A stretch of DNA of 64,000 bases, taken from positions 14,410-78,409 of the forward strand of contig CAOKET010000002.1 in NCBI GenBank assembly GCA_948467605.1. Reading direction: 5' to 3'. Position numbers and translations under genes: made by a program. Under the pieces are notes generated by a model. The model did no database searches, had not been told where the DNA came from, and saw nothing but the letters and a program-made list of their open reading frames with translations. Shown here one piece after another: positions 1 to 64,000 of the stretch. Position 1 is the first letter of the stretch. The number at the start of each line of letters is the position of its first letter. Source of the stretch: an uncultured Mycoplasmatota bacterium. GTDB taxonomy: Bacteria > Bacillota_I > Bacilli_A > RF39 > UBA660.

Positions 1-186
1 TTAATTTATCAAAATCAGTAGTTAAATTTTTACTAAAGTCATCTTTAAATGTATTGATTTCTTTTACTATGTTTACTTCAAATCTGCCAAGTCTCTCAGT
101 TGTATCATCGTTTCCATTTCTTCTAAATAATAATATTGTTACTAATATTATTAGTATTACTAGTAATATTATAATTATATACTCCA
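1..186 (-). CDS. Small hypothetical membrane protein (61 aa, one N-terminal TM helix); complete ORF abutting the window edge
   Basis: Reverse-strand ORF MEYIIIILLVILIILVTILLFRRNGNDD... with the stop at positions 1-3. Hydrophobic N-terminus. No homology recognised. Confidence 0.2.
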
Positions 187-241
187 TGTTACCACCAATA
201 TAATTTTATCATAAAAGAAATACCTATAAAAGTATTTCGTA

Positions 242-1096
242 TTATTTTATCTTAACTTTTCTATCATTAATTACTTGTTCTATCATAAGATAATTCATTT
301 TAAATCTAACCTTTATTCTATCTCTAACATTTGGCTGTATTTTAGTTTTTATTCTTTTTTCTACCTTTTTTAGTATTTCTTCTATGTTATCTTCATCGAT
401 AATTTTTAATTTTTCTACAATTATATCTCTATATATAGAATCGCTATAACATATAAATTTGCTAAGTAGGTTGTAACTATAACCATTTACGGTTGTATGA
501 TGATCTTCTCTATTTATTCCTACCGAATAAATACCCCTATTAATAGAATAATATGATAACATTTTTTCATTATCAAATACTTTTGCAAAATGTATTCCAT
601 ATTCATTTTCTACTATTCCAAAATTTTCTATGTGTCTATCTATATTACCAATTAAAATGTCAAATATGAATATATTAATTAATTCTTCCATTAATATTTT
701 TATTTGTTCATTGCCATAAAGTTGTGATAATGCTACCCATATGTCTTCTAAATTATTATATCTTTCTAATTGTCCTTCTTTAAATGCTCCTTTTAGAATT
801 TGTTCCATAGTTATATATTTATCACTTGGTGATAAAAAACTTTCACTTATTACTCCGATAAAATTATAGTTTGATGCCAAATCATAATGTGTACATGGTA
901 TACCAAATTGTTTTGCTATTTCTTCAGCGATTAACTCATTATATGCCCCATCAATAATTTTTGATTTTTTGAAAAAATACTTTTTATCTTTATAGTAAAA
1001 TGAAAAATGTCCAGTATATTTGTTAATGTATTGCATGGTTTCGCACTTTAATTTTTCTATTTCAATAAATCCTAGTTCATCTCTTGCCTTTTCCAT
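242..1096 (-). CDS. HipA-like / PI3-PI4-kinase-like protein kinase domain protein
   Basis: A catalytic-loop-like motif GNIDRHIENFG (DRHxxN), as in HipA_C and PI3/4-kinase catalytic loops. 284 aa. No adjacent HipB-like HTH gene. Confidence 0.4.
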   Translation of the reverse strand: MEKARDELGFIEIEKLKCETMQYINKYTGHFSFYYKDKKYFFKKSKIIDGAYNELIAEEIAKQFGIPCTHYDLASNYNFIGVISESFLSPSDKYITMEQILKGAFKEGQLERYNNLEDIWVALSQLYGNEQIKILMEELINIFIFDILIGNIDRHIENFGIVENEYGIHFAKVFDNEKMLSYYSINRGIYSVGINREDHHTTVNGYSYNLLSKFICYSDSIYRDIIVEKLKIIDEDNIEEILKKVEKRIKTKIQPNVRDRIKVRFKMNYLMIEQVINDRKVKIK

Positions 1097-1302
1097 AGTA
1101 ACCTTCCTTGGTTACTTATTATAACATATTTTATTGTGTACTTTTTTAATATATTAATATCTTTTAATGATTTTAGTATTATAAAATATCCTGTTATCAT
1201 TAGAAATAATGGTACACATATTCTAAATATTATTCTAGTAAATATATAGTCAATATCATCATTAATAAATGAAAGTGAATACACATGGATTGCTATTATC
1301 AT
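1072..1302 (-). pseudogene. N-terminal fragment resembling an acyltransferase-3 (OatA-like) membrane protein
   Basis: The 76-aa ORF ...ICVPLFLMITGYFIIL... resembles the first TM segments of acyltransferase family 3. It is far too short to be functional and overlaps the next gene's start. Confidence 0.25.
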
Positions 1303-1353
1303 AAATGATGCGATTAATCTTGCTATATCAATATTTAGTTTTTTTTAATATAT

Positions 1354-1557
1354 TCATTTTATCTTCCTTGTAATTATAAAGCCATCTATATCAGGCATCA
1401 TAACATCTAGTATTGCTAGATCTATATTTAAATTATCTATATCAGTTAATACATTTTTACTACTGTAATATTTATATACATTATAGTTTTCATTTTTTAA
1501 GTATATTTCTATTAAATCTGCGATTTCTTTTTCATCATCTACAACAAGAATATTCAT
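1354..1557 (-). pseudogene. Truncated response-regulator receiver domain (67 aa)
   Basis: MNILVVDDEKEIADLIEIYL...LDVMMPDIDGF is a canonical REC N-terminus (DD acidic pocket, phospho-accepting D in LDVMMP) but stops after about 67 aa. There is no output domain. Confidence 0.55.
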
Positions 1558-1687
1558 AAGTACCTACTTAAAAATAATATTATACCTTACTTTATATATT
1601 ATTAAAATTGCATTTTACATTTTGAGTAAAACTTATTTTATATATAATGTAAAAGAGAAGATAATATATCTTCCCATAATTTATACA

Positions 1688-2149
1688 TTAGTCTATATTT
1701 ATATTTACACTACCAAAATAATTACGTGCTTTTATTATTAAATAGTTACTACCATCTTTTATATTAAGAGCAAATTCATATTCACCACTTTTTGTTGCAA
1801 GTATTTTTTGTTTTCCCTTTAAATTCATAATTACTTCTATATCTCCTGAATAATTATCTATACGTAATTTAATGTGTATTGTTCCACCATTTTCTCTTTT
1901 TAGCGTTGTTCCACCAAATAATATTTCTTTTCCATTAAAGTTTTTATACTTTGCTTCATAAGTTCCTACATAATGGTCTTCCCCAAATTTGCGTTTTCCT
2001 TTTAAAGTTATATTATTAGTTAGAATTAAATCCCCAATATTTTTATTTATATTATCATAAGTATTAATAATCATGTTCTTACTACATCCTTGGCAAAGTA
2101 CTATACTAATTACTAATGTAAGAGCAAGAAACCATATTTTTTTTATCAT
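1688..2149 (-). CDS. Lipoprotein of unknown function, downstream of the Bce-type transporter
   Basis: Signal peptide with a lipobox-like LCQGCS. 153 aa. Same strand as the upstream ABC transporter, 19 bp downstream of it. Confidence 0.5.
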   Translation of the reverse strand: MIKKIWFLALTLVISIVLCQGCSKNMIINTYDNINKNIGDLILTNNITLKGKRKFGEDHYVGTYEAKYKNFNGKEILFGGTTLKRENGGTIHIKLRIDNYSGDIEVIMNLKGKQKILATKSGEYEFALNIKDGSNYLIIKARNYFGSVNINID

Positions 2150-2168
2150 TTAATCATCTTCCTCAAAG

Positions 2169-4235
2169 TTATCTATCCTTAATAATATTTTTACTGCAAA
2201 TATATGTAATTAGAAAATATCCACCATATATAATAACGATTACACTAGCAGTCATGATAATTGATGGTAATAATTGATTTGTACCAAAAGAGGATAATAT
2301 ATAATTGCAAAATTTAATTCCAAAAACGGAATGAATAATTGCAATTAATAATGGGAACATAAAGAATATAGCAATTTGATTAAATAACGCTTTATTCAAC
2401 GATTTTTCATCTGTTCCTATTTTTCTTAGTACTATAAATCTTTCTTTATTGTCTGTACTTTCTGACAATTCCTTTAACGCTAGTATTGCAGCACTACTAA
2501 TTAGGAAAATTATACCTAAATAAATACCAATAAATGTTACCATTGCACCAAGTCCTACACTTGATTCATATATGTGTAACTTTGTTGCTGTTTGTAAGTT
2601 AGTCATACTAGCATATGGATGACTTTCAATACTTCGAACTATGTTTTCTATATTTTCTTTTTCCTTCTCTATTTTTACATTATAATTTCCAATTATTACA
2701 CTTTGTATACGAATTGACTCATCAACAGCATTATCTGGTACTATGAATATTCCAGTATTCATATGATTACTAGACATATGATAAAATCCATTTATAACTT
2801 TATCGTACTTTGGGCTATAAGTTTTGCCTAGTAATGTAATAGGAGTATTTAATTTTAGAGATTCATTTCTCATTATATTTGTCTGTTCATAGTCAGCTAT
2901 TATGATATATTCATCGTCATTCAATGATAATTCATCTAAGTTAAATAATCTTGCTATCTTGTTATAATCACTTAATTTTATAAACTCTTCTTTCGCATTA
3001 AAGTCTGCAAGTGGATAGAGTCTATGTGCCTCATCATAATATGAACCTAGTGTGTCTTTAATTAAAATGTCATCAGTGGAATATGTATTAAATTCTATTA
3101 TATCTTTTAAATATTTATCTATATCATAATCTAATTTTTCTAGGGTTTCTCTTGCTGATATTTTGGAGTCTTCAATCATATTTATATTATATCTCCAATT
3201 AGAATTTGCAATTTCTTCGGTCAAATCTAATGTTTTATAAAATTCAACATCAGCAGGTGCAAGTGTTTTTAAATTATGTGTCATAGAATTTTTGATAGAT
3301 AATGCACTAGATAATACACATATTGTTACAAAAAGCATTAAACATATAATTGTCATTGATACAACTGTTGTATTTATCTTGCTACTTAATTGTCTTAAGG
3401 TAAAACTGTTTAGTCCCCTATAATAAAGTTTTTTCATACTCATTACTATTTTTAGTATTAAGCCTGATAAAGACCAAAATATAAGAAATGTCGATACTGC
3501 ACCCATTATTATTGGTTTAAATATCTCAACTGCATTTGCTAGAGAGTTAATTCCATTAGTAACTAGGTAATAGGCGTACCCTAAGATACATGATGATATT
3601 ATAAATATTATTATACAAATAATAGGATTTTTTAGTTTTATTTTTTCAGATTTTTTACTTCCATGAATCAAGTCTATAAGTTTACATCTACTAACATTAA
3701 TCGTATTAAATATCATTACGAATAAATACATAATACCAAAATAAATTAATGTTTTAATAAATGAACTATTAGAGAATATAAATGTGAATTTAGTTAAATC
3801 TGCTTCAAACATATTTGCAACAAGTATACTCATAAACTGTGATAGTATAATACCAATCGCAAGTCCAACTACAAGTGATATAATTCCTATAAAAAGTGTT
3901 TCAACAAATAAAATCATAGATATTTTTCTTTTACTCATACCTAAAGTTAAATATATTCCAAATTCTTTTTTCCTTCTTTTTATTAAAAATCTACTTGCAT
4001 ATATTATTAAGAAACCAAGTATAAATGCAATAAAAACACTTACACCTGATAATAAATTAGTCATTAATTTTATAATGTCTCTTGTATTTGAACTTACATT
4101 CATCATAACAGTTTGACTATCAAGAGCATTAAATATATAAAATATTGCAACTCCAAGAATAAGTGTAAAAAAGTAGATGGCGTAATCTTTAAAACTTTTT
4201 CTTATGTTTTTTAATGATAATTTAAATAACATCAC
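2169..4235 (-). CDS. BceB-type ABC transporter permease (FtsX-like, 10 TM with a large extracellular domain)
   Basis: 688 aa. The pattern of TM helices and a roughly 200-aa soluble loop between TM7 and TM8 is typical of BceB/VraG. Its start overlaps the end of the ATPase gene by 14 nt. Confidence 0.8.
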   Translation of the reverse strand: MMLFKLSLKNIRKSFKDYAIYFFTLILGVAIFYIFNALDSQTVMMNVSSNTRDIIKLMTNLLSGVSVFIAFILGFLIIYASRFLIKRRKKEFGIYLTLGMSKRKISMILFVETLFIGIISLVVGLAIGIILSQFMSILVANMFEADLTKFTFIFSNSSFIKTLIYFGIMYLFVMIFNTINVSRCKLIDLIHGSKKSEKIKLKNPIICIIIFIISSCILGYAYYLVTNGINSLANAVEIFKPIIMGAVSTFLIFWSLSGLILKIVMSMKKLYYRGLNSFTLRQLSSKINTTVVSMTIICLMLFVTICVLSSALSIKNSMTHNLKTLAPADVEFYKTLDLTEEIANSNWRYNINMIEDSKISARETLEKLDYDIDKYLKDIIEFNTYSTDDILIKDTLGSYYDEAHRLYPLADFNAKEEFIKLSDYNKIARLFNLDELSLNDDEYIIIADYEQTNIMRNESLKLNTPITLLGKTYSPKYDKVINGFYHMSSNHMNTGIFIVPDNAVDESIRIQSVIIGNYNVKIEKEKENIENIVRSIESHPYASMTNLQTATKLHIYESSVGLGAMVTFIGIYLGIIFLISSAAILALKELSESTDNKERFIVLRKIGTDEKSLNKALFNQIAIFFMFPLLIAIIHSVFGIKFCNYILSSFGTNQLLPSIIMTASVIVIIYGGYFLITYICSKNIIKDR

Positions 4236-4989
4236 TTAAGTCCCCACCTAATAATGTAACTACATCAATAATTTTATCAAAAAATTCTTTTCTTGATGAT
4301 TCACCTTTATTTATTTCGTTAAAAATTTTACCATCTTTAATAAATATTACACGTGATGCATAACTTGCTGTAAATGCATCATGGGTAACCATTAGAATAG
4401 TTGCCTCAAGTTCACTATTTAGTATTTCAAATCTTTCTAGTAGCATTTTTGCTGACTTAGAGTCTAGGGCTCCAGTTGGCTCATCTGCAAGAACAAGTTT
4501 AGGTTCTGTTATAATTGCTCTAGCAGATGCCACTCTTTGCTTTTGACCACCACTCATTTGATATGGATATTTGTCTAAACAATCACTAATATTTAGTTGT
4601 GCTGCTACTGATTTGATTTTTTTATCAATTTGGCTAAAATTAATATTTTGTATTGATAAAGCAAGAGCAATATTTTCATACGCTGTTAGAGTATCTAAAA
4701 GATTAAAATCTTGAAATATAAAGCCTAAGTATTCTCTTCTAAATTTATTTAAGTCATTTCCTTTTAATTTAGTTATATCAATACCTGATATGTATATATG
4801 TCCAGATGTTACTTTATCGATTGTAGATAAACAATTTAATAGAGTAGTTTTCCCTGAACCACTAGCACCCATGATTGCAACAAATTCACCCTTTTCTACT
4901 TCAAAACATATATTATCAATTGCTTTTGTAAGAGATGATTTATTACCATAATACTTTTCTATATTTTCAACTTTTAAAATATTTTCCAT
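4222..4989 (-). CDS. BceA-type ABC transporter ATP-binding protein
   Basis: Walker A GASGSGKTT, ABC signature LSGGQKQR, Walker B LVLADEPTGALD, H-loop VTHD. Confidence 0.9.
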   Translation of the reverse strand: MENILKVENIEKYYGNKSSLTKAIDNICFEVEKGEFVAIMGASGSGKTTLLNCLSTIDKVTSGHIYISGIDITKLKGNDLNKFRREYLGFIFQDFNLLDTLTAYENIALALSIQNINFSQIDKKIKSVAAQLNISDCLDKYPYQMSGGQKQRVASARAIITEPKLVLADEPTGALDSKSAKMLLERFEILNSELEATILMVTHDAFTASYASRVIFIKDGKIFNEINKGESSRKEFFDKIIDVVTLLGGDLSDVI

Positions 4990-5081
4990 ATATAATATTT
5001 CTCCTTTCCATATACATAATAGAAGAAAATATCATTTTTGTCGTTTTTCTAATATTTCAATAATATTACAATTTTGTAATA

Positions 5082-6101
5082 TTACTTTAAAACTTCATAA
5101 TATCTATTTTTAGAAATTATTATTGATACTTTTGTATATTTATTTTCAGTTGATTCTATTTCTATTTTATGGCCTAATTTTTGACATAAGTTTTTAGCAA
5201 TGAATAGGCCCATACCTGTTGATTTTGTCATTATTCTCCCATTTTTTCCAGTAAATGTTTTATCAAATACTTTTCTTATATCACTAGGTTGTATACCTAT
5301 ACCATTGTCTTCTATAGTTAATATTATTTTATCCTCATAATCATGAGTGTCTATTTTAACATAAGAATTTCTTATTTTTCTTTTATATTTTATACTATTA
5401 TTTATTATTTGGTTTATTATAAATTCTAACCATTTGGAGTCTGTATATATTTTATACTCTACATTTAATACTATTAAATCTATTTTATTTTCTAATAAGT
5501 CATCTTTATTTTTTAATGCCACATTACTAATTATTTTATTTAGTGAAACTTCATTTATAAGATAGTCTTTTTCTGCATTTTCACTTCTTGCATAATATAG
5601 AACCTGCTCTACATAGTTTTCGAGTTTTTTTATTTGTTCTTCATATTTTTTATCAAGAATACTACTATTATTATGGGTCATTAAAACAAGAGATGCGATT
5701 GGTATTTTTACCTCATGAATCCACATTTCTATATACTCCTTAAAATCATTCATTTGTGATTCAATAGAATTTATAAATTCCATCATAGATTTATTTACCT
5801 CATAAAGCGCTTGACATAAAATCTCTCCATCATAAAAGTTAGGTTTATTAATTGTTTCTAAGACCAAGTATGCTTTATCAAGTTTTTCAATATTAGATAA
5901 AAGATTTGTATAAAAGTCTTTTCTTCTAAAATACTCTATTGATAAAATAACTATAATAAAGACAAATAGTATTACTGATGTGACTAATATCAAAGATTTA
6001 TCTATTTTAAATGCTAAAAACATTAATAATAGTACTATATATATTACTAAAAATATAATTATTAAGTATAACTTGTCATTTAAGAATTTTTTTAAACTCA
6101 T
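5082..6101 (-). CDS. BceS-type intramembrane-sensing histidine kinase
   Basis: Two N-terminal TM helices with a minimal extracellular loop. H-box HEVKIPIASL. HATPase G-boxes (DNGIGI, GMGL). The ATGA start/stop overlap with the response-regulator gene indicates translational coupling. Confidence 0.85.
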   Translation of the reverse strand: MSLKKFLNDKLYLIIIFLVIYIVLLLMFLAFKIDKSLILVTSVILFVFIIVILSIEYFRRKDFYTNLLSNIEKLDKAYLVLETINKPNFYDGEILCQALYEVNKSMMEFINSIESQMNDFKEYIEMWIHEVKIPIASLVLMTHNNSSILDKKYEEQIKKLENYVEQVLYYARSENAEKDYLINEVSLNKIISNVALKNKDDLLENKIDLIVLNVEYKIYTDSKWLEFIINQIINNSIKYKRKIRNSYVKIDTHDYEDKIILTIEDNGIGIQPSDIRKVFDKTFTGKNGRIMTKSTGMGLFIAKNLCQKLGHKIEIESTENKYTKVSIIISKNRYYEVLK

Positions 6102-6760
6102 GATAGTATGTAACCTATACCTTTCCTCGTTTCAATGGCATTTTCATATCCAACGCTTTTTAATTTTGATCTTAGTCTACTTATATTAACAGTTAGTGCA
6201 TTATCATTAATATATTCATTATTATTCCAAAGATCAGTCATAAGTTCATCTCTAGTAACAATTTTATTTTGATGAGTTAAAAGATAGTTAAAAATAATCA
6301 TTTCATTTTTAGTTAGTATAACTTCTATATCTTCTCTTTTTATAATACCTTTTTGCATATTTATATCTAAGTCTTTATAAATTAATATATCATTATTATT
6401 TCCAGTTCTTTTTAAAACGGCTGCTATTCTAAGAAGTAGAATATTTGGATTGTATGGTTTTGTAATATAGTCATCTGCACCATAACTCATTGATAATACT
6501 TCATCACTTTCTTGGTTTCTACTAGTTACCATAATAACAGGAACATTTGATTTTTTCCTTAAATTTTGAAGAAGTAATTCTCCATTTATATATGGTATAT
6601 TAATATCTAATAATACTAAATCTGGTTTTATTTCCAATATTTCATTAATAGCATTTTCAAAATTATATATAATAAAGGAATTATATCCAGAGTTTTGTAG
6701 TAGGCTTGCTAATTCATCTCTAATTACTTCATCATCTTCTATTATTAGTATTTTTTTCAT
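6098..6760 (-). CDS. OmpR-family response regulator (BceR-like)
   Basis: REC domain (IIEDDEV, LDINIP) plus a C-terminal winged-helix trans_reg_C (TVNISRLRSKL...GYIL). Confidence 0.9.
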   Translation of the reverse strand: MKKILIIEDDEVIRDELASLLQNSGYNSFIIYNFENAINEILEIKPDLVLLDINIPYINGELLLQNLRKKSNVPVIMVTSRNQESDEVLSMSYGADDYITKPYNPNILLLRIAAVLKRTGNNNDILIYKDLDINMQKGIIKREDIEVILTKNEMIIFNYLLTHQNKIVTRDELMTDLWNNNEYINDNALTVNISRLRSKLKSVGYENAIETRKGIGYILS

Positions 6761-6853
6761 ATACTCACCTATATATATTATAACATGTATAATAATATAT
6801 TAAACGTTACAAAATTGTAAGAATAAAAAAATACAAACATAATTATTCGTATT

Positions 6854-8238
6854 TTATTTCATTATATTTTTTAAAGGCACAGCAATACTCTTTAGTTTTT
6901 CAAAACATTGTTTAGCCCTTTTTATTTCAAGTTTATTCATTGTAACATATCCTCTTGATGTACCATCACTAGGAAGGTCAACAAGTAGTGCATAATCATC
7001 TATACCAATCCATCCATTATTAATTATTTTAATAAGTTCTGGATGATTTTTTCTTAGTTCATCTATATCAACAAAACTCGTTATTATCTTGTTACTGGAT
7101 AGATATCTTTGAATATATTTGTTACTTTTATATATTTCAATATTAGATGAACTAAATATAAATATTCTATGCATTTTTACACCGCGATCTGCCGCATCAA
7201 AATTACTTTGAATAAATTTTCTTTCTGCAGGATCTTCATTCCATTCATTATCCATCATAGTAGATGTAATCCACATCTGTGAACCACTCTTAGTTTCATT
7301 AAAGAACTTGTCTAAGATTCGGTAAAATTTTCCTGAATCTAAATCTTCTGTTTTGGATTGTTCATCAAATGCCAAATATCCACCATCTGATATTAATGAA
7401 CTACCATTAGTATATTTATGTCTTGTGAGCATTAGATAAATATCATCTGCAATTTCATATGGGTCTCCAAGACGTTTCATAGGTATAGAGGATGATGTTT
7501 TATTAAATGAATCATCACTTTCCATTACACCGCCTATCCATCCTGCTACTACTGAATTAAATCGTACCCCATACATTTCTGTATAAACATTTGCAAATGT
7601 TTTAACAAGATTTTCCTTTGCTGCTTGTGCTGATGCATACGCAGATGCTCCAAACGATCCTCGATATGCTTCAATACTATTTACTATTACTATACTAGAT
7701 TCAAAGTTCATCTTTTTTACTATTTCTCTTACTAATAAATTTGCTGCAAATACATTTACTCTATAACTATCTTCAAATTTATCGTAATCAAAATCTAGTG
7801 AATCCTCCAATTCAAAGTATATTTCCATAAATACAAATCCATAAATGTCACCATGTATATCTCTTACTGTATTTAAAAGCGTATCTCTATTAAAGTAGTC
7901 TACTACCCTTAATTCTACATCACTAGTTATTAAAGTTTTATCTATATCACTATATTGTTGATATAATCCTATAATATAATATCCTTTTTCTAGTAAGATT
8001 TTTGTTAGTTCTTTACCTATTTCAGAATTAATACCTGCAATAACAATTACTTTTTTATCAAGTTGTTCTTTTGAGTAAGCAGTTCTTTTATCTATTGGTT
8101 TACTAGTATTTTTAGGAATATTCCACCTTCTACCTATTTTAAATGCTCCTGGTATTCTGTTGTTATTTAGTAAATTTACTATTCTTCTTTCACTTATTCC
8201 CCAAAGTTTAGATGCCTGTTTTACTGTTAAATATTCCA
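6854..8238 (-). CDS. HTH (excisionase/MerR-like HTH_17) fused to a degenerate SDR/NmrA-like Rossmann domain plus a C-terminal domain of unknown function
   Basis: The likely start is MEYLTVKQASKLWGISERRI (RBS GGTGAT upstream). The N-terminal HTH is followed by VIVIAGINSEIGKEL (glycine-rich NAD(P) loop). An SDR-like YASAQAAK replaces the catalytic YxxxK (K to Q). The C-terminal ~170 aa are unassigned. Confidence 0.55.
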
Positions 8239-8376
8239 TTTCTATCACCAATTTTATAATATACCTAGTTCGGAACAATGTCAATATGTATGTACTTTAT
8301 ATAGTGATAGAAATTATTGTTTAAAATGCAAAAAAGAAATGATTTGTTGTCATTTCTTAAATAAAGTTTACAATTT

Positions 8377-10995
8377 TTATTTTATTTCAAACCTTTTTAC
8401 TAATGTAATAGATGTTCCATTCTTATCTTTTGTGTTAATTGATAGTTCGTATGTTCCTTCTTGAAGTGTGTAATTCATAATTTCAATTGAAAGATGTTTT
8501 GGAGTATCATTATCAATTGAATAAAGTAGTTTTGCAGGAAGCGAACCATTTTCAACCACTGATAATTTAACATCATCTGATGTTACCCAATCAATAGACT
8601 CATTAAAATCTATTGAAATAGACTTGTTATTGGAAACATTAAAATTAGTTATTTGAACTGTACTCTCTGGTTCAGTTGGTTTATCAGGTGATACATAATC
8701 AGGAAGTTTATAATGATCAACAAAGCCAGTACGATAGTTTCCAACTTCATCTATAAATAATGCCCAAACTCTTGTATTTTTTGTCACCTTAATTCCTGTT
8801 AAATCAATGGTAATAGTATTAGAACCAGCATTTAATGTTTGTTGTTTACTTTCTATTGCTCCAGTTAATATATCATTTGCAAAAGGTGTAGTTGAGTTAT
8901 TAGCATATATTGCGCCATTCCATTCATAAACACCATAATATACAACTCCTGGTTCATCTGAATTAAATGTAAATTCTGCAGTATTTTCATCAACTCTAGT
9001 CACATTATCTACTGCACCTGTAATTACAGGTGGGTTAAAGTGAGATACAAAGGTACCTTCTATTTTCTCATTTTCAGATATTTTAATTTTAACGGTATAC
9101 TTATTATCTTTATGTCCATAATTATCAGGAACGATTAAAATATATGTTAATCGATCTGGACTTGTAATAAAAGTTGCACCATTTGTTGTTAAGTTTTTTT
9201 CTTGTGGACATTCTATTTCAAAATCACTTAATGTTAATTCTTTTTCAGGTGCTTTATTTAATACAAAGACAAAGCGATTAATAATTTCTTCTTTTGCATA
9301 GGTTATTTGGTAACTACTTCTATTTACTTCTTTTATTTGGCTAGGTATTTCAAAAGGTCCTTTTACTTTAGCAATATTATCAAAATATCCCTCTAAAACG
9401 TAATATAAATTATATGATTTTCCTGCTTCTAAATTATCTATTGAAATTATATTGTATCCTACCTTCACAGGCTCAGATTTTCCTTTTGCCTTTAATGATT
9501 CTGCACTAATGATTTCTTTCGTTGTATTATCTTCTAGTATGTAATATATATGTCCGCCTTCATCTACACCATATAATTCTAATGTGGCTTTTTCATCAGA
9601 TATTCTTTCAACTACTACATTGTTTACAGTTGGATTTGCATAATCTGTATCAAAATCCCTGCTTATAATATTTCCATTTGGAAGAGTAATGTAAAGAGCA
9701 TAAGAATCATTTTTGTAATAAGAAGTAGTTAATGTATATGTTTTATTATCAGTTGTAGTAAGATTAAACAAAGTTATACTTTTTCCAGCATTACAAATAA
9801 CAGAAATATCATTTATAGTTAAATTAACTGGTTCGCTTAAAGTAAATGTAACGCTTCCCTGTGTATTTGAGATGGCACTTACAATTTCAATTTTGTTTTC
9901 TTTTCTAATTAAAATATTATCTATGTTTTCACCAATTGTAGGTTGGTTTGTAACATTTGTATATATCATTGTATTATTTGATTCGATTGTAGTATCAATT
10001 ATTGTTCCATTTCCTGATACTGTTGTATTTTCTCCTTGATTTTTAAAAGTTTTAATTGTATTTCCTTTATTTACTCTAATAGTACTACTTTCTTTATTTG
10101 TGAAAGTATTAATTGGTGCATTGACAATAATTGTAGCATTACTACTTGAATTTGTAAGCGTATCTATACTCCCGTTAATAGCAATTGTTCCCTGTGTATT
10201 TAAAGTAGCATTTTTTATTGGGACATTTAAAACTACTTCAGATCCAGAATTAACTTCTACATTTGTAACACTAGTTGTTCCGTTTATTTCAATATTACTA
10301 TTTATAGAAATTGATTGTACTGTACTTCCATTTTTTAAATTAACAGTTGCCCCATCTAGTGCTTTGTTCATTCCAACAGTTGCTCTAGATCTTAAAACTA
10401 GTCTTTTTGTTTGATTAGTTACATCAATTGACGCTAGGGAGGAATTTATAATATCTAATTGATAATTTCCTGGTTTTTCTAATACTAGTTTATTATTAAC
10501 TTGTATGCTGTCTAATACAATTTTTACATTTTCTTCTATATTTGAACTAACAGTAAGTGTGTTATATTTCTTATTTGATACTAGTATTTCACCATCTTTT
10601 ATCATACTATTAGTAATTATTAAATCTTCAATTTTTTCTGGTTCATTAGGTTGACCTGGTTCAGATGGTTTGGCTGGCTTTGATGGTTTTGTTTGATTTG
10701 AACCTGATTGGGTATTAGAGTTTGTACCAGTTGATGGGTTGTTTTCAACTTCTGTAGATATGTGATTTTTATCCTCGCTAGAGTCTTCTTGTGTTACATC
10801 ATTATTATCTACAGTTTGATCTTTTGAATCCGTGTTTAATTTTTCATCATTATCAATTACTGGTTTTTGATCTTGAGGTTGTTTTTGATTTTTTATATGA
10901 TGGTTATTTTTAATAATAAAAGTACAAGTGATTATAACTAGTGCACAAACAACAACAGCACAAATAGCAGTAATTATTTTTGAGTTTTTACTCAT
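8377..10995 (-). CDS. Large cell-surface protein: N-terminal membrane anchor, Pro/Ser/Thr-rich linker, beta-helix-like repeat region
   Basis: N-terminal TM (IITAICAVVVCALVIITCTFII). A low-complexity PST-rich stretch (SKPAKPSEPGQPNEPE). Long N/T/S/V-rich repetitive segments typical of right-handed beta-helix adhesins. Confidence 0.6.
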   Translation of the reverse strand: MSKNSKIITAICAVVVCALVIITCTFIIKNNHHIKNQKQPQDQKPVIDNDEKLNTDSKDQTVDNNDVTQEDSSEDKNHISTEVENNPSTGTNSNTQSGSNQTKPSKPAKPSEPGQPNEPEKIEDLIITNSMIKDGEILVSNKKYNTLTVSSNIEENVKIVLDSIQVNNKLVLEKPGNYQLDIINSSLASIDVTNQTKRLVLRSRATVGMNKALDGATVNLKNGSTVQSISINSNIEINGTTSVTNVEVNSGSEVVLNVPIKNATLNTQGTIAINGSIDTLTNSSSNATIIVNAPINTFTNKESSTIRVNKGNTIKTFKNQGENTTVSGNGTIIDTTIESNNTMIYTNVTNQPTIGENIDNILIRKENKIEIVSAISNTQGSVTFTLSEPVNLTINDISVICNAGKSITLFNLTTTDNKTYTLTTSYYKNDSYALYITLPNGNIISRDFDTDYANPTVNNVVVERISDEKATLELYGVDEGGHIYYILEDNTTKEIISAESLKAKGKSEPVKVGYNIISIDNLEAGKSYNLYYVLEGYFDNIAKVKGPFEIPSQIKEVNRSSYQITYAKEEIINRFVFVLNKAPEKELTLSDFEIECPQEKNLTTNGATFITSPDRLTYILIVPDNYGHKDNKYTVKIKISENEKIEGTFVSHFNPPVITGAVDNVTRVDENTAEFTFNSDEPGVVYYGVYEWNGAIYANNSTTPFANDILTGAIESKQQTLNAGSNTITIDLTGIKVTKNTRVWALFIDEVGNYRTGFVDHYKLPDYVSPDKPTEPESTVQITNFNVSNNKSISIDFNESIDWVTSDDVKLSVVENGSLPAKLLYSIDNDTPKHLSIEIMNYTLQEGTYELSINTKDKNGTSITLVKRFEIK

Positions 10996-11205
10996 ATTAT
11001 CACTCCTTTTCCCTATATTTTTACATATTTTTTATAATATGTCAATTACACTTTACAATTTTTTATATAAGGATTCATTACTTTAATACATTAAATTTTA
11101 TGATAGTTTATGAATTTTAGTGACAGAATTTCTATATTCTCTAGCATGTATGTTTTTACTTCAAAATTTCTTTATTAATATATTATCAACCCCATAAATC
11201 CATAT

Positions 11206-11922
11206 TTAACGATTACTTTTAAAATCAATATTAGATAACTTTGCTTGTTTAATTAAGTCTTTTGTCGATAATTTATATTGTTTTCCATCTTTTATAAAAT
11301 AAGTTCCACATTGTCTAAATTCAAAACTAACGTTTTTTCTGATACATTGTTCTCTAATATCTAAAGCCCAAGAATAGTCAAATACTCTAGCATTACAATC
11401 TGATTCTCCACCAACCACTACAAGTTCGATTGTTTCAAGATATTTTTCTATATCAATTCTTTCTAATAATGGCTGTGCTGTAATACATTTATGTTTTATT
11501 GGTAAGTCTTTAAATATAGATAATTTGTAATCTGCATTCTTCCTATTTTCGATAGTACAACATACAACTACATTATCATATCCATCTTTCCAATCATTTG
11601 GAATACATTTCATAAATCTATCAATTCTTTTTGTTAAAAATAGAAAAATACAATCTTGTCTTTCTCTTATCATATTCCAACAATCATCACGCCACTCATC
11701 TGCTTCTTCAATTAAAAAGTCAGTTGAAAAACATAAATAAACAATACCTGATTTCATTTTATAGTTGCCATTTTTTAATTTTTCTATTGGTTTTTCGAAA
11801 TCCTTTGTTTTTATAATTTCATTAGTATTTATATTTCTTTTTAAATCACCTTTATGAATATAGCAATGTAAACACCCATCACTACATTTTTTACACCCTC
11901 GCCATGGATTCCACATTGCCAT
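11206..11922 (-). CDS. DUF5131 (phage Gp37/Gp68 family) protein with a radical-SAM-like CxxxCxxC motif
   Basis: The N-terminus WNPWRGCKKCSDGCLHCY matches the family signature (WNP..GC...S.GC..CY). A GGE-like motif (VVGGESD) follows downstream. The probable start is the ATG (MAMWNPW), with RBS AGGGG 8 nt upstream. Confidence 0.6.
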   Translation of the reverse strand: MAMWNPWRGCKKCSDGCLHCYIHKGDLKRNINTNEIIKTKDFEKPIEKLKNGNYKMKSGIVYLCFSTDFLIEEADEWRDDCWNMIRERQDCIFLFLTKRIDRFMKCIPNDWKDGYDNVVVCCTIENRKNADYKLSIFKDLPIKHKCITAQPLLERIDIEKYLETIELVVVGGESDCNARVFDYSWALDIREQCIRKNVSFEFRQCGTYFIKDGKQYKLSTKDLIKQAKLSNIDFKSNR

Positions 11923-11933
11923 ATCATTCACCC

Positions 11934-12386
11934 CTAAAATCTTGATTTTTCATAATTGTAAGGAATGCTTGTTCCTACAACAACATCTTCTATCTTTTCT
12001 ATAATTAACCAATCATCCATATTACCTTGATGGTCAAAGTCTAATGGATTAATGCTTTCTACGTTATTAAATTCCACTAAACATAGACACTTTTTATGCC
12101 ATCTTTCTTTTTGTTTGTCAGTTAATTGTAATTTACTATTATTGTCTTCAATAGTTTTTATTATTTCATCTTCTGATAATTTAACAAAATTTTGAACATC
12201 TTTTACAACTGCCTTTGCTGTTATTTTTTTTGTTCCTTTTTCCATAAAATAAAGTATTTCGTCTTTAAATACTCTACTATGTGGTATTTTTCTTCCTGCT
12301 GCTCCTCTTATAATCATTGTTTTACTACCATCTAAAATCTTATTTAATTCTTTTGATTTGTCATCACAATATACTAAATGTACCAT
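11934..12386 (-). CDS. ASCH/PUA-like small beta-barrel protein, co-operonic with the DUF5131 gene
   Basis: 150 aa. GSKTMIIRG resembles the ASCH GxKxxExR motif. 11-nt gap to the downstream gene, which carries an RBS. RBS AAAGGAGA upstream. Confidence 0.4.
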   Translation of the reverse strand: MVHLVYCDDKSKELNKILDGSKTMIIRGAAGRKIPHSRVFKDEILYFMEKGTKKITAKAVVKDVQNFVKLSEDEIIKTIEDNNSKLQLTDKQKERWHKKCLCLVEFNNVESINPLDFDHQGNMDDWLIIEKIEDVVVGTSIPYNYEKSRF

Positions 12387-12408
12387 AATTTTTTCTCCTT
12401 TTTCTAAT

Positions 12409-12438
12409 TTACAAATTACTATTTTACAAATTACTATT
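12409..12438. repeat. Two perfect tandem 15-bp direct repeats TTACAAATTACTATT in the 5' region of the ASCH-DUF5131 operon
   Basis: Read directly from the sequence at 12409-12423 and 12424-12438, about 25-55 nt upstream of the ATG at 12386 on the coding strand. They overlap a -10-like TAAAAT. Confidence 0.7.
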
Positions 12439-12936
12439 CATGCAAAACTTTGTATTAAAATTATACCATAAAAAAGCAAAATCTAAATTGATTATACTCT
12501 TATTCCTCGAAAAATTTATCTATTCTAGCATCTATTATTATAGAAATCTTGTATAAGGTCATAAGTGATATATTATTTCTATCATTAGATATCTAATACA
12601 TTTTAGATGATTGACTGATACACCTAATTTTTCATCAACCTTACGCCTTTTTCATTCCTATATTTTTTGACGTTTAAATCTAAAAACACTTAAAAATGTT
12701 AAATAGAGGCATATTTTAAAAATATAAATTACCACATAGAGTATTAAAAAAGTGATAGGTATTTCGGACTATCTTCAGGGGACTGCAATATTGTAATAAA
12801 TTGCTTAAAAAGTGTAATAATTTGGCTAATTTTTGATAAGAGATCTCAACTAAAGAGAACAAAATTAAATAAAAGTATCTAATTTGTATGTAAATTGTAT
12901 CTGCCCTCTTCAGGTATATTCGGTTAAATAAGCTTA

Positions 12937-12960
12937 AACAAAAAAACATATTTCTATGTT
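12937..12960 (-). terminator. Rho-independent terminator after the R-M operon
   Basis: Hairpin AACATA-tttc-TATGTT, followed on the minus strand by a 7-U run (A-run at 12938-12944 on the plus strand). It sits 5 nt past the stop at 12965. Confidence 0.6.
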
Positions 12961-12964
12961 CAAA

Positions 12965-14158
12965 TTATAAATTATTAAAATAATCGATTATTTCCTTCTT
13001 TGAGACATCAAGTGTTATATGAACAGATATAGTGGGATTTAACTGATTTACATCTTTTCTTTTAAAAATTACATAATCATTTTCTAATATTGCTTTTTCA
13101 TATTTAACATAAAAAAATTTGTTAAATTTTACTCTTCCAGGTTCTGATGATCCACTACTATTTTTGATTTCTATATTTGGATTCATTTTTACTTTAATCA
13201 TTTCGTCTGGTAAGTATTCTGCATCAAATTCTTTCATTATCTTATTAAATAACCCATCAAGAACTAATTGTTTTCCATTTCTACCTGTCGTTCTAATTTC
13301 GCTACCACGAGTCGATACTATTCTACTTCCATCGTTTAAGTGAGCATTTAAAATATCTGGCTCCAATGCAATCAATTCATTTTCTTTTGTTGCACTTACA
13401 TAAATATCAATGTTTTTTCTAGAAAAATAACATAAAGCAGCATCAATCAATTCTTGTTCATCAAATTTATCTCTATAATTATGACCTATTTCGGAAATCA
13501 AATTTGTTTCATTATTAAATTGTTCGACAAACTTAATTAATTCTGGAGTCTTTTCTTCAAAATTATCTGTTAAAATCAATTTACCATGTTCATCATAATA
13601 TAAATCAGATTCTCCCGCTTTTGCTTCCCTCTTTTTAAATTCTAATTTGATTTTATTGTTATTAATTATTATTTCAGCATCACCTTCGGCAGGATTACCA
13701 TACTGAAAAATAAAAATATTGGGATTTCGAGTACTATAAAACAAATATCTAGCAGCAGAATATGTTTGTTGCCCAGAGTTTAAAAAGTTTCTACATTCAA
13801 CAGGAAGAGAGTTTAAAGGCGATCTATCAAAATCGATACACTTATTTAGCTTAAATATTTTAGCTAATGTTTCAATATAATTACATTCAGATAATATTGA
13901 TCTTTGTAATGATTTTCCGCTATTATATTGTTTTTCTAATTCATAATTTCCGCTTCTTATCTTTTCTATGCAACCAATTATTTCATAATTTTTTTGTAAA
14001 TATTCTTCATATTCTTCATCTATTTTATGATTTTCTTTATAAAATTTTTCAATCCTTTTAATTTCTTCATCTGTTAATACCAAATTAGAATCATTTGAAT
14101 ATATTGTATCAAGAAAAAAAGATATTGCTTCTTCTCTATTCATCATTATCATCCTCAC
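12965..14158 (-). CDS. Putative type II restriction endonuclease (cognate of the upstream methyltransferase)
   Basis: 397 aa with no recognisable family motif. The call rests on context: a 23-nt overlap with the 3' end of the MTase gene, same strand, and a terminator directly after it. Confidence 0.4.
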   Translation of the reverse strand: MRMIMMNREEAISFFLDTIYSNDSNLVLTDEEIKRIEKFYKENHKIDEEYEEYLQKNYEIIGCIEKIRSGNYELEKQYNSGKSLQRSILSECNYIETLAKIFKLNKCIDFDRSPLNSLPVECRNFLNSGQQTYSAARYLFYSTRNPNIFIFQYGNPAEGDAEIIINNNKIKLEFKKREAKAGESDLYYDEHGKLILTDNFEEKTPELIKFVEQFNNETNLISEIGHNYRDKFDEQELIDAALCYFSRKNIDIYVSATKENELIALEPDILNAHLNDGSRIVSTRGSEIRTTGRNGKQLVLDGLFNKIMKEFDAEYLPDEMIKVKMNPNIEIKNSSGSSEPGRVKFNKFFYVKYEKAILENDYVIFKRKDVNQLNPTISVHITLDVSKKEIIDYFNNL

Positions 14159-15698
14159 TTTCTACAAATAAAGAACTACTATGGACTCTATTGAAAATAT
14201 TAACATCGCTTTTTATTCCAAGGGCTTCTAAAAAAATTTTATTTATATTATTTCTATATTCAATTGGAAATTTGATGTTTTCTTGTTTTTTTCCAGCATT
14301 CATTTTATATGTTAAATATTTAGTCTCATTATTTTGCATTTCTTCTGCTATTTTATTAATTTCTTTTTTTTGTTCATTTGTTAACTTGTTAAAAAATATT
14401 GGTATACTATTAATAATTGTTAAGGGGCAATTTATTCCACCATCATATAATCTCCAATACCAATATGCAAATGTAGAATTTAGCATACAATATACATAAT
14501 TGTATTTTTCTTTATCTTCTACATGAACTACTCGTTTACCATCTCTATTTAATTCTCTCTTAGAACCTACTGTGAAATATCTACATGTTGTAGGAACAAA
14601 TATTTCATATCCATCTTTTGTACCAATTATATTTCCCATTTTTTGATCTGAGACATTTTCCCATTGATCTAAAACATTAATTAATTCATTGTGGCATTTA
14701 TAGTATGCTTTCTTTTTTGAATCGATTAATTGATATCTATCATTAATAATACTTTCTAGATATTTCTTTTTTAACATTTTAGCTCTTTCATCAGTTTTAA
14801 ATCTTATTAGTGGACTAAATCTAAAACCATTAACTCCGTCTTTATTTTCAACAACTGTTATTGCTGATCTTACAGAATTTCCTTTATTACTATTAAAAAT
14901 TCCATGCTTTCTTCCATTGAATATGTTACCTGGTACATTATCAAATGACACTACAAAACCATTGTAATTATTCATTACTTGTCTTAAACTGTAAAACTTA
15001 CCACTACCTATAAAACTATATGGAGTAATTATAACTGATTTATTGCTTTGCTTAATTATCTTTTCTATAAAACTTGAGTATAACTCTTTAGAATCAATAA
15101 CTACTTTTGTTACATCCCAATCTTCACCAATATTTAATATTTTATAATAAGGTGGATTTGAAATTACTTTAGAGTTTTTAGGTAATTTAACTTTTTTACT
15201 TAAAAAATCACAATGTTTCGCATTTATCTTGTTTAATAATTCTTTACCATATTTAATTGCAATAGTATACTTACAAATTCCAAGTGCTATTTCATCCACA
15301 TCATATAAATATAAATTACCATTAGAAATTAAATTGTAAGCCTTTTCTTTACCTATTAATTCTAAATATGCCAAGATTAAATTTCCAGCACCACAACCAA
15401 CATCGCAAACATTTTCTGCATCTAAAGGTTCTAACCACTCAGACATCAATAATGCTACATCTTTTGGAGTATAGTATTTTCCCATTTCTTTTTTATTAAT
15501 TTTATTTTCATGTTCTAATCCTATTTCATATAATTCTCCATAATTATCTATTTCAAACAGATCAGACTCAAATTCTTTTTCTAATGTCTTAGATAGTATT
15601 GAATGCCATGTTTTTTTTAGTCCTTTTTTATCGATATCATTTATATAATCTTCAATTAAATACTTTGCCATATCAATACCATCCTTTCCTATAAACAT
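14136..15698 (-). CDS. N6-adenine DNA methyltransferase, gamma class (Eco57I/TaqI-like N6_Mtase)
   Basis: GKYYTPKDVA (motif X-like), DVGCGAGNL (motif I, SAM-binding), ISNPPYYK (motif IV, NPPY). 520 aa. Confidence 0.85.
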   Translation of the reverse strand: MFIGKDGIDMAKYLIEDYINDIDKKGLKKTWHSILSKTLEKEFESDLFEIDNYGELYEIGLEHENKINKKEMGKYYTPKDVALLMSEWLEPLDAENVCDVGCGAGNLILAYLELIGKEKAYNLISNGNLYLYDVDEIALGICKYTIAIKYGKELLNKINAKHCDFLSKKVKLPKNSKVISNPPYYKILNIGEDWDVTKVVIDSKELYSSFIEKIIKQSNKSVIITPYSFIGSGKFYSLRQVMNNYNGFVVSFDNVPGNIFNGRKHGIFNSNKGNSVRSAITVVENKDGVNGFRFSPLIRFKTDERAKMLKKKYLESIINDRYQLIDSKKKAYYKCHNELINVLDQWENVSDQKMGNIIGTKDGYEIFVPTTCRYFTVGSKRELNRDGKRVVHVEDKEKYNYVYCMLNSTFAYWYWRLYDGGINCPLTIINSIPIFFNKLTNEQKKEINKIAEEMQNNETKYLTYKMNAGKKQENIKFPIEYRNNINKIFLEALGIKSDVNIFNRVHSSSLFVESEDDNDE

Positions 15699-15746
15699 TA
15701 TACCATAAATATTGGTAATAACATTAAAAAGGCAGGAATTTTCCCG

Positions 15747-16577
15747 CTAAATTAATTTAATATGTATATTATTATCTTTATCTAAATTCCATGTACATTT
15801 AGTAGGATTATACAATCCCTCATTTGTTTTTAAATTGTACTTTTTATATAATCTGCTCATTTCTTTTGAAAAATATTTTCTATCTTTACTTATTGGAACA
15901 TTTTTTAATATTTCTCCATTGAAAGTTAAATCAAAAAAATCTTTATCGCAAGAAAATTTTTCAAGTACTATTCTTGGGATTCTCAAAATTGTTGCTCTTA
16001 TATCATTCACAGAAATTTCTTTATCAACGCTTAATATAATTTCATCATTATTTGTGCGCACTATATCAATACTACTGTTTTTTTCCTTATAAAATGACTT
16101 CAATTCATTTAAGCTAAATTTTGGTTCATATACAAATCCGATATTTTTTTCAATACATAAATCTATTAATTCTTCACCATCTATTAATATAAGCTTGTAT
16201 CCTAATTTACTCTTGGCGGCTAATTCTGCTTCTTTTGTAAATCTTCCAGTTGTAATAATAATTCCAACCTCATCAGAATTAATAATGCCTAAGTGCCTTT
16301 GAATAATTTCAATTCCAATTGGAGAACCAGGTTTATATCTTTTTGCTTGAATTTTATAAATAACACTGTCTACATCATCATTTATTAAACTAGGTCTTAT
16401 AGCTTCTAAATCTATTCCTCCATCGCCTGAGGCTTTAGTTACAACAACTTCACTTAATCCTAATTTTTCAAGAAATGGTTTTAAAAATTTTTCAAACTCA
16501 TAGCCATTTTCAAACGATTTGTAAAATTGATCTAACACATGCTTTTTTTCTTCGTTATTAAGAGATACAATTGCCAT
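15747..16577 (-). CDS. Mrr-catalytic-domain restriction endonuclease with an extra C-terminal domain
   Basis: ASGDGGIDLEAI ... YKIQAKRY ... GIIITTGRFTKEA matches the Mrr_cat PD-(D/E)xK fold (D...QxK). The C-terminal ~130 aa are unassigned. Confidence 0.7.
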   Translation of the reverse strand: MAIVSLNNEEKKHVLDQFYKSFENGYEFEKFLKPFLEKLGLSEVVVTKASGDGGIDLEAIRPSLINDDVDSVIYKIQAKRYKPGSPIGIEIIQRHLGIINSDEVGIIITTGRFTKEAELAAKSKLGYKLILIDGEELIDLCIEKNIGFVYEPKFSLNELKSFYKEKNSSIDIVRTNNDEIILSVDKEISVNDIRATILRIPRIVLEKFSCDKDFFDLTFNGEILKNVPISKDRKYFSKEMSRLYKKYNLKTNEGLYNPTKCTWNLDKDNNIHIKLI

Positions 16578-16946
16578 AAAATCACCTCATCAATCAATAA
16601 ATATTATAACACAAAATAACAGTTTTACCGTAATATCTTGCTAATTTATTGCAATTAGTTACATTCATAGCTTAATTTGTATGTATTATTAAGTTTATTG
16701 TAATTTCAAAAAGTGCCTTAAAGCCTTATTTTACGGGCTTTTAAGCAAAAAAATACCCCGATCTCTCAGGTCTTCAGTGGGCTTTTATTTAATTTTAAAA
16801 CTTTTATTTTTCTTTATATTTCGTTTAATTTTCACCAATTTTGATTAAAATAAATTAAAGTATAAATATAAAAGTTTAAAATTTTGCTACCTAAATGCTA
16901 CCTGAAAATTTAAAAAATATTCTTTCATAGAAATTGTAATTTGTAA

Positions 16947-17612
16947 TTAAAATTCATTTTCCAAAATATGATTTAGAAACTCCACAATATAAATTTCCCT
17001 ACCTTTAAATAAAACTCTGTTAACATTCTGATTATTTATAAGTAAAGTACCTTTTAGCATATCATATTCTACACAACAATAATTATCTATCTTAAGTAAT
17101 TTATCTTTTAGTTTTATTTCAGGTATATTATAAATCATTGCAAGTTCACTTCCTATGTTCCTTTCTTTTGCTCTAAATAAATGTCCACAATATAAACATA
17201 AGTGAGTTCTATGTGGTGTATAGGCAAATTGCCCATTATCAGAGTGGTAGCGACCACAATGACTGCATTTTACTATTTCTAATGGTATATTATTTAGTTT
17301 AGCTAGCATTATTCCTCCAAAATCTTTATAAGTTAATAAAGAATTATCATATTCTAAAACTCCACTAAATTCATTATTATTTATTATTATTTTAGGTATA
17401 ACACTTTCTAAAACGTTTTCATATCTAATATTTATATCTTTGATTTCATTTTGCTTAATATTTAATCTATTATCGTATATTTCTTTATTACTCCAAAGAC
17501 ATTCATCAAGTTTGTTTCCCAATTTATCATAAGCAAAAGATTTATGAACAGTACAATAATATTTAGTTGTTCCTTGTCTTGATTTTCCAATATATTCTAT
17601 ATTACATTTCAT
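16947..17612 (-). CDS. Hypothetical protein with a CxxC-x19-CxxC zinc-ribbon
   Basis: 221 aa. CSHCGRYH...HRTHLCLYCGH zinc-ribbon-like pattern. No family recognised. Lies inside the defense-island block. Confidence 0.45.
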   Translation of the reverse strand: MKCNIEYIGKSRQGTTKYYCTVHKSFAYDKLGNKLDECLWSNKEIYDNRLNIKQNEIKDINIRYENVLESVIPKIIINNNEFSGVLEYDNSLLTYKDFGGIMLAKLNNIPLEIVKCSHCGRYHSDNGQFAYTPHRTHLCLYCGHLFRAKERNIGSELAMIYNIPEIKLKDKLLKIDNYCCVEYDMLKGTLLINNQNVNRVLFKGREIYIVEFLNHILENEF

Positions 17613-17646
17613 AGTTTCATCCCCTCCAAATTAGATTGAAATTTTT

Positions 17647-18270
17647 TTATTTAATCGTTTCTATTTTATTACTTTTAAGTATATTTAATTTTTCTGGATC
17701 ATTTAGTAATGATAAACTATCGACTAACTTAACACCATTGATTTCTTTTGGAATAGGATACTCTTTTAAACTTAAAAATTCTTGTTGATATACCTTTTGA
17801 TTTAACAACTTGTCTATATTATTTACTTCATTTGCTATATAACTTTCTAAATAATAAAGAGTATAAACATTTTGTGACTTTGAATATTTAAGTTCATAAT
17901 GTGAAGCCAATCTTTTACTAATTGTTGTCTCATTAACCCCAAAGGTTTCATTAAATTCTTCTATAAGAACCTGTTTTCTTTTCTCCTCATTAAATCCTTT
18001 TTCTATTTCATATTTTGTAGTATAAATATCATTGTATAGATCAATAAGTTCTTTATATGTAATATCTTTATTTTCAATATTGAAATCATTCATTGTAAAT
18101 TTATTGTGCTGTTGAAAAAATGGATATAGCACATTCCAAGTAGTAGGCTTTATATTATATAACACTAATCCCTTATCAGTATATGTATATAAGTCTGTTG
18201 CACTATCTAACCTAGTTGGAAACATTTCTTTAGGTACTTTTTGATTAAGTATGTCTTTAGTTATAATCAT
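17647..18270 (-). CDS. Hypothetical protein (207 aa), immediately upstream of and co-directional with the zinc-ribbon protein
   Basis: The ORF is roughly 34 nt from the downstream gene. No motifs recognised. Confidence 0.4.
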   Translation of the reverse strand: MIITKDILNQKVPKEMFPTRLDSATDLYTYTDKGLVLYNIKPTTWNVLYPFFQQHNKFTMNDFNIENKDITYKELIDLYNDIYTTKYEIEKGFNEEKRKQVLIEEFNETFGVNETTISKRLASHYELKYSKSQNVYTLYYLESYIANEVNNIDKLLNQKVYQQEFLSLKEYPIPKEINGVKLVDSLSLLNDPEKLNILKSNKIETIK

Positions 18271-18391
18271 TACTTCACTCTCCTATATTATTCTTATTTC
18301 ATAATCTAATACTTTGCAACCTTCATTTAATTTAAATTTTCCTTCAAATATTTTGTCTTTAAATAAATATGATATAAACTTTTCATTTTGA

Positions 18392-18628
18392 TCAAATTGA
18401 TTTATTTTTGACAAATACTCCATCTAATGAAACTTCTAATAGCTCTCCTTCAAAATTTTCTGCTGTAAATATTGTTCCCTCGGCAGAATCTTTCCAATAA
18501 GACATTACTTGTAATCTAGGGTTAATTAAGTGTAAGCCTGTTTCTTCATAAAACTCTCTTGTTATACAATCCAACGGAGTTTCCACTTGTTCAAACTTAC
18601 CACCTGAAGGGGCATATACTTGCCGCAT
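18392..18628 (-). pseudogene. NUDIX hydrolase remnant (Nudix box retained, N-terminal beta strands missing)
   Basis: GGKFEQVETPLDCITREFYEETGL is the Nudix box GX5EX7REUXEEXGU. The ORF is only 78 aa, with an in-frame stop 4 codons upstream of the ATG. An extended -10 TGATATAAT lies about 15 nt upstream. Confidence 0.45.
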
Positions 18629-18770
18629 TTCTTTTATTAGTTATATTATATCATTTTATGAGCGTTATTTATACAATTTTAGGTAGCATTTTTATTAAAC
18701 TTTTTTAACCAAAATTAACACTTTTTAAAGTTTTCTATATAAATTTTTATCATTTTTAGTTCATAATAAC

Positions 18771-18866
18771 AAAAAATGGAGCCTTTCGGCTCCTTCAGGG
18801 GGTTTTGGTTGATGCACTCTCACATTTTATACCGTAAGAGCACAGGCGCAATATTGCTATCACGCT
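18771..18866 (-). ncRNA. Candidate ~95-nt structured small RNA or cis-leader, ending in a canonical intrinsic terminator
   Basis: Sits between a good sigma-A promoter and the GGAGCCGAAAGGCUCC+U6 terminator (18778-18793, A-run 18771-18776). The body is locally GC-rich. It contains the GCAAUAUUGC palindrome and a GCUCUUAC/GUGAGAGU pairing. No known RNA family recognised. Confidence 0.35.
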
Positions 18867-18872
18867 AACATA

Positions 18873-18901
18873 ATCATATTATTAAATCGATTAAAAGTCA
18901 A
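18873..18901 (-). promoter_or_regulatory. Sigma-A-type promoter (-35 TTGACT, 17-nt spacer, -10 TATGAT) driving the candidate sRNA
   Basis: Minus-strand reading TTGACTtttaatcgatttaataaTATGAT. Plus-strand coordinates: -35 at 18896-18901, -10 at 18873-18878. Confidence 0.45.
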
Positions 18902-18921
18902 TGAATTTTGGTGAATTATTT

Positions 18922-19776
18922 TTAATTTAATTTTTTTAGTTTGATTTTTCCAGTATATACGGCATCTGCGGTACCCGTTAGGTATACATTGTTTGTACAG
19001 TCAAAGTCCCAGTAAACTTTTAAAACTCCATTCTTCATATAAACGTCTACTCCCCTATTTGTCTTATTTGTTATAGCAGATGCTACTCCTGAGGCACATG
19101 CACCAGTTCCACATGCTAATGTTTCTCCACTGCCCCTTTCCCATACTCTCATTCTTATTCTATTTCTATCAATTATTTCTACAAATTCTACATTTGTTCT
19201 ATTTTTAAACATTTCATGATTTTCTATACTAGGTCCTAATTCGTTTATATTGACTTTATCGACATCTCCAACAAATATTACGGCATGAGGATTACCCATT
19301 GATAATATTGTTACATCTAGAGTTTTTCCATTAACTATTATTGGTTTATTAATGTAATCATTTATATTTTCATCAATTCCAACAGCACTTCCTCTAAAAT
19401 TTGGTTGACCCATGTTTACCCTCACTGTTTCTATTTCTCTTGTTGTATTATTTATATTTAAAAATATATCCTTTATTCCGCTTAATGTATCTATTTTTAA
19501 TTTTGGACCTTTTATTTTTCTTTCTTCATATAGGTAAAGTGCAACACATCTTATTGCATTACCACACATCTCTGCTTCTGAACCATCTGCATTATATATT
19601 CGCATAAAGCAGTCGGCTTTATCGCTTTTTTCCATGATTACTACACCATCAGATCCTACCCCTGTATTTCTGTTACACAACTTGCTTATATAGGGTATTA
19701 TATCTAATTTACCATCATCTAAGTTGTCTATAAATATATAGTCATTTCCTAGACCATGCATTTTTTGAAACTCCAT
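18922..19776 (-). CDS. dapF: Diaminopimelate epimerase
   Basis: HGLGNDYIF, the CGNAIRC active-site Cys, and a second catalytic Cys in GSGETLACGTGACA. 284 aa. Confidence 0.95.
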   Translation of the reverse strand: MEFQKMHGLGNDYIFIDNLDDGKLDIIPYISKLCNRNTGVGSDGVVIMEKSDKADCFMRIYNADGSEAEMCGNAIRCVALYLYEERKIKGPKLKIDTLSGIKDIFLNINNTTREIETVRVNMGQPNFRGSAVGIDENINDYINKPIIVNGKTLDVTILSMGNPHAVIFVGDVDKVNINELGPSIENHEMFKNRTNVEFVEIIDRNRIRMRVWERGSGETLACGTGACASGVASAITNKTNRGVDVYMKNGVLKVYWDFDCTNNVYLTGTADAVYTGKIKLKKLN

Positions 19777-19819
19777 ATTATCACCTATAATAAAGTATGC
19801 AAAAATACATTTATGGCAA

Positions 19820-21793
19820 CTAGTCTTGGTTATTTATCTTATTTATTTCTTCATTTATATTTTTATAATCATATATATTTTTTGTTTCAATAAATTTACT
19901 AGCATCTTCTTTAGTCTGCATAAGAATTTTGTAATCATTTTTAAGTGATGCGATTTTAAAAATCATATCTCCATGTTGTTTTACACCAAACAAATCACCA
20001 TGACCCCTTAGTTTAAAATCGTTTTCACTTATTTCAAATCCATCATTTGTTTTTGTCATTACTTTTAGTCTTTCATGTTCACTGTTACTTATTAAAATAC
20101 AAATTCCTTCCTTTTGTCCTCTTCCTACTCTACCTCTTAACTGATGAAGGGTTGATAGTCCAAATCTAGATGCATCAAATATAACCATAGTTGTAGCATT
20201 TGGTATATCTATTCCTACTTCTATAACTGTTGTGCTTATAAGAATATTTATTTCATTTTCTTTGAATAGGTTCATTATATTTTCTTTGTCTTTATTTTTC
20301 ATTTTTCCATGTATTATATCTATATTATAACTTTTAAATGCTTTTTGTAGTTTTTCTTTTAAATCCATTACACTTTCCATATTGCTAGAGTCACTTTCTT
20401 CTATTAGTGGTGCGACTACAAATATTTGATTATTCTGTTTCAGTTGTTCATACATTATAGATAGTACATCTTTAATCTCATCATATTTTTTTAAATATGT
20501 TATTACCTCTTTTCTACCTTTAGGAAGTGTTTTTATACTAGTTATATCCATATCTTTATATATCGTTAATGCATATGTTCTTGGGATTGGTGTTGCACTC
20601 ATATATAATACATCTGGTTTTTGACCTTTATTTCTTAATATATGTCTTTGATTAACTCCAAATCTATGTTGTTCATCTGTTATTACTAGTCCTAAATTAT
20701 TAAATTCTATTTGTTCATTTAATAGTGCATGCGTTCCAATTATTAAATCTATTTCATTATTTATAAGTTTATTATATATTTCTTCTTTTTTAGATTTTGT
20801 GATTGTCCCTGTTAGAAGTTCGACTCTTAGTGGTAATATTTTTTTTATATTATTGTAGTGTTGATTAGCAAGTATTTCTGTTGGAACCATTAGTGCACTC
20901 TGATAATTTGCTTTAGCCATTAGATAACATGCGGCAAATGCTACTATTGTCTTACCGCTTCCAACATCACCTTGTATAAGTCTATTCATTCTCTTAGGAC
21001 TATTTAGATCTAAAATTATATCGTCAATTGCCTTTATTTGGTCTTCTGTTAATTCAAATGGTATTAAACTTATAAAATCATCTTTCCATTTCTCATTTAT
21101 ATCTCGTATAAAATATTCATTTTCTTCCTTATTTTGTTCTCTTAATTTCTCCATTTTTAACATAAATATAAATAATTCTTCATATTTTAATCTTATTAAT
21201 GCCTTTTTTAGATTTGATTCGTCTTTTGGATTATGTATTTCTATTAGACTTTCATCTTTATCTATAAATGAGTAGTTATCTTTTAAATAACTTGGTATAT
21301 AGTCCTCTACTTCCACACTTTTTAGTGCTTGATTCACATAGTTATTTATCATCTTACTACTTATACCAGTTGTGCAATGATATATACTCTCTATTTGGTT
21401 ATCTAAATTTATATCCAACTTTATATCACTTGCAGTTATTGTATTTCTTTTTTGGTCATATTTTCCTAGTATTATTATTTGATTATTTATTGTCAAATGG
21501 GGTTTTAAAAATGCCCTATTAAATATTACAACATTTATGAGTTTTCCGTCTATTTCTACTTTAAATCTCAAACTATTCATTTTTCTTTTTATGTATGATA
21601 TAGTCGGTGTACTAATTACTACTCCCTTTACTACAATTTTATTAAAGTCGCTATGTTCCATTAAAGATTTAGTTTCAATTTTATTATATCTATACGGATA
21701 ATAGTTTATTAAATCATTAATATTAAATATACCTAGTTTATTTAGTAGTTTTATATTCTTTGGTCCTAAACCTTTTATTTCTTGTAATTCCAT
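19820..21793 (-). CDS. recG: ATP-dependent DNA helicase RecG
   Basis: N-terminal wedge/OB region. Helicase motifs: I GDVGSGKT, II DEQHRFG, VI QLRGRVGRG. About 657 aa from the MELQEIK start. Confidence 0.95.
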   Translation of the reverse strand: MELQEIKGLGPKNIKLLNKLGIFNINDLINYYPYRYNKIETKSLMEHSDFNKIVVKGVVISTPTISYIKRKMNSLRFKVEIDGKLINVVIFNRAFLKPHLTINNQIIILGKYDQKRNTITASDIKLDINLDNQIESIYHCTTGISSKMINNYVNQALKSVEVEDYIPSYLKDNYSFIDKDESLIEIHNPKDESNLKKALIRLKYEELFIFMLKMEKLREQNKEENEYFIRDINEKWKDDFISLIPFELTEDQIKAIDDIILDLNSPKRMNRLIQGDVGSGKTIVAFAACYLMAKANYQSALMVPTEILANQHYNNIKKILPLRVELLTGTITKSKKEEIYNKLINNEIDLIIGTHALLNEQIEFNNLGLVITDEQHRFGVNQRHILRNKGQKPDVLYMSATPIPRTYALTIYKDMDITSIKTLPKGRKEVITYLKKYDEIKDVLSIMYEQLKQNNQIFVVAPLIEESDSSNMESVMDLKEKLQKAFKSYNIDIIHGKMKNKDKENIMNLFKENEINILISTTVIEVGIDIPNATTMVIFDASRFGLSTLHQLRGRVGRGQKEGICILISNSEHERLKVMTKTNDGFEISENDFKLRGHGDLFGVKQHGDMIFKIASLKNDYKILMQTKEDASKFIETKNIYDYKNINEEINKINNQD

Positions 21794-21884
21794 AATTACC
21801 ACCTATATATATTCTAACATATATTTGGTGATAAAAATTTTTAAAATCTGTTATATTTTAATCAATATATACTATAAATAAAAT

Positions 21885-22373
21885 TTATTCTGTTAATGTT
21901 CTTACTGTTTGCTTGTAATATGTTTTTATTTTTACTTTTCTATTACCAATAGCATTTTTATATATTTGTCTTAAGCAATTTGATAGTTCTATTATATTTG
22001 GTAATGGTTTATTTTGATAAATTCCATCAATTAATATTTGTCTTTCAATAATTTGACATTCTATCTTTTCTAATTCGTATATTTTATCATTTACTTCAAT
22101 AATTGGCTTTTTAAACATTTCGATACATGCGTCTACTGCAATTTCACAGTTTATTTTCCTATCATTAGTAATGTTATTTTTTATCATAGACATTAATAGG
22201 CATGCTGCTTCATCAAAACTATCTATTTTTCTTGACATGTTTTCTTCTACAAAATTATATAGTTCTTTATAAATTTTTAAAATACTTAAACACTCATTTT
22301 TATTTGATGTTTTTACTCCACTTTTTTTAATTGATGATTGTATACATTTTATTACTTTTATTAGGCTTTTCAT
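21885..22373 (-). CDS. Hypothetical protein (162 aa)
   Basis: ORF only. No recognised motif. Confidence 0.35.
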   Translation of the reverse strand: MKSLIKVIKCIQSSIKKSGVKTSNKNECLSILKIYKELYNFVEENMSRKIDSFDEAACLLMSMIKNNITNDRKINCEIAVDACIEMFKKPIIEVNDKIYELEKIECQIIERQILIDGIYQNKPLPNIIELSNCLRQIYKNAIGNRKVKIKTYYKQTVRTLTE

Positions 22374-22480
22374 AGCAGATATTCATCTCCTTTGAGTTAT
22401 TATTATTTTAATTCTTTTTATATATAATGTAAATAGTTTAAACTTTATTAAAATTATTTTATTTTTTTATCGTTTTTGTG

Positions 22481-22509
22481 TTGACAAATTCATATTGTTG
22501 AGTTAGTAT
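22481..22509 (+). promoter_or_regulatory. Putative sigma-A promoter (-35 TTGACA, 17-nt spacer, -10 TAGTAT)
   Basis: TTGACA at 22481-22486 and TAGTAT at 22504-22509. Lies between two minus-strand genes with no plus-strand CDS downstream. Confidence 0.35.
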
Positions 22510-22516
22510 ATACATC

Positions 22517-22616
22517 ACCAATTCGGTTTAGGCGAATTGGTGCTAGTATCACACTAGCCAACCCCTTTTTATTCTTTTTTGAGGTTGTTTCAGGGGGAGC
22601 AACCTCTTTTTTATAT
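22517..22616 (+). ncRNA. Candidate ~100-nt small RNA with three hairpins and a terminal intrinsic terminator
   Basis: Hairpins: CACCAATTCG-gtttagg-CGAATTGGTG; GCTAGT-atcaca-ACTAGC followed by a U-run; GAGGTTG-tttcagggggagc-AACCTC followed by TTTTTT. A CCCC (22562) / GGGG (22593) alternative pairing is possible. Confidence 0.35.
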
Positions 22617-22618
22617 GC

Positions 22619-22645
22619 AAAAAGGAAGCAATTGAAAACGCTTCC
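22619..22645 (-). terminator. Intrinsic terminator of the pyruvate:ferredoxin oxidoreductase gene
   Basis: Hairpin GGAAGC-(10 nt)-GCTTCC immediately after the stop, followed by a U-run on the minus strand. Confidence 0.55.
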
Positions 22646-25600
22646 TTATTTTTGAGACATTTCTTTATATATATTATGTCTTTTCATAGCGATTTCCTTG
22701 TTTTTTTCTAATAACTCTTTAGCATTATCTTGATTTACTAGTTTTAACATGCTGTATCTTGTTTCTAGATTTAAAAATTCTTCATATTTTTCATAATCTG
22801 GTTCTTTGTTATAAAGTTTTAGTTTGTTTTCACTAGGATTGTACTTAAATATTGGCAAGTATCCACATTCTCCTGCTAGTTTTTGATGTTCTAATGCATT
22901 TTTCATACCGCCTTTTATTCCATGTGATATACATGGTGCATATGCGATTATAATTGAAGGACCATCATGTTTTGCTGCCTCTTCAAATATATTTACAACC
23001 GACTCTTTGTTATACCCTAAACTTACCTGCGCTACAAAGACATTTTCATGAGACATAGCGATTTTGGCTAGGTCTTTTTTTACTGTTTTTTTGCCAGTTT
23101 CTGTGAATGATGCGACGCTTCCTGTTCTACTAGATTTTGATGATTGGCCTCCTGTATTTGAATATACCTCTGTATCTAATACAAGTATATTTATATTTTC
23201 GTTACTTTCTAATATATGATCTATTCCAGCATAACCAATATCATAAGCCCAGCCATCTCCACCTATACACCAAACAGTTGGCTTTATAAGATATTCTTTA
23301 TATGATTCTAATTCTTTAAATGTTTTTAGATCTTTGGATAATTTATTTGTTATTTCCATATCTTCAAAATTATCTATATATTCTTTATAAATTGAACTAT
23401 CTTTTATACTATTATTTTTTAACTTTTCTTCAATTATCTTTTTTACCCTTTGTCTCATTATTTTATGTGCAGTGTATATTCCATATCCGACTTCTGCATT
23501 ATCTTCAAACAAAGAATTTATCCATGGTACACTATATGGAGTACTTGGAAGACTTGCACCATATATTGATGAACATCCAGTTGCATTTGCAATTATCAAA
23601 TTATTTCCAAATAATTGAGTAAGGATTTTTAAATAAGGGGTTTCTCCACATCCACTACATGAGCCTGGATATTTAAATTTAGGTGGTTGAAACTGACTAT
23701 ATTTTACATTATTTCTTTTTTCTATATCTTTTTGTTTTACTTTGTTAAATAAGTAATCATCTTGTTCTTTTTGTTTTAGTTCATGTATATTAACCATCTC
23801 TAGGGCCTTCTTACCCTTCATTCCTGGACAGGTTTGAACACAGTGAGTACATCCAGTACAATCGTTATAAGAGACTCCTATCATAAAGTTATAATCTTTA
23901 AGATCTGGTCCAATCGCTTTTAAACTGTCATCTTTTACATTTTTGTTTTCTTCTTCATCAAGTAAAAATGGTCTTATTACCGCATGAGGACACACAAATG
24001 AGCATTGATTACATTGAATACAATTTTCCTTTATCCATACTGGTACATATTCACTTATTTTTCTTTTTTCAAACACCGTATTTCCGCCCTGGTATGTGCC
24101 ATCTTCATGATCTATAAATGCTGATACTGGTAAGTCATTTCCCTTCATTTTATTAATACTATCTATTATTATATCGTCTGTGTATTGTTTATTATTATCT
24201 TTAGATGTTAGAACAATATCTTTGACTTCTCTAATACAATTTAGGGCTTGATCTATTACCCGATTATTTGCCTTTACTATCTCTTCACCCTTATTAAAAA
24301 ACTCTTCATATACTTTTTCTTTAATACTTGATATGTATTCTTTTTCATCTATTTGGTTTAAATATTTTAATATTATTGTCTCCATAATTGTACTTATTTT
24401 GTTACCTAATCCATTGCTTGATGATAATGAATAAGCATCTGCGATATAAAATCTTATATTTTTCTTTTTTATTATTTCTTTTACTTTAGATGGCATTAAA
24501 CTTAAGCATTCTTCATCACTAAGACTTGAATTTAATATAAAAATCCCATTATCTTCAATATAGTCTAACATATCAAACTGACTTAAATAACTTGCCTTTG
24601 TACATACAATTAATTTTGCCTTATTAACATAGTATGTTGAATGTATTTTATTATCACTAATTCTTAAATGGCATCTAGTAACACCTCCTGATTTTTTACT
24701 GTCATATTGGAAGTATCCTTGAACGAACTTAGGTGTTTTTTCTCCAATAATTTTCATGATGTTTTTAGATGCGCTTACCATACCATCACTACCATATCCA
24801 TATATTAACATTTCTATACTATTATGGGGTATATTAAAGTTTTTATCTACATTTATGCTTCTGTTAGTAACATCATCTACTATTCCAACTGTAAAATTAT
24901 TAAATCTTTCTTTTGAATCTAAAAAATCATAAACTGCTTTGATATCTCTAGGTGAAGTATCTTTGCTTGATATTCCGTATCTTCCACCTATAATCTCTAT
25001 CTTCTTATCTTTAAACGTATTTACTACATCTAGATATAGTGGTTCTCCACTGCTTCCGCTTTCTTTTGTCCTGTCTAATACCGCTATTTGTTTTACTGAT
25101 TCTGGTAATACTTTAATTAAATGTCTTGTACTAAATGGTCTATAAAGATGCACTTCGACTAGCCCAACTTTTTCCCCTGTTTTATTTAGATAGTCTATTG
25201 TTTCTTTTATAGTTTCGCAAACTGATCCCATCGCTATTATCACTTTAGTTGCGTATTTATCTCCATAATAATTAAATATATGATAATCTTCACCAGTTAT
25301 CTTGTTTATATTATCCATATATTCTTCAACTATATCTGGTAAGTTGTCATAGTATTTATTTCTTACCTCTAGATTTTGAAAATAAACATCATCATTTTGC
25401 GCGGTTCCACGTGTTATTTTTTTACCTGGAATAAGGGCTTTTTGTCTAAATAAATTTAGGGATTTTTCATCTATTAAATCCTTTATTTTGTCTAGGTCTA
25501 TCATTTTTATTTTTTGAAGTTCGTGACTAGTTCTAAATCCATCAAATGCATTTATAAATGGTAGGCTTCCCTTTAATGCTGATAGATAACTAACAGGTGT

Positions 25601-26053
25601 TAAATCCATTACTTGTTGTGGTGAAGATGAAAATAATATTGCTACCCCTGTTTGTCTTACTGCATATATGTCTTGGTGATCACAAAAAATTGATAGGGCA
25701 TGGGTTGCGATTGATCTTGCCGCTACATTTATTACTCCTGGTAACATTTCCCCTGCTATTTTATAAAGATTTGGAATCATTAATAGCAATCCTTGGCTTG
25801 CAGTATAAGTACTTGATAAAACACCTGATTGAAGTGATCCATGTACTAATGCAATTGCACCTGCTTCACTTTGCATTTCTATTACTTTTACTTTATCATT
25901 AAAAAAATTAACCTCATTATTACCAGCCCATTTATCAATATGTTCAGCCATAGTAGATGCGGGTGTTATAGGATATATTCCAGCAAGTTCTGTCATCTTA
26001 TATGATATATATGCACATGCATGATTTCCATCCATAATACGGTATTTATTCAT
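22646..26053 (-). CDS. nifJ: Pyruvate:ferredoxin (flavodoxin) oxidoreductase
   Basis: 1135 aa. N-terminal PFOR domain I (YPITPAS). Internal 2x[4Fe-4S] ferredoxin motifs (CIQCNQCSFVCPH, CTGCTHCVQTCP). C-terminal TPP-binding GGDGW. Confidence 0.95.
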   Translation of the reverse strand: MNKYRIMDGNHACAYISYKMTELAGIYPITPASTMAEHIDKWAGNNEVNFFNDKVKVIEMQSEAGAIALVHGSLQSGVLSSTYTASQGLLLMIPNLYKIAGEMLPGVINVAARSIATHALSIFCDHQDIYAVRQTGVAILFSSSPQQVMDLTPVSYLSALKGSLPFINAFDGFRTSHELQKIKMIDLDKIKDLIDEKSLNLFRQKALIPGKKITRGTAQNDDVYFQNLEVRNKYYDNLPDIVEEYMDNINKITGEDYHIFNYYGDKYATKVIIAMGSVCETIKETIDYLNKTGEKVGLVEVHLYRPFSTRHLIKVLPESVKQIAVLDRTKESGSSGEPLYLDVVNTFKDKKIEIIGGRYGISSKDTSPRDIKAVYDFLDSKERFNNFTVGIVDDVTNRSINVDKNFNIPHNSIEMLIYGYGSDGMVSASKNIMKIIGEKTPKFVQGYFQYDSKKSGGVTRCHLRISDNKIHSTYYVNKAKLIVCTKASYLSQFDMLDYIEDNGIFILNSSLSDEECLSLMPSKVKEIIKKKNIRFYIADAYSLSSSNGLGNKISTIMETIILKYLNQIDEKEYISSIKEKVYEEFFNKGEEIVKANNRVIDQALNCIREVKDIVLTSKDNNKQYTDDIIIDSINKMKGNDLPVSAFIDHEDGTYQGGNTVFEKRKISEYVPVWIKENCIQCNQCSFVCPHAVIRPFLLDEEENKNVKDDSLKAIGPDLKDYNFMIGVSYNDCTGCTHCVQTCPGMKGKKALEMVNIHELKQKEQDDYLFNKVKQKDIEKRNNVKYSQFQPPKFKYPGSCSGCGETPYLKILTQLFGNNLIIANATGCSSIYGASLPSTPYSVPWINSLFEDNAEVGYGIYTAHKIMRQRVKKIIEEKLKNNSIKDSSIYKEYIDNFEDMEITNKLSKDLKTFKELESYKEYLIKPTVWCIGGDGWAYDIGYAGIDHILESNENINILVLDTEVYSNTGGQSSKSSRTGSVASFTETGKKTVKKDLAKIAMSHENVFVAQVSLGYNKESVVNIFEEAAKHDGPSIIIAYAPCISHGIKGGMKNALEHQKLAGECGYLPIFKYNPSENKLKLYNKEPDYEKYEEFLNLETRYSMLKLVNQDNAKELLEKNKEIAMKRHNIYKEMSQK

Positions 26054-26174
26054 TTATCTTATTCCTCCTTATATACTAGTATAGTATATAAGATTATTTT
26101 TATCAAAGATTTTTAATAAAATAATTGATAATAATTTTACTATATGATATATTTTTATTATAGGAGGTGCTTAT

Positions 26175-26945
26175 ATGGTTAATAAAATGTCAAATAATTT
26201 TTCTGAGTTTTTACAACATACATCGTTTGATTACTTCTCTAAAGAAAAAGATGAAATACTATCACTTATAAAAGATGAATTAGATGGCATTCTTAAGCAA
26301 ATAAGTATGCTCATTAAATCTTATAATTCTACTGTTGAACTTAAAAAAATTGAGAAAAAGTTTAATAGTATTCTTGATGGAACAAATCCATATATTGATA
26401 ATTTAATTAGAAATAAATATAATTTGTGTTATCAGGAATTATTCTCAAAAATAATAAGAGATGGGGATTTTGCTTTAAAGAGTAATAGATATGAGGCTAG
26501 TTCTGAAAGGCTTAGTGTACTTGAATCAACCCTTGCTAACTATAAATGTAATATAGATAAATCTAAAGAGGCTATTACTAATAAAATAGAAGAAAAAAAC
26601 AGTAATTTTGTTAAAGATTTTATAATTAATAATATATTAGCATGCCTAGAAGATACATTTTATGATATACCATGTAAACAAAATGATGATGCTTATAATG
26701 AAATAGAAAAATACTTAAATAAAACTACTGATATAATTATAGGTGGATTACAGGATATATGTGTGTCTAGTATGGATGATATGAATAATGATGTTTTATC
26801 TTATTTGGAGAATAAAATTAAATTTGAAAAAGGTTATACTAATAACTTAACATTATCTCAACTTTTACAGGCTAAAGAGGCGTTTATTGGTAGTAATACG
26901 AAAAGGCCACAAAAAAAAGGAAATAGGAAAAATATTGCCGCTTAA
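26175..26945 (+). CDS. Hypothetical soluble protein (256 aa), acidic and helical
   Basis: Strong RBS AGGAGG upstream. No recognised motif. Confidence 0.5.
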   Translation: MVNKMSNNFSEFLQHTSFDYFSKEKDEILSLIKDELDGILKQISMLIKSYNSTVELKKIEKKFNSILDGTNPYIDNLIRNKYNLCYQELFSKIIRDGDFALKSNRYEASSERLSVLESTLANYKCNIDKSKEAITNKIEEKNSNFVKDFIINNILACLEDTFYDIPCKQNDDAYNEIEKYLNKTTDIIIGGLQDICVSSMDDMNNDVLSYLENKIKFEKGYTNNLTLSQLLQAKEAFIGSNTKRPQKKGNRKNIAA

Positions 26946-27025
26946 ATAACATTTTTTAATGTTATTTTTATTATTCTTTATTTTTATAGTTAAATGGAGT
27001 ATAATTTTATTAGGAGGAAAATTTT

Positions 27026-29200
27026 ATGAATAGAAATTTATTACGTACTATTGGTATAATAAATATTATATTTGGTATAATTTTTACGCTTACTATTATT
27101 GGTTCAATTATTGGGATTCCATTAATAGTTAGTGGAGCTTTATATTTAGAATATGCATCTTTAGATGATGGAGTTCTTATTGCTAAGAGAAATTCTATAA
27201 AGGCATGGTCTATTATATTTATTTTTATTAATTTTATATCTGCTATTCTTAGTTTTTTAGCACTTAATGATATAGATAAATATATTAAAAAAGATGATTA
27301 TGATCCTAGTAGTTTTAGATTAAATTTCTTACTTAATTTAGGTATGTCTTTAATATTACTATCTGGTATTATACTTGCTAGTACATCTTGGAATTCTATA
27401 TTGGATTATGTTAAAACTATATTATTATTTTTATTTGGTATTATATTTATATTTCTTTCATTTTTATTATCAAAAAGAAAGAGTTTAAAATATACTTCTA
27501 ATACTTATTGGTTTATTGGTTGTATTATTATTGCTATTAGTTTTTATTCTTGTGGATATTTTGAAATATTTGGTTCTTATTTTTCATTAAATGGATTAGG
27601 TAGAAATTTATTTATATCTATTATTTCTTTGATAAGTACTATAATATTTTTCTTATCACATAGAAAATTTAATTCTAAATTCTTATTAGTTACTTCATTT
27701 ATTAGTTTTTTTGTTACCTTATCATATTTAATATCTTATTTTACAAATAATATACAAGTATTCTCAATAATATTTATGTTAGTATTAACTATATTTAATA
27801 TAATCAATGTTAATACTAAGGATTCTAAAAAATATTTTATGAATTTATGTAATATAATTACATGTATATATTTTATATTTATTTTTATATTAAACATCGC
27901 TACATCTGATACAATACTTATGCTTATAAATAATATTTTATATGTTTCAAATTTATTTATATTGTCTTTTAAAACTAAGTTAAAAAGGTTTAATATATTT
28001 ATTATTATTGCACTTCCAATACTTATATTACTTTATTGTTATAAATTCTTATCATTTAATGTAGCAATAATAAGTAGTTCTATAGCAATATTATTATTTT
28101 ATGGTATATCTTATATATTTAAATCTAAGAATTATATACTTGTATCTGGTATTATAATATCAAATATACTATTATTTATTAATTATATAATTTCTTATTT
28201 TAGTGATTACTTCTATTTCCCTCTTATTATATCTATTATGTTAATTCTTATTTATATTCCACTTATTTTTATAAATAACTATATGAATAAGTATTTGGGC
28301 GAAATTATTGTTCAACCAATTAAAGCACTACTTTTATGTATTTCATCTAGTTTTCTTTTAATTAATTGTGGATGGTCTTTTGGATTTATGTCTTATATAG
28401 TAGTTTGTGCTAATATATTATTTATATTTAGTTTAATAAACAGGAATAGTATATTAAGAAATATTTATTTTATATTATCTTATTCACTATTATTCATGTG
28501 TTTAATACCAATAAATATTAATATAGTATTTCGTATAAATATAGTTGTTATGTGGATACTTGGTTACTTAATAATAACTATGTTCGATAAGAATAATTGG
28601 CTAGGTCCAGTTAACTATATATTTTATTTATTTAGCTTAATAACTTTGTTCTCGCTATTTAAATATTTAAGTTTTTCTATCCAACTTTCTTTATTAAATA
28701 TACTTATATATTTATTCCTTGCTTATTTATTTAGAAATAATAGATTTAAATGTTTTACTGCACTTGTATTTCTCTTATTACCATATTACTCTTTAATAAA
28801 TATATTAGATATAAGTTCTTCTGTACTTCATATTCTTAGATTTGCACCTTACATTTTATATATATATTTATTTACATATACTATTACTAGAAAATATAAT
28901 ACTTTAAATATTATATTAGAAATCGTTGTTAGTTTACTAGTATTTATTATTCTAGTTTTTGAAGGTTCAATTGAAGTATCCATATTTGTATTGATATGTA
29001 GTATAATTATGATTATATACGATGCATTGTTTAAACATATTTCTTTGTTTATTAATGGTCTAGTAGCATTAATCCTAAATATTTTGATAAATATATTTAA
29101 GTATTGGTCTGTTATTCCAGCATGGTTATATTTACTTGTAGGCGGGATTGCTTTGATAACAATTATTACTATACAGGAGTTAAGAAAAAATAAAAATTAG
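27026..29200 (+). CDS. Very large polytopic membrane protein (724 aa, about 20 predicted TM helices), unknown function
   Basis: RBS AGGAGG. Almost entirely hydrophobic helices with short loops. Confidence 0.5.
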   Translation: MNRNLLRTIGIINIIFGIIFTLTIIGSIIGIPLIVSGALYLEYASLDDGVLIAKRNSIKAWSIIFIFINFISAILSFLALNDIDKYIKKDDYDPSSFRLNFLLNLGMSLILLSGIILASTSWNSILDYVKTILLFLFGIIFIFLSFLLSKRKSLKYTSNTYWFIGCIIIAISFYSCGYFEIFGSYFSLNGLGRNLFISIISLISTIIFFLSHRKFNSKFLLVTSFISFFVTLSYLISYFTNNIQVFSIIFMLVLTIFNIINVNTKDSKKYFMNLCNIITCIYFIFIFILNIATSDTILMLINNILYVSNLFILSFKTKLKRFNIFIIIALPILILLYCYKFLSFNVAIISSSIAILLFYGISYIFKSKNYILVSGIIISNILLFINYIISYFSDYFYFPLIISIMLILIYIPLIFINNYMNKYLGEIIVQPIKALLLCISSSFLLINCGWSFGFMSYIVVCANILFIFSLINRNSILRNIYFILSYSLLFMCLIPININIVFRINIVVMWILGYLIITMFDKNNWLGPVNYIFYLFSLITLFSLFKYLSFSIQLSLLNILIYLFLAYLFRNNRFKCFTALVFLLLPYYSLINILDISSSVLHILRFAPYILYIYLFTYTITRKYNTLNIILEIVVSLLVFIILVFEGSIEVSIFVLICSIIMIIYDALFKHISLFINGLVALILNILINIFKYWSVIPAWLYLLVGGIALITIITIQELRKNKN

Positions 29201-30960
29201 TTATTTTTTCTTTTTTCTTCTTTTATGCCAAATGACAGGCAAAATATAAATGGATATATATTTATAAATGGTAAACAGTATCTACATATTGATTTTGGTA
29301 AACTAATAAATAGTAAAGCATACCAAAACAATATAAATAATATAGGTAATAAAAGGTTATATTTTCTTTTGTTTATGAGTATTAATACTGAAAAAAGTAG
29401 CATAAATAAAGGAAAGGCACCTCTTGTTCTTAAATCAAATAATACACTTTTTAATCCAAAATTCACAATATTGTCTACAATACTATTTAATTTAGTTTCT
29501 TTATACATAATAGTAGTTTGTTTTAAACAATAGTTATATGCATTGGGTTCCCATGAATATTTATATAGATAAGTAAAATACTCATTATTGTCATTTTCTA
29601 TTTTCCATAAAATATTACTCAAATCAAATAAAGATCTCATATAAAATATTGGTTTTTTTATAAACAAACTTAAGTTAATACCAATTAGACCACTATAATT
29701 AAATGTTTTACTTTTTCCTCCAGATAAATAAAATAATTTTTCATCATTTATTCTTGCTAATGCATCTCCATCATTCTTTTTAAAACTAGTTGCCATATAT
29801 TCTATAGGTAAATATTGTTCTAAATATTCTTTTTCAATGTCACTAAACTCATATCCAGAATTAGCAAAAGCACCTATTTGATAAATTGGAACAGTATATG
29901 GAACGCTCTTAAAATATGTATCAGAATGCAAAATATTAAATCCAATGTAGTTTATAATAGAATATGTACTTACAAAACCTATTACTACAATTCCAATATA
30001 TATCAATTCAAAGTATTGCTTTTTCTTTAAAATAATTATGAATAAACTTAGGAATATGAGTATTAATAAGTAAAGTGTTCCATGTCTAAATAAAATCATA
30101 ATTATTGAAAATATTACCATATTTATAACTATTTTTTTTGTAAATTTTTTTATTGTAAAGTACTCTACCATTGTTAAAATAAAAATACAAAAGCCTAGTG
30201 AAAATAATGTATCTTTTAAAATATACCTTAATTGATCAAATCCTACTATTGTAAATATATTTATACAAAGGAATAAAATCAAAATATTTTTATTTTTTGT
30301 TTGTCGTTCTAAAATTTCAAGAGAATAATTACAAAAGTAAAGATAGAGTATAAAATTTAATATAATTACTAAATATGTATTATTAAATACAATTTTACAA
30401 AAATGAATTAGCATTCCAAACCCAAACGTATGCCAATTGCTCCACCAGCCATCATTACCTAAGTGCCATATGTCTGGAAAATCAACATCATAAAAACCAG
30501 TTGATGTACTTGCAATAAAAAGCAAACTAATAATAGTAATTATTGACATTATTATTACTCTAATTTTTTTATTGTTAGTACTTTCTTTAAATTCATATGA
30601 AAAAATTGATACAAATATATAGAATAAAGATAAAAATAAAGATGATAAAAAAATAGTTTTAAACATTATATTAAATAAAGTTATGTTGTTTGAGAATTTA
30701 TTTAAGCATGAAGTGATAGGTAACATTATAAAAAATAATACACATAATGATATTGACATTACTACTATTTTTCTATTTAATTTTATATTCATAATAAAAG
30801 ACCTTTTTATAACTAAAAAAAGTTCAAATATAGCAATAATAAGTAATGGCAAAAATATTAATTCATTAGATATATTATGTAAATTAAATAAACAAAAAAC
30901 GATTGAAATAACATTAATTATTAATAATATATAATAAAAACTTTTTTTCACTACTATCAC
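29197..30960 (-). CDS. Polytopic membrane protein with a C-terminal extracytoplasmic domain (GT-C/YfhO-like topology; function unknown)
   Basis: 587 aa. Multiple N-terminal TM helices, a roughly 170-aa soluble segment, then further TM helices. It converges on the preceding gene with a 4-bp overlap. Confidence 0.4.
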   Translation of the reverse strand: MIVVKKSFYYILLIINVISIVFCLFNLHNISNELIFLPLLIIAIFELFLVIKRSFIMNIKLNRKIVVMSISLCVLFFIMLPITSCLNKFSNNITLFNIMFKTIFLSSLFLSLFYIFVSIFSYEFKESTNNKKIRVIIMSIITIISLLFIASTSTGFYDVDFPDIWHLGNDGWWSNWHTFGFGMLIHFCKIVFNNTYLVIILNFILYLYFCNYSLEILERQTKNKNILILFLCINIFTIVGFDQLRYILKDTLFSLGFCIFILTMVEYFTIKKFTKKIVINMVIFSIIMILFRHGTLYLLILIFLSLFIIILKKKQYFELIYIGIVVIGFVSTYSIINYIGFNILHSDTYFKSVPYTVPIYQIGAFANSGYEFSDIEKEYLEQYLPIEYMATSFKKNDGDALARINDEKLFYLSGGKSKTFNYSGLIGINLSLFIKKPIFYMRSLFDLSNILWKIENDNNEYFTYLYKYSWEPNAYNYCLKQTTIMYKETKLNSIVDNIVNFGLKSVLFDLRTRGAFPLFMLLFSVLILINKRKYNLLLPILFILFWYALLFISLPKSICRYCLPFINIYPFIFCLSFGIKEEKRKNN

Positions 30961-31026
30961 CTATTAGTATTATATAAAATTAATTATTAGTAGTAAATCA
31001 ATTTTTGTTTATTATATCAATTATTT

Positions 31027-31722
31027 ATGTTAATATTATTATATGGTGATTTTATGAATATTAATAAAAAAATAAAGGCAGTATTAGTTATATTACTATA
31101 TTTCTTATATACGTCTGGTTTATATATGATACCTATATATATATCTGGTGTATCTGTTGCTGTATTTGATAAATTTTGGTTGTGTGTGTATTTTTTTACT
31201 GCAGATATTCTTCTTATGTGTATTCTTGGTATTATATATAATAAGGAAGTTATAAATGGGTTTAAGTCTCTTACACTTCCAAAAATAGAATTTGGCGTTA
31301 AGGTATGGATTATTGGGATGATTATAATGGGTATTAGTAATATGCTTATATCTAATTTTAGTCCTGTTACTGTTGCTGGAAATGAAGAAAGTGTAAAAAA
31401 TGCTTTATCAATATTACCTATTTATATGGCATTTTCTACTGTACTTTATGCTCCTTTTGTCGAAGAAATTGTATTTAGACAAACTCTAAGAGATATATTT
31501 AAAAATAATACACTTTTTATAATTTGTGCTGGATTATTATTTGGTGGTATACATATAATGGACTTTTATACCTCATATTATGATTTATTATTTGTAATAC
31601 CATATGGCGCGCTTGGTGTTTGTTTTGCATACATATATTCTAAGACTAATAATTTAACTATATCAATGATATTACACGCTATTCATAATGGGCTTTTAGT
31701 TGTTTTATTCTTCTTATTTTAG
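31027..31722 (+). CDS. CPBP-family intramembrane metalloprotease (CAAX protease / Abi bacteriocin self-immunity family)
   Basis: Motif 1 EExxxR (PFVEEIVFRQ), motif 2 FxxxH (LLFGGIHIM), motif 3 HxxxN (HAIHNGL). The start may be the internal MNINKK. Confidence 0.75.
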   Translation: MLILLYGDFMNINKKIKAVLVILLYFLYTSGLYMIPIYISGVSVAVFDKFWLCVYFFTADILLMCILGIIYNKEVINGFKSLTLPKIEFGVKVWIIGMIIMGISNMLISNFSPVTVAGNEESVKNALSILPIYMAFSTVLYAPFVEEIVFRQTLRDIFKNNTLFIICAGLLFGGIHIMDFYTSYYDLLFVIPYGALGVCFAYIYSKTNNLTISMILHAIHNGLLVVLFFLF

Positions 31723-31731
31723 GAGGTATTA

Positions 31732-32577
31732 ATGAAAAAGATTATTATTACAATAGTTATTACAATTATATTAATAACTAGTATATTATTATGGAGCAGA
31801 TATATAAGTACTAGTGGTTTAATTGTAAAAGAATATAAAATAGAAAGTAATAAATTACCTCAAAGTTTTCATGGGTTAAAGTTAGTTCATTTTTCTGACT
31901 TACATTATGGTAGAACAGTTCATGAGAAAGAATTAAAGGATATTGTAAATAAGATTAACTATTTAAAACCTGATATTGTAGTTTTTACTGGTGATTTAAT
32001 TGATAATGACACGGTTACTACTCCTGAGGTTAGTAATATATTAAAAAAATACTTAAGTATGATTGATGTTAAAATAGATAAATACGCTGTTGTTGGAAAT
32101 CATGACTATAAGAATAATTACTATACTAGTATTATAGAAGAAAGTGGTTTTATATTACTTAATAATAATTATGATATTGTATATAACGGAAATTATAAGC
32201 CTATATTTATTGGTGGTATTGGAAATTATACTTATGGTAAAAGTGATATTTCTTCTACTATGAGTTATTTCAATAATGAGAATAATGATTTATATAAAAT
32301 AATTCTAGTACATGAACCTGATATATTAGATGAATTAACTAATTATAATATAGATTTAGTACTTGCAGGACATTCTCATAATGGACAAGTAAGATTACCT
32401 TTTATTGGTGTGGTAGTTAAACCAGTTTTTGCTGAAAAATATTATGATGAATATTATAAAGTTAAAAATACTAATTTATACATATCAAGTGGTATTGGTA
32501 CTTCTACTATAAACTTTAGATTTCTTAATAAACCATCTATTAATTTTTATAGATTTGTAAAAACAAAAGTGGAATAA
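31732..32577 (+). CDS. Calcineurin-like metallophosphoesterase (YkuE-like), membrane-anchored
   Basis: GDLID, GNHD, GHSHNGQ metal-binding motifs. N-terminal TM. RBS AGGAGG. Confidence 0.8.
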   Translation: MKKIIITIVITIILITSILLWSRYISTSGLIVKEYKIESNKLPQSFHGLKLVHFSDLHYGRTVHEKELKDIVNKINYLKPDIVVFTGDLIDNDTVTTPEVSNILKKYLSMIDVKIDKYAVVGNHDYKNNYYTSIIEESGFILLNNNYDIVYNGNYKPIFIGGIGNYTYGKSDISSTMSYFNNENNDLYKIILVHEPDILDELTNYNIDLVLAGHSHNGQVRLPFIGVVVKPVFAEKYYDEYYKVKNTNLYISSGIGTSTINFRFLNKPSINFYRFVKTKVE

Positions 32578-32596
32578 TTACTCCACTTTTATTTTT
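32568..32596. terminator. Bidirectional intrinsic terminator between convergent genes
   Basis: AGTGGA-ataattac-TCCACT hairpin with T-runs on both strands. Confidence 0.45.
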
Positions 32597-33633
32597 GCAC
32601 ATATTATTGAATTTATATTTTCTATTAATTCACTGTTTATTATTTTACTAGATATTTCATCATCATATAAAAATATACCTATTACTTTTACCCGTATACT
32701 TTCTATGTTATCTTTTAATTCTATTATTTCATTTAATTTTGGTTCTACTGTCATTACAAGTATATCTTTTAATCCTTCTTTTACATCTTTAATATCATTT
32801 ACTAAATATATTTTTCTGTCATATTCATCTAAAAATGAATATCTTTTTTTATCTTTATGGTATCCCACTATTGTATTAATATTTACATTTTCAGCAGATG
32901 TAAATATATTTCTATCTATATTTTTATTATTAAAACTTTTAATTAGTTGCTTCATTTCTTTTCTTTTTGAAATATTTTCTTTATTGGTTTCTATATTTTC
33001 AGTAAATTTACATGCACAGTTTAGAAAGGTTAATTCATTGTTGTTTTTCCAAGCAATTATTGATTGTTCTCTTACTAGATATAAAGGCCTTATAAGTTCC
33101 ATTCCCTCAAAATTATCACTATGTAGTTTGGGCATCATTGTTTTAAACTCTGCACCATAAAATATACTTAATAGTATTGTTTCTATTACATCATCATAGT
33201 GATGACCAAGTGCTATTTTATTGCATCCTAATTCTTTTGCCTTACTATATAAATATCCACGCCTCATTCTTGCACATAAATAACAGGGATTGCCAGTTGT
33301 TAGTGTAGTTACTACACCAAATATATTTGATTCAAATATTTTAATTGGTATATTTAGAACTCTTGCATTCTCTTCAATTAAATCTCTATTTCTTTTTGTA
33401 TATCCTGGATCCATTACTATAAATTCTAAATCAAAATTCACTCTACCATGCCTTTTTAATTCTTGCATGCATTTTGCAAGTAAAAATGAATCTTTTCCAC
33501 CAGACATACATACTGCTATTTTATCATTTTCTTCAATTAGTTTATAATTATCTATGGCTCTTACAAATTTACTCCATATTTCTTTTCTATATTTTTTTAT
33601 TATACTTTTTTCTATTTCTCTATATTTTTCCAT
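32578..33633 (-). CDS. PP-loop ATPase of the TtcA/tRNA-thiolation family with a C-terminal extension
   Basis: PP-loop CMSGGKDS, plus CYLCARMRRG (CxxC) and NCACKF cysteine motifs. 351 aa, about 60-80 aa longer than typical TtcA. Confidence 0.7.
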   Translation of the reverse strand: MEKYREIEKSIIKKYRKEIWSKFVRAIDNYKLIEENDKIAVCMSGGKDSFLLAKCMQELKRHGRVNFDLEFIVMDPGYTKRNRDLIEENARVLNIPIKIFESNIFGVVTTLTTGNPCYLCARMRRGYLYSKAKELGCNKIALGHHYDDVIETILLSIFYGAEFKTMMPKLHSDNFEGMELIRPLYLVREQSIIAWKNNNELTFLNCACKFTENIETNKENISKRKEMKQLIKSFNNKNIDRNIFTSAENVNINTIVGYHKDKKRYSFLDEYDRKIYLVNDIKDVKEGLKDILVMTVEPKLNEIIELKDNIESIRVKVIGIFLYDDEISSKIINSELIENINSIICAKIKVE

Positions 33634-33660
33634 AATATCACCATTAATTTATATATAGTT

Positions 33661-33685
33661 AAACAACACTTATAAAGTGTTGTTG
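33661..33685. repeat. Perfect 11-bp inverted repeat (AACAACACTTT-ata-AAAGTGTTGTT)
   Basis: Read directly from the sequence. Lies between two minus-strand genes (ttcA-like upstream, glucosaminidase downstream). Could be a terminator or an operator. Confidence 0.5.
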
Positions 33686-33687
33686 TA

Positions 33688-34335
33688 TTATTTTGCCTTT
33701 ATTTGTTCTATATACGCATTTACCTTCGTTGCCCATGTAGTACTTGCTGCATATTTCCTATTCATTGCCTCTGGTGTTGTTAGGCCATATGCATAGTAAT
33801 TCTTTGCAAGATTGTCTATAAATCCTTTTATTCCAAGTTCTAGTGAATCAAATCGTTTATATGAACCATTCCCACAACTTGGTGACCCCTTTTGCCCTCC
33901 TACATTATTACATGACTTTACTAACTTACTACACTCCCATTTACATCCTGTTTCGTGTAACATTATTGCAACGGCAAGATATGGATCAACACCTTTTTCT
34001 AAAGCATATGATGCGATTAAATATCCTTGGTTTGATATGGTAGAGTTTAATGATCTATTAAGTTTATCTGCTAGTTCATTCAAAGTTAAATCATTGTAAA
34101 CCTTTTCTTCTGCTATTACTGGTTTAAGTTCTTCTGCGCTTACTAATTCTTTAGCCTTGCCCTGTGTTTTACTTACACTTATTATATTTTCTTCCTTAGG
34201 AGTTTTATTTATTACTACATTTAATACATTACCTAATATATAACTTGTTAATACTGCAATTAAAAGAATTATTATTCTTGTTTTATCTTTCAAGTATTTC
34301 ACCTCGTCTTTTTTTGACAAATATAGTTGTACCAT
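33688..34335 (-). CDS. Membrane-anchored glucosaminidase-domain peptidoglycan hydrolase (LytD/FlgJ-like)
   Basis: IASYALEKGVDPYLAVAIMLHETG...NNVGGQKG fits the mannosyl-glycoprotein endo-beta-N-acetylglucosaminidase domain. N-terminal TM. Confidence 0.6.
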   Translation of the reverse strand: MVQLYLSKKDEVKYLKDKTRIIILLIAVLTSYILGNVLNVVINKTPKEENIISVSKTQGKAKELVSAEELKPVIAEEKVYNDLTLNELADKLNRSLNSTISNQGYLIASYALEKGVDPYLAVAIMLHETGCKWECSKLVKSCNNVGGQKGSPSCGNGSYKRFDSLELGIKGFIDNLAKNYYAYGLTTPEAMNRKYAASTTWATKVNAYIEQIKAK

Positions 34336-34461
34336 ATTTTACTATTTATGTCAAATTTCACTACTATTTATACATTAAAAACAATTATAATATGAGTACT
34401 AATCACTCCTAAATTATTACAAAATAAAAGAATTGATCTATAGAGTTTCAATTCTCACCTT

Positions 34462-34977
34462 TTATTTTCTAGTTAAAGTTTTAACTGGTCCAGTATATTC
34501 TATTTTTCCAGTTAATTCCCAACCATCATTTAAATACATTTTAATAACCTCATCACTTTTAAAAGTAACAATCTTATTAAGGATAGTTTCTACACTTCCA
34601 TCTTTATAATGTGCAATACAACATGGTTCTATTCTAACCAATTCATGTTGATGTTCTCCTTCTATATCACATTCAAATCTAGTATCATAGTTAAGAACTC
34701 CTCCAGTTATTACATAATCGTTATCCAAGTATTTTTGAATATTTTCATCACTTGCCCAAACCACACAATTTTCTTTTTCACTTCCATCTGCATTAAGTAC
34801 TGTCTTAACTAACTCATGTTTATGTGCCTTTTTTATATCACATTCAGGAGTAATGCTGCTACTATTATTAGCATTTTCTATTTGCGCTGCAATTGATCCA
34901 CCTTCTATACCTGCCAAAATTCCTATAGAACACATTGCTAAATATTTTTTTGCTTTTTCCCTTAATCTACTTTCCAT
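34462..34977 (-). CDS. Secreted/lipo-protein with two internally duplicated Cys-containing domains
   Basis: Signal peptide. The repeats ECDIKKAHKHELVKTVL... and ECDIEGEHQHELVRIEPCC... are visible by eye. Confidence 0.45.
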   Translation of the reverse strand: MESRLREKAKKYLAMCSIGILAGIEGGSIAAQIENANNSSSITPECDIKKAHKHELVKTVLNADGSEKENCVVWASDENIQKYLDNDYVITGGVLNYDTRFECDIEGEHQHELVRIEPCCIAHYKDGSVETILNKIVTFKSDEVIKMYLNDGWELTGKIEYTGPVKTLTRK

Positions 34978-35063
34978 TTTATAATCCCCCTTTCAAATTT
35001 TATGTGTATTATAATATAACTATTTATAATTTTTGTCAATAATACTAATTTATAAATATAAGT

Positions 35064-36335
35064 TTATAAACTAGTTCTTATTAATCTGTCTACTGCCTTC
35101 ATAACACCCAATTTACCATATTCATATGTTAACCCGCCTTGTTGATAAGCAATATAAGGAGGTCTTATTGGACCATCGCATGAAAGTTCTATTGATGAGC
35201 CTTGTGTAAATGTACCTGCAGCCATTATTACTTGGTCTTGATAACCAGGCATATCCCAAGGAATTGGTACTACAAATGAATCAATTGGAGATGCCATTTG
35301 GATTCCTTGGCAGTAACTAATAAGTTTATCCTTATCATTAAATTCTATATTTTGTACAATATCAACTCTTTGATCATTCCATTTTGGTTCTACTTTATAA
35401 CCTAGATCTTCTAGTACTTTACTTGTTAATATCGCAGTTTTTAGGCTACTTGCTACTGCATTTGGTGCCATAAATAATCCTTGTAGTAACGATTTATTCA
35501 CACCTAATGATGGTCCAACTTCTTTTCCTTCACCTGGAACGGTTAATCTTTCTGAACATAGTTCTATTAAATCTCTTCTACCTGAAATATAAGCGCCATT
35601 TGGTGCGATTCCCCCACCTAAATTTTTAATTAATGAGCCAACTATTATATCTGCGCCTACTTCAAGTGGAGACTCTTTTGATACAAATTCACAGTAACAA
35701 TTATCTATCATTATTATTACATCTTTATCTACACTTCTAATTACTTCTATAACATTTTTTATTTTTTCTATACTTATACTTTTTCTTGTTGAATATCCTT
35801 TTGAACGTTGTATTTCAATTAGTTTTATTTTTTTTGATTTTAACGTTTCCTTAATTTTTTCGTAATCAAATTCATCATTTATTAAATCTATTTGTTCATA
35901 GTTTATTTCATATGATTTTAATGAACTATTATTTTCTGTTATTCCTATTACCTCATCTAGTGTATCATATGGTTTACCAGTTATACTTAACATTGTATCA
36001 TTTGGACGAAGAAGTGCGAATAATGCTACTGTAAGAGCATGTGTTCCTGATATAAATTGGTTTCTAACTAAACTATCTTCTGCACCTAAAACGTAGGAAA
36101 ATATGTGTTCTATTGTTTCTCTTCCTATATCATTATATCCATATCCAGTTGTAGATGAAAAATGATTTTCTGACACTTCATATTTATTAAATGCGCTTAA
36201 TACCTTTAAACTATTGTATTCGCATAACTCATCTATTTCCTTAAATTTATTCTTTAATTCTTCCTCCGACTTTTTTATTAATTCTATAGTATTATTACTT
36301 ATTCCTAGTTGATTATACATATTAATATCCTCCAT
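35064..36335 (-). CDS. PLP-dependent enzyme of the methionine-gamma-lyase-like 'aluminium resistance' (YnbB) family
   Basis: 423 aa. The N-terminal STTGYGYND...ISGTHAL pattern and a PLP-lysine region are typical of this Firmicute family. Confidence 0.7.
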   Translation of the reverse strand: MEDINMYNQLGISNNTIELIKKSEEELKNKFKEIDELCEYNSLKVLSAFNKYEVSENHFSSTTGYGYNDIGRETIEHIFSYVLGAEDSLVRNQFISGTHALTVALFALLRPNDTMLSITGKPYDTLDEVIGITENNSSLKSYEINYEQIDLINDEFDYEKIKETLKSKKIKLIEIQRSKGYSTRKSISIEKIKNVIEVIRSVDKDVIIMIDNCYCEFVSKESPLEVGADIIVGSLIKNLGGGIAPNGAYISGRRDLIELCSERLTVPGEGKEVGPSLGVNKSLLQGLFMAPNAVASSLKTAILTSKVLEDLGYKVEPKWNDQRVDIVQNIEFNDKDKLISYCQGIQMASPIDSFVVPIPWDMPGYQDQVIMAAGTFTQGSSIELSCDGPIRPPYIAYQQGGLTYEYGKLGVMKAVDRLIRTSL

Positions 36336-37050
36336 CTACTCTAATAATTTCTCCATTTATATAACTTGCTTCATCACTTGCTAAAAAGAACACTACATTT
36401 GCAATTTCTTCTGGCTTTGCAAATCGTTTTAAGAATATTTTTTCCTGTTCTTCCATAATAAATTCTTCATCTAAATCCTTAGTCATTTCTGTTTCTACCC
36501 AACCAGATGCGATTGCATTTACATTTATATATGGCGCGTATTGTAATGCTAGATTATGAGTTAGCGATATCATTCCTGCCTTTGATGCATCATAATCTAT
36601 ACTCATTGGATAAAATGTATCAATTCCATTAGTTGATGATATATTTATTATTTTACCTGACCTTTCTTTTAACATATATTCTCCAACATATTTACTTACA
36701 AGAAATGCCCCAACTAAGTTAACATCTAGGATTTTTCTAAAGTTTTCTGCTGTCTTATCTTCAAATAAAGTATCTATTGCTATACCAGCGTTATTTACTA
36801 AGCAATCAATACTACCAAATTCTTTTATTGATTGCTCTACCATTTGTTTTACTTCTTCTTCTTTAGCCACATCACATTTTATTGTAATTGCTTTTACATT
36901 GTATTTAGTTTCTATATCATTTTTTATTCTAAGTGCATTTTTAAAATCTGTATTATAATTAATTATTACATTGTAGTTTTTACTTGCAAATTTATATGCG
37001 ATTTGTTCTCCTATACCTTTACTAGCACCTGTTACTAATACTGTTTTCAT
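36322..37050 (-). CDS. Short-chain dehydrogenase/reductase (FabG-like 3-oxoacyl reductase)
   Basis: TGASKGIG, NNAG, and the catalytic YDASKAG (YxxxK). Confidence 0.8.
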   Translation of the reverse strand: MKTVLVTGASKGIGEQIAYKFASKNYNVIINYNTDFKNALRIKNDIETKYNVKAITIKCDVAKEEEVKQMVEQSIKEFGSIDCLVNNAGIAIDTLFEDKTAENFRKILDVNLVGAFLVSKYVGEYMLKERSGKIINISSTNGIDTFYPMSIDYDASKAGMISLTHNLALQYAPYINVNAIASGWVETEMTKDLDEEFIMEEQEKIFLKRFAKPEEIANVVFFLASDEASYINGEIIRVDGGY

Positions 37051-37102
37051 GTTATTACTATCACGCTCTTTTCTGTTGTTATTATATCACAAAAGACATA
37101 TA

Positions 37103-38365
37103 TTAACTATATGTCTTCATTTTAATATTTCTTCCTGTTAATTTATTTATAAATCTTAATTTCATAGTTTGATATGTATAATTAGTAACTGGTATATCAT
37201 TATCTCTTAAGTAATCAATAAACCCTTGTTTTTCTTCCTTAGTTATTAACCTCTCTTCACCATTTACTAATACACGATTTTGAGCATTTAACTCTTTTTT
37301 TTCGTTAAACGGTGCTTTTTTTATAAAATGGTAACTCTTCGATAAAACAACTCTTAAATTAAGTATTTGCGATTCTTTTTCTAGTGATTTTGATGCAGAT
37401 GTAACAAAGTATTTTGGATCTGTTTTTGCAATCATATAATAATCTAATATATCAAATTCTCTTATATAATCTTGCTCATCTACTCCACTTTCAATCATTT
37501 TTTCCATTTGAAGTGCCAATGCTGCATATTTTTCACTTTCTAAAGTTTTATTTCTATTTAATAATTCTATATATTCATTGTGCATTTCTAAGCTATATTT
37601 TTTGATTCTTAATAAAATAATCTCAATTTCTTTTTCTTCTATATTATGAGTTTTACGATATGTATATATACTGTTACCGCTTTTGATTATATTCTCTATC
37701 AACTCTATTTCTTCTTGTGGTTTTTTTGGTTCTTGTGGTTTTTTTGGTTCTTGGGTTTTTATATTTGAAGGTCTATTTGTGTTAAGCATGCGTTCATGAA
37801 ATTCTATATATTTTTCTAATTTATTTAATAAAAATATTCTTTTTGATTCATCAAAGTCAGTTAATATATGTTCTTTTAATATTCGTATGCTTACTCTTTT
37901 TTCAAAATAATACTGAAAAACTTTTATTTCATCTTCCTCATACAGTCTATTTATTAGTTTATTATATATTTTATCAAATCCTAAAGTTTGTTTTCTTAAT
38001 CCTATATCCGATTCTTTTTCTTCTAATAAGTGCTTATGTTTTTTTCTTTCCTCATCTGATGCATATGATCTTAAATATTTTGTAATTATAGTACTATGCA
38101 TATGATTGATTGTTTCTAATTCATATTTCATTACAATTTGCATTACATCCTCATTATTTTTTACTGCTTCTAGGTATTCATCAAATATTTGCTTTAATCT
38201 CAGACCTTCAATATCCTTTTTTAAACTTCTAAGAATTTCCAATACACTTTTATAATTTTTATTTGAAATATCTTCTTCATACTTTGATTTTATTTCATCA
38301 GACGAGGTTGATTTTAGTAGTTCTTCATATTTTTTTAATAAATCTATTTTTGTATATCCTTTCAT
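37103..38365 (-). CDS. Hypothetical protein with an internal PKKPQE tandem repeat
   Basis: An 18-bp tandem repeat at 37724-37759 encodes EPKKPQEPKKPQ. Otherwise helical, with no family recognised. Confidence 0.45.
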   Translation of the reverse strand: MKGYTKIDLLKKYEELLKSTSSDEIKSKYEEDISNKNYKSVLEILRSLKKDIEGLRLKQIFDEYLEAVKNNEDVMQIVMKYELETINHMHSTIITKYLRSYASDEERKKHKHLLEEKESDIGLRKQTLGFDKIYNKLINRLYEEDEIKVFQYYFEKRVSIRILKEHILTDFDESKRIFLLNKLEKYIEFHERMLNTNRPSNIKTQEPKKPQEPKKPQEEIELIENIIKSGNSIYTYRKTHNIEEKEIEIILLRIKKYSLEMHNEYIELLNRNKTLESEKYAALALQMEKMIESGVDEQDYIREFDILDYYMIAKTDPKYFVTSASKSLEKESQILNLRVVLSKSYHFIKKAPFNEKKELNAQNRVLVNGEERLITKEEKQGFIDYLRDNDIPVTNYTYQTMKLRFINKLTGRNIKMKTYS

Positions 38366-38434
38366 AGTTTCTTCCCCCTTTTTAACTTGATATATAATAT
38401 CATAGTTTAAAAAAAAATAAAAGAGAATTTTCTT

Positions 38435-40318
38435 TTATTTTGAAATTAATTCACAAATAATATTACTTATTTCAGTTGGATTTTCTATTGTAAGCCCTTC
38501 TATTAATCTTGCTTGTGAATATAAAATTTTAGTATATTTATCAAATGTATCTTTATCTTCTTTATATAGTTTTATTAATTTTTCTGCAATTGGATGGTTT
38601 TCATTTATTTCTAATATTGTTTTTGCATGTATTTTTTCATCTGTTGGCATAGCATTTATAACTTTTTCCATCTCAATAGATATATCTCCTTCTGTAGTTA
38701 AACATAGTGGATGATTTTTTAATCTATTTGTAAATCTTACACTTTCTATTTTATCTTTTAATACTTCTTTCATACTAGATAACATATCTTTATTTTTGTT
38801 ATTTATTTTTTCTAGTTTTTCTTTTTCTTTAGCATCTCCTAAGTTTACATCTTTTGAGCAAATATTAACAAAGTTTTTATTTTCATAGTTCATTAAAGTT
38901 TTTATAACAAATTCATCTACATATTCAGTTAAGTATAAAATATCATAACCTTCATCTTTAACTTGTTCAACTTGTGGTAACATATCTATTTTATCAACAG
39001 TTTCACCACATGCGTAATATATTACTTCTTGTCCTTCATTTATTTGTTCAATATATTCTTTTAAAGTAATATAATCTTTTTTGTTTGATGAGTAGAACAT
39101 TAATAAATCTTGTAACTTTTCTTTATTCATTCCATAGTCATTATAAATTCCATATTTGATTTGTGTTCCAAAAGTTTTAAAGAATTTTTGATATTCTTCT
39201 CTATTATCATTTAACATATCAAGCAACTCTTTTTTAATTTTAGTTTCTATGTTTTTAGCGATTATTTGTAATTTTCTATCTTGTTGTAACATTTCTCTTG
39301 AAATATTTAATGAAAGATCTGGACTTTCTACTATACCCTTTACAAAATTAAAGTAATCTGGTAATAGTTCACTACATTTATCCATTATCAATATATCATT
39401 TGAATATAGTTGTAATCCTTTCTCATATTCTTTTGAGTATAAATCGTATGGAGCATGATTTGGTATAAATAAGATTGATGTATATGTACAATTTCCTTCT
39501 ACTGATGTGTGCATTACTTTCATTGGCTTTTCATAATCATAGAATTTATCTGTATAAAAATTCGAATATTCTTCTTCTGTTATTTCATTTTTATTTTTTT
39601 TCCATATTGGAGTCATACTATTTAAAGTATTATCTTCTATAACAGTTTCGTATTCATCTTTAGATCCTTCTTTTAATACTCTATTTTCTACTTTCATAAT
39701 TATTGGATATCTAATATAATCCGAATATTTTTTTACTATACTTCTAATTTTGTATTCTTCTAAATAATCACTATATTTTACATCTTCAGTATCATCTTTT
39801 ATGTTAAGTGTTATAGTAGTACCATTAGTATCCTTAGTTGCTTCTTCTATAGTATATCCATCTTCTCCACTAGATTTCCAAAGATATGCCTTATCACTAC
39901 CATAACTTTTAGATAATACCTCAATACTTTTACTTACCATAAATGCAGAGTAAAATCCGACACCAAATTGTCCAATTATATTTACATCTTCTTGTTCTTC
40001 ATTCTCTTGTTTAAATGCTAGGGATCCACTTTTAGCAATAGTACCTAGATTATTTTCTAGTTCACTATCTGTCATACCACAACCATTATCTGATATAACG
40101 ATTTTTCTATTTTCTTTATCAATATCTATCCTTATATTTAACTCATCTTTAGATATACTTATATTTTTTTCTGTAAGTGATTTGTAGTATAATTTATCAA
40201 TCGCATCACTTGCATTTGAAATAAGTTCTCTTAAAAATATATCTTTATTTGTATATATAGAATTTATCATTAAATCAAGTAATCTTTTTGATTCTGCTTT
40301 AAATTCTCTTTTTTTCAT
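38435..40318 (-). CDS. htpG: Chaperone HtpG (Hsp90)
   Basis: FLRELISNASDAIDKL (Hsp90 signature), IGQFGVGFYSAFMV. 627 aa. Confidence 0.95.
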   Translation of the reverse strand: MKKREFKAESKRLLDLMINSIYTNKDIFLRELISNASDAIDKLYYKSLTEKNISISKDELNIRIDIDKENRKIVISDNGCGMTDSELENNLGTIAKSGSLAFKQENEEQEDVNIIGQFGVGFYSAFMVSKSIEVLSKSYGSDKAYLWKSSGEDGYTIEEATKDTNGTTITLNIKDDTEDVKYSDYLEEYKIRSIVKKYSDYIRYPIIMKVENRVLKEGSKDEYETVIEDNTLNSMTPIWKKNKNEITEEEYSNFYTDKFYDYEKPMKVMHTSVEGNCTYTSILFIPNHAPYDLYSKEYEKGLQLYSNDILIMDKCSELLPDYFNFVKGIVESPDLSLNISREMLQQDRKLQIIAKNIETKIKKELLDMLNDNREEYQKFFKTFGTQIKYGIYNDYGMNKEKLQDLLMFYSSNKKDYITLKEYIEQINEGQEVIYYACGETVDKIDMLPQVEQVKDEGYDILYLTEYVDEFVIKTLMNYENKNFVNICSKDVNLGDAKEKEKLEKINNKNKDMLSSMKEVLKDKIESVRFTNRLKNHPLCLTTEGDISIEMEKVINAMPTDEKIHAKTILEINENHPIAEKLIKLYKEDKDTFDKYTKILYSQARLIEGLTIENPTEISNIICELISK

Positions 40319-40356
40319 TCATCTCATCCTTTCAGTTGATTTTACCAACTAATATT

Positions 40357-40398
40357 GTTATACTACAATAAATAGCACTTGTCAAGTGCGAGTGCCAG
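40357..40398 (-). promoter_or_regulatory. htpG promoter (-35 TTGACA, 17-nt spacer, -10 TATAAC) overlapped by a CIRCE-like inverted repeat
   Basis: aTAGCACTt-gtcaagtgc-GAGTGCcAg at 40372-40398, against the CIRCE consensus TTAGCACTC-N9-GAGTGCTAA (14/18 matches, exact 9-nt spacer). The -35 lies inside the element. RBS AAGGATGAG follows. Confidence 0.45.
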
Positions 40399-40400
40399 CC

Positions 40401-40430
40401 AAAAAAAACATAACTAATACTTATTAGTTA
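40401..40430 (-). terminator. Intrinsic terminator of the upstream hypothetical gene
   Basis: AACTAATA-ct-TATTAGTT hairpin, followed on the minus strand by a U8 run. Confidence 0.5.
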
Positions 40431-40470
40431 TATCTTGTTTTATCTAACATTTCTTTATATAATTTGCAAT

Positions 40471-41148
40471 TTAAAATTTACATATTACATACCTTTTTAT
40501 ACTATTTTGTTGTTTTCCTTTAACATAGTCTTTATCTATAATTACATTATCTAGGTGGTCCATATTTATTGACCCTCGAAATATTTTTCTCTCATTTTTA
40601 CACATTGCACGAAATTCTTTATATTCTTCACTTGTAAGTGTCAGTCCATTATTTGTCCTATTTTGTAATATATTAATAGACTTTACTAAACTTGAATTAA
40701 ATAAATCTATTATATTATGAAAATCTTTATAATTTGTTCTTAATGGTATATAGTTTACTTGTGTTTCAATTCTCATAGTTGATGCTTGTATTAATGTAGA
40801 TGCAGAGTGTTCTATTGCTCTTGCATTGTATAGTGAGTCATACATATCCATATTAGTTTCTTGCAAGTTTAATATTATTTTATCAAAACCTAGATTTATT
40901 ATTTTATTTATTTCACTTTTTGATATGTGTTCATATTCACCCTTACTATTTTTCCTTATTCCATTTGTAATAAAACTTAAGTTTATTAAATTACATCTGC
41001 AATATCTAATTATATATAAAAGAGTATCATTATCATAATTCTCTTCATCTATTACTGTTATTTCTTTTATACCTTTGATTCTTTTTATTATGTTTTTAAA
41101 CGTTTCTTGTTCAATTTCACTTGTTTTACAATATATTCTTTTTTGCAT
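40471..41148 (-). CDS. Hypothetical protein (225 aa)
   Basis: ORF only. Confidence 0.4.
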   Translation of the reverse strand: MQKRIYCKTSEIEQETFKNIIKRIKGIKEITVIDEENYDNDTLLYIIRYCRCNLINLSFITNGIRKNSKGEYEHISKSEINKIINLGFDKIILNLQETNMDMYDSLYNARAIEHSASTLIQASTMRIETQVNYIPLRTNYKDFHNIIDLFNSSLVKSINILQNRTNNGLTLTSEEYKEFRAMCKNERKIFRGSINMDHLDNVIIDKDYVKGKQQNSIKRYVICKF

Positions 41149-41209
41149 TTTGCCTCCTAACTGCGTGTATATAATTATAACACATTATATAGAAAAAAGA
41201 GTATGTTTA

Positions 41210-43585
41210 TTACTCTTTTTTACTTCCTTCAAAAGTCCAATTTATTATTTCATCCATATCTACACCATGCTCTTTAATGTATTCTTTGTGTTCAATTAAT
41301 TTTGCATTACACCATTCTTGTAGTGAAGATGCTTTATTGCCTAATATTGTAAGATGTTTTAGTGCTGATAATACTAAGTGATATCTATCTAGTTTATTTT
41401 GAACTCTCATGTCAAATGGAGTAGTGATTGTTCCTTCTTCTTGATAACCATGTACATGTAAATTATTATTGTGTCTATTATAAACTAATTGGTGTATTAA
41501 TGATGGGTATCCATGGAATGCAAATATTATTGGTTTATCTTTTGTAAATATTCCGTCATATTCATCATCTGTTAATCCGTGTGGATGTTTTGTATTAGAC
41601 TCTAATTTCATTAAATCAACTACATTTACCACTCTTACTTTTATATCTTTAAAATTATTTCTTAATATATTAGTTGCTGCTAGGATTTCTATTGTCGGTG
41701 TATCACCACAACATGCCATTACTAAGTCAGGTTCTACATTTGCATCATTGCTAGCCCAATTCCATATTCCTATTCCCTTTGTACAATGTATTACTGCTTC
41801 TTCCATAGATAACCATTGTTCTCTTGGATGTTTGCTTGCCACTATAACATTTATATAATTTTTTGTTTTTAAACAGTGATCAAAACAAGATAATAAACAG
41901 TTAGCATCAGGTGGCAAATACATTCTTACTATATCTGATTTTTTTGTAACTAAGTGATTTAAGAATCCTGGATCCTGGTGTGTGTATCCATTGTGATCTT
42001 GTTGCCAGATATGTGATGTTAATACATAATTTAGTGATGCGATAGGTCTTCTCCACGATAATTCTTTAGTTACTTTTAACCATTTAGCGTGTTGACTTGC
42101 CATTGAGTCTAATAATCTTACGAATGCTTCATAACTGTGTAAGAATCCATGTCTTCCTGTAAGTAAATACCCTTCTAACCAACCTTCACAAGCATGTTCT
42201 GATAAGAAACTATCCATAACTCTTCCATCATTTGATAAAAATTCATCATTGTCGTATTTTTGAGCTATAAATTGGCGACTTGTAGTTTCAAATACATGTG
42301 ATAATCTATTTGATAGAGCCTCATCTGGTCCAAATATTCTAAAGTTTCTAGCACTCTCATTTAGTTTTATAACATCTCTTATATAAGATCCTAAAACTTT
42401 CATATCTTGTGCGATTACATCACCTGGTTTTTGTACATCTAATCCATATTTTCTAAAATCAGGAAGTCTTAATTCTTTTAATATTATTCCACCATTAGCA
42501 TTTTGGTTAGCGCCCATTCTTTTATTTCCTTTAGGAATTAGTGTTTTTAATTCTTCTTTTAATGAACCATTCTCATCAAATAGTTCTTCTGGATGGTAAC
42601 TTTTCATCCAAGTTTCTAATATTTTTAAGTTTTCTTTATGTTCTTTATCAACTGCAATTGGTACTTGATGTGCTCTAAAAGTTCCTTCTACTTCTTTACC
42701 ATCTACTTCTTTTGGCCCTGTCCATCCTTTTTTTGTCTTTAATATTATCATAGGCCACATTGGTCTATCTTGTTCATTATTATTTCTAGCATCTTCTTGT
42801 ATTTTTTTTATTTTTTCTATTGTATAGTCTAATACTGTTGCCATTTTTTGATGAAGAGTCATTTCATCTTCATCACTTACAATAATTGCCTCCCATCCAT
42901 AGCCATACATTAATGATATAAGTTCTTTTTCATCTATTCTTGCTAGCACAGTTGGATTTGAGATTTTATAACCGTTTAAATGTAATATTGGTAAAACTGC
43001 ACCATCTGTCTTTGGATTTAAGAATTTATTTGAATGCCAAGAGGTTGCAAGTGGTCCAGTTTCTGCCTCACCATCACCTACTACACAAGTTGCAATTAAA
43101 TCAGGATTATCAAATACTGCACCAAATGCATGTGATAAACTATATCCTAATTCCCCACCTTCATTTATTGAACCTGGTGTTTCAGGTGCGACGTGTGATG
43201 ATATTCCTCCTGGAAAACTAAACTGCTTAAACAACTTTTTCATTCCTTCTTCATCTTGTGTTATATCTGGATATATTTCACTATAAGTTCCTTCTAAATA
43301 AACGTTAGAAACAATAGAGTTTCCTCCATGCCCTGGTCCAGATATGTAAATCATATTTAAATCATATTTATTTATAACTCTGTTAAGGTGTGTATATATA
43401 AAGTTTTGACCTGGTACAGTTCCCCAGTGACCTACTAACTTCTTTTTTATATCAGTCATCTTAAGTGGTCTTTTTAGAAGTGGATTATCTAGTAAGTATA
43501 GTTGTCCAACTGATAAATAATTACACGCTCTAAAATATTCATCTAATTTACGTAATTCATCTTTTTCTAATTTCATAATTATCAC
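41210..43585 (-). CDS. xfp: Xylulose-5-phosphate/fructose-6-phosphate phosphoketolase
   Basis: 791 aa. N-terminal ...[12 protein letters not shown]...[13 protein letters not shown] and the TPP-binding region are typical of XFP. Confidence 0.95.
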
Positions 43586-43674
43586 CCTTTATTATCAATA
43601 TCTATTATAAAATAAAAAAAACATAATATCAATTAAGATACTATATTTATATTTAATTTGACATTTTGTTTATA

Positions 43675-44112
43675 CTATAAATATTCCTTTAAATCCTTTA
43701 TTTGTTTATCTAAAGCAGATTTATATTCTTCGGCTAGTTTTAATATATCATTATCTACTTCATCTTTATAATTTTTAATCTTACTTTCAATCTCAACTAA
43801 TCCCATAGTAACTCCTTCAATTACAGTACGCGCTATACTAGAATCACTATTATCACATTTAACTTCCTTTTTAATACCCATATTAGAACCCATTTTAGCC
43901 ATTATACTAACTCCTTTTGGTTCTAATTTATGTTTTTTTATTATTTTTTCACTTTCTTTTCGGAATTTTTCATATTCCTTTAGTTGTTCCTCAATTAATT
44001 TTTTTATTTTATTATCTTTATCATTTAATTCTTTTAATAATGTGGTAAGTGTATGCACTCCCATTTCACTATTTTGATATAAGTACTCCATTAATTCTAA
44101 ATTTTCGTTCAT
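43675..44112 (-). CDS. Hypothetical helical protein (145 aa)
   Basis: ORF only. Lysine/glutamate-rich, coiled-coil-like. Confidence 0.4.
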   Translation of the reverse strand: MNENLELMEYLYQNSEMGVHTLTTLLKELNDKDNKIKKLIEEQLKEYEKFRKESEKIIKKHKLEPKGVSIMAKMGSNMGIKKEVKCDNSDSSIARTVIEGVTMGLVEIESKIKNYKDEVDNDILKLAEEYKSALDKQIKDLKEYL

Positions 44113-44155
44113 ATTTTTGCCTCCATTTTTATTATTGGCAAAAAATTATATATTA

Positions 44156-44737
44156 TTATAAATTTTTATATATTTCTGGAAATAAATCATATACACTATA
44201 ACCTAACAAATTATCAAAATATTCTTTTAATTTATATGTTTCTTTTATATGATATTGCGTATTTTCGTATGCACCTCTTCTAATCATTATGTCTATTAGC
44301 CTTTTATCTATTGTGTTTACTACATTTGTACACATTAAATCACATAGATTTATTATTTTTTCATATATTGTATATTCGTGGTTTTTAATAAATTCTCTTC
44401 TAAATGGGATATCACTTGGTATTCCTCCTGCGGTACAATTTACATCATTATTCAAGTATGAATGTGTTAAACATATATTATAGTATTTTTCATCATAGCC
44501 AAGATTTTTTAAATAATTATATCCATTCATAACATGTGATTGAAATTCACCAACTAGTTTTCCTATATCATGGATATATCCAAGAGTTCTTGCATATTCT
44601 ACATCAAGATTTAACTTTTCAGCAATTTTAGCAGCACTGTTCCCAACGCAAATTGAGTGATCAATCCAACCATCACTTGCAGTTTTTCCTCTAGCATTAT
44701 CTAACATTTTTAATGCTTCTTCACTTGTCAATTTCAT
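44156..44737 (-). CDS. HD-domain phosphohydrolase (YqeK-like)
   Basis: HSICVGNSAAKIAEKL...GYIHDIGK gives the H...HD metal-binding pattern. At about 190 aa it resembles the YqeK Ap4A-hydrolase class. Confidence 0.55.
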   Translation of the reverse strand: MKLTSEEALKMLDNARGKTASDGWIDHSICVGNSAAKIAEKLNLDVEYARTLGYIHDIGKLVGEFQSHVMNGYNYLKNLGYDEKYYNICLTHSYLNNDVNCTAGGIPSDIPFRREFIKNHEYTIYEKIINLCDLMCTNVVNTIDKRLIDIMIRRGAYENTQYHIKETYKLKEYFDNLLGYSVYDLFPEIYKNL

Positions 44738-44794
44738 TTTGTACCTCCTAGTAAATTATTTTGAAATAATATATCACTTAAATATTGTCCCCTC

Positions 44795-45334
44795 TTAATC
44801 ATTTAATTCATATTCTTTTATTCCACAGTTAGTTGTTCCAAAATTATGTAACATTCCATCTTTAGGAATTTCATTAAAATAAAAATATACACCTCTTGAG
44901 ACTCCACCATGTGTTACTAGTAATATGTTTTTACCTTTATATTTTTCTTTAATCTCATCTATAAAGTTCCTTACTCTTTTGAATAAATCTGGGATAGATT
45001 CTAAACCATCAACTGATGCGGTTGAATAATAATTCCAGTAATCTGTATAGTAAAATTCACCTAAATCTTCATTAGTTAGTTTTCCACAATTTCTTTCCTC
45101 TAATCTTTCATCATAAATTACAGGTATATTATTTTTATTTATAATTTCGCAAGTATGCCTAGTTCTTAATAATGGAGAACATATTATTAAATCAATATCT
45201 AATGATTTAACTTGTTCACTTACTTTTTTTGCTTGTTCTATACCAACTTCATTTATATCTTCGTCTAATGTACCATTATATTTATTTTCTTTATTACAAT
45301 TTGTCTGTCCATGTCTTACTACATATAATTTCAT
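44795..45334 (-). CDS. Histidine phosphatase superfamily (phosphoglycerate-mutase-like) protein
   Basis: VVRHGQTNCN (RHG catalytic motif), plus the second His in VTHGGV. Confidence 0.8.
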   Translation of the reverse strand: MKLYVVRHGQTNCNKENKYNGTLDEDINEVGIEQAKKVSEQVKSLDIDLIICSPLLRTRHTCEIINKNNIPVIYDERLEERNCGKLTNEDLGEFYYTDYWNYYSTASVDGLESIPDLFKRVRNFIDEIKEKYKGKNILLVTHGGVSRGVYFYFNEIPKDGMLHNFGTTNCGIKEYELND

Positions 45335-45353
45335 AGAATCACCCTTTCATATA

Positions 45354-46577
45354 TTATTTTAAGTTCCAATTTTTAAGGTTATACTTTTGACTTTTTTTCA
45401 ATATTTCTATTTGTTTTTTTATTTCTAATATATCATCTTCATTAAATGGTTCAAACTTGTCATAAAATCCTGTAGATTTATTTGGAAAAACTAATGCTTC
45501 TCCAAAGGTTTGTGTTACTGAATTTTTAACTCTTCCGTATAGATGGAGATGAAAAATAGGTTTTTTATTTTTTTGATATGCCCAATTACCATTTTCTTGA
45601 TAGTTTATTTTTTCAATATTTATGCCTCTAATTTTCATTGCTTCTTTCATAGATTCTCCTACTAGCATTGTTAATCTCATTAACTCTATTGCTAATTTTG
45701 GTGTAAAATCACATCTACTTTCAAATAAAGGCGCTTTTGCTCTTATCCAAAGATGACCACCATCTGTTCTTGGGATATGTGGTATTTTAGGCACTGCTAC
45801 TACAAAGTTTTCTGTCTCATAAATTATATTGTCATGAAACCTACTTATATTATTATCTGTGCTTCCATTTTTCAATAATTGATTAAGTTTATCTGGAAAG
45901 TTTACTGTCATACCATCGATGTCCAAATTGTATACCTTTTCCATTATCTCTTCATTATCTATTCCCCATAACCTGATACTTAATCCATTCCTTCTCACTA
46001 ATTCTATATCGCTTTTTGAAATATTATTTGAATTAGGACAAATCTGATTTCCATTTATACTTAATAATTCACTTATTTTATCATTATCTATCTTATCAAC
46101 TAACCATGATATTTTCACATTATTATCTATTTGCCTTATATTTCTTAATACTTCATACTTAAATGATGATATATAAATATTATCATGTTTTTTATATTTA
46201 TTAATTATGTCTAATACTTCTTTTTCTATTCCTAATACTTTTAGTTCTATTGCAAATGTTAGATTTTTGTTTAAAAATTCTTTAGCAAAGTCCTCAAATA
46301 AAACTATATGCTCACCTTCATATTTTTTGTCAAACCAACTTCCAAAATCTAGATTTTTTAATTCCTCATATGTATAATCTTTTAGTTTACCAGTACCATT
46401 TGATTTTTTATCTATTAACTTATCATGAAAAATTACTATTTTTTTGTCTTTCGTCATTTTTAAATCTAACTCTATACCATTTGCTCCTAATTCTATCGCT
46501 TTTTTAAAAGCGGAAAGTGTATTTTCTGGTGCATATGAAGAGGCTCCTCTATGTGCATAATTAATAAAATTAGTCAT
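45354..46577 (-). CDS. Glycerophosphodiester phosphodiesterase (GDPD) domain fused to a C-terminal HIT-like domain
   Basis: N-terminus: YAHRGASSYAPENT...ELDLKMTKD...FHD (GDPD). C-terminus: FVVAVPKIPHIPRTDGGHLWIRAK and HLHLYGR (HIT histidine triad H-phi-H-phi-H-phi-phi). Confidence 0.6.
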   Translation of the reverse strand: MTNFINYAHRGASSYAPENTLSAFKKAIELGANGIELDLKMTKDKKIVIFHDKLIDKKSNGTGKLKDYTYEELKNLDFGSWFDKKYEGEHIVLFEDFAKEFLNKNLTFAIELKVLGIEKEVLDIINKYKKHDNIYISSFKYEVLRNIRQIDNNVKISWLVDKIDNDKISELLSINGNQICPNSNNISKSDIELVRRNGLSIRLWGIDNEEIMEKVYNLDIDGMTVNFPDKLNQLLKNGSTDNNISRFHDNIIYETENFVVAVPKIPHIPRTDGGHLWIRAKAPLFESRCDFTPKLAIELMRLTMLVGESMKEAMKIRGINIEKINYQENGNWAYQKNKKPIFHLHLYGRVKNSVTQTFGEALVFPNKSTGFYDKFEPFNEDDILEIKKQIEILKKSQKYNLKNWNLK

Positions 46578-46779
46578 TACTTTCTCCTAACTTTTCAATA
46601 TTTGATTTGTAAAACTCTTGCTCTTCTTTATCTGTCCAATCAAACATACCATCTCTTACCCATTTTGTTTTATCTATGATTCCAGTATTTCTTAAAGTCT
46701 TATCATGTTTCAAGTATTCTTTTACTAAAAATTCTTCAAAATTTGATATTACATTATCTATGTCTACACCTATTCTCAT
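46570..46779 (-). pseudogene. N-terminal fragment of a 5'(3')-deoxyribonucleotidase (NT5C/HAD) family protein
   Basis: MRIGVDIDNVISNFEEF resembles the NT5C start MKIAIDMDEVLADF. Only 69 aa, overlapping the next gene. An intact paralog-like gene lies at 54653-55219. Confidence 0.35.
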
Positions 46780-46835
46780 TTATTACCACCTTATTTTAAG
46801 TATATCATAAACTAAAAAAAAGACCTAAGTCTTTA

Positions 46836-49183
46836 CTAATTATTTTGTAAAGCACGGTCTAATTTTGTTTTAAATTCATACCTTTTATTTATATTAAATA
46901 CTGATATTTGTTTAGATGAAAACTCTAATTGTTCTGGTATACTTTTTCTATCTAATTTATAAACTTTTACTTTTTCAAAAAACTCGTTTATAATATTATA
47001 TATTTTATTACTATTATCAATTAAATCTTCTGTTGAAATATTTCTTAACATACAGAATAAGTAATAGTAATTAGAAAGAGGAATATATGCATAGTTGCTC
47101 ATTGCAACTAAATCTCTAAGAGTTTTGTTTAATTTTGTTAAGAATAACTCTATTTTTTCATAAAAGTAAAGTGTTTCATCGATAGAATCTAAATAATTTT
47201 GTCTTTCTTTTTTAATTATATCTATATCTTTATACATGTATTTATCTTTTATTTCATTAAATTCTTTTAACCATTTACTTATTCTTTTACTGTCATAGTT
47301 TGAATAGTTTATACTTTCTAGATCTTTTGTATAAAATAAATATGATAATTTTAAAGTCGTTACTGCTGCAGTGTTATTTTTATTTTTCTTTGGTAAAATA
47401 ATTCCCATATACTTACTTATTTTTTCTTCTAAATATTTTATAATTTTAGCATCCATAGTAAGACTCCACATTCTATATGTATCTTCTTTTATAATAGACT
47501 TGTTTCTATTTATTCTTACATATTGATCTACTGCACTAAAACTACTATTTTCACTTTGACTAGTTGTTGATATTTTTAATTTAGTATTCATTATTTTATT
47601 AATGTAATCTTTAGAAATCTCATTTTCTTTTTTATTTGATTCATATTTTAGTCCATTAAGTTCAGTTAATATTCTTAATCCTTTTAAGGTATATCCATTT
47701 TTATTTGAATATTCTTCCTCACCTAATTCGTTCATAAATGGTTGTTGTAAAAATCCAAGCAAGCTTAAAATTCGCTGTTGGCCATCTACAATCTCGGTTA
47801 TCATGTTACCATTTTCAAACCTATCACACATTAATATATATGGTATTTTTATTCCCAGTAATATACTTTCTATTATTCTAGATGCTAGAACAGTATTCAT
47901 TACCTCTAATCTTTGATAATATGGTCTTACATTGTGACTACCTGTTTTTACTTCTACTAATAAATCAGATATTTTCATTTCCTTTGTAGTAAAACTAAAG
48001 TGTTTTCTGTGGAGTTCTTCTATACTGTTTATAATATCTATATTATTATTTATACTAACATCTTGTCTAAAATAATTACTCATATCTATGCCATACTCTT
48101 TTTCATAGTATTTTGCTACTACATAATATTTATTATATATATCCTTTTTATAGTGTGCTCTATTTGGATTAAAGTTCTTTTGCGTTTCTTCAATCTCACC
48201 AAAATATTCTAAGTATTTCATAAAATCAAACTTAAATGGATCACTAAGTTTATCTTTCCTTATAATAGATATCAACCAATATGTTGCATCTAAGAATGGT
48301 TTTGAATGAAGAATTTCATAATTATTCCATTTTTGGGTATTTACTAAATTAGTATATATTTGATTAACATTTATTATAAAATCTTGATAAATAGTATCCT
48401 TATTAACATTAATTATATTTGGAAGATAATTTTGTTCTATTCTAGTTTCAATATTATATGTCGAACAGAAATTATACATATTTGAGTAAGTAGATGCGAT
48501 TAACAATCTACAGTTTAATAAAATATTATCAATCTTATTACGTTTTTTCTTTCCATTAAAAAATCTTAATGCCTCTAATTCTTTCATAAATTCTTCATCA
48601 TTTTCAATTTTCTGTTTTATTTTACTAGTAATTTTATCCGATGCGAATTGTGCTTTTTGCATTTCTTCTATTAATAGTCTAAGTCCTGTATTATATATTA
48701 CATATAAATATTTTTCTACTTCTATTTCTTCGTCTTCATTTAAAATACTTTTACCCATTTTTACGTTATTATAACTATAGTCTAATACCTTAATAGGATC
48801 ACATTTAGAAAAGTATTGTTTTTCTATATCTGATAAAGTACTATATTTTTTACCAGATAGGAATTTAAGTTGCTTCAAACCTCTTTCATCTAATATAAGT
48901 TCATCATTATAAAAACTTTTCATTGCTAAAAATCTGTTATAGCCATCTACTATTATAGTATGATCGTTGTTTTTAAATCTTATTATTGGTTGCATAGAAC
49001 AATGTAAAAATATACTTTCTATATAACTAGTCTGTACTATTCTATTCCATTTTTTATCATTCTCAAATGGTCTTTCTATTAAATTTATTGTTTCATTTCC
49101 ACAGATTGAACACGGTGTTACATCGTGTTCATCACATATTAGATTATTTGCGATTAACGCTCTTAAATCAATTTCATCATTCA
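46836..49183 (-). CDS. Large protein with tandem DUF262 (ParB/Srx-like NTPase) domains and no recognisable nuclease domain
   Basis: Second domain canonical: RPYYQRLEVMNT...ITEIVDGQQRILSL (DGQQR). First domain degenerate: W...IESIFLHCSMQPIIRF...IIVDGYNRFLAM. N-terminal CxxC...CxxC. No HNH/DUF1524 motif seen. The start is MNDEID, with RBS GGGGGA. Confidence 0.65.
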
Positions 49184-49244
49184 TTAAAATCCCCCATTTC
49201 TTTAAAATGATTTTATATGTTATCATATTTGCTGGAGGTGATAA

Positions 49245-49258
49245 ACCGCATATATGCG
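49245..49258. promoter_or_regulatory. Perfect palindrome CCGCATATATGCGG in the divergent XRE / DUF262 promoter region
   Basis: Read directly from the sequence. It lies between RBS-like GGAGGTG and the XRE start codon, which makes it a candidate operator for the adjacent HTH regulator. Confidence 0.4.
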
Positions 49259-49264
49259 GTATTT

Positions 49265-49495
49265 ATGAATAAAGAGGAAGCATTTACTAAAGTTTTAAGG
49301 GTTTTAAGAAAAAAGAAAGGAATGACTCAGGAAAAACTTGCAGAAAAGTCATCAATTAATGAGAAATATTTTGGTCAAATTGAGCGAGGAAAAAGTATAC
49401 CTTCTTTAACAAAATTTTTCAATATATGTGATGCATTAAAATTAAAACCATCTGAAGTTATGAATCTTATCGAAGAATTGATAGTTAAGTATTAA
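49265..49495 (+). CDS. XRE-family (Cro/C1-type HTH) transcriptional regulator
   Basis: MTQEKLAEKSSINEKYFGQIERGKSIPSLTKFFNICDAL is a classic HTH_3. The start codon is uncertain (49217 or 49265). Confidence 0.7.
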   Translation: MNKEEAFTKVLRVLRKKKGMTQEKLAEKSSINEKYFGQIERGKSIPSLTKFFNICDALKLKPSEVMNLIEELIVKY

Positions 49496-49551
49496 TTTTT
49501 TTTATTTTTTTTCATATTATTTATTAAAGTTATATTTATATGGGAGGCTTA

Positions 49552-50436
49552 ATGTCAATATTTAAAGGGTCTGGTGTTGCCTTAATAACACCATTTACTT
49601 CTTCAGGTGAAGTTGATTACTGTAAGTTGAAAGAATTGGTTGAATTTCAAATTTCTAATTATACTGATGCGATTATTGTATGTGGTACCACTGGGGAAGC
49701 ATCTACTTTAAGTGAGAGAGAACATATAGAGTGTGTAAAGAAATGTGTAAGTTATGTCAATGGTAGAGTTCCTGTTATTGCTGGTAGTGGCTCTAATAAC
49801 ACAAATACTGCTATAAATTTATCTAAAGAAGCAGAGTATAGTGGTGCAGATGCTTTATTATGTGTAACGCCATATTATAATAAAACTACACAAGATGGAT
49901 TAAAAAAATACTATGAAACAATAGCAACTTCTGTTAATATTCCAATTATTATGTATAATGTTCCTAGTAGAACAGGATTAAATATATTACCAGATACTGC
50001 AATAGAACTTGCTAAGGAAGTTAGAAATATAGTTGCAATTAAAGAAGCATCTGGTGATATAAGCCAAGTTGCTAGATTATTAGAAAGTGGTACCTTAGAC
50101 GTATATTCTGGTAATGATGATCAAGTTGTTCCTACACTTTCATTAGGAGGAATTGGTGTTATATCAGTAGTTGCTAATATATTTCCTATACAGGTGCATG
50201 AAACTGTTACTAATTATTTAAAGGGCAATACTGATTTGAGTAGAGATATGCAGTTAAAAATGCTTAATCTTTGCAAGGCATTATTTTGTGAAGTAAATCC
50301 TATTCCAATAAAAAAGGCAACTCAAATATTAAATATGACTAATGGGGTATTAAGGGAACCACTAGTTGAAATGAGTACTAAAAATACTAAAATTTTATCT
50401 AAGGTTTTAAAAGATTACGTGAACAGTTCAAACTAA
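49552..50436 (+). CDS. dapA: 4-hydroxy-tetrahydrodipicolinate synthase
   Basis: GTTGEASTLS, the Schiff-base lysine in IKEASGD, and YNVPSRTG. RBS GGGAGG. Confidence 0.9.
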   Translation: MSIFKGSGVALITPFTSSGEVDYCKLKELVEFQISNYTDAIIVCGTTGEASTLSEREHIECVKKCVSYVNGRVPVIAGSGSNNTNTAINLSKEAEYSGADALLCVTPYYNKTTQDGLKKYYETIATSVNIPIIMYNVPSRTGLNILPDTAIELAKEVRNIVAIKEASGDISQVARLLESGTLDVYSGNDDQVVPTLSLGGIGVISVVANIFPIQVHETVTNYLKGNTDLSRDMQLKMLNLCKALFCEVNPIPIKKATQILNMTNGVLREPLVEMSTKNTKILSKVLKDYVNSSN

Positions 50437-50438
50437 AA

Positions 50439-50459
50439 ACCACTTAAAGTGGTCTTTTT
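50439..50459. terminator. Bidirectional intrinsic terminator between convergent dapA and ispF
   Basis: ACCACTT-a-AAGTGGT followed by CTTTTT. An A-run on the other side serves the minus strand. Confidence 0.5.
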
Positions 50460-50461
50460 CA

Positions 50462-50950
50462 TTACATATTTTTTAAACAACTTATTATAACTGTTACAAA
50501 TATTCCATTACCTTTTCCAAATTCAGTTAAACCCTCTCCTGTTGTTGCAGTTATACCTATATTTTTTTCTTCTATGTTTAATAAACTTGATATTTGTTTT
50601 TTCATTTCATTTATTTTAGGAGAAAACTTTGGTTTTAGTCCCTCTATTGATATTGCTATATGAAGTATTTTTGTGTTATTATCCATATATTTTAGTGCTT
50701 CTTTAACATATTTTCTACTATCAGTTATTCCACTTTTACACATTTCATCCGCTATTTTACCTAGAATATTTACACCTGTAATACTTGATATTGCATTTGT
50801 TAAGGCATGTAATAAAACATCTCCATCACTATTTGCTTCTAAGGAAAAATCACAGTCAAATTCTACTCCGCCTATTATTAATGGTTTATATTTTTCGTTT
50901 GTAATCCTATGACTATCTTGTCCTATTCCTGTTATACATATATTATTCAT
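50462..50950 (-). CDS. ispF: 2-C-methyl-D-erythritol 2,4-cyclodiphosphate synthase
   Basis: GIGQDSHR...LIIGGVEF...SDGDVLLHALTNAI matches IspF metal/substrate motifs. Start at MNNICITG, with RBS GAGAGGT. Confidence 0.85.
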   Translation of the reverse strand: MNNICITGIGQDSHRITNEKYKPLIIGGVEFDCDFSLEANSDGDVLLHALTNAISSITGVNILGKIADEMCKSGITDSRKYVKEALKYMDNNTKILHIAISIEGLKPKFSPKINEMKKQISSLLNIEEKNIGITATTGEGLTEFGKGNGIFVTVIISCLKNM

Positions 50951-50969
50951 AAACTTACCTCTCAAAAAC

Positions 50970-51707
50970 TTATTCTCTAAATAATTCATTTTGCATTTTA
51001 TCTGGATTTTCTAAGAACATTTTATATACTTGATATATTTCTGTATCTTTATAGTTTATTTCATTAAAATTATTATTTAAATCGTATATTATACTATTCC
51101 TGTATGCGATTAAAATTGGAGAATGTGTTGCAATTATGAACTGGCTTCCATTTTTAACTAAATTATCTATTAAACTAAGCAAAGTCATTTGTCTTATTGG
51201 TGATAATGCTGCTTCTGGTTCATCTAAGATATAAAGTCCGTTATCAGAAAATCTATTTTGAACTACTTTTATAAATGCTTCTCCATGTGAACACTTATGT
51301 AAATCCCCTCCATAATATCTATATATTGGTAATGATTCTTCACTAATTTTTTCTATTTCAGTTGCCACATTGTAAAAACTTTCTGCTCGTAAAAAATACT
51401 TAGTTTGTGGTACTCCTAGTTTACTTACTTTTAGATATTTATATAAATCGGAATGAGTATTATTTGTTTTAAAATTAAAGTTTTGTGTTCCCCCTTCTGG
51501 ATTTAATCCACAAGAAATTGCTAGTGCTTCTATAAATGTTGACTTACCTATACCATTTTCACCTATTAAGAATGTAACTGGTGAAGTTAATCTTAACTCA
51601 TCAAAATTTTTAATTATTTCTATATTAAATGGATATATATCAAAATCTTCTATCTTTTCTTTATCAAGTCTTATATTATTTACAAATAAACTATTATCAC
51701 GTTTCAT
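50970..51707 (-). CDS. Small stand-alone ABC-type (AAA_21-like) ATPase
   Basis: Walker A GENGIGKST, Walker B LYILDEPEAALSP, H-loop IIATHSP. 245 aa, no transmembrane partner. Confidence 0.6.
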   Translation of the reverse strand: MKRDNSLFVNNIRLDKEKIEDFDIYPFNIEIIKNFDELRLTSPVTFLIGENGIGKSTFIEALAISCGLNPEGGTQNFNFKTNNTHSDLYKYLKVSKLGVPQTKYFLRAESFYNVATEIEKISEESLPIYRYYGGDLHKCSHGEAFIKVVQNRFSDNGLYILDEPEAALSPIRQMTLLSLIDNLVKNGSQFIIATHSPILIAYRNSIIYDLNNNFNEINYKDTEIYQVYKMFLENPDKMQNELFRE

Positions 51708-51715
51708 TATTCCAC

Positions 51716-52339
51716 CTATAAATTAAATTTTTTATTATAATTATTTATATAATTAGGAAATTTATTAAACCAATTATCAAATTCATTCACATAATCAAAT
51801 TGATATAGTTTATACTCCCCAGTATTCGTACATCTTTTAAACTTTAGATTTAAAAAACTTTCTATGAACTTTTGTCCATCACTTGTTTGACCTTCTGCAC
51901 ACATATTTAAAAAGAAAATATTTCTACTTTGTAAATGTTTTATTTTTTCATAAAGTCCTTTTAATAATAAACTTAGTATTGTTCTATCGCTTCTATAGTT
52001 TTTATCTATTGCAATTGTTGAAAATAGTAGATAATAGTTGTTGTTATCTTCATAATTTATTAAAGTATTTTCATTAATATCAGTATCTTCTAGATTATTA
52101 TTCATAAAATCAGTAAACTGTTTTTCTGATAATGGTAATAGTGTTATTTCTCCTACTATTTTATCAATATCTAGGTTTCTTACAAATATATGTATGTCAT
52201 GATTTAGTTCTTCCCATTTTATTGTTTGTTCTATGCTAGCAATAGATTCATCATTTAAGTATTCTTTTTCAATGTAGTACACATCTTCGAAATCTTTATC
52301 TTTGTGTTTATATTCTAATCTATATTTCATAATTATCAC
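51716..52339 (-). CDS. Hypothetical protein, possibly GNAT-fold
   Basis: LLFSTIAIDKNYRSDRTILSLLLKGL weakly resembles GNAT motif A. Low confidence. Confidence 0.3.
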   Translation of the reverse strand: MIIMKYRLEYKHKDKDFEDVYYIEKEYLNDESIASIEQTIKWEELNHDIHIFVRNLDIDKIVGEITLLPLSEKQFTDFMNNNLEDTDINENTLINYEDNNNYYLLFSTIAIDKNYRSDRTILSLLLKGLYEKIKHLQSRNIFFLNMCAEGQTSDGQKFIESFLNLKFKRCTNTGEYKLYQFDYVNEFDNWFNKFPNYINNYNKKFNL

Positions 52340-52362
52340 ATCTCTACTTTTTGAGTATGGTA

Positions 52363-52977
52363 TTATCTTTCTATAATATCAGCAATTTGTTTCATTAGTT
52401 TATCTTTTTCATCTTCTTGGTAGTATCCTTCTATTTTTCCTACTTGTTTGCCATCTTTAAAGAAAAGTAATGCGGGTAATTCTTTGATATTATATTTTTT
52501 TAATAAATTATCATCCTTAACTTCAATTTTTCTATATCTGGTATTTTCACTAAAGGCATTTGCAATTTCTTTTACTCTTATAGATTTAAGTAAACACATT
52601 ATCGAATCATCATTGTATAATTCTATAATTAAAGGACGATTATTACTATCTTTTTTTAGGTCTATTTCTTGTTCACTACCAGCCATTGCTAAATCTATTA
52701 GTTTTCCACCATATCTTTCTACTAACAAATCATTTATTGTTCTTGGATCATCTTCAAATTCTTTTTTTATCTTCTCATATTCCTCATTATTCTTGGCTAC
52801 TCTAATCGCTGAAACCATACATGCTTTCTCACATAATCCACAACTAATACACTTGCTATTGTCAATTTCTACACATTGTTTTTCCTCATTCCAAGAAAAA
52901 ACTTTTTGTGGGCAAACAGCCATACCACTACATGCCTTATCATTGTCACATATTTTAAAATTAACTAATACTGCCAT
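52363..52977 (-). CDS. Fusion of a 4Fe-4S ferredoxin domain with a thioredoxin-fold domain
   Basis: N-terminus has CDNDKAC...C and CISCGLCEKAC (CxxCxxC). The C-terminus ends ...IKELPALLFFKDGKQVGKIEGY, a thioredoxin-like beta-alpha-beta tail, but no CxxC redox pair is seen there. Confidence 0.5.
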   Translation of the reverse strand: MAVLVNFKICDNDKACSGMAVCPQKVFSWNEEKQCVEIDNSKCISCGLCEKACMVSAIRVAKNNEEYEKIKKEFEDDPRTINDLLVERYGGKLIDLAMAGSEQEIDLKKDSNNRPLIIELYNDDSIMCLLKSIRVKEIANAFSENTRYRKIEVKDDNLLKKYNIKELPALLFFKDGKQVGKIEGYYQEDEKDKLMKQIADIIER

Positions 52978-53378
52978 TATAATCCTCTCCCTTTTTTAGT
53001 TTCTTTATCTAAATAATTAATTCCATTTTTATTTTTACCTTTTCTATTCTTTCCTTGAATCAATAAATGATCTTCCCCATATTCTTTTAAGTATATTAAA
53101 CTGTATCCCTTAATGCCTTTCTTTACTTTAATTTTTAATGGTGGAAGATTTTTATCCAATATTTCATCCCAAGAAAATATTATACTATCATTTTCTTCTA
53201 TTACTAAATCTGCGTGGTCCATCCAATATTTAATACTACTTTGTGAAATATCAGTATGTTTAGCATAATCTGAAATTGATGATTCTTTTAATTTTTTTCT
53301 AAAATCACACATTAAAGCATCTGCTGGACATGACTCTTCATTTGCTGGGGTTTTAATTTTTCTTATTTGGTTACTCAT
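52977..53378 (-). CDS. Hypothetical protein (133 aa), translationally coupled to the cysteine desulfurase
   Basis: 4-nt overlap with the upstream nifS-like gene, 1-nt overlap with the downstream gene. Lys/Gly-rich C-terminal tail. Confidence 0.4.
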   Translation of the reverse strand: MSNQIRKIKTPANEESCPADALMCDFRKKLKESSISDYAKHTDISQSSIKYWMDHADLVIEENDSIIFSWDEILDKNLPPLKIKVKKGIKGYSLIYLKEYGEDHLLIQGKNRKGKNKNGINYLDKETKKGRGL

Positions 53379-54517
53379 AAATTTTTTCTCCTTAGCATAT
53401 TTACAATACTAACTAGTCTTTTTATGAGAATATCTATCTCTTCTTTAGTATTATCTTTACTTAAACTTATTCTTATTGGACTATAATTATCCAAATCAGC
53501 ATTACAAGCAACTAAAACATGGGATGGTTCTGCTAGTTTAGAATTACATGCTGAACCAGTTGATATAAATATATTAAATGATTCAAGCATTAACAATAAT
53601 TCATTGGCGCTTACACCCTTAAATGCAATACTTGATGTGTTAGGTAATCTGTTTTCTAAATCCCCGTAAATAATAACATCATCAATATTATTTTTAATTT
53701 CATTTTCCATATAATCCCTAAGTTCTTTTAAGGTGTTATTTACTTTATAATTATCATTTATAATTAATTCTGCTGCCTTACCTAATCCAACTATATATGG
53801 AACATTTTCAGTACCACCACGTCTATTATTCTCCTGATGTCCAAATATTAATGGAGTAAAATTTGTTCCATTTTTGACATACAAAACGCCTATTCCTTTA
53901 GGAGCATGAATTTTATGACCTGATAATGAAAGTGTATCCATATTTAAATCTTTAACGTCTATTTTAACTTTACCAATTGCTTGAACTGCATCACAATGGA
54001 ATAAAATATTCTGTTCTTTTGCAATTTCATCTATTTCTTTTATAGGGTATATATTACCAATTTCATTATTTGCCATCATAACTGATATTAAGCATGTATC
54101 GTTAGTTATTTTAGATTTTAATTCTTCTAAATCTAATTTTCCATTTTTATCAACAGATAAATATGTAATATTATATCCATTATTCTCTAAGTTTTTCATC
54201 GTTTCTAAAATAGAAGCATGTTCTACTTTAGTAGTAATTATATGCTTTTTATTAGGATTATTTTTAACAGCGCTCATAATAGCAGTAACATTACTTTCAC
54301 TAGCGCAACTTGTAAATATAATTTCATCTTCTTGAGCATTTAGTAATTTAGCAATATTTTTTTTAGAATTTTTTATTTTCTCAGTTACATCTTTTCCAAA
54401 TGAATAAATGCTACTAGGATTACCATATTGACTTTTTAAATATGGTAACATTGCTTCTAGTACTTCATCATCAACTTTTGTAGTTGCATTATTATCTAAA
54501 TATATTTTTTGGTTCAT
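53375..54517 (-). CDS. nifS: Cysteine desulfurase (NifS/IscS class V aminotransferase)
   Basis: PLP-lysine SGHKIHAPKGIGVLY, the catalytic Cys loop GSACNS, and N-terminal YLDNNATT. Confidence 0.9.
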   Translation of the reverse strand: MNQKIYLDNNATTKVDDEVLEAMLPYLKSQYGNPSSIYSFGKDVTEKIKNSKKNIAKLLNAQEDEIIFTSCASESNVTAIMSAVKNNPNKKHIITTKVEHASILETMKNLENNGYNITYLSVDKNGKLDLEELKSKITNDTCLISVMMANNEIGNIYPIKEIDEIAKEQNILFHCDAVQAIGKVKIDVKDLNMDTLSLSGHKIHAPKGIGVLYVKNGTNFTPLIFGHQENNRRGGTENVPYIVGLGKAAELIINDNYKVNNTLKELRDYMENEIKNNIDDVIIYGDLENRLPNTSSIAFKGVSANELLLMLESFNIFISTGSACNSKLAEPSHVLVACNADLDNYSPIRISLSKDNTKEEIDILIKRLVSIVNMLRRKNL

Positions 54518-54652
54518 AGTTATATCACCTAATATAATAATATCATATTTTATATGTTTATTGATAATGTTGATTATGTTTTTATTGTTTTTTAATATTA
54601 TTTTTAATTAGTAAAAAATAAATACATGATTTATTATTTCCATGTATTTACG

Positions 54653-55219
54653 TTAGTTATTTAGTATTATAAATTTATATATTTCTCCCCAATTATTTAC
54701 ATTAATTAAGTATTTATTTTCTTCTACTTTGTTTGAAGCATTATTTTTAAAATATAGTGCATAAATATTATTTTTTGATGCATTTATACAAATATTTTCA
54801 TCATCATCAATAACATAGTCTACATTTTCTTCAATAAATCTATCGATTTTGTTATGTTCATTATTATATATCTTTATATCTGATAGACCAATTGAATCTA
54901 GTTTTTTCTTTGCATATTCAGTTTCAATATCGTTTCTTGCAGTTACTATTATAAGTTCAAATCTTTCATTTAATTTTGGTAATACAATTTCACAACCTGT
55001 CATCATATTCGCAGTAGTTAGTATTTCTCTTGAATTTTTATTATAAAAGTTATCTAATTCTTCTTTACTCCAATTATATCTTTGTTGAAATAAACGTATA
55101 GAGTTATCAATTACAGAATTTTGTTTTTTTACATCTGTATCATATATTTCAGTGTATACTCTATATAAATTTTCTGAATCAAATACTACCCCGTCTAAAT
55201 CAATTGCTATTTTTTTCAC
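54653..55219 (-). CDS. HAD-superfamily 5'(3')-deoxyribonucleotidase-like protein
   Basis: MKKIAIDLDGVVFD (DxDxV motif I), IIVTARN (motif II-like), and a C-terminal DDD metal motif. Confidence 0.55.
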   Translation of the reverse strand: MKKIAIDLDGVVFDSENLYRVYTEIYDTDVKKQNSVIDNSIRLFQQRYNWSKEELDNFYNKNSREILTTANMMTGCEIVLPKLNERFELIIVTARNDIETEYAKKKLDSIGLSDIKIYNNEHNKIDRFIEENVDYVIDDDENICINASKNNIYALYFKNNASNKVEENKYLINVNNWGEIYKFIILNN

Positions 55220-55236
55220 AATAATACCTCACATTT

Positions 55237-56166
55237 TTAATTTTGCATACTCATACTTATTTTTTCTAATAAATCTTTATATTCTTCAGAAATTTCTGGT
55301 AAATATTTTAATTTATAAAAAAATTCATCAGTAGTGTGAGATGCTCTTAGTAATTTTTCTCTTCTTGAAACATAACTATTTGTAATTAAATAATTACATG
55401 TTATAAACTTAGCATTATGTGTCAATATAAATTCTAACACTCTTAATATTTTTTCAAAGTTTCTAGTTGTCATTTTAAAACAATCTGTGACAAATACACT
55501 ACTTTCCTTATTTTTAATTCCTTCTAAATAGTTGCATAAAGAAGAATTAAACTTTTCACTTATTCCGCTTTCGTAATTTTTAATTTCCATAGCTTTGCTT
55601 TTATTTTGTTCAAGTTCTTCTATTTCATATGGTTTATCTATTTTTACTGGTTCGTATTTATGTTCTCTTTTGCCATTATTGCACTTTGATAATTCTACTA
55701 AGGATTTCATTGCCACTTTATATTTTGAAGATATTTCTCTGTAAAAATCATAATCTGGTTTTATTTGTGTTGCAAGTTGCTCTAAATTTATTTTTGAAAA
55801 ATATTCAATTGCCTCACTAGTAATTATTTTTATTGAAGAATCATCTAAATATACTGACGATCCATACTCAAGGTAACTTTTGCTACTAACTCCCTCTAAC
55901 AAACTATTTCTTATTGTAACTACAACCATATTAGCGATTTGTCCATTCTTAGGTTCGTAAAAATTACCCTCTTCACTTCCTAAAATTAATATAGAATCTC
56001 TAAATTCAATATCGTTCCAATTTGATATAAGTGAATTTAATTGTTCTTTAACATTATCTACTATATTATATAATGCTGTATTTGAAATTTTGAATTTTTG
56101 TAATTGCTTTCTTAAAATATTCCATACGTAATAATCTATTGGATTATTTTTCATTTTACTTTTCAC
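55237..56166 (-). CDS. Hypothetical protein (309 aa)
   Basis: ORF only. Confidence 0.4.
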   Translation of the reverse strand: MKSKMKNNPIDYYVWNILRKQLQKFKISNTALYNIVDNVKEQLNSLISNWNDIEFRDSILILGSEEGNFYEPKNGQIANMVVVTIRNSLLEGVSSKSYLEYGSSVYLDDSSIKIITSEAIEYFSKINLEQLATQIKPDYDFYREISSKYKVAMKSLVELSKCNNGKREHKYEPVKIDKPYEIEELEQNKSKAMEIKNYESGISEKFNSSLCNYLEGIKNKESSVFVTDCFKMTTRNFEKILRVLEFILTHNAKFITCNYLITNSYVSRREKLLRASHTTDEFFYKLKYLPEISEEYKDLLEKISMSMQN

Positions 56167-56188
56167 CTTCTTATTTTTTTGTTACAAT

Positions 56189-57202
56189 TTATAATTTCTT
56201 TATACCTAATTCAGCTATAATAATTGTTTCAAAATTATTTACATATTGATTAAATTCTTTAAAGGTTAATCCACTAGGTATACTTGGTATTTCAGTTAAT
56301 TCTCTAATATCTGTTTTTTCGTGTCTTTCTATCTCTTTTTTAATCGCATCTTCAATTGAATTATATTTATGTATACCCTTATTATCACTATTAGAATGTT
56401 CAAAATGATACCAGTTATCTTGATAGCGAAATAGTACAAAACAATGCATTTTTACTTCTTTATCAAAGTTTTCTGTTGTTTCATATCTTCTAAAACAATA
56501 CATTTTATTTTCTAATCCAATTTTATCAAAGAAACTTTTTATTATTGCTGCTTGTTCAATACATGTGCCTACTTTATATTCTAGTGATTCATCAATTGAA
56601 CTAGTTCTATAGCTTTCTCTAAAGCCATCTAAAGTATTTACGTGTTTTTCTCCTGATTTATCAATCCATCCATAACTAATATTCATATCCATATAATTCA
56701 TAAGTTCATTCTGATTTTTAATATCACTAAAGTTTGTTTTTATATATGGATTTGCTTTTGCATAAAAATCATCACCAATCCATTTGAAACCACAATAAGA
56801 TGAGGCATTCAAACTTGCTTTATTATCGTCTGCAATCTTTAACCTAACACTTTCTACTTGGGGATATTTTCTAAAAATATATTCACTTACTTCATTAAGC
56901 AACATCTTACCATATGATTTTCCTCTTTTATCTTTATCAACAGCATATCTTAAATAAACACACCTTTCAGTTTCATTAAACCCGCCAACTCCTACATATC
57001 CTATAAGATTATTATCATGTGTAACTAAAAAACTATGCCTAAAAAACTCATTATTTGGATTTCTTAACAAACCATCTGTTAATCCCTGAAATCTAGATGT
57101 TATTGTTTCATCTTTTATTAGTTTTTTTAAGAACTCTAACATTTCTTTATTATTTTTATCAAATGTATTTAATGATAAACTTCCTAGTTTTGCATATTCC
57201 AT
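56189..57202 (-). CDS. GNAT N-acetyltransferase domain fused to a C-terminal transglutaminase-like domain
   Basis: N-terminus: LIGYVGVG...RYAVDKDKRGKSYGKMLL (GNAT motif A). C-terminus: GTCIEQAAII...H...D resembles the transglutaminase-like cysteine protease core. Confidence 0.45.
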   Translation of the reverse strand: MEYAKLGSLSLNTFDKNNKEMLEFLKKLIKDETITSRFQGLTDGLLRNPNNEFFRHSFLVTHDNNLIGYVGVGGFNETERCVYLRYAVDKDKRGKSYGKMLLNEVSEYIFRKYPQVESVRLKIADDNKASLNASSYCGFKWIGDDFYAKANPYIKTNFSDIKNQNELMNYMDMNISYGWIDKSGEKHVNTLDGFRESYRTSSIDESLEYKVGTCIEQAAIIKSFFDKIGLENKMYCFRRYETTENFDKEVKMHCFVLFRYQDNWYHFEHSNSDNKGIHKYNSIEDAIKKEIERHEKTDIRELTEIPSIPSGLTFKEFNQYVNNFETIIIAELGIKKL

Positions 57203-57336
57203 AATATACCACCAAATTTATAATATCATATTTATATGAAAATAATCTACTAATAACTTTACATTATAAACTTTTATATTTATAGAAAATTAATATTATT
57301 TATAGTATACTTATTATACATGATTAGGAGTAAGTA

Positions 57337-58524
57337 ATGAAAAAGGTAAGACAAGAGAATAAAATTTTAATAATGTTATCATTTTTTAGTATCTCAATTG
57401 GATTGTGGGAAAACTTTAGACAACTTTGGTTGCAAAATAATAACTTTTCTGCAACTGATATTAGTAATATATTTAGTATAGGAACTTTAGTTAGTGTAAT
57501 AGGTATAGTTTTTGTTAGTAAGTTTGTTAAGTTAAATAAACTTAAAACATTTATAGGCATTTCTTTAGTTATAAAACTTATAAATTTATTAGGATTATTT
57601 AATTTAAACAATACTGGTAATAGCAATTTAATAAATATTTTAGTAATAATAGATATACTTACTAGTTATTTAGTTACAACTAGTATATATCCTTTAATAA
57701 CAACAATTATTAAAAATAATAAAATATATAGCAAAAGAAAATTAACAGAGTATCTTTTTAAAGACATAGGAATTTTAATTGGTGGTTTATTAATTGGTAA
57801 AAATATTATAGGCATTTTAGTGGATTATAATATTTGTCTATTTATTTCCGCTATATTTTTAATGTTTGCAGTTGCATTTATATTTAATATAACAACTTGT
57901 GTTTTAGAAGAGAAAAAAGTTGAGGAAAAAGTGTCTATAGTTAAATATGTATTTAAAAGTAAATTACAAAAACTATATATGGGATATACTTTTATCGGCA
58001 GTATGGCTATGAAAACAGCGCTTGGTTTAAAAATGCTTACTCTTACAAATTATTTTAAATTTACTGATAGTACTGCAACTCATTATTTACTTATAGTTGG
58101 TTTATTTGCGGATATTATTGGTATACTTGCATTAAAATATTTTACTCCAAAGAATGATTATGTAACTATTACTATTAAATTTGGTATAAGATTTACCTTA
58201 TATTTAATTGCATTTCTATCAAATAATATGATTATAACAATAACTGCTATTACGTGGTCTTTATTAATTTCAACATCTTATGAAAATATTTGTGATGGTT
58301 ATTATATAAATTCTGTTCCTACTAATTATCAATTATCATTTACTAATTTTAGATACGTTGTTAAATATTTAGGAGAGGCATTAGGAGTATTTCTTTGTGG
58401 AATAATGTATGAAATGGGTATTAGGTATATGCTTGGATTATCAGCATTTTTTATGATATTTCAAATATTTATATCATACTACTTAATATATATAAGAAAT
58501 AAGGAGAAAATTAAAAATGAGTAG
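57337..58524 (+). CDS. MFS-like polytopic membrane transporter
   Basis: 395 aa, about 12 TM helices. No diagnostic motif. Confidence 0.5.
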   Translation: MKKVRQENKILIMLSFFSISIGLWENFRQLWLQNNNFSATDISNIFSIGTLVSVIGIVFVSKFVKLNKLKTFIGISLVIKLINLLGLFNLNNTGNSNLINILVIIDILTSYLVTTSIYPLITTIIKNNKIYSKRKLTEYLFKDIGILIGGLLIGKNIIGILVDYNICLFISAIFLMFAVAFIFNITTCVLEEKKVEEKVSIVKYVFKSKLQKLYMGYTFIGSMAMKTALGLKMLTLTNYFKFTDSTATHYLLIVGLFADIIGILALKYFTPKNDYVTITIKFGIRFTLYLIAFLSNNMIITITAITWSLLISTSYENICDGYYINSVPTNYQLSFTNFRYVVKYLGEALGVFLCGIMYEMGIRYMLGLSAFFMIFQIFISYYLIYIRNKEKIKNE

Positions 58525-59050
58525 AATAACATTAATAACGTATTTTGATGATAAAAATTTAAGTATAGTTAATAATTATATAAAAGATATATCTATTAAT
58601 ATGTGCAAAGTACCATATGGTATAGACGATAATAACAGATATTCAATCGATAATTTACCATATCACTTTACAATATTCGCAACTGATAAAGAAAACCAAG
58701 ATAAGCTTTTAAATATTTGTAAAAGTATAAATATCAGTAAAATAAAACTAAAAATTAATGATGTAAAAATAATGAATGCAAAAAATAATAGTTTTGTTTT
58801 ATATTTTTCAATTGAGGAAAATAGTGATTTAAAGTACTTGCAAAGATGTTTTTATGAAAAAATATCTGGTGGGAAATATAATCCAGATACTTTTACATTT
58901 CATATGACATTACATATTGATAAGGATGAAAAATTAATCTATGAATTATTAAAAATAATAAAACAAGATTTTAAACCGTTTTATCTTGAATTTGATAAAC
59001 TAGTATTATATAACTATCCAGGCAATATGATAAAAGTAATTGATTTATAA
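58517..59050 (+). CDS. 2H phosphoesterase superfamily protein (LigT / 2'-5' RNA ligase-like)
   Basis: Two H-x-T/S-x motifs: YHFTIFA and FHMTLHI. Its start overlaps the end of the transporter gene by 8 nt. Confidence 0.6.
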   Translation: MSRITLITYFDDKNLSIVNNYIKDISINMCKVPYGIDDNNRYSIDNLPYHFTIFATDKENQDKLLNICKSINISKIKLKINDVKIMNAKNNSFVLYFSIEENSDLKYLQRCFYEKISGGKYNPDTFTFHMTLHIDKDEKLIYELLKIIKQDFKPFYLEFDKLVLYNYPGNMIKVIDL

Positions 59051-59053
59051 TAA

Positions 59054-59428
59054 TTATGTGTTATAAGTCTTTTCCTTTGCCCTTTTTTCAATTAAACTGT
59101 CTAATGAACTACTATATTTTCGATAAACTTCATCTTCACTTTCTGTTTGATATTCAATTGTTAAATTATAACGATCATTTAATGCATAGCAGAAATTTCT
59201 TAATGTTTTTAATTCTTTTAATGTTAAATAATCTGTATGTTCATATACTTTATAAAATAATTCTACATGATTAATATTATCTAACATTTCTTCATCTATT
59301 CTTGCAAAATTGTTTGCGATTGAAATCATTTTCTTTGATAGTTTTCTTAACTTCTTTTTTCTTTCTTTATCTTCTATACAAGTAAGATAACTTGCAAGAT
59401 ATAGTGGATTACTTATGAATAAGACCAT
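59054..59428 (-). CDS. Hypothetical protein (124 aa)
   Basis: ORF only. Confidence 0.35.
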   Translation of the reverse strand: MVLFISNPLYLASYLTCIEDKERKKKLRKLSKKMISIANNFARIDEEMLDNINHVELFYKVYEHTDYLTLKELKTLRNFCYALNDRYNLTIEYQTESEDEVYRKYSSSLDSLIEKRAKEKTYNT

Positions 59429-59560
59429 TATACTACTAAATATAAAAGAGATTTTTTCTTTGATTTTATCAGTTTTTATATACCTTCACCTATTAAAAGT
59501 TTATGAGAATATTTTAACATTATAACTATAGGTTTTGTATATATACTTTCCTGCTTATAT

Positions 59561-59582
59561 AAAAAAGCACATTTAGTGCACT
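59561..59582 (-). terminator. Intrinsic terminator downstream of the YbaK-like gene
   Basis: GCAC-attta-GTGC hairpin, followed on the minus strand by UUUUUU. Confidence 0.4.
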
Positions 59583-59689
59583 AATTATTTATTTTCATTA
59601 TAACTACAATCGCATCCTCTAGTGTCTGTTCTATTTTATTATCTATGATATTTAATCTATTTATTGAATATAGTTCATCTTTAACTTCG

Positions 59690-60238
59690 CTAAACTTCAT
59701 CCTTTGCTAAATTTTCTAAAATTTCAACATTATCTAATTTTAATAAATAGTTACTTGGTAATGAAATCTTTGATTTTTGTAGTCCGCTACCACAAATAAT
59801 TCTTTCTACTTCTAGAACTTTAGGATCAATAAATAATTTCCATTCTTTAGGTAGACCAATAGGATTTATGCTGCCATATTCCATTTTTGTTTCTTTTAAT
59901 ACATAATCTAATGGTGCAACTGATACCATTCGTGAATTTGTATATTTCCTTACGGTTGAAGACATATTATATCTATATCCAGTAGGTACTAGTAGTGCAA
60001 CATAACTTATATTTTCTCCTCTTCTACATTCACATATTAGACAATTCGCACCTGTTTTAGGGTCAATATTATAGTGTTCACATAGTTTAATACCATCCAT
60101 ATATTCTGGATTAATTTCAGCAACTAAAATATTATCTTTTTCTTCTTCATTAAATAAACTATCAATACAATTATACGTATGTTCTGATATCAAACCTTTG
60201 TTATCCATTATTTTTTCAAATTTTAAATTATTTTCCAT
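59690..60238 (-). CDS. YbaK/ProX-like aminoacyl-tRNA deacylase domain protein
   Basis: ...YVALLVPTGYRYNMSSTVRKYTNSRMVSVAPLDYVLKETKMEYGSINPIGLP...ICGSG fits the YbaK domain pattern (conserved K, GxxxP, sGG). Confidence 0.5.
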   Translation of the reverse strand: MENNLKFEKIMDNKGLISEHTYNCIDSLFNEEEKDNILVAEINPEYMDGIKLCEHYNIDPKTGANCLICECRRGENISYVALLVPTGYRYNMSSTVRKYTNSRMVSVAPLDYVLKETKMEYGSINPIGLPKEWKLFIDPKVLEVERIICGSGLQKSKISLPSNYLLKLDNVEILENLAKDEV

Positions 60239-60246
60239 ATTCTCTC

Positions 60247-61359
60247 CTATATTTTTCTTACTTTAACTTGATATAAAACTTTTGGTTTTGAATACTCTTC
60301 TTCATTTCTAGTCATGGATGTTTCATGTGATTCAATATTTCCTATAATTCCAAAATATTTGTTTATATCCTCTTCATCAAAAAATCTTTTAGTATAATCT
60401 CCTTCAAAATAGAAATTCTTTTCTAATTGTTCTCCAATACCTGCCCCAAAATTAAAATCATTTACTGATGCAACTCTAGCTAATAAAACACCATTATTTT
60501 TTAAAATTCTTTTTAGCTCTTCCATAATATGTATAGTAGTTTTATTATCAAAATAATGTAGAGATAAGTCTGCTACTACTAGTGAAAAACTTTCATCCTT
60601 AAAGGGAAACTTATCAAGCATGTCTAAATACTTAGTTTTACTATTTGAGATATTTTTATTAATGCTTTCTAAAGCATCTTTTGAAAAATCACAAGATAAT
60701 ACATTAAATCCTCGTTCAATAAGATATAGTGTATCAGCACCAATTCCACATCCCAAATCTAAAATTTCTTCATTTTTATTTTCATTTAATATATCTTTGT
60801 AATCATCTAACCAATTATCATATACTGGTACTCCTGCTCTTCTTTTTGACCAACTATCCCACATATTTACATAACCACAATTGCTCTTTATAACTTCTTT
60901 TTTTATAACTTTATGATTACTGTTTGATGTAATTTTTATTTTAAAATTACCATGTTTAAAATATTTTTGATATTCTGGTTTTAAAATTTCAGTACATGGA
61001 AATCTTTTATCCTGTTTTATCAAATTACTAATTTCTATCCACATTGATTCATTTTCATTAAAACAATTAGGATTACCATTAAACTTATCACACATAAAAA
61101 CATCAAAATCAAAAATCATTTCAGGGTATTCTATAATTAAATTACCAATATATTTTTGATTGATTATTTCAATTCCTGTTTCTTCTATACATTCTCTAAT
61201 AGAAGCATCAATATTGGTCTCTCCATCTTCGATTTTTCCACCAGGTATATCATAAAATCCATTATTTTTTTCAGTTAAATACTTGATAACAAGTACTTTA
61301 TTATCTTGCATGATAAAAGTTCTAACAGCTTTTCTTATTGGTTTATCCACCCATGTCAC
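60247..61359 (-). CDS. NUDIX hydrolase fused to a class I SAM-dependent methyltransferase
   Basis: Nudix box GGKIEDGETNIDASIRECIEETG at the N-terminus. MTase motif I ILDLGCGIGADTLYL and motif post-I/II in the C-terminal half. 370 aa. Confidence 0.65.
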   Translation of the reverse strand: MTWVDKPIRKAVRTFIMQDNKVLVIKYLTEKNNGFYDIPGGKIEDGETNIDASIRECIEETGIEIINQKYIGNLIIEYPEMIFDFDVFMCDKFNGNPNCFNENESMWIEISNLIKQDKRFPCTEILKPEYQKYFKHGNFKIKITSNSNHKVIKKEVIKSNCGYVNMWDSWSKRRAGVPVYDNWLDDYKDILNENKNEEILDLGCGIGADTLYLIERGFNVLSCDFSKDALESINKNISNSKTKYLDMLDKFPFKDESFSLVVADLSLHYFDNKTTIHIMEELKRILKNNGVLLARVASVNDFNFGAGIGEQLEKNFYFEGDYTKRFFDEEDINKYFGIIGNIESHETSMTRNEEEYSKPKVLYQVKVRKI

Positions 61360-61568
61360 CTCAATATAAGTTTATCATATTTTAATGATACTTATATGGT
61401 TATTTTGTAAAATTTATGTATAGAATATGATATTTATTAATTCATATTTATATAATTGATGAATATATAAAACAGATATACAATAATTTTTAAGTTTATA
61501 GTATAATTATTTTATAGAATCAAGTTTTTTTATAACAAAATATATTAAAGAAGAGGATTAGTGATATT

Positions 61569-62492
61569 ATGTGTGATACAGTAGGTAAAATAGGAAATGG
61601 AAAACGATATTCAATGTTTGCTAAAAATAGTGATAGACAGTATGATGAACCACAAGTAATGGTATTTATAAATGCTAAAGAAAATAAGGATAAAAAATTA
61701 AAAGTGACTTATATAGAGATAGAACAAGTAAAACATACACATGCTTTACTAATTTCTAAACCTGTTTGGATGTGGGGTGCAGAAATGGGTGTTAATGATT
61801 GTGGTGTATGTATAGGTAATGAAGCAATAGGCACTAAAACTTCTAAAGATAATAAAGAGGCTTTAATTGGTATGGATTTAGTAAGATTAGGGCTCGAAAG
61901 AGCATCCTCTGCTAAAGAAGCATTAAATGTAATAATTAAACTATTACAAAAATATGGACAAGGTGGAAATTGTGGTTATAATAAAGAATCTTATTACGAT
62001 AATTCATTTCTGATTATGGATAAAAATGAATTATTTATTTTAGAGACAGTAGGAAAAAATTATGCAGTTAAAAAGAAAAAATATGCATCTATATCTAATT
62101 GTTTATCAATTACAAATGCTGATATTTATAATGATGTTAAAAACTTCAAGAGGAAGTATAGTGATATGCCTAAAAAGAATGCAAATATTAGAAGGAAAAT
62201 AACCTATAGGAAACTTATCTTTGCTAAAAATGAGAATGATTTATTTAGAATTATGAGAAGCCATTCCAAAAAGAGTGAATGCAGTATTTGTATGCACGGT
62301 GAATATGAGAGTACAAGTTCAATGATAGTAATATTAAAGGACAAACCCGAAATTCATTTTACAGGATGCCCAAATCCTTGTACTTCCAAGTATATTAAAT
62401 ACATATTTAATGAGGATTTAGTATTTCCTATAGTATCTGAAGATAATCAAGATAATTGTGATTTTTGGAAAAGTAAAAGATATATAAATTAG
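61569..62492 (+). CDS. Ntn-hydrolase of the C69 dipeptidase/secernin-like family
   Basis: The N-terminus MCDTVG puts the nucleophilic Cys directly after Met, as in C69/choloylglycine-hydrolase Ntn folds. RBS AGGA. Confidence 0.45.
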   Translation: MCDTVGKIGNGKRYSMFAKNSDRQYDEPQVMVFINAKENKDKKLKVTYIEIEQVKHTHALLISKPVWMWGAEMGVNDCGVCIGNEAIGTKTSKDNKEALIGMDLVRLGLERASSAKEALNVIIKLLQKYGQGGNCGYNKESYYDNSFLIMDKNELFILETVGKNYAVKKKKYASISNCLSITNADIYNDVKNFKRKYSDMPKKNANIRRKITYRKLIFAKNENDLFRIMRSHSKKSECSICMHGEYESTSSMIVILKDKPEIHFTGCPNPCTSKYIKYIFNEDLVFPIVSEDNQDNCDFWKSKRYIN

Positions 62493-62932
62493 AAATTAAA
62501 TAATATAAAAGATTTAATACTTATATTATTTTACATCACTAGTTAATATATTTTGTCTATCTATAATTTTATATTCTTTATAATCTATATTATAATTAAA
62601 TTGATTTGCAGTTAAATCTATAATCTCATTTTATGTTAGTTTGAAATAATAACTAATTTTATCAACATGAATCTTATGAATATCTCTATCAAAATAATCA
62701 TTAATGATTAGAAATGTTATTACATACATCTCAAAACATTTATTAAATTTACTCTAATTATCTCGGGCTTTAGGATAACCCAAATCTTTTGAGTAGTATT
62801 CTAATAATAAAATTTGTAAATTATATATACTATAAATACAAAAACAATTTTCTGCAATTAACATATTATAATACAAGTGTTTATTTATAATTATATGTTA
62901 TAATTAACTCATAAGTATTGGAGCGGATAGAT

Positions 62933-63817
62933 GTGATAGGGTATATATTAGCAATTTTATCATCAATATTTTTTGGAATATATATAATACCAAAAAAACT
63001 TTCCAAGATAGATACAAAATATTATTTATTTTATATGTCTTTGGGTTTTGTATTTATTTCCTTAATAACTTATTTATTCACTTTGTTAACTGGAAATAAT
63101 AATGAATCAATATTTCATCCAGTTTTAATATTAGTAATTTTAAGGGGAATATCGTGGTTTCTTGCATCAAATTTATTTTTAATATCTATTGATAAAATAG
63201 GGATGTCAAGATCAACACAATATAAAAATTTAAAAGGACCTTTTGGTGTATTACTTACTCTAATATTTTTAGAAGAGTTTAAAGTTACTAATGTGTTCTT
63301 AGTACTTTTTGCTGCATTATTGACGTTCGTATCTGCATTGCTGTTTACAATAAAAAAGGACAATAGTAAAGTGGATAAATTTGGAATAATCTACGCATGT
63401 ATTGCGTCTTTATTTTTGGGGGTAAATGCTTTAATACAAAAGTACGTGACAAATTCTGGTTTTATATATACACAGCAACTATATCAATCAATAACTATAA
63501 TGATTGTTTCATATATATGTGTTAAAATTAAAGATAGAAATGTAAAAGTTATGAAGAATATTACATATATGGATAAAATATTAGCATTCTTTGGTGGCTT
63601 ATTATACTACTTTGCAACCTATTTTAATACTCTAGCATATAAACAATTACCTGCATCTATTGCATTTACAATTGTTAATATGAGTGGTGTTTGGTCTGTA
63701 TTAATTGGTATTTTAACTTTTAAAGAGATTAACTTTAAAAGAAATTATAAAAGGATTGTTATAGGGATATTACTATCTATAATAGCAGTTATTGTTCTAT
63801 TATTTGGAAAAAGTTAA
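62933..63817 (+). CDS. EamA/DMT-superfamily membrane transporter (10 TM)
   Basis: Two-halves 5+5 TM architecture. The probable GTG start has RBS GGAGCGG 6 nt upstream. Confidence 0.55.
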   Translation: MIGYILAILSSIFFGIYIIPKKLSKIDTKYYLFYMSLGFVFISLITYLFTLLTGNNNESIFHPVLILVILRGISWFLASNLFLISIDKIGMSRSTQYKNLKGPFGVLLTLIFLEEFKVTNVFLVLFAALLTFVSALLFTIKKDNSKVDKFGIIYACIASLFLGVNALIQKYVTNSGFIYTQQLYQSITIMIVSYICVKIKDRNVKVMKNITYMDKILAFFGGLLYYFATYFNTLAYKQLPASIAFTIVNMSGVWSVLIGILTFKEINFKRNYKRIVIGILLSIIAVIVLLFGKS

Positions 63818-63818
63818 A

Positions 63819-63847
63819 ACTCACACTATTTGTGTGAGTATTTTTAT
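63819..63847 (+). terminator. Intrinsic terminator of the EamA-like gene
   Basis: ACTCACAC-tattt-GTGTGAGT followed by ATTTTT. Confidence 0.5.
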
Positions 63848-64000
63848 TATTTACAATAGAATTACACATTTTCAATCTAAATATTTAATTAATCAAATAT
63901 AACGTAATCTATAATTTTTAAAAGTATTAACCCTTTTTATTTTTTACCTTTTGTTTTTGAGTTCCATCTTTGGAATTAGATTTTTCAATATAATATTCTA

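Follow-up and report, generated by a model that had tools for sequence, protein, structure and literature searches.

The inverted repeat at positions 40372..40398 of the analyzed DNA (the whole stretch of 64,000 nucleotides, here called the window) is probably a functional HrcA operator of the CIRCE type that is fused to the predicted sigma-A-type promoter of htpG and represses this gene. On the basis of sequence comparison we assign this reading a probability of roughly 0.78. It is well supported because the element is conserved at htpG and because the same module fronts other heat-shock genes. The positions of the features involved are listed in Table 1.

Table 1. Features of the htpG upstream region and of the hsp20-linked copies of the module in related loci.
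Feature	Position	Strand	Remark
Predicted HrcA operator, CIRCE-like inverted repeat	40372..40398	minus	14/18 consensus match, 9-nt spacer
CIRCE left arm	40398..40390	minus	CTGGCACTC
CIRCE spacer	40389..40381	minus	GCACTTGAC
CIRCE right arm	40380..40372	minus	AAGTGCTAT
-35 hexamer TTGACA	40380..40385	minus	overlaps spacer bases 5-9 and right-arm base 1
-10 hexamer TATAAC	40357..40362	minus	17 nt after the -35 hexamer
Putative ribosome-binding region AAAGGATGAG	40323..40332	minus	read from sequence, inferred
htpG, Hsp90-family chaperone, 627 aa	38435..40318	minus	Pfam HSP90 and NCBIfam equivalog
Intrinsic terminator of the upstream 225-aa gene	40401..40436	minus	14-bp AU-rich stem, then U8
Upstream neighbour, 225-aa ORF	40471..41148	minus	no Pfam family; bounds the intergenic region
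hsp20-linked module	L006:2124-2150, L008:1497-1523, L013:2136-2162	opposite to htpG	

The element is best read on the minus strand (40398..40372), which is the strand of htpG, as cTgGCACTC-N9-aAGTGCTAt. With respect to the consensus TTAGCACTC-N9-GAGTGCTAA, each arm matches at 7 of 9 positions and the spacer comprises exactly 9 nt. A first-pass annotation of the window had given the plus-strand string aTAGCACTt-N9-GAGTGCcAg, which is the correct reverse complement of this element, and its count of 14 matches at 18 positions was confirmed by direct reading as well as by a consensus scan. The mismatches are C1, G3 and T27, all at outer positions, and A19, where the G of the consensus is replaced by A. 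The core GCACTC/AGTGC is fully intact, and the two bases GG are located directly 5' of the left arm. The overlap with a TTGACA box that the annotation had proposed holds, as the hexamer (40385..40380) lies inside the CIRCE (40398..40372). The distance of 55 nt to htpG stated there is approximate: the ATG lies 53 nt from the end of the CIRCE and 38 nt from that of the -10 hexamer. The element at 40372..40398 is best regarded as a degenerate yet real copy of CIRCE on the htpG -35 box.

The promoter had been described as well spaced. TTGACA-17-TATAAC can indeed be read from the sequence, and the same spacing is usual in relatives. The right arm of the CIRCE and TATAAC (40362..40357) are separated by TTTATTGTAG. 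The TTGACA/TATAAC pair is absent from the output of a consensus promoter scanner, which misses it because position 6 of the -10 hexamer is C and not the usual T. Transcription of htpG is predicted to start near 40350, about 7 nt after TATAAC. The ATG is located at 40318, and the 38-nt leader counted from the end of the -10 hexamer holds AAAGGATGAG. The encoded protein was identified as HtpG by a match to Pfam HSP90 at 9.4e-116 and by the NCBIfam equivalog NF003555 (HtpG) with 687.9 bits against a cut-off of 371. An Rfam search of the window gave no match.

The predicted terminator of the upstream gene (40401..40436) folds at -10.4 kcal/mol with z = -5.0, none of 200 shuffled sequences being as stable, and it sets htpG apart from upstream transcription. 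A much smaller hairpin could be formed within the operator itself, where GCACTT-GAC-AAGTGC (40389..40375) is a short perfect palindrome. This palindrome might bind a different dimeric regulator, or it might form a small hairpin or terminator that affects transcripts reading through from the upstream gene. A terminator scan flags its 6-bp stem and 3-nt loop, which are followed by TATTTATTGT, and the structure folds at -6.2 kcal/mol (z = -2.35). However, the 6-bp stem is specific to the window, whereas relatives have 1-3 bp (5 bp in two of them) and conserve the 9-N9-9 arrangement instead. The palindrome is largely a by-product of placing TTGACA beside AAGTGC. Moreover, the T-tract after the hairpin is poor and interrupted, and the far better terminator with its 14-bp stem, U8 and z = -5 is located 12 nt earlier. 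As an intrinsic terminator, 40375-40389 was rejected on account of its weak stem, interrupted T-run and lack of conservation and of the proper terminator just upstream. Since the palindrome is not conserved in relatives, a separate role for it is very improbable. A sigma-54 promoter in cTGGCAC-N-TTGAC was likewise rejected: the distance between GG and TTG exceeds the required one by two bases, and GA instead of GC would stand at the -12 position.

The two genes flanking htpG, which encode proteins of 420 aa (37103-38365, minus strand) and 225 aa, match no Pfam family. The 420-aa gene starts 69 nt downstream of htpG, and the trio of 225-aa gene, htpG and 420-aa gene shows synteny in L001-L003, three metagenome contigs that come from the same species. 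The composition of the plus strand of the window is asymmetric (T 42.9%, A 31.8%, C 14.8%, G 10.5%), and nearly all long ORFs are located on the minus strand. This makes it probable that the window is part of a single replichore in which genes are strongly co-oriented.

The region upstream of htpG was compared among relatives that were collected by searching genome contigs with the HtpG protein as query. This yielded 80 loci, 79 of which were evaluable. All 80 belong to MAGs of gut or rumen origin that were deposited under the names uncultured Bacilli, Tenericutes or Clostridia; they mostly have a G+C content of 24-35%, and the best HtpG identity is 83%. Within the 300 nt upstream of htpG that were searched, a CIRCE with 0-5 mismatches occurs in 67 of the 79 loci and ends 23-85 nt before the htpG ATG. 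Most relatives share a common design, TTAGCACTC-N3/4-TTGACA-AGTGCTAA followed by a -10 box. The position of the -35 box within the operator is similarly constant: among the 61 unique 27-mers of the relatives, 43 have the start of TTGAC at position 14 and 13 have it at position 15. Of 62 related sites, 55 show a distance of 17 nt between -35 and -10, 36 have a TG-extended -10, and eight have TATAAC as in the window, at equal spacing. When the window was aligned with six relatives (HtpG identity 65-83%), 24 columns were invariant, and these are essentially the two arms, the -35 and the -10, with few isolated exceptions; the flanks are unalignable.

Some relatives depart from the common design. 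Two of them (L022 and L077) harbor a perfect consensus CIRCE before htpG, and in these as well as in L041 the perfect or near-perfect canonical CIRCE has no embedded -35. Tandem CIRCEs were observed upstream of htpG in L023 and L043 (3891-3957 in both), where a near-canonical CIRCE is followed at a distance of 13 nt by another one with embedded -35.

How often such a site would occur by chance was estimated by base-composition arithmetic and by 300 first-order Markov simulations. At the G+C content of the window (25.3%), 0.14-0.15 sites with four or fewer mismatches are expected per 64 kb, and the chance of such a site in a given upstream region of about 150 nt is approximately 3e-4. In a scan with the palindromic consensus, the htpG CIRCE was the sole site with four or fewer mismatches in the 64 kb. 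A 3-Mb genome of the same composition would nevertheless contain about seven of them by chance, which gives some room to the view that the repeat is a fortuitous resemblance in AT-rich intergenic DNA with no regulatory role. As a whole genome would contain several chance sites, the comparative evidence is decisive. The conservation at 67 of 79 orthologous loci and the heat-shock genes found behind the same module are incompatible with a chance origin, and its probability is negligible.

The consensus scan detected no second CIRCE in the window, and tblastn with approximate queries detected no groES, groEL, dnaK or hrcA there. The same was sought by consensus scan and tblastn in the 80 related loci, again with no result. 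The window was also extended by 10 kb at each end through contigs encoding its terminal proteins, and neither a chaperone gene nor a CIRCE is present in these roughly 10 kb on either side. A gene pair of cotJB and a cotJC-like Mn-catalase was observed approximately 4 kb beyond the 3' end of the window (L207:11877-12916), a hint that genes of the spore coat may persist in this low-GC 'Bacilli' MAG lineage.

The four mismatches place the window CIRCE among the most degenerate of 68 compared sites. This raises the question of functional decay, in which the operator would have drifted at C1, G3, T27 and the shared A19, HrcA binding would be weak or absent, and htpG would be largely constitutive or otherwise controlled. 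Its closest relative, L004 with 83% HtpG identity, has drifted too and carries three mismatches (AACTGCCAA), and the two arms of the window site are complementary at only 6 of 9 positions. However, the positions that are invariant in the lineage (G4, C5, A6, T22, G23 and C24) are intact, as is the core. The deviations C1, G3 and T27 concern positions that are worth about 1 bit each, and equal substitutions are seen in relatives that keep the site. A19 is common to most relatives, because the -35 hexamer is written into the first base of the right arm. This was quantified with a position weight matrix of the lineage that was built from the 61 unique related sites, leaving out the window site: the window CIRCE scores 32.6 bits, clearly more than the 15.8-23 bits of the weakest conserved sites, and the next match in the window reaches 9.9 bits. 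In addition, the CIRCE block can still be aligned, although the intergenic DNA around it has become too divergent for this. Decay is thus a serious residual rival to a working HrcA operator, although an unlikely one.

The second-best match to the lineage matrix, TTAGTAATTAGTATAGTACTTTGCCAA at 2090-2116 on the minus strand, lies inside or at the start of a 153-aa ORF (1688-2149). Its score is far below those of the conserved sites, and it is probably due to chance.

Several related sites upstream of htpG (L012, L015, L017, L025, L053, L054, L055, L068 and L078) show half-sites that have changed together, with TTAGCAAT(T/C)...AATTGCTAA compared to GCACT...AGTGC, so that dyad symmetry is kept; this form can also be given as TTAGCAAT-N-ATTGCTAA. 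An A at position 7 goes with a T at position 21 (counts 8/4/11/38; Fisher p = 0.0055, uncorrected for phylogeny). These paired changes could reflect an altered HrcA specificity in those lineages, or merely weaker sites.

It was also considered that htpG might be controlled by CtsR or by a Bacillus-type class IV mechanism, the CIRCE-like repeat being irrelevant. The class IV element of B. subtilis is GAAAAGG. Downstream of the -10 hexamer, the only resemblance to it is GAAAGG inside the ribosome-binding site. The CtsR operator was sought as the tandem heptad RGTCAAA-NAN-RGTCAAA; no box with three or fewer mismatches is present in 40319-40470, and matches across the window are at chance level (18 vs 15.2 expected). 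What speaks for class IV control is the precedent of B. subtilis, where htpG is HrcA-independent and the single member of that class (PMC3408451, citing Versteeg 2003). The premise of the first-pass annotation that Bacillus htpG is not controlled by HrcA is therefore right. For the htpG of the window, control by CtsR or a class IV mechanism in place of HrcA is nonetheless hardly to be expected, while an additional regulator beside HrcA is possible.

The combination of CIRCE and embedded -35 is also found at other heat-shock genes. In three MAGs (L006, L008 and L013) it precedes a gene for a 130-aa Hsp20-family protein located approximately 1.8-2.4 kb from htpG. These copies read TTAGCACTC-acta-TTGACA-ACTGCTAA, followed by TGgTATTAT. 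Among the 12 loci without a CIRCE directly before htpG, five appear to be linked to clpB. L066 harbors a perfect CIRCE (1231-1257) before clpB (ORF 1387-3969, 860 aa), which is directly upstream of htpG, and a perfect CIRCE is present at the corresponding position in L051 (1268), L059 (1243), L070 (1231) and L073 (1290); the clpB gene was checked with Pfam in L066 only. In these Oscillospiraceae and Acutalibacteraceae MAGs, clpB and htpG are separated by about 30 nt, an arrangement that suggests a clpB-htpG operon under the control of CIRCE.

To extend the comparison beyond htpG loci, metagenomes were scanned for the exact pattern TTAGCACTYNNNNTTGACAANTGCTAA, which represents the -35-embedded CIRCE, and at least 120 loci were obtained. 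The pattern was chosen from htpG sites, and nothing in it forces chaperone genes to occur downstream. The first downstream ORF was classified in the orientation of the embedded -35 box. Among the matches listed, Hsp20 was the commonest, with 50 of 114 ORFs, followed by ClpB-like proteins of about 700 aa (33) and HtpG (15). HrcA and a FUSC-family membrane protein were each found six times, the latter on near-identical contigs from several samples, GroES and a DnaJ/CbpA-like protein once each, and two ORFs were unclassified; at six further listed loci no ORF was callable. Two of the HrcA ORFs were checked by Pfam, and both match PF01628. On L084, L110, L111, L138 and L190 hrcA is followed by dnaK, and three of these contigs have 25-32% G+C. 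As the module precedes hrcA itself, it would act in autoregulation, which is a hallmark of the HrcA/CIRCE system. As judged from these gene contexts, the scan shows the predicted module to be a heat-shock operator-promoter that also serves an autoregulating hrcA operon.

The FUSC-family protein (340 aa, Pfam FUSC_2) is the first ORF on L087, L100, L127, L165, L185 and L187. It is reminiscent of CAC2705, a membrane protein of C. acetobutylicum that has its HrcA site in common with groESL (PMC3828012). The ClpB-like proteins (L090, L120, L126, L130 and about 30 others) mostly comprise about 700 aa, while the L066 protein has 860 aa. As their alignment to ClpB extends over almost their entire length, they appear to be shortened relative to canonical ClpB, with the N-terminal domain as a possible missing part.

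The geometry of the htpG site suggests a mode of repression. The left arm immediately precedes the -35 box. TTGACA itself takes up the end of the CIRCE spacer and also provides base 1 of the right arm, the remainder of which occupies the first part of the -35/-10 spacer. If transcription starts near 40350, the operator would cover approximately -48 to -22 and would be centered on the -35 box. In the established model of HrcA repression titrated by GroEL (Mogk et al. 1997), GroEL keeps HrcA active. At normal temperature, a dimer of the active repressor would be bound on the -35 box and block RNA polymerase; by excluding region 4 of sigma, the bound dimer would occlude the promoter. Upon heat, unfolded proteins would titrate GroEL, HrcA activity would be lost and htpG would be transcribed. 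Repression by occlusion of the -35 box is the most likely effect of HrcA on htpG. For this mechanism we infer that the genome encodes HrcA and that HrcA binds the version with four mismatches.

In B. subtilis, CIRCE follows the -10 hexamer, near or beyond the start of transcription, and is part of the transcript. By contrast, the window CIRCE is centered on the -35 and would not be transcribed. The class I operators of dnaK and groE in B. subtilis likewise combine the 9-N9-9 structure with a sigma-A-type chaperone promoter. In Mycoplasma, a member of the Mollicutes with reduced genomes, CIRCE is found upstream of dnaK, clpB and lon; to our knowledge, no htpG is present in the reduced-genome Mollicutes with expanded HrcA regulons. 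These Mollicutes resemble the relatives studied here in having CIRCE at chaperone and protease genes beyond groE and dnaK, which in these relatives are clpB and hsp20. The htpG of B. subtilis stands outside the HrcA regulon (class IV, PMC3408451), whereas the htpG of the window has a predicted operator.

Predicted operators at clostridial htpG genes are already published. In C. acetobutylicum, conserved HrcA sites were described upstream of hrcA-grpE-dnaK-dnaJ, groESL, CAC2705 and htpG (CAC3315), and genes with HrcA sites were co-induced under stress (Wang et al. 2013, PMC3828012). C. cellulovorans has exactly three perfect CIRCE matches, at groE, dnaK and hsp90 (Clocel_0510) (Costa et al. 2021, PMC8336468). 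Target gene and type of repressor site are the same as in the window, but the clostridial sites are exact or near-exact copies of the consensus compared to four mismatches in the window, and the host belongs to an uncultured lineage of gut MAGs (25% GC; deposited under 'Bacilli' or 'Tenericutes') and is not a cultured Clostridium. The expectation of the first-pass annotation that the site extends the HrcA regulon is thus valid against the B. subtilis paradigm, but not in general, given the published clostridial sites (PMC3828012, PMC8336468). As htpG of these two clostridia has already been placed in the HrcA regulon, the window site is a further example of a known arrangement in an uncultured lineage. 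What appears mildly new is the conserved fusion of CIRCE and -35 and its wide use at hsp20, clpB and htpG in low-GC gut MAGs, together with a hint of paired half-site changes.

The findings do not overturn the current understanding of HrcA. They indicate that the class IV htpG of Bacillus is the exception and not the rule among low-GC Firmicutes. A wider reading, which we put forward only tentatively and consider rather doubtful, is that low-GC gut Firmicutes, here the MAGs deposited as uncultured Bacilli, Tenericutes or Clostridia, have rebuilt their heat-shock regulon around one CIRCE/-35 cassette before hsp20, clpB, htpG and hrcA-dnaK, with HrcA as master regulator. If this were true, HrcA would have taken over genes that are controlled by CtsR, sigma-B or the class IV mechanism in Bacillus, and the paired half-site changes (GCAAT...ATTGC) would reflect an HrcA specificity that co-evolves with its operators. 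For the organism itself, the predicted site would provide htpG with a regulator and a mechanism in a gut lineage about which no experimental knowledge exists. The operator model derived for the lineage, TTAGCACTC-N4-TTGACA-AGTGCTAA with a -10 box of the form (TG)nTAnnAT about 9 nt further downstream, may be used to annotate the heat-shock regulons of hsp20, clpB, htpG and hrcA-dnaK in gut MAGs.

Follow-up and report, generated by a model that had tools for sequence, protein, structure and literature searches.

The GDPD-HIT-like gene and the phosphatase genes around it raise two questions: is the fusion of these domains real, and what would such a set of enzymes do in the cell? To answer them we examined the locus within the 64-kb window (the whole stretch of DNA analysed) and compared it with the corresponding loci of relatives.

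Organization of the locus

ORF calling confirmed the four consecutive, co-directional genes described in a previous reading of the sequence alone (the sequence-only reading). All lie on the minus strand and comprise an HD/HDIG phosphohydrolase of 193 aa (44156..44737), a branch 1 histidine phosphatase of 179 aa (44795..45334), the GDPD-HIT-like fusion gene of 407 aa (45354..46577) and a 69-codon remnant of an NT5C-IU_nuc_hydro fusion gene (46570..46779). Reading of the sequence placed a Shine-Dalgarno-like AAGGTGG (46786..46792, minus strand) 6 nt upstream of the ATG of the remnant ORF. The stop of this ORF and the start of the fusion gene share an 8-nt overlap, ATGACTAA (46570..46577, minus strand), which suggests that the two are translationally coupled. 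Scanning for promoters and terminators was uninformative in such AT-rich DNA: 31 promoter-like sites were expected and 35 were counted, with no terminator among the output. Two further genes were considered and set aside: a 145-aa ORF downstream of the HD gene, which is conserved in the sister locus only and is unrelated to the small ORFs of other clusters, and the other Metallophos gene of the window (31732-32577), which is not an orthologue of the cluster-linked Metallophos.

The fusion gene and its GDPD domain

Could the 407-aa ORF be a product of misassembly or of a frameshift joining two separate genes, as the sequence-only reading had itself considered? In close relatives two genes overlap at this position, so an error of one base could merge them. 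The junction between the GDPD and HIT-like parts, read at the DNA level, is nevertheless in frame and free of stop codons, and the identical 407-aa protein is found on at least four independently assembled contigs (Logan). Moreover, an orthologue of 88% identity (P0122), also fused but with a different and shorter linker, occurs on 11 contigs at a syntenic locus. Among the matches listed, GDPD is fused to the same C-terminal domain in about 57 other 90%-identity clusters, and the linkers differ among dozens of diverged fusions. An artefact is thus already refuted, unless all public assemblies share one systematic error, and we give it practically no weight. The ORF is a genuine in-frame fusion, and both domains lie on one polypeptide, as had been claimed.

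The UgpQ-like GDPD domain (residues 9-230; 45888..46553, minus strand) matches PF03009 with an E-value of 2e-43 and 149.6 bits against a cut-off of 23.6, covering profile positions 1-244 of 244. In the alignment of the N-terminal 236 residues with PDB 2pz0 (E 5e-40), H9, R10, E36, D38, H51, E111 and K113 correspond to H17, R18, E44, D46, H59, E119 and K121, respectively. We take these seven positions to be the catalytic and metal residues of GDPD enzymes (the catalytic His pair, the Arg and the Glu/Asp/Glu ligands). All of them are kept, and the domain looks catalytically competent. In its PF03009 match, its catalytic and metal residues and the lack of a signal peptide in the fusion protein, it resembles UgpQ and the cytosolic GDPDs, and it is predicted to be cytosolic. 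It differs from UgpQ in scoring below the equivalog cut-off (128.2 bits with PRK09454 against 264; NCBIfam NF006989), in being fused to a HIT-fold domain (in relatives also to the histidine phosphatase or HD domain) and in having neither ugp transporter nor glp genes near the fusion gene.

In the structure model, pLDDT exceeds 90 in both domains and drops below 50 at residues 240-248, with a pTM of 0.60 for the whole protein. The inter-domain linker (residues 237-248; 45834..45869, minus strand), to which this low-pLDDT stretch belongs, is also the position at which the GDPD stop and the HIT-like start are found in relatives with separate genes. The product is thus modelled as a pair of catalytic domains that fold independently and are tethered flexibly.

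A divergent HIT-fold domain

The C-terminal domain (residues 249-407 plus the stop codon, ~ 160 aa; 45354..45833, minus strand) had been described as a complete HIT domain. An HMM search of the kind proposed at the time, which readily recovered the GDPD domain, gave an E-value of 0.042 with PF01230, and its 14.9 bits fall short of the gathering score of 21.5. In the family to which the domain belongs, 38 of 115 members match PF01230 at E <= 0.01, a few of them above threshold (best score 27.4 bits). Comparison of predicted structures returned Fhit- and Hint-like hydrolases as the best fold matches. Sequence searches with the C-terminal domain, with the family profile A1 and with the member P0076 found no HIT entries among solved structures, and fold comparison alone worked. 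On the basis of the predicted fold and of the relatives reaching PF01230, the domain is predicted to have the HIT alpha+beta fold.

Which residues make up the histidine triad? Its register was fixed by column statistics over distant family representatives (n=127). Two other attempts were rejected: an earlier register count found three His in 88 loci, as many as chance would give, and hhalign and hmmsearch comparisons with FHIT and HINT1 sequences aligned the N-terminal half alone or left the register ambiguous. The first triad position (104) is His in 26 of the 127 representatives, the second (106) in 122 (96%) and the third (108) in 118 (93%), with Gln at the third in another seven (7/127); the full HxHxH occurs in 25/127. 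By these column counts, the triad strand H343-L-H345-L-Y-G-R (45531..45551, minus strand), which within I341-F-H343-L-H345-L-Y follows an isoleucine in place of the first His, carries the second and third His alone, and the former description of HLHLYGR as a complete triad is not borne out. Upstream lies the motif P-H267-I-P-R-T-D-G-G-H275 (45753..45782, minus strand), in which H275 aligns with FHIT His35 and HINT1 His51 (hhalign of A1). The upstream histidines are conserved throughout the family (H30 in 103 and H38 in 112 of 115 members).

An incomplete triad could mean that the domain has lost catalysis or serves regulation alone, binding nucleotides so as to tune the GDPD. The replacement of the first His by Ile341 and the score below the Pfam HIT threshold fit this idea, as does the distance of the family from canonical HITs, none of which it retrieved at E <= 0.001 among 1.84 billion representatives. 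On the other hand, hardly any variation is seen within the family at the upstream His, at triad positions two and three or at the N/Q residues of the nucleotide loop, a pattern expected from purifying selection on an active site. The first triad His has been reported as not involved in the HINT reaction (PMC6354057), and most members of the family stand alone and so lack a partner that they could regulate. We therefore consider a dead or regulatory domain quite improbable. The HIT-like domain looks catalytically competent, with His343 as the putative nucleophile.

The family represents a small, unnamed, divergent branch of the HIT superfamily. With Fhit and Hint proteins (PF01230; PDB 2oik, 2eo4, 7p8p) the window domain shares the upstream His and the H-phi-H-phi-phi-G-R strand. 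The family differs from them in the usual replacement of the first triad His, in an inserted helix with an NYQENGNW motif before the triad strand and in a C-terminal extension of ~ 55 residues that is kept family-wide. Moreover, most members are too dissimilar for Pfam, and the family profile matches no solved structure.

Histidine phosphatase and HD phosphohydrolase

The histidine phosphatase was identified as such in the sequence-only reading, and its PF00300 match (E 5e-41; 140.8 bits against 21.7) and RHG motif at residues 7-9 (VVRHGQT, residues 5-11) bear this out. It is 57% identical to L004:6518-7054 and orthologous to the histidine phosphatase gene that follows the HIT-like gene in relatives. 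Its nearest PDB entries are PspA, PhoE and CobC, and it scores below the CobC model (TIGR03162, 119.8 bits against a cut-off of 162.9). A role in cobamide remodelling, prompted by the combination of a CobC-like phosphatase and a phosphodiesterase, was dropped because cobalamin genes are absent from all of the loci. The HD protein, 68% identical to L004:2892-3500, passes generic HD and HDIG models only (PF01966, E 9e-12; TIGR00277, 44 bits). With 16.2 bits against 70.15 for TIGR00488, its proposed likeness to YqeK is reduced to the superfamily level, and it is better described as HDIG-class.

An internal deletion in the first gene of the cluster

The remnant ORF had been taken for a truncated 5'-deoxyribonucleotidase. 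Pfam and NCBIfam models do not match its 69 aa, and it keeps only HAD motif I (DIDNV), compared with the four motifs and ~ 170-180 aa of NT5C (PF06941). Its origin becomes apparent from the 88%-identical sister locus L096, in which a full-length gene (L096:2360-3787) encodes a 475-aa NT5C-IU_nuc_hydro protein and ends in the same ATGACTAA overlap. The remnant consists of the first 64 codons and the last 5 codons (LGESND*) of such a gene: identity to the L096 protein is 92% over residues 1-65 (about the first 64), its C-terminal LGESND corresponds to residues 470-475, and DNA alignment places the deletion junction at AAAAGTT/AAAAATT. Identity to the NT5C-nucleoside hydrolase protein of L004 is 66%. 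By these alignments, the remnant is what a clean internal deletion, in frame, has left of an NT5C-nucleoside hydrolase fusion gene that is intact in the sister locus. Truncation of NT5C was thus recognized correctly, and its nature is an internal deletion of a two-domain gene, not a simple 3' truncation. The deletion, in frame and at a microhomology, preserves the presumed translational coupling. The lineage of the window has lost both this gene and a P-loop gene, and the cluster is therefore dispensable in part.

Fusion and adjacency in relatives

A search for domain architectures across genomes, suggested in the sequence-only reading, showed that the GDPD-HIT-like fusion recurs across relatives. 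The matches listed include 17 GDPD-HIT-like, 42 HisPhos-GDPD-HIT-like and 4 HisPhos-GDPD proteins (HisPhos being the histidine phosphatase), as well as a single GDPD-HD protein (P0195), which carries the HD orthologue at the GDPD C-terminus. In relatives with separate genes, a GDPD gene (240-243 aa) overlaps a HIT-like gene (161-173 aa) by 8-17 nt and is followed by the histidine phosphatase; the overlap, ATGAGTAA, is analogous to ATGACTAA of the window. Among 80 species-representative loci, the HIT-like gene is adjoined by the histidine phosphatase in 24 (fused in 5), by GDPD in 19 (fused in 8), by Metallophos in 5, and by the NT5C-nucleoside hydrolase and HD genes in 3 each. In L004, orthologues of all four window genes stand in one cluster (57-69% identity), together with two nucleoside hydrolases and a further HAD-like protein.

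Since separate, two-domain, triple and GDPD-HD forms all occur in relatives, the four enzymes of the window are linked to one another by fusion or adjacency, and such repeated association, overlapping genes included, backs the functional coupling that had been proposed. The statement that a GDPD-HIT fusion is not known from characterized proteins agrees with the literature searched, in which we found no mention of GDPD together with a HIT domain. No transporter, glycerol or glycerol-3-phosphate catabolic genes were found beside the cluster in any locus examined, so that a role in feeding on glycerophosphodiesters is uncorroborated by context.

The neighbouring defence-like gene

A further question is whether the cluster takes part in defence. 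The adjoining gene encodes a GmrSD_N/DUF262-like protein of 796 aa with a PADLOC match to NsnA (1e-22), and the adjacency to a defence-like gene described in the sequence-only reading is therefore real. One could suppose that the cluster degrades a nucleotide immune signal (a cyclic oligonucleotide or an ADPR-derived molecule) or cooperates with the GmrSD/NsnA-like enzyme, acting in defence or counter-defence. In addition to the direct contact of the two, the occurrence near the cluster, in L003, L004 and L098, of a protein with an MBL fold that weakly matches the Apyc1 model of Pfam and the differing genomic context of the cluster among relatives would be compatible with this.

The comparison with relatives argues against such a role. 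In L096, the entire cluster is present and syntenic, without the HTH and GmrSD-like genes, which are also missing from every relative examined. Aligned with L096, the sequences agree fully from AGGTGGTAATAAATG onward, and homology resumes at the Shine-Dalgarno-like AAGGTGG, so that it breaks exactly upstream of the operon ribosome-binding site. Since L096 has no such gene, the adjacency represents a lineage-specific insertion. PADLOC-DB gave no match at E <= 0.01 for the fusion, the histidine phosphatase or the remnant, and for the HD protein it gave generic Cas3-HD models only, weakly. A weak terminator-like hairpin, found by hand 3' of the GmrSD-like gene (-5 kcal/mol, z -1.7), lies between the two transcription units, and in CPR genomes the HIT-like gene is single-copy in a housekeeping context. 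A functional link to the neighbour is accordingly very improbable, and nothing in the analysis points to the signalling-dinucleotide role once suggested.

Proposed function

We consider it probable (roughly 0.6) that the locus represents a conserved cytosolic operon for phosphoester and nucleotide salvage, in a compact form that has eroded in part, in an uncultured low-GC gut Firmicute. The fusion would have arisen by the merging of two adjacent, translationally coupled genes for a UgpQ-like GDPD and a standalone HIT-like protein of ~ 160 aa. The GDPD domain, judged by the residues present, would convert a glycerophosphodiester, its presumed substrate, into sn-glycerol-3-phosphate and an alcohol. 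Fold and conservation suggest nucleophilic attack by His343 of the HIT-like domain on a nucleoside-5'-monophosphate conjugate at the alpha-phosphate, candidates being NMP-O-P compounds (CDP-glycerol, other CDP-alcohols, NpnN) and NMP-N compounds, and that NMP is then released from a covalent His-NMP intermediate. The processing of a nucleotide-linked head group, one of the examples given in the sequence-only reading, is a candidate role. The histidine phosphatase and the HD enzyme may strip phosphate from the phosphomonoester products. In relatives, the NT5C-nucleoside hydrolase fusion would take NMP to nucleoside and further to base and ribose, a branch deleted in the window lineage, and the adjacent GmrSD-like gene would be an unrelated later insertion.

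Hydrolysis is not the sole possible chemistry, because HITs of the GalT branch are transferases and 7/127 representatives have a GalT-like Gln at the third triad position. The HIT-like domain might thus act in biosynthesis. As a GalT-like nucleotidyl transferase, or as a phosphorylase resembling Ap4A phosphorylase, it would turn the glycerol-3-phosphate or alcohol released by GDPD into an NDP-linked head group (e.g., CDP-glycerol) for lipid or teichoic acid, with the fusion channelling the intermediate. The HxQ at the second and third positions in some members recalls GalT, and domains are classically merged when they catalyse successive steps of a pathway. The recurrent partners, however, are all hydrolases (histidine phosphatase, HD, NT5C, nucleoside hydrolase, Metallophos, HAD), and the proposed intermediate would be lost to a phosphatase fused to the chain. 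Glycosyl, teichoic-acid or CDP-alcohol transferase genes do not co-occur consistently, the window protein has the hydrolase-like His at the third position, and the best fold matches are to hydrolases. Both the transferase chemistry and the synthesis of such a head group therefore appear improbable.

A bolder version of the salvage reading is that GDPD, HIT-like, histidine phosphatase and HD domains form one multi-enzyme machine for an unrecognized metabolite with both a glycerophosphodiester and a nucleotidyl linkage. We regard this as rather unlikely. Its targets might be, for example, a new compound of nucleotide and glycerol, or precursors of the CDP-glycerol, teichoic-acid or lipid head-group type that are taken up from the gut.

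Two known systems are instructive here. NitFhit of C. elegans and Drosophila (PDB 1ems), a 'Rosetta stone' fusion of nitrilase and Fhit, joins its HIT partner to a nitrilase, in place of the GDPD, histidine phosphatase and HD partners found here; the present fusions are bacterial and additionally backed by conserved operon adjacency. Cdh, the CDP-diacylglycerol pyrophosphatase (PDB 2pof), has a HIT-like fold and acts on a glycerolipid head group linked to a nucleotide, a type of reaction that would fit well beside a GDPD.

Distribution and significance of the HIT-like family

The family comprises 348 clusters at 50% identity in the search of 1.84 billion representatives, mostly from gut Firmicutes, CPR bacteria and DPANN archaea, and the species-representative genomes contain at least 447 loci with it, many from organisms that have reduced genomes and depend on salvage. 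In CPR and DPANN the gene stands alone in unrelated housekeeping contexts, so its basic role needs no GDPD. In one CPR contig it lies beside NUDIX and Ham1 genes, and one family member is fused to a Ham1 fragment. We found no characterized member of the family or of the fusions, the sole name in use being the automatic 'HIT family hydrolase'.

The architecture is new and the kinds of enzymes are known: all catalytic domains belong to established superfamilies, and nothing known is overturned. At the same time, the locus shows operon erosion and invasion, with a defence gene inserted next door, over a short evolutionary distance. The finding gives experiments a concrete point of entry to an unannotated family with the HIT fold, whose members mostly lack a Pfam match and have no characterized relative, and the recurrent ties to GDPD, histidine phosphatase, HD and nucleotidase-nucleoside hydrolase narrow the search for its substrate. 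If the multi-enzyme machine were real, the family would be a new functional HIT branch with its own substrate class, and it would matter to the way in which gut Firmicutes, CPR bacteria and DPANN archaea with reduced genomes live by salvage.

Gene content of the cluster

In the window, whose GC content is low (~25%), four ORFs follow one another on the minus strand at 44156-46779, as the sequence-only reading had described: a 69-aa ORF without a Pfam assignment (46570-46779), a 407-aa ORF with a Pfam GDPD match at residues 9-230 (45354-46577; E 2e-43), a 179-aa RHG histidine phosphatase (HisPhos; 44795-45334; His_Phos_1, E 5e-41), which had been recognized as such, and a 193-aa HD protein (44156-44737; HD, E 9e-12). 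NCBIfam agrees with Pfam at the superfamily level. The GDPD part is nearest to UgpQ (128 bits, below the equivalog cut-off of 264) and the phosphatase to CobC (119.8 bits, below 162.9), while the generic HDIG model is the only one that the HD protein passes (YqeK, 16.2 bits vs 70.15); its earlier label "YqeK-like" is therefore valid just as "HD superfamily". The GDPD active site is intact (H9, R10, E36, D38, H51, E111 and K113, aligned to 2pz0).

The GDPD-HIT-like fusion

These assignments raise a key question: is the 407-aa product a genuine fusion, or does it reflect a frameshift or an assembly artefact? The GDPD/HIT-like junction is in frame, the same protein sequence recurs, in unchanged gene order, on several contigs that were assembled independently, and the 88%-identical orthologue of the sister locus L096 (P0122, 402 aa, 11 contigs) is also fused, with a shorter linker. 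An artefact is thereby essentially excluded, and both domains reside in one polypeptide, as had been proposed. The suggested domain-architecture search used the whole protein as query, and BLAST comparison with the window domains served to sort the architectures. Among the matches listed were 17 GDPD-HIT-like proteins (a few being N-truncated triples), 42 HisPhos-GDPD-HIT-like triples (579-585 aa), four HisPhos-GDPD proteins and one GDPD-HD protein (P0195), the HD part of which is homologous to the window HD protein. Other close relatives encode the two parts in separate genes; there, HIT-like begins before GDPD ends, with 8-17 nt shared between stop and start (ATGAGTAA in one such locus, L004), and HisPhos comes next. 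Judged from this gene layout, the window fusion arose when two neighbouring genes with coupled translation merged. A rough NJ tree for the HIT-like domain puts the fused forms into a single broad clade, with standalone forms scattered among them, and the window pair outside the triple-fusion subclade; this may hint at repeated fusion or fission. The full-length model contains two confident domains and a low-confidence linker (residues 240-248), with a whole-protein pTM of 0.60, pointing to a tethered domain pair and not a rigid composite.

The C-terminal domain and its histidines

A second question is whether the C-terminal half is a HIT domain at all. Scanned alone against PF01230, it remained below the gathering score (E 0.042; 14.9 bits vs 21.5), and neither this half nor a 115-sequence family profile found HIT entries among PDB sequences. 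Thus, the HMM check upheld the GDPD domain, while the support for HIT comes from the fold: for an AlphaFold2 model with the family alignment as input (mean pLDDT 92.3), every leading Foldseek match in the PDB was a HIT protein. Moreover, 38 of the 115 relatives reach PF01230 at E <= 0.01. The predicted fold and these relatives place the domain in the HIT superfamily, on a branch that has diverged. When the family profile was run with HMMER against all 1.84 billion cluster representatives, only 348 clusters passed E <= 0.001, and the canonical, very large HIT families were not reached at this threshold.

The motif HLHLYGR had been taken for a complete histidine triad. Alignment to Fhit and Hint1 left the triad register ambiguous, and residue counts per column in 127 divergent representatives of the family settled it. 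The position two residues ahead of the first conserved histidine is most commonly His (26/127), the next two triad positions are near-invariant (His in 122/127 and 118/127, the latter being Gln in 7), and the full H-x-H-x-H-[LIV]-[YF]-G-R occurs in 25/127. The triad positions of the window protein are therefore I341, H343 and H345, that is, the motif is not complete: the first histidine is lost, and the second and third are kept. The upstream GH motif was correctly noted, H275 aligning with Fhit His35 and Hint1 His51; H267 is another conserved histidine (103/115 members). To our knowledge, the second triad histidine is the nucleophile in all characterized HIT enzymes. HIT catalysis is reported to involve the second and third histidines and not the first (PMC6354057). 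Given the conservation of these residues, a regulatory or dead HIT-like domain is unlikely.

The NT5C remnant and the sister locus

The sister loci L096/L097 are syntenic with the window, in the order AAA ATPase, IspF, DapA, an NT5C-nucleoside hydrolase fusion (NT5C-IUNH, 475 aa), GDPD-HIT-like, HisPhos, a 169-aa P-loop protein, HD, a 145-aa ORF, phosphoketolase, a 226-aa ORF and HtpG. The comparison bears out a decayed NT5C gene upstream of the fusion and identifies its origin as an in-frame deletion within NT5C-IUNH: the 69 codons of the remnant correspond to the first 64 codons of the sister gene (92% amino-acid identity) plus the last five (LGESND-stop), and the DNA alignment puts the deletion junction at AAAAGTT/AAAAATT, a short stretch of microhomology. 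Still in place are the ribosome-binding site, the ATG and the 8 nt (ATGACTAA) shared with the start of GDPD-HIT-like, which would preserve translational coupling from the remnant into the fusion gene. Only HAD motif I is retained, and the remnant peptide accordingly cannot act as a phosphatase. The 169-aa P-loop protein (L096 5560-6069; Walker A GFGAIGKTT; no Pfam family), encoded between HisPhos and HD with a 17-nt overlap into the HD start, may be a small kinase; its gene is missing from the window, where there is only a 57-nt spacer (44738-44794).

The defence-like neighbour

The cluster does adjoin a defence-like gene in the window, as had been remarked, but a functional link is not supported. 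The 796-aa gene (46836-49226, minus strand) matches GmrSD_N (Pfam; one stretch only, residues 420-574, without confirming the tandem DUF262 named earlier) and NsnA (PADLOC, 1e-22), has a weak hairpin and U-run after its stop codon, and is divergent from an HTH gene (49217-49495, plus strand). Both genes are absent from L096, where DapA is followed directly by NT5C-IUNH; window-L096 homology resumes exactly at the ribosome-binding site of the operon, and no other relative among the loci examined has a GmrSD/NsnA-like neighbour. By this comparison, the pair looks like a ~2.7-kb defence-gene insertion ending ~12 nt upstream of that site, a lineage-specific event that would make the adjacency uninformative on function. 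A defence role of the cluster itself is essentially excluded, since PADLOC gave no match for the fusion, HisPhos or the remnant, and the sister locus lacks the defence genes.

A 245-aa AAA_15/AAA_21 ATPase (50970-51707) matches many PADLOC ATPase models (AriA 2e-17, PtuA, NsnB 4e-13 and GajA). It is probably not a partner of the NsnA-like gene, because IspF and DapA stand between them, and the sister locus, with no NsnA-like gene, has the ATPase as well. Elsewhere in the window, at 26000-33000, GC falls to 18-24%, the coding strand switches, and large ORFs with no or weak Pfam matches (256 aa, 724 aa with weak DUF2157, and 587 aa) accompany an Rce1-like CAAX protease and a Metallophos gene; the latter was rejected as an orthologue of the cluster-linked Metallophos of relatives (29% identical, in a partial alignment). 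Another local strand switch occurs at 57337-59050 (plus strand), where a 395-aa ORF without a Pfam match runs into the beginning of the gene for a 177-aa 2H phosphoesterase (2'-5' RNA ligase/LigT-like).

The cluster in relatives

One cluster in relatives, L002-L004, holds orthologues of all four window proteins (identity 66% for the NT5C N-terminus, 68% for HD, 64% for GDPD, ~69% for HIT-like and 57% for HisPhos), in the order NT5C-IUNH, HD, a weakly HAD/NT5C-like 156-aa protein, a second nucleoside hydrolase, GDPD, HIT-like and HisPhos. At four loci (L036, L052, L057 and L059), the HIT-like gene is linked to HisPhos, NT5C-IUNH and HD without GDPD, and at L005 and L013, to a Metallophos gene. 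Across 80 species-representative genome loci (<=3 kb, same strand as HIT-like), the neighbours were HisPhos in 24 (5 fused), GDPD in 19 (8 fused), Metallophos in 5, and NT5C-IUNH and HD in 3 each. Nearly all such loci belong to gut Firmicute-type MAGs ("uncultured Clostridium sp.", "Clostridia", "Bacilli"; including Clostridium sp. CAG:465). In CPR and DPANN genomes, the HIT-like gene stands alone in varied housekeeping contexts, adjoining NUDIX and Ham1 genes on one such contig.

At L005, L013 and L015, the GDPD gene upstream of HIT-like is split into pieces of 50 aa and 151 or 204 aa, with HIT-like, HisPhos and Metallophos intact; GDPD appears to be decaying in this lineage, which suggests an accessory partner, not a core one. 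Other proteins (P0278, P0279 and P0255) join HIT-like to a C-terminal SAM-dependent methyltransferase (412-419 aa) or carry a Ham1/ITPase fragment ahead of it (237 aa), and several of 350-421 aa contain regions without a Pfam match. A ~309-aa MBL-fold protein (Lactamase_B, Anti-Pycsar Apyc1 Pfam match) is encoded close to the cluster in two contexts unrelated to each other (L003 and L004, 363-1292; L098, 9650-10579); it may add one more phosphodiesterase to the salvage theme, or its position may be coincidental. Downstream of the L002-L004 cluster, at a distance of a few genes, a 68-aa ORF (10180-10386) matches HMUDK_hel (5-hydroxymethyl-dU DNA kinase helical domain); in L002, it is next to TnpV.

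Proposed function

The intact GDPD site, the HIT fold with its two conserved triad histidines, the RHG phosphatase and the HD hydrolase recur in fusion or adjacency, and we infer a salvage module, placed in the cytosol because no signal peptide is present. GDPD would free glycerol-3-phosphate from glycerophosphodiesters, the HIT-like domain would free NMP from an NMP-linked conjugate via a His343-NMP intermediate, the phosphatases would strip phosphate from the products, and, in relatives, NT5C-IUNH would turn NMP into base and ribose. Candidate HIT substrates are CDP-glycerol or other CDP-alcohols, dinucleoside polyphosphates and phosphoramidates. A transferase or phosphorylase activity of the HIT-like domain is rated lower than this hydrolytic role, because every recurrent partner is a hydrolase.

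Literature searches found no paper on the GDPD-HIT architecture, and database names give these proteins an automatic HIT label only; in kind, the closest earlier example is NitFhit, a "Rosetta stone" fusion. The architecture is new, the HIT branch carries no annotation, and both are built from well-known enzyme superfamilies: no surprise in principle, and a useful lead for function assignment.

Follow-up and report, generated by a model that had tools for sequence, protein, structure and literature searches.

What does a DUF262 protein do when no nuclease is attached to it? DUF262/ParB NTPases are the DNA-sensing heads of GmrSD, BrxU, SspE, Menshen, Dazbog and PD-T4-2. To our knowledge, every characterised DUF262 defence protein acts with a nuclease or another effector, so that an output produced by such a protein on its own would be without precedent. 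The 64-kb stretch of DNA analysed here (the window; all coordinates are positions within it) encodes a nuclease-free protein that consists of two ParB/Srx-like DUF262 cores, each with its own helical domain, in a single chain. A gene for a small XRE-family regulator lies next to it in divergent orientation. Judged by its sequence, the large protein is probably a variant of the DNA-sensing phage-defence proteins; how it may be controlled, and through what it may act, is the subject of this report.

The gene pair and its boundaries

The features of the locus are collected in Table 1. The reading frame of the large protein begins with an in-frame ATG at 49226, and this first-ATG reading (46836..49226, minus strand) would give 796 aa. 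The codon lies inside the −10 element of the predicted promoter, and it is unlikely to be the start of translation. ATG 49184 is almost certainly the true start: a GGGGGA Shine–Dalgarno sequence is found 5 nt 5′ of it, and all tandem-DUF262 homologues start with M-x-x-E-I-D-L-R. The first-pass annotation had rightly recognised a large DUF262 protein and gave its length as 787 aa; this was a small miscount, as is evident from the start codon, the identical database protein and the N-termini of the homologues. The hairpin that follows the stop codon has only two G–C pairs, and for this reason fell under the threshold of the terminator/promoter scan.

Table 1. Coordinates of the tandem-DUF262 gene, its domains, the XRE gene and their control elements.
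Feature	Position	Strand	Basis and remarks
Tandem-DUF262 gene	46836..49184	−	782 aa and TAG stop; database protein P0001 (782 aa) is 100% identical
N-terminal degenerate ParB/DUF262 core, aa ~12–170	48675..49151	−	hhalign, alignment, AF2 secondary structure
First all-helical domain, aa 171–385	48030..48674	−	most conserved part within the close clade
C-terminal canonical ParB-DUF262 NTPase core, aa ~395–575	47460..48002	−	Pfam GmrSD_N, PADLOC NsnA, invariant columns
C-terminal all-helical domain, aa 576–782	46839..47459	−	covered by the NsnA profile (ParBDB-like); most variable part
Terminator-like hairpin AAAGAC-TTAG-GTCTTT, then T run	46814..46835	−	directly 3′ of the tandem-DUF262 stop; read from the sequence
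Predicted tandem-DUF262 promoter	49217..49244	−	predicted from conserved columns in alignment A3
GGAGGTG Shine–Dalgarno-like box	49234..49240	+	24 nt upstream of the XRE ATG; kept in the window, L208, L005 and L015
16-bp perfect palindrome ACCGCATATATGCGGT, putative XRE operator	49245..49260		kept at orthologous loci; one C:G pair is replaced there by T:A (compensatory)
XRE-family HTH regulator, 76 aa	49265..49495	+	Pfam HTH_3; PADLOC Control_protein, E 7.5e-12; orthologues in 8 loci

Two DUF262 cores, one of them degenerate

The C-terminal core is the canonical one. Its P-Y-Y-Q-R and DGQQR (aa 467–471, nt 47772–47786) are invariant, and with its QR...W, DGQQR and F...N motifs it has the DUF262 NTPase domain that characterises GmrSD, BrxU and SspE. 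The Pfam family GmrSD_N matches aa 420–574 of the 796-aa reading frame (E 7.6e-12), and the PADLOC profile NsnA matches aa 395–752 of the same frame, corresponding to about 381–738 of the 782-aa protein (E 1.1e-22, profile positions 27–350 of 385). The protein also displays the ParB/Srx N-domain fold with a nucleotide pocket that is typical of the ParB CTPase clamps. In the N-terminal core the motifs have decayed: motif I reads FENDKKW in place of YQRxxxW, motif II is DGYNR (aa 80–84, nt 48933–48947), and motif III is YNTG.

The kinship of the two cores can be recognised at several levels. BLASTP aligns the N-terminal with the C-terminal half at an E-value of 5e-5, and hhalign aligns the profiles of the two halves with a probability of 98.5 (E 2.8e-15, 134 columns), or of 90 (E 1.7e-6) with the close clade only. 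In distant full-length homologues the corresponding positions of the N core read YQRNYVW and DGRQR, the canonical motifs, and Pfam finds two GmrSD_N stretches. A trace of the duplication has even survived in the DNA, between 47766–47792 and 48927–48953, 387 codons apart. The first-pass annotation had read the protein as a duplicated DUF262 with a degenerate first copy and had named profile alignment of that first region as a test; the reading has stood up in this test, as well as in BLASTP and in the motifs of the distant homologues. No sequence similarity was detected between the first and the second helical domain, so that any pseudo-dimer symmetry rests on the cores only.

Mean pairwise identity amounts to 57% in the N core, 56% in the C core and 58% in the N-terminal helical domain, and to 40% in the C-terminal helical domain. 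By this measure, the degenerate N core is under purifying selection as strong as that on the C core. A Cys4 zinc element, which had been proposed for the N-terminus, was rejected: C17, H20, C25 and C28 are not conserved in homologues with 55–61% identity, and the cysteines vary even among the closest homologues. Some relatives of 1,090–1,208 aa have multi-copy DUF4379 zinc ribbons, which are a separate N-terminal addition.

A family with differing outputs

The window protein belongs to a family defined by collinear full-length homology, with two DUF262 cores about 385 aa apart. This small tandem-DUF262 family comprises 230 clusters at E ≤ 1e-30, with about 84 full-length representatives (50%-identity clusters). 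The architecture, which had been thought to be possibly new, is not confined to the window. Motif states were compared across 52 homologues. A non-canonical motif II in the N core occurs in 16 of the 84 full-length representatives, and all 16 are without an added domain. In the HNH-bearing relatives the HNH is an extra C-terminal segment of about 90 aa, located at the extreme C-terminus (aa 815–860 of 864 in P0117 and aa 1047–1091 of 1094 in P0100). Other family members have adjacent upstream partner genes, which are either putAbiC-like or belong to an unknown family of ~500-aa proteins.

In scans of genomes and metagenomes with the family alignments, generic DUF262 patterns predominated, and most of the matches were distant relatives; the close-clade loci were retrieved singly. 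No close-clade member was found in viral contigs, phage records or plasmid records. In the literature search, the phrases two, tandem and double DUF262 did not occur, and the matches were to ‘DUF262 domains’ only.

A conserved pair in varied surroundings

Divergent orthologous XRE genes, with 35–61% identity, accompany the tandem-DUF262 gene in the window and at L005, L015/16, L175, L176/177, L208, L209 and L210, with unrelated flanks; several of these settings are defence islands. At one orthologous locus the pair lies near type I restriction–modification (R-M) and Fic genes, and at another near DpnII, AIPR, Cas9 and Cas1; further neighbours at orthologous loci are AIPR with NOV_C, and HipA. 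The neighbours in the window are housekeeping genes (dapA, ispF, GDPD), so that the defence context is borrowed from the orthologous loci. Downstream of the tandem-DUF262 gene there are a 69-aa ORF and the GDPD, His_Phos and HD genes.

The small regulator finds its best PDB matches among controller (C) proteins of R-M systems, namely C.BclI (E 1.9e-7) and C.AhdI (E 4.7e-7), together with C.Esp1396I (E 2e-4); by sequence, it resembles such a controller protein.

The control region

The palindrome is situated between the GGAGGTG box and the XRE ATG. Taken alone, it is at chance level: the window contains 13 perfect palindromes of at least 14 bp, as compared with 15.6 expected, and a GC-rich palindrome is present in 40% of simulated windows. 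Its significance derives from its conservation in orthologous loci, and not from rarity within the window. The pairing of a divergent XRE regulator with a palindrome, already noticed in the first-pass annotation, is thereby borne out, with the palindrome as a conserved cis element and putative operator.

On the side of the large gene, a −35-like TTATCA (49239–49244) adjoins the palindrome and is followed, after a 16-nt spacer, by a conserved extended −10 element, TGATAACAT (49217–49225). Since the −10 region is nearly palindromic, it could also be used by the XRE gene, on the plus strand, as TGTTATCAT. With a sigma-70 consensus scan, no site in the control region reached 9/12, and the total counts were those expected by chance; the promoter call therefore comes from cross-locus conservation only.

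Search for a nuclease or a linked effector

Pfam, PADLOC, the AlphaFold model and fold searches revealed no nuclease in the 782-aa protein. The C-terminal DUF1524 or His-Me finger nuclease domain of GmrSD, BrxU and SspE is absent, and the conserved columns contain no metal-binding nuclease motif outside the NTPase motifs. The protein had been described as being without HNH/DUF1524, and this proved correct: its C-terminal 300 aa do not conceal a diverged nuclease; this region is an all-helical domain that matches the ParBDB part of the NsnA profile.

The neighbouring phosphoesterases, which had been considered as a possible effector, do not accompany the pair as conserved partners. Seven other loci with the pair lack the GDPD, His_Phos and HD genes; at an eighth, L210, two His_Phos_1 genes occur, though on the side of the XRE gene. 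For this lack of conservation, and for the terminator-like hairpin after the tandem-DUF262 stop, they were rejected as effectors. A HIT domain in the C-terminal extension of the GDPD protein was discarded as well, as Pfam did not confirm it. The only ATPase nearby is a 245-aa protein of the generic AAA_21 type (50970–51707), encoded three genes upstream of the tandem-DUF262 gene. It was rejected as an NsnB, because its match is a generic one to 127 ATPase models, because it is without a DUF3696 tail, and because it is not conserved near the cassette.

Proposed mode of action

On balance, we favour a C-protein-like switch combined with a single-chain, pseudo-dimeric and NTP-gated sensor of foreign DNA, whose output would be either direct or in trans. 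The two genes would then make up a cassette of the defence-island kind, self-contained and mobile by horizontal transfer. An XRE dimer would bind the 16-bp palindrome within the 80-bp divergent control region. The centre of the palindrome is placed about 42 bp upstream of the presumed start of the tandem-DUF262 promoter, adjoining the −35 element, and it would also lie within the XRE 5′ leader. From this position one dimer could both set the expression of the large gene, by activation or by repression, and limit the synthesis of XRE.

The C-terminal module is predicted to be a catalytically intact NTPase of the NsnA/GmrS type, joined to a DNA-binding helical domain. The N-terminal module retains the fold and the D-G-x-x-R skeleton, but QR is gone from its motif I and QQ from its motif II. 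BrxU, SspE and ParB are NTP-controlled homodimers, and from this we infer a pseudo-dimer within one chain, in which one nucleotide site would be active and the other regulatory. Gated by NTP, it may sense or clamp foreign and possibly modified DNA, a role suggested by what is known of the family. Sister clades couple this sensor either to an HNH domain fused at the C-terminus or to a partner encoded by an adjacent gene. As no effector is linked to it in the close clade, its output would be direct, the protein occupying or occluding invading DNA in an NTP-dependent manner, or would pass through an unlinked factor.

These two outputs can be weighed separately. If the effector acts in trans, the protein would be a sensor or switch only, with its effector (perhaps a nuclease, an AbiC-like membrane protein or an ABC ATPase) encoded elsewhere in the genome, and the cassette would be a working part of a split system, though it looks incomplete. 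The sister clades always link the same tandem-DUF262 core to an effector, be it a fused HNH or an adjacent partner, and in GmrSD, SspE, Menshen and PD-T4-2 alike the effector is a domain or protein of its own (PMC12065111, PMC10952713). However, neither the fused HNH domains nor the two partner families have a homologue in the 64-kb window, and the 8 loci of the close clade at which XRE is divergent share no third gene. The generic ABC-type ATPase nearby is absent at the other loci, and linked inheritance is the rule for defence systems; we consider a split system unlikely, if still a serious candidate. A bolder form of the direct output, which we consider rather unlikely, is that the nuclease-free pseudo-dimer is by itself a full immune effector. 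By NTP-dependent closing or spreading on invading, possibly modified DNA, it would block replication or transcription without cutting, under a C-protein-like bistable switch in which one operator is common to two overlapping divergent promoters. The ParB/DUF262 active site might also make the protein itself toxic, either by nicking or cutting DNA, an activity that has been claimed for some ParB-like ‘nuclease’ domains, or by hydrolysing NTPs or dNTPs until they are depleted, and the protein would then be an abortive-infection toxin held in check by the XRE repressor. C-protein-like control suggests a product that is dangerous when mis-expressed; its structural neighbours PadC and pNOB8 ParB-N were deposited as ‘ParB-like nuclease domain’ proteins, and the DUF262 domains of BrxU and SspE hydrolyse all NTPs (PMC10952713). 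Cleavage in GmrSD, BrxU, SspE and HEC-06 nevertheless maps to DUF1524 and not to DUF262 (PMC10952713; bioRxiv 10.1101/2024.01.29.577857), where relatives need a nuclease they have gained an HNH domain, and the conserved motifs are those of an NTPase, which makes a toxin of this kind very unlikely.

An equally slight probability is given to a gene outside immunity, either the decaying remnant of a tandem-DUF262-HNH restriction enzyme or a ParB-like protein that organises DNA or regulates genes (cf. DndB, KorB, Noc), with XRE as an ordinary local repressor. The degenerate N-terminal NTPase motifs, the missing effector and the metabolic neighbours in the window would all agree with this, and ParB-fold proteins are also known as regulators (KorB) or in nucleoid occlusion (Noc). 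Such a gene is difficult to reconcile with a full-length ORF that is intact in all homologous clusters found, with a degenerate core as conserved as the active one, with invariant C-terminal motifs, and with the conservation of operator and promoter; the cassette occurs at varied chromosomal sites, beside R-M, Cas9 and AIPR genes, and no parA or parS-like partner was seen. The switch itself may be read differently, too, if the main role of the palindrome is that of a hairpin in the XRE leader RNA, which bridges the distant GGAGGTG and the ATG and acts in translational control rather than as a protein-binding operator. Four loci share the order GGAGGTG, 4–6 nt, palindrome, 4–7 nt, ATG; a hairpin is predicted in all four leaders, and the sole non-palindromic base of L005 sits in the 4-nt loop. 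Yet the fold energies are unremarkable (z-scores −0.4 to −1.5), and in L176/177, L210, L209 and L175 the motif or a half-site stays beside the −35 element of the DUF262 promoter, with the XRE start elsewhere. In L176 this start is about 80 nt further off, yet the distance from the motif to the DUF262 gene is unchanged. The regulators of L175 and L209 are tandem double-HTH proteins, which fit a DNA target with two half-sites. A predominant role as an RNA hairpin is therefore quite unlikely; the two roles of the palindrome are compatible, and not mutually exclusive.

Under the favoured explanation, a pseudo-dimeric sensor behind a C-protein-like switch, the locus would be of interest in several respects. 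A natural single-chain form in which one site is intact and the other degenerate could serve as a handy asymmetric model for the coupling of NTP turnover, sensing and effector, on a par with those ABC proteins that have a degenerate site. One sensor with three outputs (fused HNH, adjacent partner genes, or none) makes the sensor–effector interface testable by comparison. If the solo form does defend on its own, this would amount to cleavage-independent, DNA-targeting immunity. The XRE regulator, its operator and the overlapping promoters would carry control of the C-protein type beyond classical restriction–modification.

Comparison with known systems

Among the defence systems compared here, Menshen reportedly goes back to Millman 2022, and PD-T4-2 to Vassallo 2022. 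The window protein resembles the Menshen component NsnA in that its C-terminal half covers almost the whole NsnA profile, a nuclease-less DUF262 with a helical DNA-binding domain (ParBDB). NsnA has been proposed as the Menshen DNA sensor (Li et al. 2025, PMC12065111), and NsnA proteins also acquire extra N-terminal sensor domains. In contrast to Menshen, no NsnB (ABC ATPase with DUF3696) or NsnC gene follows in the window, what has been added at the N-terminus is a second, degenerate DUF262, a type absent from the NsnA-N domains described in the text of PMC12065111, and the gene is under a divergent C-protein-like XRE.

The type IV restriction proteins GmrSD, BrxU, SspE and HEC-06 differ from the window protein in their DUF1524 or His-Me nuclease, and in having one DUF262 per subunit, whereas the window protein has two cores per chain, the first with degenerate NTPase motifs. 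Mutations in DGQQR abolish the defence by HEC-06, and BrxU and SspE are intertwined homodimers (bioRxiv 10.1101/2024.01.29.577857). PD-T4-2 consists of a DUF262 protein (A) and a HEPN protein (B), of which PD-T4-2_A is a nuclease-less DUF262 protein that relies on a separate effector. The N-terminal half of distant members of the tandem-DUF262 family matches PD-T4-2_A (E 1e-16 to 1e-21); unlike these, the window protein has no PD-T4-2_A match at E ≤ 0.1, and it differs from PD-T4-2 in its tandem architecture and in having no adjacent HEPN gene. As regards Dazbog (DzbAB), no Dzb model was found among the PADLOC matches of the window protein, its relatives and the partner genes.

The CTPase clamps ParB, Noc and KorB possess an HTH/parS module, a ParA partner and a C-terminal dimerisation domain, none of which belongs to the window protein (no HTH Pfam match; no parA near the tandem-DUF262 gene among the window ORFs). 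Its N-domain-like cores, one of them degenerate, are covalently linked.

The R-M controllers have a bipartite C-box (OL, OR) upstream of the C-R operon and a cognate methyltransferase (PMC2647307). The window has a single, unrelated 16-bp palindrome as opposed to two GACT-N3-AGTC operators 4 bp apart (PMC2647307), the controlled gene is divergent and not co-transcribed downstream, and the cassette is without a methyltransferase or restriction endonuclease. The likeness to C.BclI, C.AhdI, C.PvuII and C.Esp1396I lies in an XRE protein of about 76 aa, with its best matches among solved structures and to PADLOC Control_protein, and in a palindromic site beside the −35 element and in or near the regulator's own leader, an arrangement that permits the control of a potentially toxic gene together with autoregulation.

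Gene organisation

The region comprises two divergent genes, according to the ORF listing of the window. For the larger one, encoding the tandem-DUF262 protein, a start downstream of the listed one is preferred; a GGGGGA box precedes it at the right distance, every aligned homologue has the N-terminus M-x-x-E-I-D-L-R, and an identical 782-aa protein is recorded on several gut-metagenome contigs. The 76-aa reading of the XRE regulator is preferred because the twin contigs L001 and L002 carry the same call and because its N-terminal extension lacks conservation. Directly after the stop codon of the tandem-DUF262 gene comes a terminator-like hairpin with a T run. The surroundings are those of a low-GC (~25%) anaerobe chromosome (PFOR, HtpG, phosphoketolase, dapA, ispF); neither tRNA genes nor insertion-marking flanking repeats were found in the 64-kb window. 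Its lowest-GC part (18–24%), with a switch in strand and GC skew, encodes mostly membrane or Pfam-less proteins (weak DUF2157, Rce1-like CAAX protease, metallophosphoesterase) and may be an island.

Features of the window and of related loci
Feature	Locus	Position	Strand	Remarks
Low-GC stretch	window	~26000-33000
His_Phos_1 gene	window	44795-45334	-
GDPD gene	window	45354-46577	-
69-aa ORF	window	46570-46779	-
Large ORF as listed	window	46836-49226	-	796 aa
Tandem-DUF262 gene, preferred start 49184	window	46836-49184	-	782 aa, MNDEIDLRAL...
Near-palindrome	window	49215-49228		ATATGTTATCATAT
Extended -10	window	49217-49225	-	TGATAACAT
Palindrome	window	49245-49260		ACCGCATATATGCGGT, 16 bp
XRE regulator gene	window	49265-49495	+	76 aa
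ATPase region	window	50970-52339	-
Palindrome counterpart	L208			TCCGCATATATGCGGT
Palindrome counterpart	L015/16			ACCGTATATATACGGT, symmetric compensatory change
Palindrome counterpart	L005			ACCGTATATTTACGGT
Palindrome counterpart	L176			ACCGCATATATGTTGT
His_Phos_1 gene	L210	2356-3608	-
Double-HTH regulator	L175	4370-4882	-
Double-HTH regulator	L209	3344-3868	-
HAD-like gene	L015/L016	3399-3956		185 aa
putAbiC-like partner	L008	3670-4893
putAbiC-like partner	L019	2439-3638
putAbiC-like partner	L099	242-1486
Second partner family	L010	4545-5969
Second partner family	L017	3442-4962
Second partner family	L095	1281-2798
Second partner family	L096	2509-3858
Non-HNH-tailed tandem-DUF262	L097	1281-4331
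Non-HNH-tailed tandem-DUF262	L098	208-3048
Non-HNH-tailed tandem-DUF262	L100	595-3528
Genes 3' of tandem-DUF262/HNH gene	L013	3906-5983

Two DUF262 cores and no nuclease

Pfam reports a single GmrSD_N (DUF262) domain (aa 420–574 of the 796-aa ORF), and the sole match in the PADLOC defence profiles is NsnA, the Menshen sensor (aa 395–752, E 1.1e-22); NCBIfam and PDB sequence searches gave no match. The second, degenerate DUF262 domain that the first-pass annotation had proposed for the N-terminal half is real. The two halves match each other by BLASTP (E 5e-5) and by profile–profile comparison (probability 98.5, E 2.8e-15, 134 columns), also when the profiles are built from only the 28 close homologues with the same degeneracy (probability 90, E 1.7e-6). 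Collinear distant homologues (24–29% identity), in which Pfam reports two GmrSD_N stretches, carry canonical YQRNYVW, DGRQR and RYNSG in the N-terminal core, aligned with FENDKKW, DGYNR and IYNTG of the window protein. An echo of the duplication is still visible in the DNA, at a spacing of 1161 nt.

Of the protein's two nucleotide sites one is intact and the other degenerate, and both are under selection. Within the close clade, mean pairwise identity is 57% for the degenerate core versus 56% for the intact one; it peaks at 58% in the helical domain after the degenerate core and is lowest, at 40%, in the C-terminal helical domain. Selection thus maintains the N-terminal module, which is not decaying. 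A proposed N-terminal Cys4 element (C17, H20, C25, C28) did not hold up, being unconserved even among 55–61% identical homologues; the structural model puts these residues at the first core's N-terminal edge, within the first strand and helix.

That model is confident (AlphaFold2, from a 52-sequence alignment; pLDDT 89.4, pTM 0.84) and confines β-strands to aa 15–138 and 399–543, the remainder being helical. With strands in the two cores only, there is no room for a ββα-Me or PD-(D/E)xK fold. Foldseek matches are ParB-CDP, SspE, Noc and sulfiredoxin, and those in BFVD are viral GmrSD_N proteins. In nuclease-bearing relatives a classical HNH domain forms an extra ~90 aa beyond the end of the window protein (aa 815–860 of 864 in P0117; aa 1047–1091 of 1094 in P0100). 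The earlier reading that no HNH/His-Me motif is present is thus correct, and the condition that would have overturned the first-pass annotation, a hidden, diverged DUF1524/HNH, does not hold.

Regulator and its putative operator

The closest solved relatives of the XRE protein are the restriction–modification controllers C.BclI, C.AhdI and C.Esp1396I, and 'Control_protein' models are among its top PADLOC matches. Its association with a palindrome, noted from the sequence at first, is confirmed by orthologous loci: although such a palindrome alone is not unusual in this AT-rich window, the element recurs at the same place, with half-sites still recognisable in L210, L209 and L175.

The operator–promoter block is conserved. 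On the large-gene strand the palindrome is directly followed by a −35-like hexamer (TTGACC in L005; TTATCA in the window), a 16–17-nt spacer, the conserved extended −10, a Shine–Dalgarno box and ATG. A consensus scan did not find promoter hexamers, and those of the tandem-DUF262 gene are putative, assigned from conservation. This layout places the palindrome centre near −42, where class II activators act and where the activating operator of C proteins lies. The C-box organisation of C proteins has been described (PMC2647307). A dimer at the palindrome could just as well occlude the −35.

Read on the XRE strand, this −10 region gives TGTTATCAT. The near-palindrome can thus be read as an extended −10 on both strands, and its sharing could make the divergent promoters mutually exclusive. 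In the XRE leader the palindrome separates a conserved GGAGGTG from the ATG, which lies 24 nt further on; bound XRE protein could block its own transcription there, and the palindrome as an RNA hairpin could also bring Shine–Dalgarno box and start codon together. The fold energies of this hairpin do not stand out. In L176 the distance from motif to large gene is unchanged even though the XRE start lies ~80 nt further off, which favours a DNA operator positioned for the tandem-DUF262 promoter.

Family, wirings and neighbours

Searched exhaustively with HMMER, 1.84 billion cluster representatives yielded 230 proteins at E≤1e-30, at least 84 of the matches listed being full-length. Sorted by N-terminal motif II and length, 68 of these 84 have canonical DG[RK]QR in the N-terminal core, half being ~755–805 aa and half 822–1095 aa with an added domain; in the other 16, all short, the motif is non-canonical (mostly DG-[YLFV]-N-R) or unmatched.

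Gene neighbourhoods reveal three wirings of one and the same tandem core: an HNH fused at the C-terminus, or some other fused domain; a co-directional upstream partner gene of one of two types; or, in the window's clade, neither. One partner type is a putAbiC-like membrane protein (~400 aa; PF16872, phrog_8999; Photobacterium, Myroides and others), which overlaps or abuts distant nuclease-less tandem-DUF262 genes; the pair looks like an undescribed two-gene system. The other, unrelated type (~450–506 aa) has conserved 'FDIVYIDACGS' and 'NYNNEFFFQGS' and no Pfam or PHROG match. No partner of either type matches PADLOC. The tandem-DUF262 proteins of L097, L098 and L100 (946–1016 aa) carry C-terminal additions other than HNH, alike in the first two and different in the third. 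In L013, a 1208-aa DUF4379/tandem-DUF262/HNH gene is followed by a protein of 441 aa that matches AbiH and SIR2 weakly and by a nucleotidyltransferase–HEPN pair, which gives the nuclease-bearing branch a defence-island setting.

Regulator and nuclease-less tandem ParB/DUF262 protein form a conserved pair: a divergent upstream XRE orthologue (35–61% identity) occurs at every close-clade locus fetched (window, L005, L015/L016, L175, L176/L177, L208, L209, L210). In the deeper members L178 and L006 the HTH gene is co-directional instead. The regulators of L175 and L209 (170–174 aa) contain a tandem pair of XRE HTH domains, forming a covalent 'dimer', and accompany a more degenerate operator.

Defence-island neighbours are frequent among close-clade loci: type I restriction–modification and Fic at one; DpnII, AIPR, a group II intron RT and Cas9–Cas1 at another; AIPR, an AAA_14/DUF4143 ATPase and NOV_C at a third; HipA at a fourth. 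No close relatives were found in phage or plasmid collections. The flanking genes differ at every locus, so GDPD, His_Phos and HD genes were rejected as partners; the idea that neighbouring phosphoesterases supply the effector fails on this variation and on the terminator-like hairpin. His_Phos_1 genes lie within three genes of the cassette at two of the eight close-clade loci with a divergent XRE, on opposite sides, probably by coincidence. The window's GDPD protein (domain aa 9–230) has a ~170-aa extension without Pfam match but with an HxHxH HIT-like motif, 'FHLHLYGR', a candidate GDPD–HIT fusion. The 69-aa ORF overlapping its start, possibly a truncated gene, has its own Shine–Dalgarno box and begins MRIGVDIDNVI..., resembling the start of the HAD-like protein adjoining the L015/L016 cassette. 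The ispF start is overlapped by a minimal ABC-type ATPase of 245 aa (AAA_21/AAA_15), which generically matches 127 PADLOC ATPase models (AriA, PtuA, NsnB and others) and is preceded by a 207-aa Pfam-less ORF; the two could form a small module of their own, and are not conserved beside the cassette elsewhere.

Proposed function

BrxU, SspE and ParB form NTP-controlled dimers (bioRxiv 10.1101/2024.01.29.577857; PMC10952713), of which the tandem-DUF262 protein would be a single-chain counterpart. Its DUF262 and helical domains may sense foreign, perhaps modified, DNA, as proposed for NsnA (PMC12065111), the output being direct interference or a signal to an unlinked effector; expression of the protein would be set by the XRE dimer, which would also autoregulate. 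We consider this overall picture somewhat probable.

A variant relying on an effector in trans is considerably less probable. In its favour, sister clades have attached effectors; against it, homologues of the partners or the HNH modules occur nowhere in the 64-kb window. That the protein is itself an enzymatic toxin is improbable. A non-immune or decayed gene is unlikely to a similar degree, given a degenerate N-terminal core as conserved as the intact one and frequent defence neighbours.

Comparison with known systems

A sensing head is common to the tandem-DUF262 protein and to GmrSD/BrxU/SspE, Menshen, PD-T4-2 and Dazbog, but the protein belongs to none of them: DUF1524 is absent for the first group, NsnB and NsnC for Menshen, a HEPN partner and a profile match for PD-T4-2, and a profile match for Dazbog. 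The regulator is homologous to classical C proteins but differs in operator structure, gene order and the lack of a methyltransferase. Databases annotate the large protein just as 'DUF262 domain-containing protein'; 'two', 'tandem' or 'double' DUF262 does not occur as a phrase in the searchable literature, and the Menshen survey's text names no second DUF262 among NsnA N-terminal domain types. Given the polymorphism already on record for DUF262 systems, the cassette is worth experiment rather than startling.

Follow-up and report, generated by a model that had tools for sequence, protein, structure and literature searches.

Does a single gene in this uncultured Mycoplasmatota bacterium encode both a Nudix hydrolase and a methyltransferase, and if so, what might such an enzyme do? 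The 64,000-nucleotide stretch of DNA analysed here (the window) carries an open reading frame that the original prediction described as a 370-residue polypeptide with a complete Nudix box and a complete methyltransferase motif I. Processing of capped RNA 5′ ends was among the roles suggested for it. We asked whether the fusion is genuine, how it arose, and which of several possible functions its sequence, predicted structure and genomic surroundings favor.

A Nudix domain joined to a methyltransferase domain

The open reading frame called by the ORF finder spans positions 60247..61359 of the minus strand, begins with GTG and encodes 370 aa. However, the GTG at 61359 falls within a Shine-Dalgarno sequence, an identical database protein (P0001, 100% identity to the window fusion) has 367 aa, and relatives of the fusion carry ATG at the position of a second GTG at 61350. 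The latter is therefore the likely start, such that the frame exists as originally described whereas the protein is probably 367 aa long. The 5′ region of the gene is ~95% conserved in one related locus (L027) and is conserved in another (L012) as well. The features of the locus are as follows.

60247..61350, minus strand: fusion gene, 367 codons plus TAG stop
61356..61362, minus strand: Shine-Dalgarno sequence GAGGTGA, separated by 5 nt from the likely start codon (GTG at 61350)
60889..61350, minus strand: Nudix domain, aa 4-157 (370-aa numbering)
61171..61239, minus strand: Nudix box GKIEDGETNIDASIRECIEETGI, aa 41-63, read from the sequence
60865..60888, minus strand: junction or hinge KSNCGYVN, placed by alignment with stand-alone relatives and by low pLDDT
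60250..60882, minus strand: class I SAM-dependent methyltransferase domain, TehB-like and apparently of small-molecule type, aa 160-370
60736..60768, minus strand: methyltransferase motif I EILDLGCGIGA (SAM-binding loop), read from the sequence
60688-60690, minus strand: post-I acidic residue D224, read from the sequence
60550-60573, minus strand: methyltransferase motif IV ADLSLHYF, read from the sequence
59690..60238, minus strand: tRNA_edit gene of YbaK/ProX type, 182 aa, downstream of the fusion

A frameshift or assembly error that joined two genes is ruled out, because at least 10 contigs, drawn from independent samples, encode the same 367-aa protein, and fusions of the same architecture occur at 72-79% identity, forming ~18 clusters at 90% identity. 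More fused copies are present in metagenomes (L036 and L037). An AlphaFold model of the protein contains two well-folded domains (mean pLDDT 81, pTM 0.60) and a hinge between them, where pLDDT falls below 50 (residues 160-165). Both motif sets are intact as first reported: the Nudix box, motif I, D224 and motif IV are all present.

The N-terminal half belongs to the Nudix superfamily. The Pfam NUDIX model (PF00293) matches aa 9-86 with an E value of 4.7e-10 and 40.0 bits, above the gathering score of 21.1. All residues of the box GX5EX7REUXEEXGU are in place (G41, E47, R55, E56, E59, E60, G62 and I63), and the predicted fold is a complete MutT/MTH1-like one that includes the C-terminal beta-hairpin. 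The top PDB sequence match is MutT (4v14, E 3.5e-12), followed by MTH1 (E ~4e-8), with weaker matches to BsRppH (4jzu, E 1.7e-6) and to the Nudix core of NudC (E ~3e-5). The half is nonetheless only ~20% identical to MutT and MTH1 (NUDT1), carries an attached methyltransferase that they lack, and reaches 51.7 bits against a cutoff of 97.9 for the NCBIfam MutT equivalog (TIGR00586). The RppH/BsRppH (YtkD) model TIGR02705, which aligns only with aa 27-91, likewise stays far under its cutoff (44.4 of 154.4 bits). Of the hallmarks of NudC, the SQPWPFPxS motif downstream of the Nudix box is absent, and the protein has no N-terminal extension in the place of the zinc-binding domain. In the HMMER alignment, three recognition residues of MTH1 are replaced (N33 by D37, D119 by C122 and D120 by T123), and the stacking aromatic residue is kept, with F120 aligned to W117. 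Specificity for 8-oxo-dGTP or 2-oxo-dATP should therefore not be assumed. We conclude that the Nudix half is most readily classified, on its sequence and modeled fold, as a nucleotide pyrophosphohydrolase of the MutT/MTH1 type, and we assign it no base specificity.

The C-terminal half is a class I SAM-dependent methyltransferase by the hallmarks of that class (a Rossmann-like fold, motif I of the form (E/D)xGxGxG, an acidic residue at the end of beta-2, and motif IV), with Pfam matches above gathering to Methyltransf_25 (E 7e-16) and Methyltransf_11 (E 1.4e-15) at aa 199-293. The Pfam TehB domain matches across aa 196-344 (35.6 against a gathering score of 20.4), but the two TehB equivalogs fail (NF008405 and TIGR00477; 38.5 bits against 218 and 32.2 against 219.5), and thus this half is TehB-like rather than a TehB orthologue. 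Its NCBIfam matches, headed by an MduS-like methyltransferase domain, DVU_1556, CpaM, BioC and TehB, all lie far under their cutoffs, and a match to Pfam TPMT is weak (E 0.0017, under the gathering score). By sequence, this half is nearest to small-molecule enzymes of the TehB, BioC and UbiE-like families. Structural matches comprise Ecm18, Rv0560c (a heterocyclic-toxin methyltransferase), TmtA, TehB, and halide and thiol methyltransferases, all at 12-21% identity. This half differs from TehB, Rv0560c, Ecm18, TmtA and the uncharacterised structure 2p8j not only by this distance but also by its own N-terminal segment, GY.xMW.NWSKRR..VPVYDNWL, which is specific to the family. The fusion protein lacks the (D/N)PP(Y/F) motif that would be expected of a DNA N6-adenine methyltransferase, and the compact methyltransferase half has no nucleic-acid-binding domain and shows nothing else that points to nucleic-acid binding. 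A PADLOC match to mad2 of the MADS system was also rejected as an identification, since it covers 134 of 492 profile positions and only the SAM-binding core. These comparisons point to a likeness to xenobiotic or small-molecule methyltransferases.

Taken with the Nudix matches, the character of this half bears on the originally proposed action at RNA ends, in which the Nudix domain would strip a NAD or Np4N cap or a 5′ pyrophosphate and the methyltransferase would then methylate the exposed RNA end. Nothing specific speaks for this scheme. The MutT/MTH1 matches are stronger than those to RppH or NudC in both sequence and fold, the protein lacks an RNA-binding domain, the pI is acidic in the Nudix half (5.8) and in the methyltransferase half (5.0), and the methyltransferase is nearest to small-molecule enzymes and stands alone as a ~215-aa protein in most lineages. 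We consider a role in cap processing highly improbable.

Origin, selection and loss of the Nudix half

Stand-alone relatives of each half define the junction closely. Nudix relatives of 146-166 aa (55-74% identical) end at approximately residue 157, and methyltransferase relatives of ~213-216 aa (75-83% identical) begin at approximately residue 160, at GY.xMW.NWSKRR; in the alignment, the two are joined end to end with no extra linker. Such unlinked versions of each half are far commoner than the fusion. The stand-alone relatives are labelled as “Mollicutes/Bacilli/Firmicutes bacterium” metagenome-assembled genomes, and several of the contigs come from human gut metagenomes. The host DNA of the fusion is AT-rich, with ~25% GC.

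We searched 1.84 billion protein representatives, clustered at 50% identity, exhaustively with HMMER. The fused clade forms a single cluster (P0003), and the remaining top 150 matches are stand-alone methyltransferases, stand-alone Nudix proteins or proteins of other architecture. A scan of one genome per GTDB species recovered no fused relative, but only stand-alone methyltransferases of at most 44% identity. Together, the single cluster and the lack of a fused relative in the species scan indicate that the fusion is young and confined to one lineage.

The original prediction took two separate genes in relatives as a finding that would count against it. The one close relative that looks split (L012) is indeed called as a Nudix gene of 166 aa followed by a methyltransferase gene of 169 aa, but we rejected it as an ancestral two-gene state. 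It aligns without gaps to the window gene at 89% DNA identity, and is the same gene split by a single TGG>TGA change at the W170 codon, just past the junction; the “methyltransferase” call begins at a TTG within motif I. Reading TGA as tryptophan (genetic code 4) was rejected as well, because the following gene has a premature stop at a glutamate position. The locus thus reflects decay or sequencing error. Relatives thus give no sign of an ancestral split, and separate genes are seen only in the trivial sense that unlinked stand-alone halves are common.

Both halves are maintained by selection. Among 19 fused sequences, the Nudix residues G41, E47, R55, E59 and G62 are invariant, and E56 and E60 are each altered in one. 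The methyltransferase residue D224 and motif IV ADLSLHYF are invariant in all 19, and motif I is kept apart from single substitutions at C204 and I206. Pairwise Nei-Gojobori estimates from six gene sequences put dN/dS at 0.09-0.18 in the methyltransferase half and at 0.16-0.35 in the Nudix half. Purifying selection therefore acts on each of them, with less strength on the Nudix half.

Some alleles have nevertheless lost the Nudix domain. Three loci (L027-L029) are syntenic with the window (sugar transporter, the gene itself, tRNA_edit, a LigT-like gene and a 395-aa membrane protein) and match its 5′ region up to GAGGTG at ~95% identity. They retain the first four codons (M-N-K-P), after which only 47 nt stand where the window has 474 nt of Nudix-coding sequence. 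The Nudix domain has thus been deleted in frame, and the product of this allele has 225 aa (P0020). In two other assemblies (L030 and L031), the codon of E56 in the Nudix box has become a stop (GAA>TAA), so that the gene is divided into a stub of 54 aa and an open reading frame of 291 aa in which the methyltransferase is retained. Because the Nudix half can be deleted or inactivated without methyltransferase loss, the two activities are evidently not obligatorily coupled, and the Nudix half is clearly expendable to the methyltransferase.

These losses bring up a plain account of the gene: two head-to-tail accessory genes might have merged through loss of a stop codon, each keeping a separate substrate and neither gaining from the union. 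The linkerless junction with its flexible hinge, the confinement of the whole clade to one cluster at 50% identity, and the deletion (L027) or interruption (L030) of the Nudix half beside an intact methyltransferase are all consistent with such an accident, as are the varied fusion partners of both families described below. Against it stand the purifying selection that still acts on the Nudix half, and the recurrence of Nudix-methyltransferase pairing in independent lineages, with other Nudix subtypes or another methyltransferase, in both orders and as adjacent genes. An accidental origin without benefit is a real but somewhat doubtful possibility.

Recurrence of the pairing and genomic neighborhoods

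The pairing of Nudix and methyltransferase domains is found outside the fused clade in several forms.

P0265, 379 aa: a Nudix domain orthologous to that of the window (~50% identity, sharing its MNKPVRKA start) joined to a different class I methyltransferase
P0284, 367 aa: the reversed order, in which a methyltransferase of the window type precedes the Nudix domain at the C terminus
L088, a marine contig of 55% GC: a different Nudix subtype fused to the same methyltransferase family
L077: a Nudix gene and a methyltransferase gene side by side, 27 nt apart
L035: a Nudix gene and a methyltransferase gene side by side, 72 nt apart
L101: a Nudix gene and a methyltransferase gene side by side, 193 nt apart
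L045: a methyltransferase gene between two Nudix genes

The architecture had first been noted as one not known from characterised bacterial proteins. A literature search agrees with this, in that it returned no paper describing a Nudix-methyltransferase fusion. The architecture is not unique in public data, however, as the independent fusions and gene pairs (P0265, P0284, L088, L077 and L035) demonstrate. The fused proteins themselves are present in public assemblies, where they are without a name. Because similar combinations exist elsewhere, the fusion does not constitute a new category. Architectures of this kind have probably been catalogued already, and some proteins may bear the RefSeq name [quoted passage not shown].

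We tallied co-directional neighbors within 250 nt at 62 non-redundant metagenomic loci of the methyltransferase family. Nudix genes account for four of 76 such neighbors (three upstream and one downstream), against ~0.5 expected by a rough estimate in which Nudix genes are taken as 0.5-1% of all genes. By guilt-by-association, this provides moderate evidence of a functional link. The evidence is weakened by the other fusion partners of both families: the window methyltransferase family is also fused to GNAT (P0356), ASCH (P0255), nitroreductase (P0323) and APH (P0109) domains. In the Nudix family, the partner can be GNAT (P0341) or a second Nudix domain (P0377). The choice of partners may simply follow from how closely small accessory genes are packed.

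In the window, the tRNA_edit gene begins 8 nt past the fusion stop codon and its ribosome-binding site overlaps that stop, an arrangement from which we judge that the two genes are probably co-transcribed. The pairing with tRNA_edit also occurs in L001-L004 and, with the Nudix-less allele, in L027-L029. A scan for promoters and terminators, which is weak in AT-rich DNA, gave fewer promoter-like matches than in shuffled sequences and 0 terminators. The fusion lies in a patch of small accessory genes (GNAT, a LigT-like 2H phosphoesterase, a membrane protein and a Peptidase_C69-like protein), and the chromosome around this patch is ordinary, with genes for DHDPS, IspF, cysteine desulfurase and thioredoxin.

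The neighbors of the fusion vary between lineages. Recurring near fused loci are UDG/YunG, NTPase_I-T, Ham1, LCM, SDR and GNAT genes; the house-cleaning genes seen at relatives are not present in the window. At three loci (L024, L025 and L036), the fusion is preceded, at a distance of 22-31 nt, by a gene for a large serine recombinase of 578 aa, and in L024 a tRNA gene directly precedes the recombinase gene. The recombinase and the tRNA gene suggest that the fusion can travel as cargo of an integrative element. One stand-alone methyltransferase (P0063) is found on 107 contigs within a cassette that encodes, in order, a 293-aa protein of no known kind, the methyltransferase, a serine hydrolase, an SDR protein, and then GNAT or a second SDR protein. 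Downstream of this cassette, L005-L007 carry genes for NikA-like, TnpV and large serine recombinase proteins; L005 and L006 have another large serine recombinase gene upstream of it.

At three fused loci (L022, L023 and L026), the fusion is followed after 4-5 nt by a bona fide pnuC, which scores 100.7 bits with TIGR01528 (cutoff 42.45). Fragments of PnuC are also present in L030 and, next to a stand-alone methyltransferase, in L013. It is conceivable, then, that the enzyme acts in pyridine-nucleotide or nicotinamide riboside (NR) salvage, with NAD(H), ADP-ribose or a dinucleotide derived from NR as the Nudix substrate and a pyridine product that the methyltransferase would methylate. LigT-like 2H phosphoesterase genes, which recur nearby, would fit such a pathway. 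The window gene, however, has no adjoining pnuC; the NudC motif SQPWPFP is absent and the NudC match (E ~3e-5) is far behind that to MutT (3.5e-12); a search upstream of six loci gave no match to an NAD riboswitch or other regulatory RNA at E values up to 1; and the methyltransferase is unrelated to the NNMT family beyond the class I fold. We regard a salvage function as quite improbable.

Other neighbors, among which Type IV restriction enzymes often directly adjoin genes of the methyltransferase family, raise the prospect of a link to phage defense. ResIII/DEAD helicase genes appear five times upstream and three times downstream in the tally, with several overlapping the methyltransferase start by 1 nt, and those at L070 and L079 encode SauUSI-type Type IV methyl-directed restriction enzymes (PADLOC, E ~1e-102). 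In a record from a phage collection (L035), a SauUSI-type enzyme (E 5e-178) flanks the Nudix/methyltransferase gene pair. The tally further includes three PLD and three to four GNAT genes, and single occurrences of McrBC, Vsr, NERD, ParE, dUTPase, UDG/YunG and APH. GmrSD-like genes are present near the fusion in L026 and at 46.8-49.2 kb of the window. In addition, PADLOC recognizes in the Nudix half its single-gene defense candidate PDC-S07 (E 1e-18), with a match that spans most of the profile (10-114 of 135 positions).

The enzyme might accordingly be imagined as an accessory to restriction that alters or depletes the nucleotide pool, for example modified dNTPs, beside modification-dependent restriction enzymes, and the neighboring Type IV, McrBC, Vsr, NERD, ParE and GmrSD-like genes would be in keeping with this. 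PDC-S07, however, is a computational candidate for which the literature yielded no functional test, and it is a stand-alone Nudix protein of ~130 aa, unlike the fusion. The match to mad2, a predicted N6 DNA methyltransferase, reflects the shared SAM-binding core, and the fusion lacks (D/N)PP(Y/F). Ten neighbors scanned in the window gave no match to a defense model other than a cysteine desulfurase of housekeeping type, and the window locus is not a recognizable defense island. A viral-contig scan found the methyltransferase family to be essentially absent, with two distant matches, and plasmid and phage collections contain only methyltransferases of ~27% identity, for example on Enterococcus plasmids. 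A defensive function is therefore unlikely.

A tentative role in clearing aberrant nucleotides

Our favored, though tentative, explanation is that the fusion is a bifunctional accessory enzyme that clears non-canonical or toxic nucleobases or nucleotides from the cellular pool. A gene for a MutT/MTH1-type Nudix protein and one for a TehB-like small-molecule methyltransferase were fused recently, end to end, giving two catalytic modules on a short flexible hinge, each with its own active site. According to the proposal, the Nudix module would take the activated compound, a di- or triphosphate, down to its monophosphate, whereas the methyltransferase module would methylate the base, the nucleoside or a related heterocycle. 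Methylation would be the core activity, and the Nudix domain an optional add-on or enhancer. The architecture, the intact motifs, the purifying selection, the recent origin, the repeated Nudix loss and the recurrent pairing are shown, and from these we infer the substrate class, any coupling of the two reactions and their order. Genes for nucleotide house-cleaning or for the handling of nucleosides (PnuC, Ham1, NTPase_I-T, UDG/YunG and dUTPase) abound near relatives, as this proposal would lead one to expect. The proposal is weakened by the lack of conservation at the MTH1 base-recognition residues, by the low identity of the structural matches to the methyltransferase (12-21%) and by the variability of the neighbors. 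Our confidence in the structural and evolutionary description of the fusion, by comparison, is high.

The logic of a pool-clearing enzyme draws on a precedent among Nudix fusions. In Tnr3, which joins a Nudix domain to thiamin pyrophosphokinase, and in NadM-Nudix, two known bifunctional fusions (Table 4 of PMC4921024), a Nudix domain for “pre-emptive clean-up” is tethered to an enzyme of the same pathway. The fusion in the window differs in that its partner is a methyltransferase with no assigned substrate or pathway.

The closest functional analogy comes from human cells. There, NUDT15, an MTH1-like Nudix enzyme, and TPMT, a small-molecule methyltransferase, both act on one pool of toxic purine analogues, the thiopurines. 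These are separate proteins and the parallel is one of function only; nothing in the fusion is specific to thiopurines or to selenium compounds. A second analogy may be drawn with MTH1 combined with a detoxifying methyltransferase such as Rv0560c or TehB.

A broader form of the proposal would treat a Nudix domain plus a TehB-like methyltransferase as a recurrent mobile module, fused or encoded by neighboring genes, that often travels with modification-dependent (Type IV) restriction enzymes and polices the pool of modified or toxic nucleotides. Such a module might, for example, keep modified bases out of host DNA or inactivate a nucleoside-analogue toxin. Although we think this generalization improbable, it would, if true, represent an uncharacterised class of nucleotide-pool defense or detoxification.

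Because it is young, restricted to one narrow clade and repeatedly deprived of its Nudix half, the fusion is of modest interest as a curiosity and does not amount to a new kind of system. If its union is incidental, it illustrates how readily small accessory genes fuse and split in compact, AT-rich genomes. If the two halves instead share a metabolite, the fusion would serve as a Rosetta-stone clue that ties the methyltransferase family to nucleotide or nucleobase chemistry. That family is very abundant, mobile and unannotated, and is found on hundreds of contigs in gut Bacillota; the fusion, with the recurrent pairing behind it, could guide the discovery of its substrate.

Genes surrounding the fusion in the window and in related loci

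Near the fusion of a Nudix domain to a class I SAM methyltransferase (MTase), two genes with an 8-nt overlap encode a multi-pass membrane protein, for which no family match was found, and a LigT-like enzyme. This pair is kept beside the fusion or MTase gene in the four window-like loci (L001-L004) and in L027, a syntenic allele in which the Nudix half is deleted in frame. At two other loci carrying the fusion (L012 and L036), a LigT-like gene lies directly 3' of it. The pair and other features of the window are as follows.

57337-59050, plus strand: genes for the 395-aa membrane protein and the LigT-like 2H phosphoesterase
56189-57202, minus strand: 337-aa protein with an N-terminal GNAT domain (aa 20-144)
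50970-51707, minus strand: 245-aa AAA_15/AAA_21 ATPase
46836-49226, minus strand: 796-aa protein with a GmrSD_N domain
26001-32000: region of altered composition

The C-terminal ~190 aa of the GNAT protein yielded no family match, and this protein is possibly another fusion of small accessory domains. The GmrSD_N protein may belong to the Type IV restriction enzymes, and the ATPase is possibly truncated; both genes are surrounded by housekeeping genes. Within 26001-32000, GC content falls to 0.21, the sign of the GC skew is reversed and several genes lie on the plus strand, the remaining window being almost wholly minus-strand. An inserted island or a locally inverted segment may account for these features.

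Two premature stop codons occur inside 1.5 kb of L012 (256-1900), one a TGG to TGA change in the fusion gene and the other at a Glu position of the LigT-like gene. This locus, which comes from a very fragmented assembly, is either decaying or poorly sequenced.

Recombinase genes beside fused and stand-alone MTases

In two fused lineages, a gene for a 578-aa large serine recombinase is followed after 22-31 nt by the start of the Nudix-MTase gene, and in one of them (L024) a tRNA gene is located immediately upstream of the recombinase gene. From this arrangement, the fusion appears to be the first gene in the cargo of an integrative element. A stand-alone MTase, P0063, is present on 107 contigs and resides in a conserved cassette.

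L024, 2547-6104: recombinase and Nudix-MTase genes
L036, 4242-7113: recombinase and Nudix-MTase genes
L005, 5107-8487 (also L006 and L007): P0063 cassette

The cassette order in L005 and L006 is a 293-aa protein, P0063, a serine hydrolase, an SDR and a GNAT, with a second SDR in place of the GNAT in L007. In each of the three loci, genes for a NikA-like protein, TnpV and a large serine recombinase come next; L005 and L006 have another recombinase gene upstream of the cassette. The cassette is probably a transposon-like mobile element.

Restriction-enzyme neighbors and fusion partners of the MTase family

Genes for large PLD/helicase proteins are frequent immediate neighbors of the MTase family.

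L035, 93-2900; L070, 6618-9116; L079, 6758-9424: SauUSI-type Type IV methyl-directed restriction enzymes (PADLOC; E down to 5e-178)
L053, 989-3478; L068, 3491-5980: SauUSI-type model match confined to the helicase part (PADLOC)

The helicase stop codon and the MTase start overlap by 1 nt in several loci. Here a small-molecule-type MTase is tightly coupled to a modification-dependent nuclease. Lineages other than that of the Nudix fusion carry MTase-family proteins joined to further domains.

P0109, 542 aa: APH phosphotransferase
P0255, 314 aa: ASCH
P0323, 474 aa: nitroreductase
P0356, 414 aa: GNAT

Partner domains of these kinds are consistent with enzymes that modify small molecules, drugs or modified nucleosides.
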